Assembly: GCA_964643535.1 (NCBI GenBank) | Contig: CAZXTB010000001.1 | Location: forward strand, 2,260-31,197 | Direction of reading: 5' to 3' | Length of the DNA stretch: 28,938 bases | Source: an uncultured Erysipelotrichaceae bacterium | GTDB lineage: Bacteria > Bacillota_I > Bacilli_A > Erysipelotrichales > Erysipelotrichaceae | Shown here: piece by piece, positions 1 through 28,938 of the stretch | Layout of the letters: every line of letters begins with the position of its first letter | How positions within the stretch are numbered: the first letter of the stretch is position 1 | The notes under the pieces: model-generated | Seen by the model: only the letters and a program-made list of their open reading frames with translations | Databases searched by the model: none | Told to the model about the DNA's origin: nothing | Position numbers and translations under genes: made by a program

Positions 1-210
1 CTTAGAAAGGCCAAACACCTTGCGCCTTATGTATTGGCCATCATCCCTATTTCTTACCTATCAGGAAGTATTGGTTTGAAACTTGAAGGGGTTCAGGCAG
101 AATCCTCCTTCTATGGGAAGTATATGATGTTGGTTTATTTGGGATTATGTATTATCTTCGCTTCCTACTATTTTATATCCGTTTATATAGAAAAAAGTTC
201 TAAAAAGTAA
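1..210 (+). CDS. 3' end of a membrane protein (partial, start upstream of window)
   Basis: Frame 1 is open from base 1 to TAA at 208-210 (LRKAKHLAPYVLAIIPISYL...YMMLVYLGLCIIFASYYFISVYIEKSSKK*). It has two hydrophobic stretches and is followed directly by a terminator. Confidence 0.75.
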   Translation, partial: LRKAKHLAPYVLAIIPISYLSGSIGLKLEGVQAESSFYGKYMMLVYLGLCIIFASYYFISVYIEKSSKK

Positions 211-215
211 CGCTT

Positions 216-242
216 AAGCCATCATGAGAATGATGGCTTTTT
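216..242 (+). terminator. Rho-independent terminator
   Basis: Perfect 10-bp stem AAGCCATCAT / ATGATGGCTT with a GAGA tetraloop and a T run, 5 nt after the stop at 210. Confidence 0.9.
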
Positions 243-322
243 GTATCTTTCTTTCTGTGAAAAAAGTTATGTTTAGATTATTCTCTTTTATGCTTCTTTT
301 CATATACAATGAAAGAGAAACC

Positions 323-1513
323 ATGATTAAACGAGAAAATATTCTTAAAAACTTAAGGAATCAGATTAAAGTTCATCATCATATTTTGGGGGTGGCTTTA
401 GGATCTGGATTAACCGCTAAATACGCTGAAGAAGGCGGAGCGGATTTTTTACTTGCGTTGAACTCAGGAAAATACAGACAACTTGGGAGAGGTTCAATTG
501 CTGGTTACCTAGCTTTTGAAGATTGTAATGGACTCGTATTAAATTTCGGAACTCGAGAGATCATGCCCCTTATTAAAAATATCCCGTTGATTTTTGGTTT
601 GAATGCGACAGATCCTATGATCAATCTAGAGACTTATATCGAGTATATTCAGTCTAAAGGCTTTGATGGGATCAATAATTATCCATCAGTTGGTCTTATC
701 GATGGTCAATTCGGAGAAGCATTAGAAGAGGAAGGTATTCGTTTTGAGACTGAAGTTGAAGCGATAAGGATCGCTCATGAACGTGATATGTTTACAGTAG
801 CTTTCGTCTTTAATGAGAAACAAGCGGTTCAAATGGCTAAAGCTGGTGCAGATGTGGTTTGTGCTCATCTTGGATTTACGATAGGTGGTAGTTTAGGTGT
901 TAAGAAGATTTTATCTTTAGAAAGTGCAAAGAAAGATATACAAAAGATGTTTGAAGCCTGTGACTCAGTATCGACAAACATTATAAAAGTTATTTATGGG
1001 GGTCCTGTTAAAACACCACTCGATGTCCAATACATGTATAACAACACCTCAGCTCATGGCTATATTGGTGGTTCAGCCATCGAAAGAATTCCGCTTGAAT
1101 CTTCCATCAAAGACATCACAAGAGCTTTCAAAACCTCAGGTACAGTTCAAGAAGATGATTCAATGATCAAGATGTTGGATGGGATAAACAAGCACTACAA
1201 TTATGCGGAGTTTGTGATGAAGTACATTGCGGAGCACTATCATGATGATATTTCACTTGAAGATCTGGCTCGTGTTGCTCATATCTCTGTCAATTACTTA
1301 AGCACCCTTTTTAAAAAAGAAGTAGGGAATAGTTTTAAGACTTATCTGGTTCGATTTAGAATTGAGAAAGCGGTAGACATTTTGAATGAAAAAGATATTC
1401 CTCTATATGAAGTCGCGGAGATGGTGGGATACAACGACTACACACAATTCAGTAAAATGTTTAAGAAGGTAACGGGTCTAACTCCTAGAGATTTTATCAA
1501 TAAAGATAAATAG
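323..1513 (+). CDS. TIM-barrel (PEP-hydrolase-like / TIM-barrel signal transduction family) domain fused to a C-terminal AraC HTH; transcriptional regulator
   Basis: N-terminus GSGLTAKYAEEGGAD...NSGKYR...GRGS...NYPSVGLIDG is clearly paralogous to 2918-3748. C-terminus SLEDLARVAHISVNYLSTLFKK...VAEMVGYNDYTQFSKMFKK is a typical AraC double HTH. Start moved from 224 (inside the terminator stem) to ATG 323, preceded by GAAAGAG. Confidence 0.88.
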   Translation: MIKRENILKNLRNQIKVHHHILGVALGSGLTAKYAEEGGADFLLALNSGKYRQLGRGSIAGYLAFEDCNGLVLNFGTREIMPLIKNIPLIFGLNATDPMINLETYIEYIQSKGFDGINNYPSVGLIDGQFGEALEEEGIRFETEVEAIRIAHERDMFTVAFVFNEKQAVQMAKAGADVVCAHLGFTIGGSLGVKKILSLESAKKDIQKMFEACDSVSTNIIKVIYGGPVKTPLDVQYMYNNTSAHGYIGGSAIERIPLESSIKDITRAFKTSGTVQEDDSMIKMLDGINKHYNYAEFVMKYIAEHYHDDISLEDLARVAHISVNYLSTLFKKEVGNSFKTYLVRFRIEKAVDILNEKDIPLYEVAEMVGYNDYTQFSKMFKKVTGLTPRDFINKDK

Positions 1514-1679
1514 ACTATATTTTTTCTCGTTTAGTAGGTAAACCCAAGCATTTCGTTGATAAACACATATACAATACCAAATGAAACCAGTACATTGATA
1601 ATGAAGATACAGTACTGTTTTTTTAGGACTTGGTTCACTGATCTGATCAATCAAGAACCCAAACGAAAGGAGTCTTTGA

Positions 1680-2906
1680 ATGAAGACTGTAGCCTTAGTA
1701 GGTACCTTTGATTCTAAAGGGGTAGAGTATGCTTACGTTAAGAAAATCATAGAGAATCTTGGATTAAAGACGTTTACCGTTCACATGGGGGTTTTCGAAC
1801 CATTGTTTACGCCTGATGTTTCTAATGCGGAAGTTGCTAAAGCAGCTGGCGTAGACATCAACGAAATCGTTGCGAAGAAAGATCGTGGTTGGGCAACTGA
1901 AGTCTTGTCTAAAGGTATGGAAATTATAATTCCTCAGTTATATAAAGAAGGAAAATTCGATGGGATTCTAGCGTTTGGTGGATCAGGTGGAACTTCCATC
2001 GCGACCCCTGGTATGAGAGCCTTACCTATTGGTGTTCCTAAAGTAATGGTTTCAACGGTAGCCTCTGGGAATACTGAACAATATGTAGGAACCAGTGATA
2101 TCGTTATGATGCCTTCAGTCGTCGATGTATCTGGGATCAATTCTCTTTCGACGAAAATCTTTACGAATGCAGCCTTTGCGATCGCAGGGATGGTCAGTTT
2201 TGAAAATAAAACTGTCGTTGAGAAAAAACCTTTAATCGCGGCGACGATGTTTGGGGTTACTACTCCTTGTGTCAATTTCGCTCGTGAATATATGGAAGCT
2301 CGTGGATATGAAGTCTTGGTTTTCCATGCGACTGGTACTGGCGGAAAATCAATGGAAGCTTTGATCAGTTCTGGATTCTTTGAAGGTGTCTTAGATCTAA
2401 CCACAACCGAATGGGCAGATGAAATCATCGGCGGTGTATTAGCTGCGGGACCTCATCGTTCAGAAGCAGCAGCGCTTCTTAATATTCCTCAAGTCGTTTC
2501 AGTAGGAGCTTTGGATATGTGTAATTTTGGGGCTTATGATACTGTGCCTGCTAAATTCGCAGGACGTATACTGTATAAACATAATCCAACCGTTACACTC
2601 ATGAGAACAATCGAATCAGAAAATGTTTTGTTCGGTAAGAAACTTGCTGAAAAACTAAATATGGCTAAGGCATATACCACCTTGATGCTTCCTTTAAAAG
2701 GCGTCTCGATGATCGATGCGGAAGGTCAACCTTTCTATAGTAAAGAAGCTGATGAAGCTTTATTCAATGAATTACGCAAAGGTGTTAATAGAAACGTTGT
2801 TAAACTAGAAGAATATGATTTACATATCAACGATAAGGAATTTGCTGAAAAAGCGGCTCAAAATCTTATCGATTTAATGAAAGCAAAAGCAGCAGAAACA
2901 AAATAA
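1680..2906 (+). CDS. UPF0261 / Tm-1-like ATP-binding domain protein
   Basis: Motifs [74 protein letters not shown] and HIND are characteristic of UPF0261. SD AAAGGAG at 1666-1672. Confidence 0.9.
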
Positions 2907-2917
2907 AGGGGAATCAT

Positions 2918-3748
2918 ATGAACACGATGTCTAGAACAGAAATTATGGCGATGTATCGCAAGCAAATCGCTGAAGGCGAGATTCTGCTTGGGGTTGGAGC
3001 TGGTACAGGTATAACCGCAAAATTTAGTGAAAAGGGTGGCGCCGATATGTTGATCATTTATAATTCTGGTCGATATAGAATGGCAGGAAGAGGCTCTTTG
3101 GCAGGACTCATGGCGTATGGAGATGCGAATAAAATCGTAGTCGAAATGGCGGCAGAAGTTTTACCTGTTGTTGTTGATACCCCAGTTCTTGCGGGTGTTA
3201 ATGGGACAGATCCGTTTAGAGTCATGGAAGTCTTCTTGAAAGAACTCAAAGAAATGGGTTTTAGTGGAGTTCAAAATTTCCCAACTGTTGGCTTGATTGA
3301 TGGTGTCTTCCGTCAGAACTTGGAAGAAACAGGAATGGGATATGGTTTGGAAGTCAATATGATCCGTAAAGCTCATGAACTTGACTTACTGACCACACCT
3401 TATGTATTTGATGAAAAACAAGCTGTACAAATGGCTGAGGCCGGTGCTGATATCTTGGTCGCCCACATGGGCTTGACTACCAAGGGAACCATTGGTGCTC
3501 ATACCGCTTTGACGCTTGATGACTGTGTTGCTCGTATTGAGAAGATCATAAAGGCAGGACGTGAGGTCAATCCAAACATCCTAGTCATCGCTCATGGGGG
3601 TCCTATTGCGGAACCAGATGATGCAGCTTATGTCATCTCAAAAACCAAAGGAATCAATGGTTTCTTCGGTGCATCAAGTATTGAACGCTTTGCGGCTGAA
3701 GTTGGGATAAAATCCCAAACTGAAGCATTTAAAAAAATCACTTTTTAA
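2918..3748 (+). CDS. Phosphoenolpyruvate hydrolase-like TIM-barrel protein (TIM-barrel signal transduction family)
   Basis: [57 protein letters not shown] and [10 protein letters not shown]. Starts 11 nt after the UPF0261 stop; SD AAAGGGG. Confidence 0.9.
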
Positions 3749-3760
3749 AGGAAAAACAAA

Positions 3761-4201
3761 ATGAAAAATATTAAACTAGCCATCGTCGTTGGACTTTTAG
3801 CCGGCGGTTGGGCATACTTTGCTTTAACAGTGGGAAAAATTGGGGATATTACCTTATATGCTTGGCCAGTCTTCTTATCATGGGCTTTATTCTTCGCAGC
3901 AGGGGCAAACCTAGAAGCTGTAAAAAAAGTATCTATTTCTCAAGTATGGGGTATTGCTTGGGGTTGGTTATCTGTTACGATCGGAATTGAAGTTCTTGGC
4001 GGAAGTTTAGGCGTTCCACTAGGTGTTGGCTTAGCCGTTATGGTTTTGGCAGCTCTGATCGTTATCTTGATGACTGACGTCAAATTCTTATCCTTTGGAC
4101 CTGGCGCATTTGCGGCTTGGGCTGTCTTCTTTGGAACAGGTTTTGATACAGTGAGTGCTTTGTTGATGCTGTTGGTAGGTGTCTTGTTCGGTTATTTATA
4201 A
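3761..4201 (+). CDS. DUF1097 (YcdZ-like) small membrane protein, probably C-terminally truncated by a nonsense codon (natural end likely 4237)
   Basis: Very hydrophobic, with FLSWALFFAAG and LSFGPGAFAAWAVFFG motifs typical of DUF1097. The frame continues past TAA 4199-4201 as VTITGMISKKS to TAA 4235-4237. Confidence 0.7.
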   Translation: MKNIKLAIVVGLLAGGWAYFALTVGKIGDITLYAWPVFLSWALFFAAGANLEAVKKVSISQVWGIAWGWLSVTIGIEVLGGSLGVPLGVGLAVMVLAALIVILMTDVKFLSFGPGAFAAWAVFFGTGFDTVSALLMLLVGVLFGYL

Positions 4202-4285
4202 GTCACGATTACAGGGATGATCAGTAAAAAGTCATAATTTTAAGTACTAAAGATTGATTTCGGTTTTCAAGAAACGGAGATTCAA

Positions 4286-5575
4286 ATGAGTCACGATGTA
4301 GTAAAAACGGATAAGATGTCTTGGGTATTAGATCCTAATGAAGAGATGTTAGGTCCACTAAAAGATGGTGGAACGATTATTGCTTTGACTTCCCCTGGTT
4401 GTTGGGGTCCTATGATTACTCCAGATTTCGCCAGTGGTCATGAAACCACAAAGCCTATCTATATTGAAGGGGCTGAAGTAGGCGATGCGGTCGCTTTATA
4501 TATTCAGGATATTAAAATTCTAGCCAAGGCTACTGTTTCTGGTATTGATGAAGCCATACCTGGGTTCTTTAATGGGGATCCATTTGTAGCGCCTCGTTGT
4601 CCTGTTTGTGATGTTGTTAATCCAAAAACCTATATTGAAGGTACTGGAGAAAAGAGTATTCGTTGTGCTAAATGTCACAATCCTGTAACACCTTTTAGAA
4701 TCAAATCAGGATATACAATGGTGTTTGATGATAAACAAGAAGTGGGGATTACAGTAGGCAAAGAAGCATGTGAAGACATTGCTAAAAATGCTTATGAATA
4801 TGCTCATCTTCCAGTAGAATCAAAACAATACCCAGCTAATTTGTATGCTAAATGCGATCTAGAAGGCGTTATCACTCGTATGCGTCCCATGATTGGTAAT
4901 ATGGGTTCATGTCCTTCAACCAAAATTCCTTCATCGCATAACGCAGGCGATTTTGGGGCTTTCCTAGTTGGGGCTCCTCATGAATATGGAATTGATGAAA
5001 AACTCTTGCTTCAACATAAAACAGATGGTCATATGGATGCTGATGAAGTTAGAAAAGGCGCCATCTTAATCGTTCCTGTAAAAGTTAAGGGTGCTGGTAT
5101 CTATATTGCTGACGTTCATGCTATGCAAGGTGATGGTGAAATCGCTGGGCATACAACAGACGTAAGTGCTGAAGTTACTTTAAAAGTAGAAATTATTAAA
5201 GGCTTAAAGATGGATGGACCTATCTTGCTTCCTAACGCAGAAGATCTACCTTTCTTAGCTAGACCTTATGATCAAAAAACACTTGATACTGCAAGAGCTT
5301 TAGCCAAAGAATTCAATACAAAACTCATGAATGATGTCTATCCTATGCAAGTAATTGGAACAGGCGCCAATATGGACGCAGCTGTAAACAGTGGATTGCA
5401 GAGAATGGCTGATCTATTGGGTGAAAGTGTTGATGTCGTTCGTAACCGTGTCACAATCAGTGGTTCAGTTAGTATTTCTAGAATGCCTGGTGTTGCACAA
5501 ATTACAGCGTTAGTACCAGCTTCCAGATTGAAAGAACTAAAGATTGAACATTTATACAAAGGTATGTATCGTTAA
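4286..5575 (+). CDS. Acetamidase/formamidase (FmdA/AmdA) family metalloenzyme, long form with two CxxC motifs
   Basis: TKPIYIEGAEVGD, RPMIGNMG, HNAGDFG, DGHMD and ADVHAMQGDGEIAGH; CPVC (4598) and CAKC (4664). SD ACGGAG. Confidence 0.85.
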   Translation: MSHDVVKTDKMSWVLDPNEEMLGPLKDGGTIIALTSPGCWGPMITPDFASGHETTKPIYIEGAEVGDAVALYIQDIKILAKATVSGIDEAIPGFFNGDPFVAPRCPVCDVVNPKTYIEGTGEKSIRCAKCHNPVTPFRIKSGYTMVFDDKQEVGITVGKEACEDIAKNAYEYAHLPVESKQYPANLYAKCDLEGVITRMRPMIGNMGSCPSTKIPSSHNAGDFGAFLVGAPHEYGIDEKLLLQHKTDGHMDADEVRKGAILIVPVKVKGAGIYIADVHAMQGDGEIAGHTTDVSAEVTLKVEIIKGLKMDGPILLPNAEDLPFLARPYDQKTLDTARALAKEFNTKLMNDVYPMQVIGTGANMDAAVNSGLQRMADLLGESVDVVRNRVTISGSVSISRMPGVAQITALVPASRLKELKIEHLYKGMYR

Positions 5576-5597
5576 TTAGATTGGTTTAAAATGAACC

Positions 5598-5630
5598 AAA
5601 AGTAGACATTCATAATGGATGTCTACTTTT
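5598..5630 (+). terminator. Rho-independent terminator (potentially bidirectional) ending the amidase operon
   Basis: AAAAGTAGACATTCA-TAA-TGGATGTCTACTTTT: 15-bp stem with one G-U pair, A run before and T run after. Confidence 0.88.
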
Positions 5631-5693
5631 AGTTTTATATGTATGAAGTTTGCTTGAGGTTGATGAAAGAAGGGTTTTATTACCAAACTAATC

Positions 5694-5722
5694 TTGATAA
5701 TTATATCTCTATCGCTTATCAT
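5694..5722 (+). promoter_or_regulatory. sigmaA-like promoter of the pilin-LRR gene
   Basis: TTGATA (5694-5699), 17-nt spacer, TATCAT (5717-5722). Confidence 0.55.
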
Positions 5723-5819
5723 TAAAGAAGTTATAAAAAGTTCTCAACCAAAATCTAGTTGATGTTGAGATAATAAATATAAACCAATTGGTTTTAAATG
5801 AACGTAAGAGGAGTTTCCT

Positions 5820-6608
5820 GTGAAAAGTATAAAAAACAGTAGAGCTTTCACTTTAATAGAGTTAATCATAATCATGGCAATCATGGCCGTTTTAGCGACA
5901 ATATTCATTCCTGCAGTGACAGGGTATATCGATAAAGCTAATCTCTCTACAGACATTGCCAATTTAAGATCACTCAATAGTGTAAGCCAACTCTATCGAT
6001 TTGAATCCAATCCAATCACAGAGGATCTTTTTTCAGGACTAACATCAGATACAGCGCGTATGAATGCGTTGATCACCAACGACTATTTATCAGAAGCAGT
6101 TGTTCCTAAACAAAAAGATGTTTACTTTACATGGAAAACAGATACTCAACAATGGATGATGGAAAACTCAAAAACTCCAAGTAGTTTACCTGGTGTTACG
6201 ATGGGAACCGGTGGTCATAAAGGATATATTAAAGGATCATATACAGGATCTGAAATGGATCTTGTGATGCCGCTTACTTTAGATGGGGTCAACATTACCA
6301 ATGTCTATCAAGATGTCTTTAGAGGTAAAGGATTAACCTCTTTGTATTTTGATCCTGCGAGTTTAATCATTGAGATCCATGCCCGTGCTTTCTTAAGCAA
6401 CAATCTAACTGAGATCAGTCTTCCTAATTCTGTTAAGAAAATAGACTATGCTGCCTTTAGTGATAATCCGATCACGAAGATCACCATTGGTTCTAATGTT
6501 ACTTTTGAAGGCAATGTGATAAGAAACAGTAACCTTTTCAGAGATACCTATTATGCTCAGGGTCCAGGCACTTATTTATTCATCAATGGAGCTTGGGTTA
6601 AACAATAA
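5820..6608 (+). CDS. Type IV pilin-like protein (class III signal peptide) with C-terminal BspA-type leucine-rich repeats
   Basis: GTG start with SD GAGGAG (5808-5813). KNSRA|FTLIELIIIMAIMAVLATIFIP is a prepilin motif. The C-terminus has LRR_5-like units (AFLSNNLTEISLPNSVKKIDYAAFSDNPITKITIGSNV). Confidence 0.85.
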   Translation: MKSIKNSRAFTLIELIIIMAIMAVLATIFIPAVTGYIDKANLSTDIANLRSLNSVSQLYRFESNPITEDLFSGLTSDTARMNALITNDYLSEAVVPKQKDVYFTWKTDTQQWMMENSKTPSSLPGVTMGTGGHKGYIKGSYTGSEMDLVMPLTLDGVNITNVYQDVFRGKGLTSLYFDPASLIIEIHARAFLSNNLTEISLPNSVKKIDYAAFSDNPITKITIGSNVTFEGNVIRNSNLFRDTYYAQGPGTYLFINGAWVKQ

Positions 6609-6790
6609 GAAATGAGCACACATTGGAATTTTGAAACTGGGATAATCAATACCGATAGAACACTTTATACGAAATAATCTTCTTCAGAGGGTTTAATTCT
6701 AGTGCCCCTAGTATATTGTTTATGGTTTATCTCAAGATGAAAAAACTAAAGAATTAATCATCTCAAGAGTGGGGTCCTAATGGAGTCATC

Positions 6791-6819
6791 TTGATTAATT
6801 GAATCAAATCAGTTAAGAT
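6791..6819 (+). promoter_or_regulatory. Candidate sigmaA-like promoter upstream of tex
   Basis: TTGATT (6791-6796), 17-nt spacer, TAAGAT (6814-6819). Confidence 0.45.
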
Positions 6820-6832
6820 TTTAATGGACGTT

Positions 6833-6860
6833 AAGCAGAGTCCCTGACTTTGCTTTTTTT
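6833..6860 (+). terminator. Terminator-like hairpin immediately upstream of the tex SD
   Basis: AAGCAGAGTC-CCT-GACTTTGCTT (10 bp, one G-U pair) followed by a T run; ends 17 nt before the tex ATG. Confidence 0.75.
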
Positions 6861-6877
6861 ATCTCAAAGAGGAAACC

Positions 6878-9019
6878 ATGGAAAAATTGATTGCGCCTAT
6901 CGCAAAAACACTTAATATTAGCTTCTCTCAAGTTAAGAATACTTTAGATCTATTAGCTGAAGGCAATACGATTCCTTTTATTGCGCGATATAGAAAAGAA
7001 GTGACTAAAGATCTCGATGAAGAACAGATCCGTTATATCGATGAACAATTCCAATATCAAAAAAATCTCGCTAAACGTAAAGAAGATGTGAAACGTTTGA
7101 TTGAAACTCAAGGGAAATTAACGCCTGAGTTGATCGCTCAAATCGATGCGTGTGAGACCTTATCTTTAGTCGAAGACATCTATCGTCCTTATCAACAGAA
7201 ACGTAAGACCAGAGCGACGGATGCGATCGCTAAGGGGCTTAAACCTTTAGCGGATTGGATCTTGAGTTGTCCAATAAAAGGAAACATTGAAGAAGAAGCG
7301 ACGAAGTATCTTAGTGATAAGGTAGCTTCAATAGAAGAAGCCATACAAGGCGCAAAAGACATCATCGCAGAAAGTGTCTCTGATGAAGCAACGCTTAGAA
7401 AAATGATTCGTGAACACATGATGTCTGAAGCGAAGATCATTGTAAAGATGATGAAGAATGCGGTCGATGAGTTAAAGACTTATCATGTTTATTATGCCTA
7501 TACTGAACGGTGTTCTACTTTAGCTCCTCATAGAATCATGGCCATCAATCGTGGTGAACGTGAGAAGATCTTATATGTGAATATGGAGTATAATCGTGAA
7601 CGCTTTGCGAAGGTACAATTCACCAAGATGACCAAGAATCAAAACTCGATCGTCAATGAGCTGATCGATGAAGCCATTCGTGATGGGTTAAAGCGTTTGG
7701 TTTATCCTTCTCTTGAAAGAGAAATAAGATCCAGTTTAACCGAGAAAGCTCAAGAAAAATCGATTGATGTTTTCTCTTCTAATCTAGAGCGCTTATTGTC
7801 TCAAGTTCCTATGAAGGGATCCATCATCTTAGGATTAGATCCTGCTTATCGTACAGGATGTAAATTAGCGGTTATCGATGGGACAGGTAAACTGATCCAC
7901 ATCGATGTGATCTATCCTCATCAACCTGTCAATAAAAAAGAAGAAGCCCTTAAGAAGACCATCGAATTGATACAGAAATATAAGGTTAATCTTATTGCGA
8001 TTGGGAATGGGACAGCGAGCAGAGAATCAGAAGCATTTATCGCTGAGATCTTAAGAAACAATCCAAACATCAATACGAGATATGTGATCGTATCTGAAGC
8101 AGGAGCTTCTGTTTATAGTGCGGGTGATTTAGCTCGTGAAGAATTTCCTGATCTCCACGTTGAGCAAAGATCTGCGGTATCCATTGCGCGTCGCTTATTA
8201 GACCCTCTCTCAGAACTCATCAAGATCGATCCTAAGAGTATCGGCGTAGGACAATATCAACACGATCTAGCTCCAGCTCGTCTTCAAGAAAGACTGGATT
8301 TTGCGGTCATTAAAACTGTTAATCGAGTAGGTGCTGATGTGAATACTGCCAGTGAAGAACTCTTAAGACACATAGCGGGTTTAAATAAATCTGTCGCCAA
8401 ATCATTGGTGGCCTATCGTAATGAGAATGGGCTCTTTAACAGTCGATCTCAACTCAATAAAGTTAAAGGCATGGGCGCTAAAGCTTATCAACAAGCAGCC
8501 GGTTTCTTACGTATTCCTTTGGCGAAAGATGAGCTTGATCGTACAGCCATCCATCCTGAATCTTATGATTTAGCCCATAAGATCATGAAAGAATTAGACA
8601 TCCGTTCACTTCTTGATGAACATCGCTCATTGGCCTTAGCCAATGCGAATGCGCAAGATTTAGCGACGAAGTTGAACTCAGATATCTATACCGTAAAAGA
8701 CATCTTAGGCATCTTGGCTGTGCCTTTTAGAGACTATCGTGAACGCTTTGATGCGCCTTTACTACACAGTGATATCGTAAAGATCGAAGATCTAAAAGTA
8801 GGCCTATCTTTAGAAGGAACCGTTAGAAACGTTACTGATTTTGGAGCCTTTGTGGACATTGGATTAAAGAATGATGGTTTGGTTCACATCTCAAAACTCA
8901 GTAAGGATAGACTCTCTTCTCCTTATGAGAAAGTAGCGGTAGGAGACATCGTTACAGTCACTGTTTTAGAAGTCGATCTTGAACGTCATAAAGTATCTTT
9001 AAGTATGATTGAACAATAG
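6878..9019 (+). CDS. tex: Tex (YhgF-like) RNA-binding transcriptional accessory protein
   Basis: EGNTIPFIARYRKEVT, GLDPAYRTGCKLA, GNGTASRES, DPKSIGVGQYQHD, HhH region, and C-terminal S1 domain GTVRNVTDFGAFVDIG...GLVHIS. SD AGAGGA. Confidence 0.97.
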   Translation: MEKLIAPIAKTLNISFSQVKNTLDLLAEGNTIPFIARYRKEVTKDLDEEQIRYIDEQFQYQKNLAKRKEDVKRLIETQGKLTPELIAQIDACETLSLVEDIYRPYQQKRKTRATDAIAKGLKPLADWILSCPIKGNIEEEATKYLSDKVASIEEAIQGAKDIIAESVSDEATLRKMIREHMMSEAKIIVKMMKNAVDELKTYHVYYAYTERCSTLAPHRIMAINRGEREKILYVNMEYNRERFAKVQFTKMTKNQNSIVNELIDEAIRDGLKRLVYPSLEREIRSSLTEKAQEKSIDVFSSNLERLLSQVPMKGSIILGLDPAYRTGCKLAVIDGTGKLIHIDVIYPHQPVNKKEEALKKTIELIQKYKVNLIAIGNGTASRESEAFIAEILRNNPNINTRYVIVSEAGASVYSAGDLAREEFPDLHVEQRSAVSIARRLLDPLSELIKIDPKSIGVGQYQHDLAPARLQERLDFAVIKTVNRVGADVNTASEELLRHIAGLNKSVAKSLVAYRNENGLFNSRSQLNKVKGMGAKAYQQAAGFLRIPLAKDELDRTAIHPESYDLAHKIMKELDIRSLLDEHRSLALANANAQDLATKLNSDIYTVKDILGILAVPFRDYRERFDAPLLHSDIVKIEDLKVGLSLEGTVRNVTDFGAFVDIGLKNDGLVHISKLSKDRLSSPYEKVAVGDIVTVTVLEVDLERHKVSLSMIEQ

Positions 9020-9030
9020 CCTTTCCTTTT

Positions 9031-9054
9031 AGTCATCCATTTTGGATGACTTTT
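9031..9054 (+). terminator. Rho-independent terminator after tex
   Basis: AGTCATCC / GGATGACT stem followed by TTTT. Confidence 0.8.
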
Positions 9055-9093
9055 GTTTAGAAAGGTCTATGAATAAGAAAGGTTAATAGACAC

Positions 9094-10500
9094 ATGACAT
9101 CAAACATCAATAGGATTCCACTAAGAACACAAGTCATCGTCATTGGTTCTGGCTTTGCGGGTTTAACTGCGGCGATAGAATGCAAAATGAATGGGGGAGA
9201 TGTCATTGTCCTTGAGAAAATGAAAGCAAGCGGAGGCAACTCCATCATCAGTGATGGGGGGATTGCGGCTCCTAATACCCCTGAACAAGCCCTACTGGGT
9301 ATTCAAGACTCTGTAGATTTGATGATTGAAGACATGATGAGATCAGGCGAAGGTCTTAATGATCCTGAGATGGTTAAGGTCATCTGTGATCATGCCTTAG
9401 AAGCTTACCAATGGTCAAATGATGTCTTGAAAGTAAAATATATGCCTCGAGTCGATATCTTTGGAGGTCATAGTGTACCTCGCTGTTATAGCCCAGATCC
9501 TCTATCAGGCTCAACCATCATTCTAAGAATGAGGGAGAAGTGTGAAGAACTTGGGATAAGGATTTTTCTAGGCGTTTATGTGGAGTCTTTTATTTTAGAT
9601 GAAGATCATAAAGTCATAGGTTTAAAATGTGACACTCAATACAGTTTAGATCCAACGCATAAGAAAGAAGCTCATGAGATCTTTGCCTCAAAAGGAATCA
9701 TAGTGGCCTCTGGTGGTTTTGCGGCAGATGTTTCTTTTAGAAAAAAACATAATTCTACCATCGATGATTCTGTTCAAACCACCAATAAGATTTTTACTTC
9801 TGCGGAAGTCTTAGAAGCGTGTATGAGTATAAATTCAAAAACGGCGTATTTAGATTTGATCCAATGGATGCCTTGGACCACCAATGATGAACAAGGTTAT
9901 GGAAGAGGAGGTCTCTTTGGGGATTATATCGTTTCATCCTATGGGATCTTAATCGATACAAAAACAGGACAAAGATTCGTCAATGAATTGGGCAATCGTA
10001 AAACAGTGACAGATAAGATACTAGAAGTAAAAGACATCATTGGGATCGCCGATGCCTTAAGTGTTAAGAAAGCCAATTGGGATCTAAAAAGCGCCCTTCA
10101 AAAAGGCATCATTAAAGCTCATGACTCTTGGGATGACTGTGCGTCTACTTATGGGATACCCCTTGAGAAACTCAAGGATAGTATTTCACTCTATAATCAA
10201 GGTGTTGAGAAGAAAGAGGATCTGTTTAATAAGCCAATAGAGTCATGGATGAATCCACTCTTAGAAGCACCCTTTTACTCAATGAAGATTTCTCCTAAAA
10301 CACACTACTCTTTAGGTGGTTTGGTCACAGACAATAAAACCCATGTGTTAAATCATGAAGGAAAAATCATCAAAGGTCTTTATGCGTGTGGAGAAGTCAC
10401 TGGGCTAACCCATGGGGCCAATCGACTAGGAAGCTGCTCAATCACGGAATGTTTGGTGATGGGTAGGATCGCTGGGAGAAGTATTTTAGAATCCAAATAG
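9094..10500 (+). CDS. FAD-dependent enoate reductase of the flavocytochrome c / urocanate reductase family (stand-alone flavin domain)
   Basis: GSGFAG FAD motif, EKM..GGNS, FGGHSVPR, ASGGF, RFVNELGNR, HYSLGG and GEVTGLTHGANRLG. No signal peptide, no CxxCH haem motif and no obvious FMN-binding domain. Confidence 0.88.
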   Translation: MTSNINRIPLRTQVIVIGSGFAGLTAAIECKMNGGDVIVLEKMKASGGNSIISDGGIAAPNTPEQALLGIQDSVDLMIEDMMRSGEGLNDPEMVKVICDHALEAYQWSNDVLKVKYMPRVDIFGGHSVPRCYSPDPLSGSTIILRMREKCEELGIRIFLGVYVESFILDEDHKVIGLKCDTQYSLDPTHKKEAHEIFASKGIIVASGGFAADVSFRKKHNSTIDDSVQTTNKIFTSAEVLEACMSINSKTAYLDLIQWMPWTTNDEQGYGRGGLFGDYIVSSYGILIDTKTGQRFVNELGNRKTVTDKILEVKDIIGIADALSVKKANWDLKSALQKGIIKAHDSWDDCASTYGIPLEKLKDSISLYNQGVEKKEDLFNKPIESWMNPLLEAPFYSMKISPKTHYSLGGLVTDNKTHVLNHEGKIIKGLYACGEVTGLTHGANRLGSCSITECLVMGRIAGRSILESK

Positions 10501-10731
10501 ATTACGTTTATAATAGACTTTAACGTAAAATAACTTACGAGTATAGGGATCATTTCTACTCATAACGACCTAAATAATTAAGCATATTTTTAAGTTCTTT
10601 ACACAGTATCTATATCTTTGAATTATCATCTAGTAATAAGGTTAAACTTATATTTTTTACTATACTAACTCTACAAAAAGGTCTATGATAAAAATGTAAA
10701 TAATGCTTGATAAAAGCAGGTTGGGGAACCT

Positions 10732-13473
10732 ATGATCAGAAAAATAATAATTCTAATGATGTCGCTTTTATTGGGTCTTTCTTTAAGTTCGTGTTTTAGT
10801 CAAGGTAATAAAAGCGTTGTGGGTAATACCAGTGGAAACATCAATAATGGGTCTCGCTTTTTAACTTTAGGCGACAGTATTTATTTTACGCTTGCTGAAA
10901 GTGATCAAGATATTCAAAATCCTGAGACAGGATTCTATAAAACAAACCTAAATGGAACAAAAATTGAGAAGCTCTTTAGTAAAGATCTTGGAGCTTTATT
11001 TTTTAGTGGGAATACTATAGTCACCAGTACAGGTTATGATTATAATCCAAGTACGGGTCAACTCACTCGATCGGTATGGGCTAAAGAAGTTGAACTTGGA
11101 TCTGCTTTCCTAGTTTATGGAGATCTTATACTCTACTCAAATAAATTAGATCAAGATCGTCTCTATTCGATTCAAAGAGATGGAACTAAAATCACCAAAC
11201 TTACTGAGGTTTCTGTCAGTAAAGTCGACGTGATGAACGGATGGATCTATTATTCTACAAAAGATCCTGTTTCATTAAGAAGAGTTAAATTGAATGGGAA
11301 AGAAGATGCTTTAGTCTCTGAAGATGCAGGGAGTGATTTCATTCTTAAAGAAGATAAGATCTATTATATTTCTTTAGAGAAACAGACCTTAAAATCTATG
11401 AATTTAGATGGGACAGTCGCTAAGACAAAAAACGAAATCAAATCTAAGAATATTAATATGTTTGAAGATAGGGTCTATTATATAATGCTTGCGGATGAAC
11501 GAGTCTATAGTTTTGTTGATGGTGATGGTCCTTTAGCCGTTTATCCTCGTTCAGTGAGTACTGCAGGATCACTCTTTATTGGAGGAGATTTTGTATTTTT
11601 TGAAGATGCTATTTATCCTAACCGAATCAACAAGATTCATGTGACGGGACTACAATCTGATTTTATTAAATCATCTTATGGATTGGGCAATGTTTTAGGG
11701 AACACCCCTGGCAACATCAACAACGGTGCTAGGATGGTTGAAGTCAACGGATGGATTTATACATCAGAGAGAACGGATCTTTCTAGTGAATATCCTATGA
11801 ACGGTATCAATCCTTATGGTGGTCTATGGAGAATGAGAACAGATACTTCAGAAAGAGAAAGAATCATTGATACCGATGTAGGCTCTTTATACTCTACTGG
11901 AGGCATGATTTATACTCAAATTGGCTTAACCTATAATCCCACAACTCTGGAGCTTAAACCTTCTAAATGGGCAAACGCTATTCCATATTCAACGAGTGGA
12001 TCCTTTACAGTCTTTGATGACATAGTTTTGTCTAGTAGAGATAGGAGATTATATAGTGCTACAATTGATGGTTCTGCCGCGAAGATAATCCTAGATAATG
12101 TAACTATTACGAAATGTATCGTGGTAGGAGAATGGATTTATTATGTTGAAGATAAAGATATGATGAGTGTGCTTCATCGGATGTCTTTAACGGGAACCAA
12201 TAATACAGTCGTATTGAATATGCAATACGATGATTACCTCATTGAAGGCTCCTTGCTTTACTTCAGAAATATGTTGGATGAAAATAGGATTTACGTCAAA
12301 GACTTATCTACAGGCACTGAAACCAAACTAAACAATGTGGGTGGAATGGCGCTCAATTCAAGCGCCACCAAACTCTTCTATGTCAACGAGTCTGATTATT
12401 ATGTTTATCAAATGGATAAAGACGGAAAGAACACAAAGAAAATATCTTCAACGACGACGATCAACATCTTGGTTGTAGGAGATTATCTCTATTATAGAGA
12501 TAACTATCAATATACCAGTATGCGTAGAATAAACTTAACTACAGGGGTTGAAGAGAATCTAACGTATGAAACCCATGTAGCACCTGTATCTAGTCCTACT
12601 GAACTTCTAAAAGGAAATGCGGTGGGATCCTTGGTGGTTGAGAAAGACGGTTGGATCTATGGATCCAGCACGAACGGTTTATATCGTATGAAAGCCGATG
12701 GATCTTCAAGAACCAAGATTTCTGATCATAGAGCGATCTCTATGGCCATCTTGTCTGATTGGATCTATTTTATCAATCCTGATCATCTCAATTGGATCTT
12801 TAGAATGAAATTGGATGGGAGCGAATATAGTGTAGTCTCAACAAAAACAGCAGGTAGAATAATCATCAAAGATGAATGGATCTACTTCAATAATTATGGC
12901 TTATCAAGGGTTCGCACAGATGGGAGTGGCTTAAAGACTCTTGAGAATGGTTTGACTGGATATGTCGATTACCAACCAGGATTCTACATCGACAACAATA
13001 AAATAATATACGTTCAGATGATAGACGACTATACGCGTGTTATCTCACGATTAGATCTCGATGGGAAGAATAAAGATGTATTAATCCAAGGAAACAATTG
13101 GCTTCTCAATGTGAGAGATTCCTGGATCTATTATCATGTCCATGATTATTCTGGTATGACTCAATATCAAAACTATAAAATGGATTTCTATGGAAATCAT
13201 AAGACTTTGATCACCAATGAAGATCAGATTGATCTCATCGGGACCTATGATGGTTGGGTTTATGCCTATGGATTTAATAGATCAAGTGTGTTCAAAATGA
13301 AAGCCGATGGGTCTTCTAAGAAAGTCTTGACGAATATAAACAATGAATGGATCGACAGTATCGTCATCACTTCAACTCACTTTGTGATTGGGACACGCGA
13401 TAATATCTCTCTTCAATATAAAATGTATTCAGGAGATCTTGAAGGACTCTATGTATGGGAAATCATTAACTAA
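10732..13473 (+). CDS. Large surface lipoprotein with three tandem DUF5050-like beta-propeller domains
   Basis: Lipobox LSSC after a hydrophobic stretch. Domain starts GNTSGNINNG (10822), GNTPGNINNG (11698) and GNAVG (12613). Many GWIY / DGS / KMKADGS blade repeats. Confidence 0.85.
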   Translation: MIRKIIILMMSLLLGLSLSSCFSQGNKSVVGNTSGNINNGSRFLTLGDSIYFTLAESDQDIQNPETGFYKTNLNGTKIEKLFSKDLGALFFSGNTIVTSTGYDYNPSTGQLTRSVWAKEVELGSAFLVYGDLILYSNKLDQDRLYSIQRDGTKITKLTEVSVSKVDVMNGWIYYSTKDPVSLRRVKLNGKEDALVSEDAGSDFILKEDKIYYISLEKQTLKSMNLDGTVAKTKNEIKSKNINMFEDRVYYIMLADERVYSFVDGDGPLAVYPRSVSTAGSLFIGGDFVFFEDAIYPNRINKIHVTGLQSDFIKSSYGLGNVLGNTPGNINNGARMVEVNGWIYTSERTDLSSEYPMNGINPYGGLWRMRTDTSERERIIDTDVGSLYSTGGMIYTQIGLTYNPTTLELKPSKWANAIPYSTSGSFTVFDDIVLSSRDRRLYSATIDGSAAKIILDNVTITKCIVVGEWIYYVEDKDMMSVLHRMSLTGTNNTVVLNMQYDDYLIEGSLLYFRNMLDENRIYVKDLSTGTETKLNNVGGMALNSSATKLFYVNESDYYVYQMDKDGKNTKKISSTTTINILVVGDYLYYRDNYQYTSMRRINLTTGVEENLTYETHVAPVSSPTELLKGNAVGSLVVEKDGWIYGSSTNGLYRMKADGSSRTKISDHRAISMAILSDWIYFINPDHLNWIFRMKLDGSEYSVVSTKTAGRIIIKDEWIYFNNYGLSRVRTDGSGLKTLENGLTGYVDYQPGFYIDNNKIIYVQMIDDYTRVISRLDLDGKNKDVLIQGNNWLLNVRDSWIYYHVHDYSGMTQYQNYKMDFYGNHKTLITNEDQIDLIGTYDGWVYAYGFNRSSVFKMKADGSSKKVLTNINNEWIDSIVITSTHFVIGTRDNISLQYKMYSGDLEGLYVWEIIN

Positions 13474-13478
13474 GTGTG

Positions 13479-13501
13479 AAGCCATCCTCGGATGGCTTTT
13501 T
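13479..13501 (+). terminator. Rho-independent terminator
   Basis: AAGCCATC-CTCG-GATGGCTT followed by a T run. Confidence 0.85.
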
Positions 13502-13545
13502 CTTTGAGCACTGAAGTTTAAGGATGAGTATGTTAAGATAAAGCC

Positions 13546-14058
13546 ATGAAGATGAACGAAGAAGACTTTACCGCAATCTATCACGCGACCTATACCCCAC
13601 TTAGAAAATTCATTCTATTTAAGACAAATAGTATTCAAGATGGAGAAGAATTGATCCAGAATGTTTATCTGGATTTTTATCGATACATCGTCAAAGAAGG
13701 AAAGCCTGTTGATAATGCCTTAGCGTATTTAATGGGGATGGCTAAACATGAATTGGGTCGATACTATAAAAACAAAGCGAATGAAGCCATCACGTTCGAT
13801 GATGAAGATAATAATCTTTTAGATCAGATCCCAGATGATTTGGATTTAGAAAGCGAACTATTAGATGCCTTAACCATTGAAGAAATCTGGGCCAGTATTC
13901 AAAAACTTAGTCCTCTTGATCAAAAGATCTTGGTGGGAAGGTATCGATTTGATCTTTCTTATAAAGAGATCGCCGCTCAATGTGAGATGCCTGAGACAAC
14001 GGTTAAGAGCCGAATCTATAAATCGATTGAGACCTTAAAAGTAAAATTTAAAAAATAG
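13546..14058 (+). CDS. ECF-family RNA polymerase sigma factor
   Basis: 170 aa with region 2 (DGEELIQNVYL...AYLMGMAKH) and region 4 (LSPLDQKILVGRY...LSYKEIA...ETTVKSRIYK). An alternative start is possible at 13552. Confidence 0.9.
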   Translation: MKMNEEDFTAIYHATYTPLRKFILFKTNSIQDGEELIQNVYLDFYRYIVKEGKPVDNALAYLMGMAKHELGRYYKNKANEAITFDDEDNNLLDQIPDDLDLESELLDALTIEEIWASIQKLSPLDQKILVGRYRFDLSYKEIAAQCEMPETTVKSRIYKSIETLKVKFKK

Positions 14059-14111
14059 TTTCGTCTATTTTGTCCTAATCATTCTCTTCTAAGATGTAAG
14101 GAAGCAAACCT

Positions 14112-15047
14112 ATGAACCAGAAATTCAAAAAAAGTATTCAACAGTATGCCTGTAATGAAGAGGAGACATTATCTCAAATCTTTAAACAAGCTCAAGTTCT
14201 AGGTTTACGATCCCCAAGGAGAACACCTTTTATGAACAGATTTTTAAAGTTAAGTTTAAGTGTTGCTTTAGTTAGTGTTTTAGCGCTGGTTACGTTAACT
14301 CAATTTGGGATATTTAATCCCTTTGGCGGATCAAATGCCGTTACAGCAGTGTATGCTTTGGATATTAATCCTAGCTTTGAGCTTTCCGTCAATCGTGCTG
14401 ATGTCGTTGTGAAGATTGTCGCCGTCAATGATGACGCTAAGACGATCACCACTGAAGATCTATTGGGTTTAGATTCAGCGCTTGTTATTCAAACGCTTGT
14501 TCAAAGAGCGACAGAAGCTGGGTTTATTGATGATACAGATCTTATCGAAGACTTTGTCTTAGTCACAAGCATTCCGATGAAAGATGATAGTGAAACACAG
14601 AAACAAGTCGATAACCTAGGTCAGAAGATTCAAGCCCTAAGAGAAGCTGATCCTACTCTACAAGCCATTAGTGTCGCCACCATCAAAGCCACTAAGATTG
14701 AACTCTTAGAAGCTCAAGGAAAGAAAATACCTGTAGGATTGTATGTCGTCAATGGAATGATTACCTCCCCTGATGGAACAATCTTAAGCGTTAAAGAATT
14801 CTTCTCAGATCCTGAAAATCGTGCGCTTATTAAGAATTATGGTCATATTACGGAAGTGAATCTTGATAAGTATCGTTCCCGCTTGATATTGGCATTGAAT
14901 AAACTTGATAGACAAGGTGTTAATACCATTAGCTTACGAGAACGCATTACAGCAACATCAACCGAAGATGAACTGAATGTAATCAACAATGAAATACAAA
15001 TTTTAATTGAAGCGAATAAACCAGGTAATGGGAAACCCGCCAAATAA
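14112..15047 (+). CDS. Single-pass anti-sigma factor candidate with an RsgI-like juxtamembrane domain
   Basis: About 45-aa N-terminal region, one TM segment (LSLSVALVSVLALVTLTQFGIF), then YALDINPSFELSVN...VAVNDDA, matching the RsgI extracytoplasmic signature. Directly downstream of the ECF sigma; SD AAGGA. Confidence 0.75.
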   Translation: MNQKFKKSIQQYACNEEETLSQIFKQAQVLGLRSPRRTPFMNRFLKLSLSVALVSVLALVTLTQFGIFNPFGGSNAVTAVYALDINPSFELSVNRADVVVKIVAVNDDAKTITTEDLLGLDSALVIQTLVQRATEAGFIDDTDLIEDFVLVTSIPMKDDSETQKQVDNLGQKIQALREADPTLQAISVATIKATKIELLEAQGKKIPVGLYVVNGMITSPDGTILSVKEFFSDPENRALIKNYGHITEVNLDKYRSRLILALNKLDRQGVNTISLRERITATSTEDELNVINNEIQILIEANKPGNGKPAK

Positions 15048-15068
15048 GGTTCTCATAAATCAAATGAT

Positions 15069-15098
15069 AAAAGATCATTCTCACAAGATGATCTTTTT
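15069..15098 (+). terminator. Rho-independent terminator after the anti-sigma gene
   Basis: AAAAGATCAT / ATGATCTTTT 10-bp stem with a T run. Confidence 0.8.
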
Positions 15099-15140
15099 TA
15101 ATCGATATTCTTATCCTGCAATTTCTAAGTCAACCATTGT

Positions 15141-15169
15141 TTGAGTATTAGGTTGAAGTGCGTTATGAT
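15141..15169 (+). promoter_or_regulatory. sigmaA-like promoter of the PHP gene
   Basis: TTGAGT (15141-15146), 17-nt spacer, TATGAT (15164-15169). Confidence 0.55.
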
Positions 15170-15219
15170 TATACAGATAGCGTTAGTTGAGTTATTCATT
15201 AATGCGCAAGGAGCTTCTC

Positions 15220-16128
15220 ATGGGACACAACACCATAGATTTACATATGCATTCAAACGTCAGTAATGACGCTCAATATAGTCCATCTGAACTCATGGAG
15301 ATGTGTGCTGAAAGTGGATTGAAGATCGTTGCGATCGCTGATCATAACTCCATTAAAGGATTCTCATCTGCGAAACAAGCGCTTCATGATCAAGACCATG
15401 ATCTCATTTTAATTCCTGGGATTGAATTGGACTGTCATTATAAAGGGACCAATCTTCATATCTTGGGTTATGGAGTCAATCCCAATGAACCTTGGTTTTC
15501 TACCTACAGTCAACGTATCGACGATGAAGATCTTCGTTTATCCTCAGTAAGAGCGAATAAGATAAGAGATCTAGGATTGTTTCTAGAAGATGCCCAATTG
15601 GCTAAACTCAGTATTCATGGGATATTAACCGGTGAAATGATTGGGGAAGTCGCGCTGGAAGATGCGCGTAATCTTAATCATCCTTTACTAAAACCTTATC
15701 GATTAGGCGGAGATCGAAGTGATAATCCTTTCGTAAATTTCTATTGGGATTTTATGGCTCAAGGGAAGCCTGCTTATGTGGAGGTTGAATTTATAAGTGC
15801 CAAAGAAGCCATCCAACACATCAAAGATGCGGGTGGATTATCAGTATTCGCTCACCCTGGAAATAATGTTGGGATGAATGAAGCCTTACTAGAAGAGATC
15901 TTAGCTTTAGGAATAGATGGGATCGAAGTATACAGCTCTTATCATAATGAAGAAAAGACTCAGTTTTATCGTGAAAAAGCCTTAGCTCATCATCTATTGA
16001 TGACCTTAGGAAGTGATTTTCATGGGAAATCAAAACCGGCGATTAAACTGGGACAGTTTAAATGTCCAGATGAATTAAAGCTTACCGAGGCATTTCTTAG
16101 TCGACCTGAAATACTTCCCTATTTATAG
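15220..16128 (+). CDS. PHP-domain metal-dependent phosphoesterase (TrpH/YciV-like)
   Basis: IDLHMHS, AIADHN, IPGIELD, HILGYG, FAHPG, GIEVYSSYH and GSDFHG. Start moved from TTG 15187 to ATG 15220, preceded by SD AAGGAG (15208-15213). Confidence 0.9.
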   Translation: MGHNTIDLHMHSNVSNDAQYSPSELMEMCAESGLKIVAIADHNSIKGFSSAKQALHDQDHDLILIPGIELDCHYKGTNLHILGYGVNPNEPWFSTYSQRIDDEDLRLSSVRANKIRDLGLFLEDAQLAKLSIHGILTGEMIGEVALEDARNLNHPLLKPYRLGGDRSDNPFVNFYWDFMAQGKPAYVEVEFISAKEAIQHIKDAGGLSVFAHPGNNVGMNEALLEEILALGIDGIEVYSSYHNEEKTQFYREKALAHHLLMTLGSDFHGKSKPAIKLGQFKCPDELKLTEAFLSRPEILPYL

Positions 16129-16157
16129 AATCAATAGTGACCCCGTACTAAAGATTT

Positions 16158-17069
16158 CTATTTGGCCCAAAGATCATAAGGATATTTGTCTTGAGCTTTA
16201 AACTCTAAGAAACGTGCGACCACATAAGGTTTATCATCGTGATAAGTTACCCCAAACCATTCATTCTCAGAAGGCATGACTTTGATTGAGAAGGCTTTTG
16301 ATTTGATTGTTTCTCCGATCATTGTAGGAATAACGTGTTCACATTTTAGTGGATTATTAGAAAGTTCTCGTTGAAGATACAAGGTCAATTGTTTTTCAGC
16401 AAGTTCAAATATTTTTGGGGTAAATCCCCAAAAATTCATTGACACCAAGGCATCCTGGTTTAAAGGGAGCCATCCAGTTTCATCAGATCCACTTAAGGTT
16501 ACCCCATCTACGCTTTTAATTTTTGCGTATTCATTTACGTCGATGAGTGTTTCACCTTCAACATCACATACCCCTCTACTCACTGTTCCTGAATCAGAAA
16601 GGGTCTTGTTTAGACGATATCCAACCATACTAAAGACATCATCTTTGACCTCATGGGTTAAGAAGTCATACATCTTCTTAAAGGCATCTTTCCCATAATA
16701 ATCATCCGCATTACAGATCATAAAGGCTTCTTTGACTTGATGACGACAGATCCATAAGGCGTGGGTCGTTCCCCAGGGTTTTTCACGACCTTCAGGGGCA
16801 CTAAAACCTATAGGCAATTCTTTCATATCTTGAAAGATGAATTCCACATCGATAAACTGACGAACTTTATCCACCAATGCCTTTTTAAAAGCTTCCTCAT
16901 GTTCCTTACGAATGATCAAATATACTTTTTTGAACCCAGCTTGGATCGCATCATAGATTGAAAAATCGATGATGGATTCCCCATTATTGCCTACTGTATC
17001 GATTTGTTTCAATCCACCATAACGACTTCCCATACCCGCAGCTAAGATGACTAAACTAGGATTTTTCAT
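16158..17069 (-). CDS. Sugar-phosphate nucleotidyltransferase (NTP_transferase family)
   Basis: LVILAAGMGSRYGGLKQ signature, KPWGT, NADDYYG, VSMNFWGF and WFGVTY. Start moved from 17117 to ATG 17069, preceded by SD GAGGT. Confidence 0.88.
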   Translation of the reverse strand: MKNPSLVILAAGMGSRYGGLKQIDTVGNNGESIIDFSIYDAIQAGFKKVYLIIRKEHEEAFKKALVDKVRQFIDVEFIFQDMKELPIGFSAPEGREKPWGTTHALWICRHQVKEAFMICNADDYYGKDAFKKMYDFLTHEVKDDVFSMVGYRLNKTLSDSGTVSRGVCDVEGETLIDVNEYAKIKSVDGVTLSGSDETGWLPLNQDALVSMNFWGFTPKIFELAEKQLTLYLQRELSNNPLKCEHVIPTMIGETIKSKAFSIKVMPSENEWFGVTYHDDKPYVVARFLEFKAQDKYPYDLWAK

Positions 17070-17203
17070 AGAATACCTCATTGTTTCTGTTGTGTGAAGA
17101 CGTATTATGATAAACAATCATTCATCTAAAGAACTGTTCATCGAATAAAATATAGACTTCTAAAATGATTTCAAATGTAACTATAAAAAGATATGGACTT
17201 TAA

Positions 17204-18475
17204 CTAGAAAACTTGTATTACTCCAACTTCTCTTAGACGAATCTGAATAAAACTACCCGCTCCAAAGACCTCGTTAAACTTTAGCTTTAACGAGGGGGTT
17301 AAAGTCTTAGGGACAAAGAGTAGAATGGTTCCAGCAAATCCTCCCCCATGAACTCTAAAGGCTCCTTGTCCATCCAAAGCCTTTTCAGCCATCATTAAGG
17401 CCAAAGCTAAACCTTGTTTAGTGGAGTGTTTATTCCAAACGTTCTGTAGATTGGTATATGAAGATCGTCCTGAGGCTAAAATCAAAGCTAAGAAGTCCTT
17501 ACTATTCGAAGTGTTGAGAGCTTCCATTAAATCCAATACGCGTTGATTTTCTTGGAAGAAATGATGACCTCTCAATAAGATGCGTGTATCGAAAAGGGTA
17601 TTTAATCTAGGCAATTGATCATAGAAATCATCTGGATGAACTCTTGATAAGGTGGTTTGATTAAACGTCTGAGATAAAAGCTTACAGTCTTCAAATATTT
17701 CCGCATAATCACTAGACAGATCAGCATGAGATCCACCACACTGAACCAAGCAAATGTCAAATGGATCAAATAGATTATGACTGTCTATTTTTTGTACGAC
17801 AGGGTTATCTTTATCGTAAAAATCTATGGCACAAAAACCCCCATGGGCAATAACCATTTGATCCATTAATCCACAAGGTTTATTAAAATAATTGTTTTCA
17901 GCTTTCTGCGAAATAATCGCATACTCACTTGCGCTCATGGGTTTTAAACCATAGTAGGTATCTAGAATCTTAACCAGTAGGACTTCTATAGAAGCAGATG
18001 AAGATAAGCCTGATCCTGAAAAAACCGTACTTTCAATGTAGGCATCGAATCCACCCACAACACCAGTTGCCTCTTTGAAATAGTGAGCAATTCCTCTAAT
18101 CAATCCCATGGTGGTGTAGTACTCTTTTGGATCAACGGATAGATCAGAGAGATCAACAGGTGCAATGTCATAATCCTTAGACATCACTCTAATGATGTTA
18201 TCGTTGTTTCTTGAGACAAAAGCCACACTATCCAAATCAACAGCCATGGCCAAGACGCGACCCAGTTGATGATCCGTATGATTACCCCCTACTTCTATAC
18301 GACCTGAAGCACTAAACACATCCACAAGATCGTGATTAAAAAGGGTCCTATAGTGTTCAGCCATCGATAAATATCGTGCTCTTTGAGATGAAACTTGTTG
18401 GGCTCCATACAGATTGGTTAGTTGAGATGTGGATGCCTTGCTTTGAATGAAGGAGAATAGTTCAGTTGATTTCAT
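17204..18475 (-). CDS. galK: Galactokinase-like GHMP sugar kinase
   Basis: SGRIEVGGNHTDH, ATP loop SGSGLSSSAS, KPCGLMDQ and RVHGGGFAG. SD AAGGA. Lies in a locus with galE and mgl genes. Confidence 0.82.
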   Translation of the reverse strand: MKSTELFSFIQSKASTSQLTNLYGAQQVSSQRARYLSMAEHYRTLFNHDLVDVFSASGRIEVGGNHTDHQLGRVLAMAVDLDSVAFVSRNNDNIIRVMSKDYDIAPVDLSDLSVDPKEYYTTMGLIRGIAHYFKEATGVVGGFDAYIESTVFSGSGLSSSASIEVLLVKILDTYYGLKPMSASEYAIISQKAENNYFNKPCGLMDQMVIAHGGFCAIDFYDKDNPVVQKIDSHNLFDPFDICLVQCGGSHADLSSDYAEIFEDCKLLSQTFNQTTLSRVHPDDFYDQLPRLNTLFDTRILLRGHHFFQENQRVLDLMEALNTSNSKDFLALILASGRSSYTNLQNVWNKHSTKQGLALALMMAEKALDGQGAFRVHGGGFAGTILLFVPKTLTPSLKLKFNEVFGAGSFIQIRLREVGVIQVF

Positions 18476-18506
18476 GGGTTGTCCTTACCTTAGTGAGATT
18501 GAGTTT

Positions 18507-18515
18507 AGTATAACA
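18507..18515 (-). promoter_or_regulatory. Extended -10 promoter element for galK
   Basis: The minus strand reads TG-T-TATACT, 32 nt upstream of the galK ATG. No good -35. Confidence 0.5.
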
Positions 18516-18531
18516 TTGAGAGCGCTACCAA
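18516..18531. promoter_or_regulatory. cre / LacI-family operator-like pseudo-palindrome
   Basis: TTGAGAGCGCTACCAA: 12 of 16 positions palindromic around GCGC, one mismatch to the cre pattern TGNNARCGNWWWCA. Abuts the galK -10 element. Confidence 0.55.
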
Positions 18532-18662
18532 TAATTTATGAAAAGTGAGACAAAAGATATAAAATCTTGTGATGCATCTTGCTCTTGCTATCAAATCAAG
18601 GGTATTCATATTATAATGAAAACGATATTACTAATCCCAGTGTTAGAAAAACGGTGAATCAA

Positions 18663-20252
18663 ATGAATAGAGATTACACCATCCTTTTAGTGGATGATGA
18701 AGAAGAAGTTAGAAAGCGCATCATATCAAAAATCCATCCTGAATCTGGTTTTGAAGTCATAGGACAAGCGGCCAATGGCTATGATGCGATCGATTTGATC
18801 GAAAAACTTAAACCAGATGTCGTTATTACAGACATTCGGATGCCTTTTGTTAATGGTATAGAGTTGGCTAAGATCATCAGTAAAGAACACCCTAAAACCA
18901 AGGTGGCTTTTATTTCGGGCTATGATGAATTCGCCTATGCTAAAGAAGCCATTGAACTCAATGTTGTCAGCTATCTTTCCAAACCCATCACTGAAGAAGA
19001 AGTGAATCATTTTCTATCTAAACTTAAATCTAGAATGGATGAAGAGTACCAAGCTTTATTTAATCAAGAAAGATTGGATGAAGTGTATCAAGCCAATTTA
19101 CCCGCATTGATAGAGAATCAATTTAACTCGTTACTGCATTACTCCAACATCACGGATCAAGATTTACAACGTTTTAAAGTCTTCGATATTGATCTTAGTG
19201 TAGGATGTTTCACCATTGGGATCATTGAGATCGATGCAGATGCAGACTTCTTAGAAATAGAATATCTACGAATCTTTTTATTGAATTTGCTTAAGAAGAA
19301 ATTTGAAGACTATAAAGCTTTGTACTACATCAACAGTGGGTTTGGACTAGTATTCATTGTTCATCAACTTGCTATGAATGTGAAAGACGTAGAAACCAGG
19401 CTTTATGAAGTGGTTTTAACCAAGAAACAATATTCTAATATTCGAGTTCAAATTGGGGTATCTGAAACTTTCGATGATTTTAAACTGGTCTCAAGTAAAG
19501 TCCTGCAAGCTAAAAAGGCACTCTCTTATAGTAACTATCTCAACATTGGAACCATCATTTACTATAAAGACATCACCTCTAAAAAGAAGATTGATTTGAA
19601 ACTATCTAAAAGCGAAATCGATGAGATCAGTTATGTCATCAAATTTGGAACTGTTAAAGAGGTTGATGATTTATTCGCAAACTTACTAAAAAACAAAGAC
19701 ATGCGTCAAGACTATTTGCTCAATAAACAATACTATCTGGTGAATCTTGCCCATATATTTATCGAATTCGCCAATGGGCTCAATGTGGAGTTGGATGATA
19801 TTCTTGAAGGTAACTTCTTTGATAAACTATCAGGATTTTCTCAACTTCAAGACATGTTTAATTTCTTAAAGAAATTGGTCTTTGCTTGTCGAGAAATGAA
19901 CATGCATCGATCAAAGACATCAGCCAGTTTACTTCTCGAAGAGGCACTTCTCTATTTAAATACCAACTATGCTAATCCAAATATTACGATGGAATTTGTT
20001 TGTGATGATCTGGGCATCAGTATTTCTTATCTAAGCAATCTTTTTAAAAAAATCGAAGACACCACCTTCAACAAGTATCTGGTTAAAACACGGATGGAAA
20101 AGGCGATGGAGCTTTTGAAGTTTAGCGATGATAAGATCTATGAAGTTGCCAATCAAGTAGGCTATAACGACATCTATTATTTCAGCTACAGTTTCAAAAA
20201 ATACACAGGGCATTCACCCAAGGAGTATCGCCATGATCAAAAGGCTGAATGA
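18663..20252 (+). CDS. YesN-type response regulator (REC + C-terminal AraC HTH)
   Basis: ILLVDDE, VVITDIRMP, FISGYDEFAYAKEA, YLSKP and AraC C-terminus VANQVGYNDIYYFSYSFKKYTGHSPKEYR. Start moved from TTG 18579 to ATG 18663. Confidence 0.93.
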   Translation: MNRDYTILLVDDEEEVRKRIISKIHPESGFEVIGQAANGYDAIDLIEKLKPDVVITDIRMPFVNGIELAKIISKEHPKTKVAFISGYDEFAYAKEAIELNVVSYLSKPITEEEVNHFLSKLKSRMDEEYQALFNQERLDEVYQANLPALIENQFNSLLHYSNITDQDLQRFKVFDIDLSVGCFTIGIIEIDADADFLEIEYLRIFLLNLLKKKFEDYKALYYINSGFGLVFIVHQLAMNVKDVETRLYEVVLTKKQYSNIRVQIGVSETFDDFKLVSSKVLQAKKALSYSNYLNIGTIIYYKDITSKKKIDLKLSKSEIDEISYVIKFGTVKEVDDLFANLLKNKDMRQDYLLNKQYYLVNLAHIFIEFANGLNVELDDILEGNFFDKLSGFSQLQDMFNFLKKLVFACREMNMHRSKTSASLLLEEALLYLNTNYANPNITMEFVCDDLGISISYLSNLFKKIEDTTFNKYLVKTRMEKAMELLKFSDDKIYEVANQVGYNDIYYFSYSFKKYTGHSPKEYRHDQKAE

Positions 20253-21960
20253 TTTATCGATTGGGAAATCTATATTCCTAACGATCCTTATTTTTACTGG
20301 GTTTTTAACCTTATCGACTGTCCTATCAAATCAATTGATTTTCGCTAGGACGGATCGACTTATCGAGAGTACTTCCAAAGAAATCAATAAACAAGTCATC
20401 ATGAACTATGAGAATTATCTTAGCAACATGATCGGTATTTCCAATGCTTTACAGGAATACATCATCGATACCACGAAAGTTGATGATTTTGAAGAACTAT
20501 CACTTTTGTTTGTACAGACCACCAATATCGAACGAAACATTCTAAACGTAGCTTTGATTTCTGAAGATGGGCAGCTGATGGCTTCAAGTGTTGATGTTAA
20601 AATCAATCCAAATATTTTAGACATAGAATGGTTTATCGAAGCCAAACAGGCTGAAGATATCCATCATTTTAGTGGTCTACATACCGAAAATTTCTTTATG
20701 TTGGGACGTAAAGAAGTTTTTACTGTTTCTAAAAGTGTCCAGTATTTCGTAAATGGGGTTTCTAATAAAGGGGTATTGATGATTGATATCGATACCAGCA
20801 ATTTTAAGACCTTAGCTCAACAAACCAATCTTGGTGAAAAGGGGCACATCGTTATCACTTCGCAATCTGGGAAGATCATTTATTCCTCTGATCCTTTGTG
20901 TTATGGGAATGATTGTACTTCAGCTGAGATCTTAAAAGAGATTGGCTTAGGAGGTCGTTTGGTGAAATGGAACAATCTAAATATGTACGCCAACGTGAAT
21001 ACCATCAAAGATACCCGTTGGAAGATCGCCACCTTCATCAACGTCAATGAGATCGTCTCAACCAAAGCAGACATCTTAATACGATTGATTTTGATTTTCG
21101 TTTTAACGCTGATCACGACTTCTCTGATATCCACCTATTTCTCTAGACGAATAACCCTTCCGATGAACATCTTGAAGAATCACATTGCCTTAATAGAGAA
21201 AGGTGACTTTGAGTCTAGAGTTCATGTCTCAGGATTAAAAGAAGTCACTCTTTTAGCGGAAGCTTTCAATACGATGAGTAATCGAATCAAGGAACTGATG
21301 GATAAGGTTTTTACTGAACAAAATGAAAAGAGAAAGACCCAATTCATTGCCTTACAGAATCAAATCAATCCTCATTTTCTATACAATACCTTGGATTCTA
21401 TTGTCTCGTTGAGCGAAAATAATCGTAATAAGGATGTAGAAAGCGCCATCATTGCCTTGTCTAAATTCTTTAGGATGAGTATTTCCAATGAGATGAATTT
21501 AGTAGAGCTCAAGGATGAAATTGAACATGTTAGAAACTACCTGCTTATTCAACAGATTCGTTATCAAAATACCTTCGTCTTTGATTTTGAAATCGATGAT
21601 GATATTCTTCATCATAAAGTCATTAAGTTATCACTTCAACCTTTGGTAGAAAATGCCATCCTACATGGGATCCATCCTGATGATGCCTATTCAACCATCT
21701 TGGTTAAAGGCTATGCCAAAGATAATTTCCTTTATATTGAAGTATTCAATGAAGGCTATGGAATCTCTAAGGAACGTATCCAGGAGATCCATACCATGAT
21801 TCAATCCAATCAGAATACATCCAGTATGGGGCTTAAGAATGTCTATCAACGACTGAAACTATACTATGGTGATGAAGCAGACCTTATCTTAGAAAGTGAA
21901 TTGGATGAATATACAAAGGTTATTATGAAGATGCCTTTGGGAATGGAGGAATCACTATGA
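20233..21960 (+). CDS. YesM/LytS-type sensor histidine kinase (extracellular Cache-like domain, HAMP, His_kinase, HATPase)
   Basis: Two TM segments flank an extracellular domain; HAMP region, LQNQINPHFLYNTL, LQPLVENAILHG and MGLKNVYQRLKLYYG. Overlaps the response regulator by 20 nt. Confidence 0.94.
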   Translation: MIKRLNDLSIGKSIFLTILIFTGFLTLSTVLSNQLIFARTDRLIESTSKEINKQVIMNYENYLSNMIGISNALQEYIIDTTKVDDFEELSLLFVQTTNIERNILNVALISEDGQLMASSVDVKINPNILDIEWFIEAKQAEDIHHFSGLHTENFFMLGRKEVFTVSKSVQYFVNGVSNKGVLMIDIDTSNFKTLAQQTNLGEKGHIVITSQSGKIIYSSDPLCYGNDCTSAEILKEIGLGGRLVKWNNLNMYANVNTIKDTRWKIATFINVNEIVSTKADILIRLILIFVLTLITTSLISTYFSRRITLPMNILKNHIALIEKGDFESRVHVSGLKEVTLLAEAFNTMSNRIKELMDKVFTEQNEKRKTQFIALQNQINPHFLYNTLDSIVSLSENNRNKDVESAIIALSKFFRMSISNEMNLVELKDEIEHVRNYLLIQQIRYQNTFVFDFEIDDDILHHKVIKLSLQPLVENAILHGIHPDDAYSTILVKGYAKDNFLYIEVFNEGYGISKERIQEIHTMIQSNQNTSSMGLKNVYQRLKLYYGDEADLILESELDEYTKVIMKMPLGMEESL

Positions 21961-22964
21961 AGCGGTTCATCATCGTTGTCTTATTCTTGTTAAGTGCGTG
22001 TAATAGTCAAATAGAAACCGTACCTTTATTCATCTATGATGGTAATGATGCCTACATCAAAGAATTTGAGAGGAAGATCCAAAGCGTCGATCAGAATGAT
22101 TTTCTCATCAAGACCTATATCAGTAAGAATTCTCAAATCATTCAAAACGAACAAATCGATCAGGTCCTCAAAGAAAAGCATCCCTTATTGATCATCAATC
22201 CAGTCGATCGATTAAGTGTCTACGCCATCATCGAAAAGGCCAAACAAACGAATACCACCATCATATTCTTTAATCGAGAACCCTTAGCTTCTGATTTAGC
22301 CAGTTACGACAAAGCTTACTATGTAGGGGCAGACGCTACCCAATCCGCTGAGCTTCAAGCCAGTCTCATCATGGACTTGTTTGGCAATGATCCAAAAAAC
22401 TTAAATAAGTATGATAAGAACCAAGATGGGATCATTCAAGCTTTGATTCTAAAAGGTGAACAAGGTCATCAAGATGCGGAAGCCAGAACGAAGTTCGTCA
22501 TCGAGCGATTAACCGTCGCTGGTTATCAAGTAGAAGTATTGGATATCGTTATCGCGAATTGGGATAGAGATATTGCCTATGGCTTGATGGATGGGTTATT
22601 GGAAGACTATAGAGAAACCATGGAACTGTTGATTTCCAACAATGATGCGATGGCGCTTGGTGCCATCCAACGTATGCAAGAAAAGTTGGTTTTTGAAGAC
22701 ACCAATCAAAATGGGGTCATCGATCGTGATACTGAACCTTGGATACCTGTCGTAGGCATCGATGGAATTACAGCTGCCATAGATTCAATTAAAACAGGAT
22801 ATCTTTATGGGACAGTCAAAAATGACTCTCAAAATATGGCATTGATCATCATCGAATTAGCGAAGTGGTTATTAGAAGAAAAATCTCTCACTGATTTCCC
22901 TTATGAGATCACCAACGGTAAATATGTTTGGGTCAATTATCAAAAAATGACCCTGGATGAATAG
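21957..22964 (+). CDS. MglB/GGBP-like galactose/glucose-binding lipoprotein, probable accessory sensor of the two-component system
   Basis: Lipobox LSAC; INPVD, FFNREP, DKNQDG Ca loop, GHQDAEART, NWDRD, NNDAMA and GIDG. ATGA overlap with the kinase stop. Confidence 0.88.
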   Translation: MKRFIIVVLFLLSACNSQIETVPLFIYDGNDAYIKEFERKIQSVDQNDFLIKTYISKNSQIIQNEQIDQVLKEKHPLLIINPVDRLSVYAIIEKAKQTNTTIIFFNREPLASDLASYDKAYYVGADATQSAELQASLIMDLFGNDPKNLNKYDKNQDGIIQALILKGEQGHQDAEARTKFVIERLTVAGYQVEVLDIVIANWDRDIAYGLMDGLLEDYRETMELLISNNDAMALGAIQRMQEKLVFEDTNQNGVIDRDTEPWIPVVGIDGITAAIDSIKTGYLYGTVKNDSQNMALIIIELAKWLLEEKSLTDFPYEITNGKYVWVNYQKMTLDE

Positions 22965-23018
22965 AATTTTGAATTGTGAGTAATATTTCACAAAAAGAGT
23001 ATTGTTTATTCAATGTTA

Positions 23019-23032
23019 TGTAAGGGCTTACT
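23019..23032. promoter_or_regulatory. cre-like site in the mglB promoter spacer
   Basis: TGTAAGGGCTTACT, two mismatches to the perfect cre TGTAAGCGCTTACA, immediately upstream of TATAAT. Confidence 0.55.
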
Positions 23033-23036
23033 TTTC

Positions 23037-23042
23037 TATAAT
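23037..23042 (+). promoter_or_regulatory. -10 element (TATAAT) of the mglBAC promoter; no consensus -35, consistent with activator dependence
   Basis: Perfect TATAAT 30 nt upstream of ATG 23073. Confidence 0.55.
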
Positions 23043-23072
23043 TGAAATGTGTAATCTACACAGGAGGAATAA

Positions 23073-24056
23073 ATGAAAAAGTTTTTGCTCTTAGTCGCAT
23101 TAACCGCATTGGTTTTGGGCAGTTTCACTGCTTGTACTGCTAAACCAAAAGGACCAGTCAAAGTCGGTATCGCCATCTATAAGTTTGATGACACCTTCAT
23201 GACAAACTATCGTACCGAAATGGAAACCTATTTGAAATCATTGGAAACAACTGAAACCAAATATGAAATCACCATTACCGACGGTAAGAATGATCAAGCA
23301 ACCCAAACTGAACAAATCGACAGTTTCATTGCTCAAGCTTATGATGTATTGATTATCAACTTAGTAGACTTAACTGCAGCCGGCGCTATTATTGCTAAGG
23401 TTAAAGCAGCAGGTATCCCTACTGTATTCATTAATCGTCAACCTTCCGTAGCTGATATGGGCCTTTGGGACAAGATCACTTACGTTGGTGCAAAAGCTGA
23501 AGATTCAGGGACCTATCAAGGCGAAATCGCTTTGGACCTCTGGAATGCTGCTGGATCAACAATGGACAAAAATGGCGATGGTATCCTTCAATATGTTATG
23601 TTGATGGGCCAAGCTATCCACCAAGATGCTGCTTTACGTACAGAATATTCCATCAAAAAATTAGTAGATGCTGGCGTTAAAGTTGAAAAACTATTTGAAG
23701 AACGCGCTAACTGGAACCGTGACGAAGGTCAGGTCCAAATGGCTTCAGCCATCGCTCAATACGGAGATAAGATTGAAGTTGTCTTTGGAAACAATGATGA
23801 CATGGCTTTAGGTGCTATCCAAGCATTAAAGGCTGCCAATATGGTCGTTCCTGTTATCGGTGTTGATGCTACTGCTCCAGCATTGGATTCTATTGGATTG
23901 GGTGATTTGGCTGGAACTGTCTTGAATGACAGCGTTGGTCAGGCACACACTTCAGTCGACAAAGCGTTAGCCTTGTTAAAGGGTGATACTCTTGCTAAAG
24001 AATACTGGGTTCCTTATGTTAAGGTTACTCCAGAAAACTTCGAAGATTTTAAATAA
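23073..24056 (+). CDS. mglB: Galactose/glucose ABC transporter substrate-binding lipoprotein
   Basis: Lipobox FTAC; YKFDDTFM, INLVD, DKNGDG, HQDAALRT, NWNRD, NNDDMA, GVDA and VLND match the GGBP sugar-contact pattern. SD AGGAGG. Confidence 0.88.
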   Translation: MKKFLLLVALTALVLGSFTACTAKPKGPVKVGIAIYKFDDTFMTNYRTEMETYLKSLETTETKYEITITDGKNDQATQTEQIDSFIAQAYDVLIINLVDLTAAGAIIAKVKAAGIPTVFINRQPSVADMGLWDKITYVGAKAEDSGTYQGEIALDLWNAAGSTMDKNGDGILQYVMLMGQAIHQDAALRTEYSIKKLVDAGVKVEKLFEERANWNRDEGQVQMASAIAQYGDKIEVVFGNNDDMALGAIQALKAANMVVPVIGVDATAPALDSIGLGDLAGTVLNDSVGQAHTSVDKALALLKGDTLAKEYWVPYVKVTPENFEDFK

Positions 24057-24069
24057 GCTTAACTGATCC

Positions 24070-24105
24070 AGAAAATCAAGTGTGGTCAAACACACTTGAT
24101 TTTCT
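24070..24105 (+). terminator. Intercistronic hairpin after mglB (partial terminator or mRNA stabiliser)
   Basis: Perfect 15-bp inverted repeat AGAAAATCAAGTGTG-GTCAAA-CACACTTGATTTTCT. Confidence 0.8.
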
Positions 24106-24126
24106 ATCTCGTTAGAAAGAGGTTAT

Positions 24127-25644
24127 ATGCAACATCTCGATATTATATTAGCCATGAATCATGTCAGTAAAAGTTTTCCTGGGGTAAAAGCATTGGATGA
24201 TGTGTCTTTCCACGTTAGACGTGGCACAGTACATGCTTTAATGGGTGAAAACGGAGCTGGAAAATCCACATTAATGAAATGTCTCTTTGGAATCTACTCC
24301 TTAGATGAAGGTGAGATTCTATTTGACGGTAAACAAGTTCATTTTCATAATCCTGAAGATGCTCTCAAAGCTGGGATTTCTATGATTCATCAAGAACTAC
24401 AACCGATACCTTATCGAAACATCGCAGAAAACCTTTGGGTAGGACGCTATCCATCCAAAAAGATTTTGGGTTTATTCTCTATTGTCGATCACAAACAAAT
24501 GAAAAAGAGTTCAGAAGAATTGCTTAAAAGAGTTGGTCTCAATCTGAATCCAAACACATTACTAAAAGAACTCTCTGTATCTCAGATCCAGTCGATCGAA
24601 ATTGCGAAAGCCATTTCATATAATGCCAAAGTCATTATTATGGATGAACCTACATCTTCCTTAACTCAAGCTGAGGTTAATCAGTTGTTTGAGATCATAA
24701 CTACTTTAAAGAATCTTGGTGTATCCATTATTTATATTTCTCATAAGATGGAAGAGATTTTAAAGATCTCAGATGAAGTAACCATCATGAGAGATGGGAA
24801 GTACATTGGAACATGGTTGGCTAAAGAATTAACGATGGAGAAAATCATTAAGAATATGGTTGGTCGTGAATTGACCAATCTATATCCTCCTAAAACCAAT
24901 GTTCCTGGCGAAGTTTCTTTTGAAGTCAAGGACTTAAGTTCCACAAATCCAAAGTCTTTTAAGAATATTTCGTTTAGTGCCCATCGAGGTGAAATATTTG
25001 GGATAGGGGGCTTGGTTGGAGCACAAAGAACTGAACTCGTTGAGGGAATATTTGGTCTTCGATCTATTAAGTCAGGTGAAATATATTTACACAACAAAAA
25101 GATAGAAATTAAACAACCTCACAGTGCTGTTAAGCAAGGTCTCGCCTTGGTTACAGAAGATCGTAGAGGCAATGGAATCTTTGGCGTATTATCGGTAAGA
25201 GATAATGTCGCTGTGGCCTCTTTAGATGAATTCGTCCAATTTCACTTCATGCTTAATAATGCTAAACTCAACCAATTGGCTGAAACCAACATTAAGAAGC
25301 TAAGTATAAAAACCCCTAGCACAAAAACTAAGATCCAAACCCTCTCTGGGGGTAATCAACAAAAGGTTATCATCTCAAGATGGTTGGCTGTTAATCCAGA
25401 CATCTTCATTCTTGATGAACCTACTCGAGGCATCGACGTTGGTGCCAAATACGAAATCTATAGCATCATGTTGGATCTTGCCAATCAAGGTAAGACCATC
25501 ATCATGATTAGCTCAGAGATGTCAGAGTTGTTGGGGATCAGCGATAGAATTATGGTCATGTGTGAAGGCAGATTGAGTGGCATACTAGATCGTTCAGAAG
25601 CAAATCAGGAAAAGATCATGGCTCTGGCGACAGCGTACATGTAA
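24127..25644 (+). CDS. mglA: Sugar ABC transporter (CUT2) ATP-binding protein, two ABC domains
   Basis: GENGAGKST Walker A, IIMDEPT, LSGGNQQK, ILDEPTRGIDVGAK and MISSEMSEL. Confidence 0.93.
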   Translation: MQHLDIILAMNHVSKSFPGVKALDDVSFHVRRGTVHALMGENGAGKSTLMKCLFGIYSLDEGEILFDGKQVHFHNPEDALKAGISMIHQELQPIPYRNIAENLWVGRYPSKKILGLFSIVDHKQMKKSSEELLKRVGLNLNPNTLLKELSVSQIQSIEIAKAISYNAKVIIMDEPTSSLTQAEVNQLFEIITTLKNLGVSIIYISHKMEEILKISDEVTIMRDGKYIGTWLAKELTMEKIIKNMVGRELTNLYPPKTNVPGEVSFEVKDLSSTNPKSFKNISFSAHRGEIFGIGGLVGAQRTELVEGIFGLRSIKSGEIYLHNKKIEIKQPHSAVKQGLALVTEDRRGNGIFGVLSVRDNVAVASLDEFVQFHFMLNNAKLNQLAETNIKKLSIKTPSTKTKIQTLSGGNQQKVIISRWLAVNPDIFILDEPTRGIDVGAKYEIYSIMLDLANQGKTIIMISSEMSELLGISDRIMVMCEGRLSGILDRSEANQEKIMALATAYM

Positions 25645-25654
25645 GGAGAAAATC

Positions 25655-26656
25655 ATGAAAAAATTCTTAAATAATTTCAAGGGTCCTAACTTAAAGAACA
25701 CCCTAGTAGACAATGCCATGTATCTGATTTTGTTAAGCATTTTGATTTCAGTATCGATTGCTCAACCATTGTTTCTATCAGCCAACAATCTCACCAATAT
25801 TTTAATGAATTCATCGATCCGTATCCTGATTGCCTTGGGTGTCAGCGGTGCCCTGATTACGCGTGGGACTGACTTATCCGCAGGGAGAATCGTAGGTGTA
25901 GGGGCTGTTATAGGGGGGACCTTGTTGCAACGTCCTGACTATGCAGCGAAATTTTTTCCTACCTTGGGTGATATGCCTGTCTTAGGTATACTCCTGATTG
26001 CCGTTACGATCACTGCCCTTATCGGGTTGGTGAACGGATTGGTCATCTCTTATCTACATGTACCTCCGTTTATCGCAACCTTAGGGATGCAATCTATATT
26101 GTATGGGTTGGCATTGATCTATACCAAATCTCAACCAATTGGGGGCTTGAAAGATGATTATACTTATCTTGCTTCTGGACGAATCGCGAATATACCTATC
26201 CTAATTATCATCGCCATTGCGATGATTGGGGTTATGTGGTTCTTATTGAATATGACTAAATTTGGTAAATACATCTATGCCATTGGTGGAAATGAATCGG
26301 CTGCTGAAGTCGCAGGCGTAAACATCAAATGGACTAAAATTAGAGTCTATATCTTAGCGGGTTTGTTTTATGGATTGGCGGGTTTCTTGCTTGCTGCTAA
26401 GAGTGGTGGTGCTACCGCCAATTATGGTATAGGATACGAACTAGAAGCCATTGCAGCCTGTACGATTGGTGGTGTAAGTACCGCTGGTGGTGTAGGTAAG
26501 ATCCAAGGTATCGTTTCTGGGGTCTTGGTATTTGAAATGTTAAAAACAAGCTTACAGTTCTTACGTGTACCTTCAGATCTTCAATATGTAGCCATTGGTA
26601 CTGTAATCGTCATTGCTGTTGCCATCGATATTCGTAAATATCTGGCCAAGAAATAA
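25655..26656 (+). CDS. mglC: Sugar ABC transporter permease
   Basis: RGTDLSAGR, HVPPFIATLG, KFGKYIYAIGGNESAAEVAGV and YELEAIAACTIGGVS. Confidence 0.92.
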   Translation: MKKFLNNFKGPNLKNTLVDNAMYLILLSILISVSIAQPLFLSANNLTNILMNSSIRILIALGVSGALITRGTDLSAGRIVGVGAVIGGTLLQRPDYAAKFFPTLGDMPVLGILLIAVTITALIGLVNGLVISYLHVPPFIATLGMQSILYGLALIYTKSQPIGGLKDDYTYLASGRIANIPILIIIAIAMIGVMWFLLNMTKFGKYIYAIGGNESAAEVAGVNIKWTKIRVYILAGLFYGLAGFLLAAKSGGATANYGIGYELEAIAACTIGGVSTAGGVGKIQGIVSGVLVFEMLKTSLQFLRVPSDLQYVAIGTVIVIAVAIDIRKYLAKK

Positions 26657-26661
26657 AAAAT

Positions 26662-26689
26662 AAGCAAGTGTGGATGACACACTTGCTTT
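26662..26689 (+). terminator. Hairpin after mglC (probably leaky terminator)
   Basis: Perfect 11-bp stem AAGCAAGTGTG-GATGA-CACACTTGCTT with a short T tail; only 13 nt separate the stem from the next ATG. Confidence 0.7.
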
Positions 26690-26701
26690 CTAAAAGGAAC
26701 C

Positions 26702-27598
26702 ATGGAAACCATCACAATCACCTCCGAATTAAAGCTCTCCAGAGTCATACAAGGATTCTGGCGTTTAAAAAGCTGGCATTTTACCCCCCAACAACTTTGT
26801 GACTTTATGAACTCTGCCATAGAATTAGGGGTAACTACCTTTGATACAGCTGAAATCTATGGAGATTATGAGGCGGAAGCACAACTAGGTGCTGCTTTAG
26901 AATTGGATCCAAGTTTAAGGGCTAAAATTCAAATCATTACCAAAACGGGTATTAATAAACCACATCCAGATTATCCTTATCGGACCAAACATTATGAGAC
27001 CAGTTATGAGAAAATAATCTCTTCTTGTAATAAGAGTTTAGAGAAGCTCAAAACAGAATATATCGATGTCTATCTTATCCATCGAGAAGACCCTTTCTTT
27101 GATCATCATGGTGCCGCAAAAGCATTAGTAGAACTCAAAACACAAGGGAAAATAAGAGCCTATGGGGTCTGTAATTATGATCCGATTAAGTTTCATGCGT
27201 TCAACGAAATAACACATCATTCCTTGATAACCAATCAGATCGAGGTTTCTCCTCTGATGTTTGAACACTTCAATTCTGGAATGATGGATCTACTTCAAAT
27301 GGAAAGAGTTCATCCTATGTTTTGGTCACCTTTGGCAGGGGGATCAATCTTCACCTCTGATGATCCTGTTTGTTTAAGAGTGCGTGAAGTGCTAAGTCGA
27401 ATTGCTCAACATCATCATTGTGAGATGGACACGGTTGTTCATGCATGGTTATTAATGCATCCTGTAAAAGGGATGGTGATCAGCGGTAGTCAAAAGATAG
27501 ATCGATTAAAAAATGTAGTCGATGCTTTATCACTAAAGCTAGACTTAGAAGAATGGTATGAAATATATCTAGCGTCTGGCCAACAAGTCCTTCGCTAA
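26702..27598 (+). CDS. Aldo/keto reductase (YdhF/YcsN-like)
   Basis: LSRVIQGFWR, TTFDTAEIYG, ITKTG, YLIHREDP, NQIEVSP and WSPLAGG. Confidence 0.92.
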   Translation: METITITSELKLSRVIQGFWRLKSWHFTPQQLCDFMNSAIELGVTTFDTAEIYGDYEAEAQLGAALELDPSLRAKIQIITKTGINKPHPDYPYRTKHYETSYEKIISSCNKSLEKLKTEYIDVYLIHREDPFFDHHGAAKALVELKTQGKIRAYGVCNYDPIKFHAFNEITHHSLITNQIEVSPLMFEHFNSGMMDLLQMERVHPMFWSPLAGGSIFTSDDPVCLRVREVLSRIAQHHHCEMDTVVHAWLLMHPVKGMVISGSQKIDRLKNVVDALSLKLDLEEWYEIYLASGQQVLR

Positions 27599-27611
27599 AC
27601 AAGGAGAAAAC

Positions 27612-28601
27612 ATGTCGATTTGTGTGTGTGGAGGAGCAGGTTATATTGGAAGTCATGCGGTAAAATGTCTTGTTGATCATGGGCTAGACATTATCGTCAT
27701 TGATAATCTCTCCAAAGGTCATCGATCATCACTGGATTTTAGTATCCCGTTTTATCAAGGCGATTTAAGAGATCGTAAGTTCGTAGAAAAAGTCTTCTCT
27801 GAGAATAATATTGAAGGTGTGATCCATTTTGCGGCGGATTCTTTAGTGGGAGAAAGTGTTCTAGAACCCTTAAAGTATTACCAAAACAATGTGAATGGAA
27901 CCTTAACACTCTTAGAAGTAATGAACCAATACAAGGTAAAAACCATCATATTCTCATCTACCGCAGCTACTTATGGCGAGCCAGTTTCAACGCCTATTCT
28001 TGAACAGGATCCAACGATCCCTACAAGTCCTTATGGAGAATCCAAATTGGCAGTAGAAAAACTACTGAAATGGTGTGATTTAGCGTATGGGATAAAATAC
28101 ATCGTATTACGCTACTTCAACGTAGCAGGGGCTCATCTTAGCGCAAACATCGGAGAAGATCATCAACCAGAAACACATTTAATTCCTTTGATTCTTAATG
28201 TTGCTTTAGGTAAAAGTCCTTCAATCAAAATCTTTGGGACAGATTATCCTACGAAAGATGGGACCTGTATAAGAGATTATATTCATGTGATGGATTTGGC
28301 TGAAGCGCACTTCTTAGCGTTAAACAAGGTCTTAGAAACCCGTCAATCCAAGACTTATAATCTAGGTAATGGTCAAGGATATTCTGTTCAAGAAGTCGTT
28401 CAAACCGCACGTGATGTCACAGGCCATCCTATCCCAACGCTATCCATTGAAAGACGTCCTGGAGATCCAGCCATACTGTTGGCTTCTTCTCAAAAAGCTT
28501 GTGAAGAGTTGGGATGGAAACCTCAGTATTATGAACTCTCAACCATCATCCAAAGTGCGTGGGCATTTCATCAAAAATATCCCAAGGGCTATCTAGATTA
28601 A
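27612..28601 (+). CDS. galE: UDP-glucose 4-epimerase
   Basis: GGAGYIGSH, HFAADSLVGESV, SSTAATYG, YGESK, LRYFNVAGA, HLIPLIL, DGTCIRDYIHV and RRPGDP. SD AAGGAG. Confidence 0.96.
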   Translation: MSICVCGGAGYIGSHAVKCLVDHGLDIIVIDNLSKGHRSSLDFSIPFYQGDLRDRKFVEKVFSENNIEGVIHFAADSLVGESVLEPLKYYQNNVNGTLTLLEVMNQYKVKTIIFSSTAATYGEPVSTPILEQDPTIPTSPYGESKLAVEKLLKWCDLAYGIKYIVLRYFNVAGAHLSANIGEDHQPETHLIPLILNVALGKSPSIKIFGTDYPTKDGTCIRDYIHVMDLAEAHFLALNKVLETRQSKTYNLGNGQGYSVQEVVQTARDVTGHPIPTLSIERRPGDPAILLASSQKACEELGWKPQYYELSTIIQSAWAFHQKYPKGYLD

Positions 28602-28608
28602 AGCTTAT

Positions 28609-28632
28609 CTATTCTCTAGTAATAGAGAATAG
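28609..28632. repeat. Perfect 10-bp hairpin with a GTAA tetraloop after galE
   Basis: CTATTCTCTA-GTAA-TAGAGAATAG; no U tract directly after it. Confidence 0.75.
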
Positions 28633-28690
28633 CCAACTCAATTTCTCTATCTCTAAATGTTCATTTTTTCTCCTTCCTCCAAAGGCAATC

Positions 28691-28716
28691 AAACCATCTC
28701 AATGGATGGTTTTTTT
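28691..28716 (+). terminator. Rho-independent terminator ending the galE transcript
   Basis: AAACCATC-TCAATG-GATGGTTT followed by a T run. Confidence 0.85.
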
Positions 28717-28784
28717 GTGTTTTAAGTGAAGAAATCTTAAGAAAGGGAAAGTATGGTGTACACTTAAATAAACAAGGAGTCTTT

Positions 28785-28938
28785 ATGATCATAAGAGAAG
28801 CTACTAAACACGATATACCTAGGATCCTTGAGATCTTCAATGATGTGCTTATCCATTCAACCTCAGTTTATGCCTATAAACCGGCTACCCTAGATGAACA
28901 GATCGAGTGGTTTAATCATAAAATTGATGAAGGTTATC
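28785..28938 (+). CDS. 5' part of a GNAT N-acetyltransferase (phosphinothricin acetyltransferase/MnaT-like), truncated by the window end
   Basis: SD AAGGAG (28774-28779); MIIREATKHDIPRILEIFNDVLIHSTSVYAYKPATLDEQIEWF resembles the N-terminus of PAT-family GNATs. Confidence 0.8.
   Translation, partial: MIIREATKHDIPRILEIFNDVLIHSTSVYAYKPATLDEQIEWFNHKIDEGY

Follow-up and report, generated by a model that had tools for sequence, protein, structure and literature searches.

A 28,938-nucleotide stretch of DNA from an uncultured, gut-type Erysipelotrichaceae bacterium of fresh water (the window) carries, at positions 323 to 5575, what is best explained as a mosaic inducible operon, in which a regulator-kinase-barrel trio has been joined to a captured DUF1097/amidase pair. 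We give this explanation, with the mechanism proposed below, a probability of roughly 55%. All five open reading frames lie on the + strand and match the Pfam families named in the initial annotation. They encode a regulator with an N-terminal PF09370 TIM barrel and a C-terminal AraC helix-turn-helix (HTH) region (323–1513); a UPF0261 (Tm-1/MarK-type) ATP-binding protein, a probable kinase subunit (1680–2906; PF06792 and PF23189); its partner, a PF09370 ("PEP hydrolase-like") TIM-barrel enzyme (2918–3748; 424 bits); a small polytopic DUF1097 membrane protein (3761–4201; PF06496), 146 aa long in the window; and an FmdA/AmdA-family amidase (4286–5575; PF03069, 155 bits).

The strong terminators described on both sides of this unit are confirmed. 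The left boundary is the intrinsic terminator of the upstream gene (216–239, + strand; 10-bp stem, 4-nt loop and T-run; -15.2 kcal/mol, z -3.4), and the right boundary is an intrinsic terminator at 5598–5630 (+ strand; 15-bp stem; -20.4 kcal/mol, z -5.8), supported also by the ends of RNA contigs. As annotated, gaps of 11 nt (2907–2917) and 12 nt (3749–3760) separate the three central genes. The amidase had been placed about 50–85 nt behind DUF1097; the gap is 84 nt in the window. In the population allele it would shrink to 48 nt, since the TAA at 4199–4201 is replaced there by TCA. All four RNA runs carry this TCA, as do sister contigs and L072, giving a DUF1097 protein of 158 aa that ends at 4237. 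Within the DUF1097-amidase gap we detected neither a terminator-like fold (folding z +0.28) nor a recognisable promoter.

A widespread trio with a conserved putative operator

Across 70 related UPF0261 loci, the conserved unit consists of the barrel-AraC regulator, the UPF0261 protein and the PF09370 barrel. The regulator adjoins UPF0261 at 62 of 67 judgeable loci, and the barrel follows UPF0261 at all 68 that could be judged. Any other gene family is shared by at most 11 of the 70 loci. The trio is seen in Erysipelotrichaceae, Paenibacillus, Clostridium, Lachnospiraceae, Selenomonadaceae and Fusobacteriaceae, in most genomes alone, without a transporter or downstream enzyme, and is by these sequence comparisons self-contained and widespread in Bacillota. 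In the genus of this bacterium, four of six species lack the module altogether.

The regulator combines a PF09370 barrel (residues 7–271, 342 bits) with a double HTH at about residues 300–394, where PF12833 (71.8 bits) and PF00165 in two stretches identify an AraC/XylS-type domain. Full-length regulators form about 22 clusters at 50% identity in a representative library. Their barrel is a paralogue of the operon's own enzyme, in which 168 of 276 positions are at least 95% conserved; the window regulator retains 72 of these 168. Among the positions lost are catalytic-face residues with fixed changes Y48L, K189G and H226Y (enzyme numbering), the L, G and Y being invariant in 59 regulators. The barrel model places Y48 at the C-terminal end of beta2, K189 in the loop at that of beta6 and H226 at that of beta7.

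Between regulator and UPF0261 we found a putative operator (1537–1567, + strand) made of direct repeats GGTAAACCCA (1537–1546) and GATAAACACA (1558–1567), 21 nt apart from start to start; these matches, at 1537 and 1558, are the only two in window bases 1–6500. In its general form, TAAACACA is repeated after 21 bp, and the proximal copy directly adjoins the -35 element of a putative activator-dependent promoter (1568–1596, + strand; -35 TATACA at 1568–1573, 17-nt spacer, -10 TACATT at 1591–1596). In relatives from Clostridium and Paenibacillus, a conserved TTTACA-17-TATGAT stands at this position. With up to two mismatches, TAAACACA-N13-TAAACACA occurs in 26 of 55 orthologous intergenic regions, compared with 3 of 1100 shuffles (0.3%). 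The putative AraC-type operator and promoter are conserved alongside the regulator and located solely ahead of UPF0261. Direct repeats abutting the -35 element are as expected of an AraC/XylS operator, and the earlier proposal of induction through the AraC fusion is strengthened to this extent, binding by the regulator being putative.

Transcription of the locus

RNA evidence came from four lake metatranscriptome runs (three samples, two studies), as assembled contigs rather than single molecules. Contigs start at about 1612–1628, end at about 5591–5596 and bridge every junction from UPF0261 to the amidase. A single 3971-nt contig in X1 spans 1621–5591, and junction-bridging contigs are also present in X2, X4 and X8. 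Starts at 1612, 1621 and 1628 were seen in three runs, with adapter at the end of one. Transcripts thus begin just downstream of the double-repeat operator and promoter and finish at the 5598–5630 terminator. No metatranscriptome contig covers 5617–7000 or the flanking genes. Because contigs bridge all junctions and the flanking genes carry none, the four genes from UPF0261 to amidase appear to behave as one transcription unit in this species, as far as contigs can tell, and internal promoters may also contribute. The regulator gene is transcribed weakly, its contigs reaching a depth of only 1–2.

Probable replacement of a native gene by the DUF1097-amidase pair

PF06496 covers the whole DUF1097 protein (74.5 bits, cut-off 24.6). 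Genes of this family follow the barrel at 8 of 70 UPF0261 loci, in copies from a clade other than the window's. In the family sample, they accompany the pair in four of the seven genomes that carry UPF0261, and they do so once more in L152/L153. The predicted co-occurrence of DUF1097 with the UPF0261/barrel pair therefore holds, mostly through the other clade and only in Erysipelotrichaceae-like genomes. Since two clades fill the same position independently, DUF1097 seems to serve the trio as a functional accessory.

The window copy belongs to a different clade from the copies in the closest relatives. It is 34–39% identical to their barrel-following copies, 53–60% identical to amidase-adjoining copies without the trio, and 71% identical to that of L152, which has the trio and no amidase. 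Elsewhere, its clade adjoins FmdA/AmdA amidases where the trio is missing; such pairs occur in three lineages, in one case (L158) beside integrase and phage-replication genes. Similarity by blastn to the nearest relatives (L002, L003 and L054) stops at 3761, the DUF1097 start codon, and similarity to L152 runs on to 4137. The exchange is exact at the start codon, preserving the 12-nt gap and the ribosome-binding site. By this comparison, the 3′ end of the operon appears to have been swapped in, the pair replacing a native DUF1097 gene.

The combination of trio and pair is found in this species only. The amidase, which the initial annotation had expected to recur with the UPF0261/barrel pair, occurs at none of the 70 UPF0261 loci and in none of the remaining five species of the genus. 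All 64 amidase loci taken from metagenomes have the amidase without the pair, and among 120 genomes of the family no other contains it. Because of this 0/70 co-occurrence and the break at 3761, an ancestral five-gene pathway fails the test set for it in advance, namely that the amidase recur beside the pair in other genomes. Relatives of the amidase have highly variable neighbours, some being Liv/Urt-type ABC genes. Its clade, of roughly 430 aa, carries a Cys4 insertion with invariant C105, C108, C127 and C130. The model (pLDDT 91) matches only FmdA/AmdA structures in Foldseek (3TKK, 2II1, 2F4L, 5UBU, 3B9T and 2WKN). Assignment as the formamidase FmdA equivalog was rejected (NF045496, 38.8 bits against a cut-off of 500). 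A functional amidase link in this one species is plausible; being limited to one species, it may carry no metabolic meaning.

Predicted chemistry of the UPF0261 protein and barrel

Both UPF0261 Pfam domains are present at full length (PF06792, N-terminal, 208.5 bits; PF23189, C-terminal, 313.5 bits), and the protein scores 617 bits against NCBIfam NF002674 (cut-off 335). It matches both Tm-1 (3WRY, E 3e-92) and MarK (9MPY, E 1e-60), being nearer Tm-1. The ATP-site D-[ST]-K motif is kept in the alignment (D11-S12-K13, corresponding to MarK D14-T15-K16; the lysine is K16 in MarK and K20 in Tm-1), as are G192, H216 and H301, equivalent to MarK G195, H219 and H304. In MarK these residues, more than 90% conserved among its homologues, bind the hydroxyl that is phosphorylated and stack against the ring (PMC12624787). 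From this alignment and the analogy with MarK, the window protein is probably an ATP-dependent kinase. The earlier statement that no substrate is established for bacterial UPF0261 is outdated, because MarK (Saro_1862 of Novosphingobium aromaticivorans) has demonstrated ATP-dependent aromatic kinase activity (PMC12624787). We rejected orthology with MarK as an acetovanillone kinase (H348 is I345, F283 is M280 and I285 is N282, and acvCDEF neighbours are missing).

The barrel matches 2P10 (Mll9387) over residues 5–274 (phmmer E 3e-114). Its AlphaFold2 model (pLDDT 89) has eight strands and aligns with 2P10 in Foldseek at 61–62% identity and TM 0.89–0.92, followed by TrpA, PdxS, ThiE and TrpC, all phosphate-binding barrels. 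These neighbours, at 13–18% identity, suggest a barrel of phosphate-binding type. Bacterial UPF0261-barrel fusion proteins of 754 and 814 aa exist, and such fusions (PMC5028733) suggest that the two proteins operate jointly.

In the mechanism that we propose, a small uncharged solute would enter via DUF1097, and UPF0261 would use ATP to phosphorylate a hydroxyl of phenol, enol or lactim type. The barrel may then convert the phosphorylated intermediate. For amide solutes, hydrolysis by the amidase would precede or follow phosphorylation. The regulator barrel, with its three catalytic-face residues lost and glycine-rich beta7/beta8 loops kept, is a candidate sensor that would bind intermediate or substrate without turnover and switch the promoter on. 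Against the kinase-barrel scheme, by analogy, MarK functions without a barrel partner. A narrower version, speculative and rather unlikely, is that the trio uses ATP to activate hydroxylated N-heterocycles or small cyclic amides or imides. Such neutral solutes would pass through DUF1097 as their channel. UPF0261 would place phosphate on the lactim or enol oxygen, much as MarK does with phenols and as in 5-oxoprolinase-type chemistry, and the phosphate-binding barrel would then open or otherwise convert this phospho-intermediate. In this lake bacterium, hydrolysis of the resulting half-amide would fall to the captured amidase, and the regulator, as a pseudo-enzyme, would sense the phospho-intermediate. 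If true, this would be the first physiological function for the Tm-1-like pair and for DUF1097.

Alternative explanations

In a reading that extends the complete pathway of the initial annotation, the five genes would form a single catabolic route of ancestral origin, devoted to one nitrogen-containing compound. Tight spacing, co-orientation, bounding terminators, joint transcription and the recurrent DUF1097 linkage fit such a pathway, but we consider it very unlikely given the homology break, the absence of the whole module from most of the genus, the lack of the amidase at all 70 UPF0261 loci and the lack of the pair at all 64 amidase loci. What survives of the complete inducible pathway is a bounded, transcribed unit with an operator and a recurrent DUF1097, the amidase standing outside the conserved neighbourhood. 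We take more seriously, while still judging it doubtful, that DUF1097 and amidase form a mobile passenger cassette behind the barrel, co-transcribed by read-through only and metabolically unconnected to UPF0261 and barrel. The pair's independence in three lineages, the phage-associated L158 copy, the amidase's variable neighbours and its absence from the 70 UPF0261 loci and the rest of the genus all argue for a passenger. However, DUF1097 genes of two clades occupy the same post-barrel slot in independent lineages, the swap is precise and keeps gap and ribosome-binding site, neither terminator nor recognisable promoter intervenes, and RNA assemblies of three samples contain the four genes together.

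That the trio stands alone in most genomes fits awkwardly with a catabolic pathway and leaves room for a role in detoxification or signalling. The UPF0261/barrel pair could be a non-metabolic, Tm-1-like ATP-binding module for signalling or protection, the AraC fusion being part of a signalling circuit. The known role of Tm-1 is protein binding, PF09370 is annotated as "TIM-barrel signal transduction" and is fused to both AraC and sigma-54 activator modules, and most trios lack any other enzyme. We nevertheless consider this improbable: MarK is a genuine kinase, the window protein retains the residues of the ATP site and of hydroxyl binding, and the strong conservation of the barrel includes the very catalytic-face residues that the regulator lost. 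Moreover, PADLOC defence models gave no match, and the accessory genes of other trio loci belong to metabolism or transport (cupin, arylsulfotransferase with a DASS transporter, MBL with SIS).

Comparison with known systems

We know of no function shown for Mll9387 of Mesorhizobium loti (PDB 2P10), the close sequence and structure match to the window barrel; its deposited name, "putative phosphonopyruvate hydrolase", is a structural-genomics guess that finds no support in the TrpA, PdxS, ThiE and TrpC neighbours. MarK and the window protein share a two-domain UPF0261 fold, D-[ST]-K and the Gly/His/His set. In MarK, however, the ketone-binding H348 and the hydrophobic face F283/I285 define the acetovanillone pocket, and the window protein differs at all three; the neighbours of MarK are acvCDEF carboxylase and phosphatase genes, whereas the window contains no carboxylase or phosphatase genes; MarK, unlike the window protein, has no barrel partner. 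In tomato Tm-1 and Tm-1-like proteins (PDB 3WRV–3WRY), UPF0261 is fused to the PF09370 barrel, while here the two are adjacent genes 11 nt apart. Tm-1 acts by binding viral replicase (PMC5028733) and is known solely as a replicase inhibitor, whereas the window pair belongs to a bacterial operon whose AraC regulator is of the small-molecule type.

The regulator resembles AraC, RhaS and XylS in its C-terminal double HTH, its half-site direct repeats 21 bp apart and its place beside the regulated operon, but in place of a cupin its ligand domain is a complete TIM barrel, a paralogue of the enzyme under its control; PF09370 barrels are also sensors of sigma-54 activators. To our knowledge, no transport assay exists for any DUF1097 member. 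The family includes E. coli YcdZ (proposed NupT; PMC3454398) and Anaerostipes hadrus ycdZ upstream of preTA-hydA (PMC11036815), small five-helix membrane proteins encoded next to enzymes for small N-heterocycles or amides, to which the window copy is distantly related. An amidase with a membrane uptake component, there a dedicated channel or transporter for small amides, is likewise found in amiEBCRS/AmiS of P. aeruginosa, Methylophilus fmd and FmdA_AmdA/ABC L-amino acid amide operons (bioRxiv 10.1101/2024.02.22.581678), but the window amidase has DUF1097 as its membrane partner, not AmiS/UreI or ABC, carries the Cys4 insertion and is far from the formamidase equivalog.

Layout and transcription of the operon

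The window derives from an Erysipelotrichaceae metagenome-assembled genome (357 contigs, 78% complete). Five co-oriented genes lie between strong intrinsic terminators at 216-239 and 5598-5630. By Pfam, the first (323-1513) encodes the regulator, in which a PF09370 TIM barrel is joined to an AraC-type double HTH. Next come UPF0261, with two domains (1680-2906), and a second PF09370 barrel that stands alone (2918-3748), then the DUF1097 membrane protein (3761-4201) and an FmdA/AmdA amidase (4286-5575). These are exactly the domains named in the initial annotation, whose bounding terminators and tight gene spacing are likewise confirmed: the UPF0261/barrel gap is 11 nt and the barrel/DUF1097 gap 12 nt, and both contain a ribosome-binding site. 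The DUF1097 stop in the window is TAA (4199-4201), where all four RNA runs compared and the sister contigs read TCA (Ser). The usual DUF1097 is thus 158 residues long, with 48 nt between it and the amidase; in the window genome a variant, real or introduced in assembly, removes the last 12 residues.

Seven RNA runs match all or part of the stretch. We compared contigs from four freshwater metatranscriptome runs, representing three samples and two studies. One run yields a single 3971-nt contig spanning 1621-5591, and contigs in the other runs begin at 1612 or 1628 (one with adapter at its end) and reach 5596. RNA pieces bridge both the barrel/DUF1097 and the DUF1097/amidase junctions. None of the four runs has RNA contigs on 1-468 or 5617-7000, even though Tex is a housekeeping gene, and the regulator is seen only in three single pieces of 151 nt (depth 2). 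Because the contigs respect these borders, unlike DNA contamination, the UPF0261, barrel, DUF1097 and amidase genes act as a single transcription unit running from just past the predicted promoter to the terminator, though contigs cannot prove a single molecule. The operon is thus on in lakes, implying that its inducer is present in natural freshwater.

Directly past the operon terminator, at 5820-6608, lies a gene fusing a type IV pilin-like N-terminal methylation motif to BspA-type leucine-rich repeats; RNA contigs do not cover it. Further along, 10732-15047 encodes a 913-aa DUF5050 repeat protein, then an ECF-type sigma factor and an RsgI-like anti-sigma factor. At 18579-22964, a second AraC-type regulator (a response regulator), a Cache/HAMP histidine kinase and a periplasmic sugar-binding-like protein form what looks like a sugar-sensing system; a galactokinase-like gene lies upstream on the opposite strand.

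A conserved trio with an exchanged 3′ end

To place the operon among its relatives, we searched 70 genome loci carrying UPF0261 relatives (60-91% identity, with one at 38%) with all window proteins. The barrel gene follows UPF0261 in 68/68 judgeable loci, and the barrel-AraC regulator is adjacent to UPF0261 in 62 of 67. Clustering of all neighbour ORFs across the 70 loci gave no further family in more than 11. Hosts of this trio include Erysipelotrichaceae, Paenibacillus, Clostridium (including C. sporogenes and C. botulinum group I), Diplocloster, Anaerobutyricum, Selenomonadaceae and one Fusobacteriaceae genome. In relatives the trio is flanked by housekeeping genes (serS upstream, tadA/dnaX/ybaB/recR downstream), which marks it as a self-contained island. 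No description of this trio with its barrel-sensor regulator turned up in the literature searched. Some loci depart from the common form: two complete or near-complete Erysipelotrichaceae genomes (L006, L007) carry the UPF0261/barrel pair in the serS-tadA-dnaX context without regulator or DUF1097, the regulator is broken into two pieces in locus L026, and DUF1097 is broken in locus L011 and genome G047.

The initial annotation had read the five genes as one complete inducible pathway and proposed a neighbourhood survey as its test. The survey divides this claim. The link of DUF1097 to the trio is genuine: it follows the barrel gene in 8 of the 70 loci, all Erysipelotrichaceae-like, and recurs in two further loci (L152/L153). 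The amidase is found in 0/70. A regulated, co-transcribed unit including DUF1097 is thus borne out, and an ancestral five-gene pathway is not. Within the eight loci DUF1097 is 34-39% identical to the window copy, and UPF0261 and the barrel are 78-96% identical. Nucleotide similarity to the closest relatives (81% for L002; 76% for L003 and L054) stops exactly at 3761, the DUF1097 start codon. Judging from these alignments, the 3′ end of the operon is swapped in.

The source of this segment can be followed through the window-type DUF1097 clade, which occurs in three settings. It lies behind a trio without amidase at L152/L153 (71% identity), with MBL-fold and SIS genes next. It also sits immediately 5′ of FmdA/AmdA amidases without the trio, both at L083-L086 (DUF1097 60% and amidase 65% identical to the window's) and at L158-L160 (53% and 68%), the latter beside integrase and phage-replication genes. 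Finally, at L154-L157 (55% identity) it lies 1.9 kb from a 451-aa amidase. Neither DUF1097 nor the pair accompanies other amidase relatives (63-67% identity) or 64 metagenome amidase loci (46-56%). DUF1097 is thus the shared element, linked repeatedly to the trio and, elsewhere, to this amidase clade.

Trio, DUF1097 and amidase are combined in the window's species alone, with the same arrangement on six JGI contigs at 92% DNA identity. Among 121 genomes of the family, UPF0261 is present in 7, DUF1097 in 8 and both in 4, adjacent in every case; the ~430-aa amidase is confined to the window genome. Two of six species in the genus have the module and one the amidase. A phylum-wide survey of DUF1097 proved of no use because of its sparseness, with 5/401 genomes above the cut-off. 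The amidase is a species-specific acquisition.

A putative operator and promoter upstream of UPF0261

Upstream of UPF0261, the direct repeats GGTAAACCCA (1537) and GATAAACACA (1558) lie 21 nt apart and form a putative operator; they are the sole matches in the first 6.5 kb of the window. The proximal repeat abuts TATACA, with TACATT 17 nt further. In orthologous intergenic regions, TAAACACA-N13-TAAACACA is found at ≤2 mismatches in 26/55 loci and at ≤3 in 49/55, compared with 0.3% and 4% in shuffled controls. Clostridium and Paenibacillus share the repeat layout, followed by TTTACA-17-TATGAT, and the repeat/promoter layout co-varies with the presence of the regulator. This putative operator-promoter layout is the classic AraC/XylS class II arrangement. 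The trio is compact and self-regulated, has a defined putative operator and occurs in cultivable species (among them Clostridium sporogenes, Anaerobutyricum hallii and several Paenibacillus), so the inducer could be sought with a reporter screen.

We also considered whether the inverted repeat at 1584-1621 is a leader attenuator. In relatives the -10 box lies within its 5′ arm, so that the operon transcript would start within the repeat, and the fold in the window is weak (-8.3 kcal/mol, z -1.4). We therefore rejected this reading; the repeat more probably terminates the regulator gene and overlaps the promoter. An Rfam search with E-value thresholds found no known RNA family within 1-7000, and hence no recognised riboswitch in the leader. 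Clostridium and Paenibacillus relatives (L046, L012, L024 and ~25 other loci) carry a perfect 13-bp palindrome, CAGTATGATTAAT...TTAATCATACTG, with a T-run between regulator and UPF0261. This palindrome encloses the -10 box of the UPF0261 promoter and may double as regulator-gene terminator and promoter part.

Accessory genes and the amidase

Elsewhere, other genes accompany the trio. A small cupin lies downstream in four loci, and in L025, L028, L042 and L055 (Diplocloster, Lachnoclostridium) the barrel gene has a DASS-type anion transporter and an arylsulfotransferase downstream. Arylsulfotransferases are phenol-handling enzymes, and these neighbours hint at phenolic substrates there. The E. 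coli DUF1097 protein is a predicted transporter of the CytR nucleoside regulon (PMC3454398), and in Anaerostipes hadrus the genes for dihydropyrimidine dehydrogenase and dihydropyrimidinase lie downstream of DUF1097 (PMC11036815).

The window amidase has the FmdA/AmdA fold and is not an orthologue of the formamidase FmdA. Its ~430-aa clade has four invariant cysteines (C105, C108, C127 and C130; CPxCG...CxKCG) at residues 105-130 that look like a zinc-ribbon insertion, a Cys4 element putatively specific to this clade; solved acetamidases, at ~300 aa, are ~130 residues shorter. Neighbour clustering across 64 amidase loci revealed no conserved partner: neighbours of amidase relatives vary, some being Liv/Urt-type ABC transporters, and the SBP_bac_5 L-amino-acid-amide operon type (bioRxiv 10.1101/2024.02.22.581678) was absent from the recurrent neighbour clusters scanned. 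Together, the accessory genes and the amidase pairing point to small neutral amide-like or heterocyclic solutes, with no single compound singled out. The splicing of DUF1097-amidase onto the trio can be viewed as a natural experiment that narrows the chemistry to small amide-like solutes.

The regulator as an altered barrel

In a comparison of 65 enzyme barrels with 59 regulator barrels, 168 positions are nearly invariant in the enzyme, and the regulators share 72 of them, the GGP and GxxGxS loops among these. At three residues of the catalytic face the regulators without exception carry a replacement: L for Y48, G for K189 and Y for H226. We interpret the regulator as a pseudo-enzyme sensor, which would bind the barrel's ligand without converting it; most simply, this ligand would be the phosphorylated product of the UPF0261 kinase proposed below. 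On this reading, the locus documents an activator that controls an enzyme and uses a catalytically altered copy of that enzyme as its sensor. Many ~600-aa sigma-54 enhancer-binding proteins (e.g. P0162 and P0181) likewise have a PF09370 barrel as N-terminal sensor, so one sensor module has been wired to two output types.

Comparison of the UPF0261/barrel pair with known systems

UPF0261 and PF09370 occur in bacteria, archaea, fungi and plants (Tm-1). To our knowledge, UPF0261 has a single known catalytic activity, and the pair has none. The window barrel matches the structure 2P10, itself uncharacterised (phmmer E 3e-114; Foldseek identity 61-62%). The next fold neighbours by Foldseek are TrpA, PdxS, ThiE and TrpC, all barrels that grip a substrate phosphate at the beta7/beta8 loops; a placement of 2P10 among PEP/pyruvate-binding barrels is therefore unsupported. 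UPF0261-barrel fusion proteins, found in our protein survey and previously known (PMC5028733), argue that both act together. Complex prediction for the two proteins scored 0.00, which counts neither for nor against binding. We propose that the barrel acts together with UPF0261 and would bind the kinase's phosphorylated product as its ligand. A defence role was rejected, as no PADLOC defence model matched.

The view in the initial annotation that no substrate is established for UPF0261 is outdated: the UPF0261 protein MarK phosphorylates phenolic hydroxyls in an ATP-dependent reaction that forms ADP (PMC12624787). Like MarK, the window UPF0261 retains the ATP-site lysine (K13), the Gly/His that hydrogen-bond the phosphorylated oxygen (G192, H216) and the stacking histidine (H301). 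In contrast to MarK, the positions that fit acetovanillone are replaced (I345, M280 and N282). With its kinase residues kept and its acetovanillone-fitting residues changed, the window UPF0261 is probably a kinase for a different compound, one with a planar or enolic hydroxyl that it would phosphorylate with ATP.

What the first reader, a model, noticed from the sequence alone, without database searches (positions are those of the whole stretch)
16158..18475. Galactose locus with kinase + nucleotidyltransferase + GalE but no GalT: candidate pyrophosphorylase route
Seen: galK is followed on the same strand by an NTP_transferase-family gene (134-nt gap, no terminator-like hairpin seen). The locus also has mglBAC and galE, but no GalT-like (HxHxQ) gene or galM in the window. 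Known: the Leloir pathway needs GalT; the alternative is Gal-1-P + UTP -> UDP-Gal by a UDP-sugar pyrophosphorylase, then GalE. Kinase plus nucleotidyltransferase salvage pairs are precedented (AmgK-MurU, Fkp). Inference: this protein is a Gal-1-P or broad sugar-1-P uridylyltransferase replacing GalT; run in reverse on UDP-Glc it could also release Glc-1-P.
Basis: partly seen in the sequence, partly recalled or inferred. Interest (0 to 1): 0.72.

Follow-up and report, generated by a model that had tools for sequence, protein, structure and literature searches.

The report
Galactokinase plus uridylyltransferase replacing GalT
A freshwater Erysipelotrichales bacterium that has no GalT and no GalU carries, right after its galactokinase gene, an extra copy of an uncharacterised sugar-phosphate nucleotidyltransferase that most likely makes UDP-galactose directly, a candidate for the "missing GalT" step seen in this group and, in the few checked, in some Bacteroidales genomes.

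Summary
On the minus strand, a galactokinase gene (17204-18475) is followed after 134 nt, with no terminator, by a 304-aa nucleotidyltransferase (16158-17069). mglBAC and galE lie beside them.

No GalT was found in this MAG (78% complete), nor in 24 relatives of its family, several of them closed genomes. In an order-wide sample, 26 of 135 family genomes had GalT.

The transferase belongs to the family of PDB 3PNN. I found no characterised member. Its fold and motifs are those of RmlA/GalU-type hexose-1-P pyrimidine nucleotidyltransferases.

In the window's family it is mutually exclusive with canonical GalU. 74 of 79 GalK+ GalT- genomes carry it.

The window gene is an extra paralog of a stand-alone housekeeping copy. 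A second, independent duplication in a relative placed a copy behind a different galK in an alpha-galactosidase operon. Elsewhere the family sits in galK-NT-galM operons, beside galE, in the GalT slot of GH112 operons, and fused to anomeric kinases or a phosphohexomutase.

Best reading: a UDP-glucose/UDP-galactose pyrophosphorylase that replaces both GalU and GalT. This rests on comparative evidence only; no enzyme assay exists.

Earlier agents of this scan met the same family on other DNA.

The parts
17204..18475 (-). Galactokinase, the roughly 425-aa Erysipelotrichales type (motif GRIEVGGNHTDHQ)
   Evidence: Pfam GHMP_kinases_N and GalKase_gal_bdg. NCBIfam galK models match but below their cut-offs (TIGR00131, 115.7 against 226.65). 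Orthologs at about 40% identity lie in galT-(galM)-galK(-galE) operons in six genomes of the sister family. A 67% paralog lies in galM-galK-lacZ on G000:C70.
17070..17203 (-). 134-nt spacer between galK and the nucleotidyltransferase gene
   Evidence: No terminator-like site and no stable fold. The weak promoter-like matches are no more frequent than in shuffles. The spacer is 88% conserved in G001.
16158..17069 (-). 304-aa sugar-1-phosphate nucleotidyltransferase of the 3PNN family: the galK-linked paralog, predicted UTP:hexose-1-P (Gal-1-P/Glc-1-P) uridylyltransferase
   Evidence: PF00483, 34.7 bits. Match to PDB 3PNN at E = 3.5e-80 over the full length. AlphaFold2 model with pLDDT 95.7. Next-best folds are RmlA and GalU, TM about 0.64. 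hhalign against GalU gives 97.7% probability.
18579..20252 (+). Response regulator with an AraC-type HTH, divergent from galK
   Evidence: Pfam Response_reg, HTH_18 and HTH_AraC. The locus order is conserved in G001, G003, G004, G005 and G006.
20233..21960 (+). Sensor histidine kinase (dCache, HAMP, His_kinase, HATPase_c)
21957..22964 (+). MglB-like binding protein, probably the sugar-sensing partner of the two-component pair
   Evidence: Peripla_BP_4. NF011924 MglB, 198.9 bits, below its cut-off.
23073..26656 (+). mglB-mglA-mglC-type galactose/glucose ABC transporter
   Evidence: Peripla_BP_4, two ABC_tran domains and BPD_transp_2. MglB model, 239 bits, below its cut-off.
26702..27598 (+). 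Aldo/keto reductase between mglC and galE; role unknown
   Evidence: PF00248, 174 bits
27612..28601 (+). UDP-glucose 4-epimerase GalE
   Evidence: TIGR01179, 437.8 bits against a cut-off of 262.3

Best explanation
The kinase is this order's galactokinase. The gene behind it encodes a UTP:hexose-1-phosphate uridylyltransferase, that is, a UDP-glucose/UDP-galactose pyrophosphorylase, of the uncharacterised 3PNN family.

Proposed route:
1. Galactose enters through the Mgl-type ABC transporter.
2. GalK phosphorylates it to Gal-1-P.
3. The transferase converts Gal-1-P plus UTP to UDP-Gal plus PPi.
4. GalE epimerises UDP-Gal to UDP-Glc.
5. UDP-Glc is either used for envelope glycans or taken back to Glc-1-P plus UTP by the same enzyme running in reverse.
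6. The roughly 570-aa phosphoglucomutase then feeds Glc-1-P into glycolysis.

In this lineage the same enzyme family also stands in for GalU. The window gene is a duplicated copy of that housekeeping gene, placed under the galactose locus, probably to raise capacity when galactose is available.

Shown here: gene content, fold, motifs, phylogenetic profiles, the duplications and the gene contexts. Inferred: UTP as the nucleotide, Gal-1-P as a substrate, the reverse reaction in vivo, and co-transcription with galK.
For: 1. The kinase is a real GalK. Its orthologs lie in galT-galK, galT-galM-galK and galE/galT-galK-galM operons in six genomes of the sister family. Its paralog lies in galM-galK-lacZ.

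2. GalT is missing.
- It was not found in 0 of 24 relatives of the window's family in the first sample, including closed genomes.
- In the order-wide sample it was found in 26 of 135 genomes of that family and 57 of 64 of the sister family.
- PF02744 and the eukaryote-type UDPGP family PF01704 are absent from five near-complete genomes of the genus, apart from one 22-bit fragment in G003 that contains a stop codon. GalE and two phosphohexomutases are present in all five.

3. GalU is missing.
- In the window's family all 16 GalU+ genomes lack the transferase.
- None of the 114 transferase+ genomes has GalU.

4. The transferase accompanies the GalT-less state.
- 74 of 79 GalK+ GalT- genomes of the family carry it.
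- GalK+ genomes that use GalU keep GalT in 4 of 5 cases; those with the transferase keep it in 19 of 93.

5. It has the right fold and motifs.
- After 3PNN, the closest structures are Glc-1-P thymidylyl- and uridylyltransferases, TM about 0.64.
- The GxGxR...K, DD, G and E motifs align with those of GalU.
- Q81 is invariant in 60 diverse members.

6. Copies have been recruited to galK repeatedly.
- The window and G001 copies form a galK-linked clade that is sister to the housekeeping copies.
- G010's copy, 97.7% identical to its own housekeeping gene, overlaps by 4 nt a canonical galK (NF003705, 422 bits) in a LacI/ABC transporter/GH36 alpha-galactosidase operon.
- Three Bacteroidales genomes carry galK-NT-galM-MFS. 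No GalT and no GalU were found in them.

7. Other contexts fit a UDP-hexose enzyme.
- It is adjacent to a bona fide galE in 14 of 77 loci.
- It occupies the GalT (LnpC) slot of GH112 phosphorylase/NahK-like operons in six genomes.
- It occurs fused to an APH-type kinase and to a PGM/PMM mutase.
Against: - No biochemical data exist for any member of the family that I could find.
- The transferase is not specific to GalT-less genomes. It occurs in 21 of 34 GalK- genomes of the family and in most GalT+ genomes of the sister family, so the profile shows a housekeeping enzyme rather than a dedicated GalT substitute.
- Adjacency to galK is rare and recent. G004, G005 and G006 keep galK at the same locus without it.
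- The genomes compared are related, so the exclusion from GalU rests on about six GalU+ genera, not on 16 independent events.
- Nine genomes in the sample have neither GalU nor the transferase (G025, G030, G033, G041, G097, G174, G193, G203, G207; three of them carry GalT), so another source of UDP-Glc must exist.
- The lysine of the EKP motif and the second metal-binding aspartate of RmlA/GalU are not conserved.
- A catabolic cycle needs PPi for the reverse step, which may be unfavourable where pyrophosphatase is active.
- An internal promoter in the 134-nt gap cannot be excluded.
Confidence: 0.6

Rival explanations
1. The transferase is only a Glc-1-P-specific UDP-glucose pyrophosphorylase, a GalU analogue. 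Gal-1-P is then handled by another, unrecognised enzyme, or it accumulates and acts as a signal or brake.
For: - It is perfectly exclusive with GalU in the window's family.
- The housekeeping copy is stand-alone beside cdaA-cdaR-glmM.
- A fusion to a phosphohexomutase exists.
- NT-galE pairs fit de novo synthesis of UDP-Glc and then UDP-Gal.
- The closest characterised folds act on Glc-1-P.
- A paper on Akkermansia reads GalK without GalT as a regulatory brake (PMC13313206).
Against: - Without GalT, UDP-Glc has no role in galactose use, so this does not explain two independent duplications landing directly behind galK.
- Nor does it explain the galK-NT-galM operons or the gene's place in the GalT slot of GH112 operons.
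- These genomes also carry alpha- and beta-galactosidase operons that feed GalK.
Confidence: 0.2
2. The pair salvages an amino sugar or another hexose, for example GalNAc or GlcNAc to UDP-HexNAc. The family would then be essentially a UDP-HexNAc pyrophosphorylase partner of anomeric kinases, working like NahK with LnpC or AmgK with MurU.
For: - 14 of 77 loci, and the GH112 operons, pair the transferase with an APH-type NahK-like kinase, sometimes with GH20 hexosaminidases.
- An NT-APH fusion exists.
- The window kinase scores below the NCBIfam galK cut-offs and has Asn where the canonical-type GalKs aligned here (G010, L094) have Glu, in GGNHTDH against IGEH.
Against: - The window partner is a GHMP kinase whose orthologs sit in classical galT/galM/galE operons. 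The locus carries mglBAC and galE.
- GlmU-length ORFs are present in these genomes.
- On the family tree, kinase-linked, galE-linked and stand-alone members are interleaved and do not form separate subfamilies. For example, L042 (NT-galE) and L055 (NT-APH-galE) are sisters.
Confidence: 0.1
3. The route is anabolic only: GalK plus the transferase make UDP-Gal for envelope glycans. Bulk galactose is not catabolised this way, because the reverse pyrophosphorolysis of UDP-Glc does not run in vivo.
For: The known pyrophosphorylase routes in Leishmania serve salvage (PMC4722067, abstract); that those in plants do likewise is from my own knowledge. Pyrophosphatase activity would pull the reaction towards UDP-sugar.
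Against: The same genomes hold high-capacity uptake and hydrolysis operons that end in galK (mglBAC; ABC transporter/GH36/galK/NT; galM-galK-lacZ), which look catabolic. I found no other galactose route, though I did not search for the tagatose-6-P pathway.
Confidence: 0.1

Closest known systems
Pyrophosphorylase (Isselbacher-type) route with UDP-sugar pyrophosphorylase (USP, EC 2.7.7.64) of plants and Leishmania, and Bifidobacterium BLUSP
   Same: The logic is the same: an anomeric kinase makes the sugar-1-P, one enzyme converts sugar-1-P plus UTP into the UDP-sugar, and GalE interconverts the products, so GalT is not needed (PMC4722067, PMC6329318).
   Different: USP, UGP and UAP belong to the roughly 500-600-aa UDPGP family (PF01704). 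The window protein does not match that family, and it is absent from these genomes. Here the enzyme is a 304-aa RmlA/GalU-fold protein, and it also appears to be the cell's only GalU equivalent.
GalU/GtaB (UTP-glucose-1-phosphate uridylyltransferase, TIGR01099) and RmlA
   Same: It shares the fold (TM about 0.6) and the GxGxR...K, DD, G and E motifs. It shows a complementary phylogenetic profile with GalU.
   Different: Identity is only 12-18%. It gave no match to the GalU model at E <= 0.01. It has an insertion of about 16 residues after the conserved Gln, and a different C-terminal part.
PDB 3PNN, Porphyromonas gingivalis W83 'conserved domain protein' (entry title calls it a glycosyltransferase)
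   Same: It is a full-length homolog: E = 3.5e-80, and TM 0.90 to the model.
   Different: It is a structural-genomics entry. I found no paper that mentions it, and it says nothing about substrates.
GalT / LnpC (UDP-glucose-hexose-1-phosphate uridylyltransferase, HIT superfamily)
   Same: It occupies the same operon position and fills the same pathway gap: after galK, and after the GH112 phosphorylase next to a NahK-like kinase.
   Different: The fold and chemistry are unrelated. GalT swaps UMP between sugar phosphates, whereas this enzyme would use UTP and release PPi.
Kinase/nucleotidyltransferase salvage pairs AmgK-MurU and the fused Fkp
   Same: An anomeric kinase is followed by, or fused to, a sugar-1-P nucleotidyltransferase.
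   Different: From my own knowledge: AmgK is an APH-type kinase and MurU is a roughly 223-aa enzyme that acts on MurNAc-1-P, and Fkp makes GDP-fucose. No MurU structure appeared in the sequence search at E <= 1.
CugP, the non-GalU UDP-glucose pyrophosphorylase of cyanobacteria (Swiss-Prot P74285)
   Same: It is a precedent for a GalU replacement from within the same superfamily; TM 0.63.
   Different: It is 388 aa, 14% identical and a different subfamily. From my own knowledge, it has no known link to galK.

Membership tests
Sugar-1-phosphate nucleotidyltransferase superfamily (PF00483, RmlA/GalU fold) | Pfam model matched above its gathering score | tested here: met
   34.7 bits against a cut-off of 21.2
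Sugar-1-phosphate nucleotidyltransferase superfamily (PF00483, RmlA/GalU fold) | N-terminal G-x-G-x-R...K nucleotide-binding signature | tested here: met
   LAAGMGSRYGGLKQ. G13, R17, K22 and Q23 are invariant in 60 diverse members and align with the PAAGLGTRF...K motif of GalU.
Sugar-1-phosphate nucleotidyltransferase superfamily (PF00483, RmlA/GalU fold) | Rossmann-like fold superposable on RmlA/GalU, with the catalytic acidic motif | tested here: met
   Model pLDDT 95.7. RmlA TM 0.64, GtaB/AglF TM about 0.6. NADD aligns with GalU's LGDD.
Sugar-1-phosphate nucleotidyltransferase superfamily (PF00483, RmlA/GalU fold) | Gln that reads the pyrimidine base (RmlA Q83 / GalU Gln) | tested here: inconclusive
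   Q81 is invariant and ends the matching beta-strand. However, hhalign placed the family's insertion differently, so the equivalence is my inference.
3PNN family (uncharacterised ~300-aa nucleotidyltransferases) | Full-length similarity to PDB 3PNN | tested here: met
   E = 3.5e-80 over residues 4-301; TM 0.90
GalU (TIGR01099 equivalog) | Score above the curated cut-off (326.8 bits) | tested here: not met
   The transferase gave no TIGR01099 match at E <= 0.01. It is related only at profile level.
GalT (PF01087/PF02744, HIT-type His-x-His) | Homology to the GalT domains | tested here: not met
   Neither window protein matches them. Neither family was found in the genome or the genus.
Eukaryote-type USP/UGP/UAP (PF01704 UDPGP) | UDPGP domain | tested here: not met
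   No match in the protein and none in five genomes of the genus, apart from one 22-bit fragment containing a stop codon.
UDP-sugar pyrophosphorylase by activity (EC 2.7.7.64 / 2.7.7.10) | UTP-dependent conversion of Gal-1-P (and Glc-1-P) to the UDP-sugar | not testable with these tools
   Only context supports it.
Galactokinase (GHMP family) for the 423-aa protein | GHMP N-terminal domain and galactose-binding signature | tested here: met
   PF00288, 60.4 bits; PF10509, 50.6 bits against a cut-off of 23.1
Galactokinase (GHMP family) for the 423-aa protein | NCBIfam galK equivalog cut-off | tested here: not met
   TIGR00131, 115.7 against 226.65; NF003472, 157 against 499. It is a divergent subfamily.
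Galactokinase (GHMP family) for the 423-aa protein | Orthologs encoded in Leloir operons | tested here: met
   galT-galK, galT-galM-galK and galE/galT-galK-galM in six genomes of the sister family, at 38-41% identity
AmgK-MurU / Fkp type salvage modules | APH-type kinase partner (AmgK) or fused GDP-fucose enzyme (Fkp) | tested here: not met
   The partner here is a separate GHMP galactokinase. Other members of the family do pair with or fuse to APH kinases.

The most novel reading that the evidence does not exclude
The 3PNN family is a widespread bacterial UDP-sugar pyrophosphorylase with broad sugar-1-P range. It takes whatever the neighbouring anomeric kinase or phosphorylase supplies (Gal-1-P, Glc-1-P, HexNAc-1-P). 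In whole lineages, namely most of this Erysipelotrichales family and probably many Bacteroidales, it replaces both GalU and GalT. Under this reading the textbook Leloir pathway is not the route of galactose use in a substantial share of gut and freshwater bacteria.
Probability: 0.4. Interest if true: 0.8.

Novelty: new variant of a known kind. Interest (0 to 1): 0.62.

Why it matters
GalK without GalT is a recurring annotation gap.
- It covers most of this Erysipelotrichales family.
- The Bacteroides thetaiotaomicron control genome matched the GalK and GalE models but not GalT or GalU.
- A 2026 paper treats the same gap in Akkermansia as a puzzle (PMC13313206).

A small, easily expressed enzyme family with a solved but unassigned structure (3PNN) is a concrete candidate to close that gap. 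If it does, three things follow:
- Pathway reconstruction for gut and freshwater bacteria would change for galactose, lactose, melibiose/raffinose and mucin or milk-glycan use.
- The way these organisms make UDP-glucose without GalU would be explained.
- A compact bacterial UDP-sugar pyrophosphorylase would become available for chemoenzymatic synthesis of sugar nucleotides.

Tried and rejected
- Literature. Ten full-text searches found no description of this family or of a bacterial GalT bypass by it. The search terms covered 3PNN, GalT-less Leloir, the Isselbacher pathway in bacteria, Bacteroides/P. gingivalis UGPase and GapMind. The last search was too broad to be useful. Two B. thetaiotaomicron papers (PMC3878776, PMC8121099) do not mention galK or galT. 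Subscription literature was not searchable.
- Expression. No RNA holder was listed for the stretch. The RNA-library contigs I laid were only 90-95% alike, covered parts of the transferase gene only, and did not bridge the gap. They therefore come from relatives or the paralog and say nothing about co-transcription.
- G005. I first took the G005:C183 copy for a galK-linked one split by a contig break. The tree and a DNA comparison show it is the housekeeping copy, and that in G005 galK is followed directly by the PHP gene.
- Subfamilies. I looked for separate subfamilies of kinase-linked and galE-linked members that might mark specificity. The labels are interleaved on the tree, so none could be defined.
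- Shared operator. A 10-mer, TCAATGTTAT, lies upstream of both galK and mglB, but it may be chance or part of the -10 region.
- Not run: complex prediction, because no protein-protein binding claim is made.
Full report
**What is there.** The window comes from an Erysipelotrichales MAG (G000: 1.7 Mb, 357 contigs, 78% complete). Its DNA is held by lake and freshwater metagenomes.

On the minus strand, ORF 17204-18475 encodes a 423-aa GHMP kinase carrying the galactokinase galactose-binding signature. After a 134-nt gap comes a nucleotidyltransferase gene. Its true start is the ATG at 17069, behind a GAGGT ribosome-binding site, so the gene runs 16158-17069 and encodes 304 aa. The gap has no terminator-like site and no unusually stable fold. 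Its weak promoter-like matches are no more frequent than in shuffled sequence.

Divergent from galK lie, in order:
- an AraC-type response regulator, a Cache/HAMP histidine kinase and an MglB-like sensor protein;
- mglB, mglA and mglC;
- an aldo/keto reductase;
- a bona fide galE.

The observation therefore stands as written.

**The kinase is a galactokinase.** It scores below NCBI's galK equivalog cut-offs and reads GGNHTDH where the two canonical-type GalKs aligned here read IGEH. But its orthologs at about 40% identity, which share that motif, are the kinases of classical galT-galK, galT-galM-galK and galE/galT-galK-galM operons in six genomes of the sister family. A 67% paralog in the same MAG sits in galM-galK-lacZ. 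So galM exists in the genome, just not in the window.

**GalT and GalU are missing.**
- PF01087 was found in none of 24 relatives of the window's family, several of them closed genomes, but in 12 of 15 genomes of the sister family.
- In an order-wide sample of 201 genomes (at least 90% complete, apart from G000 itself), GalT was present in 26 of 135 genomes of the family and 57 of 64 of the sister family.
- The GalK signature was present in 101 of 135 genomes of the family.
- Five near-complete genomes of the genus have no PF02744. They have no eukaryote-type UDPGP enzyme, apart from one 22-bit fragment in G003 that contains a stop codon. All five have GalE and two phosphohexomutases, one GlmM-type and one PGM of about 570 aa.
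- Canonical GalU (TIGR01099 above its cut-off) occurs in only 16 of 135 genomes of the family.

**What the transferase is.**
- It matches PF00483 weakly.
- It matches PDB 3PNN, a P. gingivalis structural-genomics entry, over its whole length at E = 3.5e-80. I found no paper on that entry.
- The family is large: 1,709 representatives of 50%-identity clusters at E <= 1e-30. It spans Bacillota, Bacteroidota, Verrucomicrobiota, Kiritimatiellota, Lentisphaerota and others.
- An AlphaFold2 model is confident, with pLDDT 95.7.
- After 3PNN, the nearest solved and reviewed structures are Glc-1-P thymidylyltransferases (RmlA) and UTP-Glc-1-P uridylyltransferases (GtaB, AglF, CugP), at TM about 0.6 and 12-18% identity. 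No Swiss-Prot entry belongs to the family.
- A profile comparison with GalU gives 97.7% probability and aligns the GxGxR...K, DD, sugar-loop G and E motifs.
- Q81 is invariant in 60 diverse members. I infer that it is the pyrimidine-reading Gln of RmlA/GalU, but the alignment around the family's insertion of about 16 residues is ambiguous.

**Phylogenetic profile** (cross-tabulated by hand). Within the window's family, G000 included:

| Group | Count |
|---|---|
| GalU+ genomes that lack the transferase | 16 of 16 |
| Transferase+ genomes that have GalU | 0 of 114 |
| GalK+ GalT- genomes that carry the transferase | 74 of 79 |
| GalK+ genomes using GalU that keep GalT | 4 of 5 |
| GalK+ genomes with the transferase that keep GalT | 19 of 93 |
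| GalK- genomes that carry the transferase | 21 of 34 |

The three GalK+ GalT- genomes of the sister family all carry the transferase and lack GalU.

Against a dedicated GalT substitute: the transferase also occurs in GalK- genomes and in most GalT+ genomes of the sister family, 24 of which also have GalU. The profile is therefore that of a housekeeping UDP-hexose enzyme that makes GalT dispensable. It is not the profile of an enzyme found only where GalT is lost. The genomes are related, and the GalU+ set covers about six genera.

**Paralogy and recruitment.**
- In the genus, the ordinary copy is a stand-alone gene next to a TraB/PrgY gene and the cdaA-cdaR-glmM operon.
- G000 has that copy too, cut off by a contig end. 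The window gene is therefore an extra paralog.
- On the tree, the window copy and the G001 copy at the same locus form a clade that is sister to the housekeeping copies of G000, G001 and G005.
- G004, G005 and G006 keep galK at the same locus without the transferase. In G005, galK is followed directly by the PHP-domain gene.
- Independently, G010 (a closed genome with no GalT) duplicated its own gene; the two copies are 97.7% identical. The new copy overlaps by 4 nt a canonical short galK (NF003705, 422 bits). That galK closes an operon of LacI regulator, ABC transporter and GH36 alpha-galactosidase.

Two independent duplications behind two different galK types are hard to explain unless the enzyme works on the kinase's product.

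**Contexts elsewhere.** Among 77 diverse loci:

| Neighbour of the transferase | Loci |
|---|---|
| Bona fide galE | 14 |
| APH-type (NahK-like) kinase, sometimes with GH20 hexosaminidases and transporters | 14 |
| galK-NT-galM-MFS operon (Bacteroidales) | 3 |
| galM | 1 |

In the five genomes examined for it, no GalT and no GalU was found; their completeness is not given.

In six genomes of the sister family the gene follows a GH112 lacto-N-biose/galacto-N-biose phosphorylase and precedes a NahK-like kinase. That is the slot held by the GalT-type LnpC in bifidobacteria. GH112 releases Gal-1-P.

Fusions with an APH kinase and with a PGM/PMM mutase exist. On the family tree, kinase-linked, galE-linked and stand-alone members are interleaved, which argues for one orthologous enzyme used in several settings.

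**Interpretation.** The enzyme is a UDP-glucose/UDP-galactose pyrophosphorylase that replaces both GalU and GalT in this lineage. The window copy is a galactose-locus paralog.

Still inferred: UTP as the nucleotide, Gal-1-P as a substrate, the reverse reaction that would return Glc-1-P for catabolism, and co-transcription with galK.

Rivals:
- a Glc-1-P-only GalU analogue, with Gal-1-P handled otherwise;
- an amino-sugar salvage enzyme;
- an anabolic-only route.

**Relation to earlier work.** The pathway logic is known from plant and trypanosomatid USP, which belongs to an unrelated enzyme family. I found no description of this family's function. Earlier agents of this scan met the same family on other DNA: fused to galactokinase in Gemmatimonadota, paired with NahK-like kinases, and fused to ParB. 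They also found it uncharacterised. Those notes are leads, not evidence.

My own additions are:
- the GalU/GalT profile in Erysipelotrichales;
- the two independent duplications behind galK;
- the galK-NT-galM operons in Bacteroidales;
- the GH112 context.

Noticed in passing
window 26702-27598: An aldo/keto reductase gene lies between mglC and galE. The distance from galK to galE is the same in G001, so it is probably conserved there. Its role in a galactose locus is unexplained.
   Followed up: no
window 18579-22964: An AraC-type response regulator, a Cache/HAMP histidine kinase and a second MglB-like binding protein lie ahead of mglBAC. This looks like a three-component sugar sensor. The block is conserved with galK in G001, G003 and G006; the short G004 and G005 contigs reach only as far as the response regulator.
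   Followed up: partly
window about 18510-18520 and 23010-23020: The 10-mer TCAATGTTAT occurs upstream of both galK and mglB, in the same orientation relative to each gene. It could be a shared operator or chance.
   Followed up: partly
window 224-2906: A PEP_hydrolase-like domain is fused to an AraC-type HTH (224-1513) and followed by a UPF0261 protein (1680-2906). It is unusual to find this enzyme-like pair as a transcription-factor fusion.
   Followed up: no
window 10732-15047: A 913-aa protein with six DUF5050 repeats is followed by a sigma-70-type factor and an RsgI-like anti-sigma factor.
   Followed up: no
window 5820-6608: A small protein combines a type IV pilin-like N-terminal methylation motif with BspA-type leucine-rich repeats.
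   Followed up: no
L113:4125-10507 (G037), also L127-L129, L131, L132: An operon in the sister family reads ABC permease, MalK-type ATPase, GH112 lacto-N-biose/galacto-N-biose phosphorylase, 3PNN-family transferase, NahK-like kinase. It is a GNB/LNB pathway in which the transferase holds the LnpC (GalT) position.
   Followed up: partly
P0145, P0156, P0147: Natural fusions of the transferase exist with an APH-type kinase (675 aa), with a PGM/PMM phosphohexomutase (742 aa) and with ParB (625 aa).
   Followed up: partly
L118:1089-7798 (G027): Here the transferase lies between a BCCT transporter and a choline-binding GH25 lysin, with a LicC-like nucleotidyltransferase/choline-kinase fusion two genes upstream. 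This is a choline/teichoic-acid setting rather than a sugar one.
   Followed up: no
G132:C28:722-4034: Two equally scoring copies of the transferase lie 1.5 kb apart on one contig, a possible further duplication.
   Followed up: no
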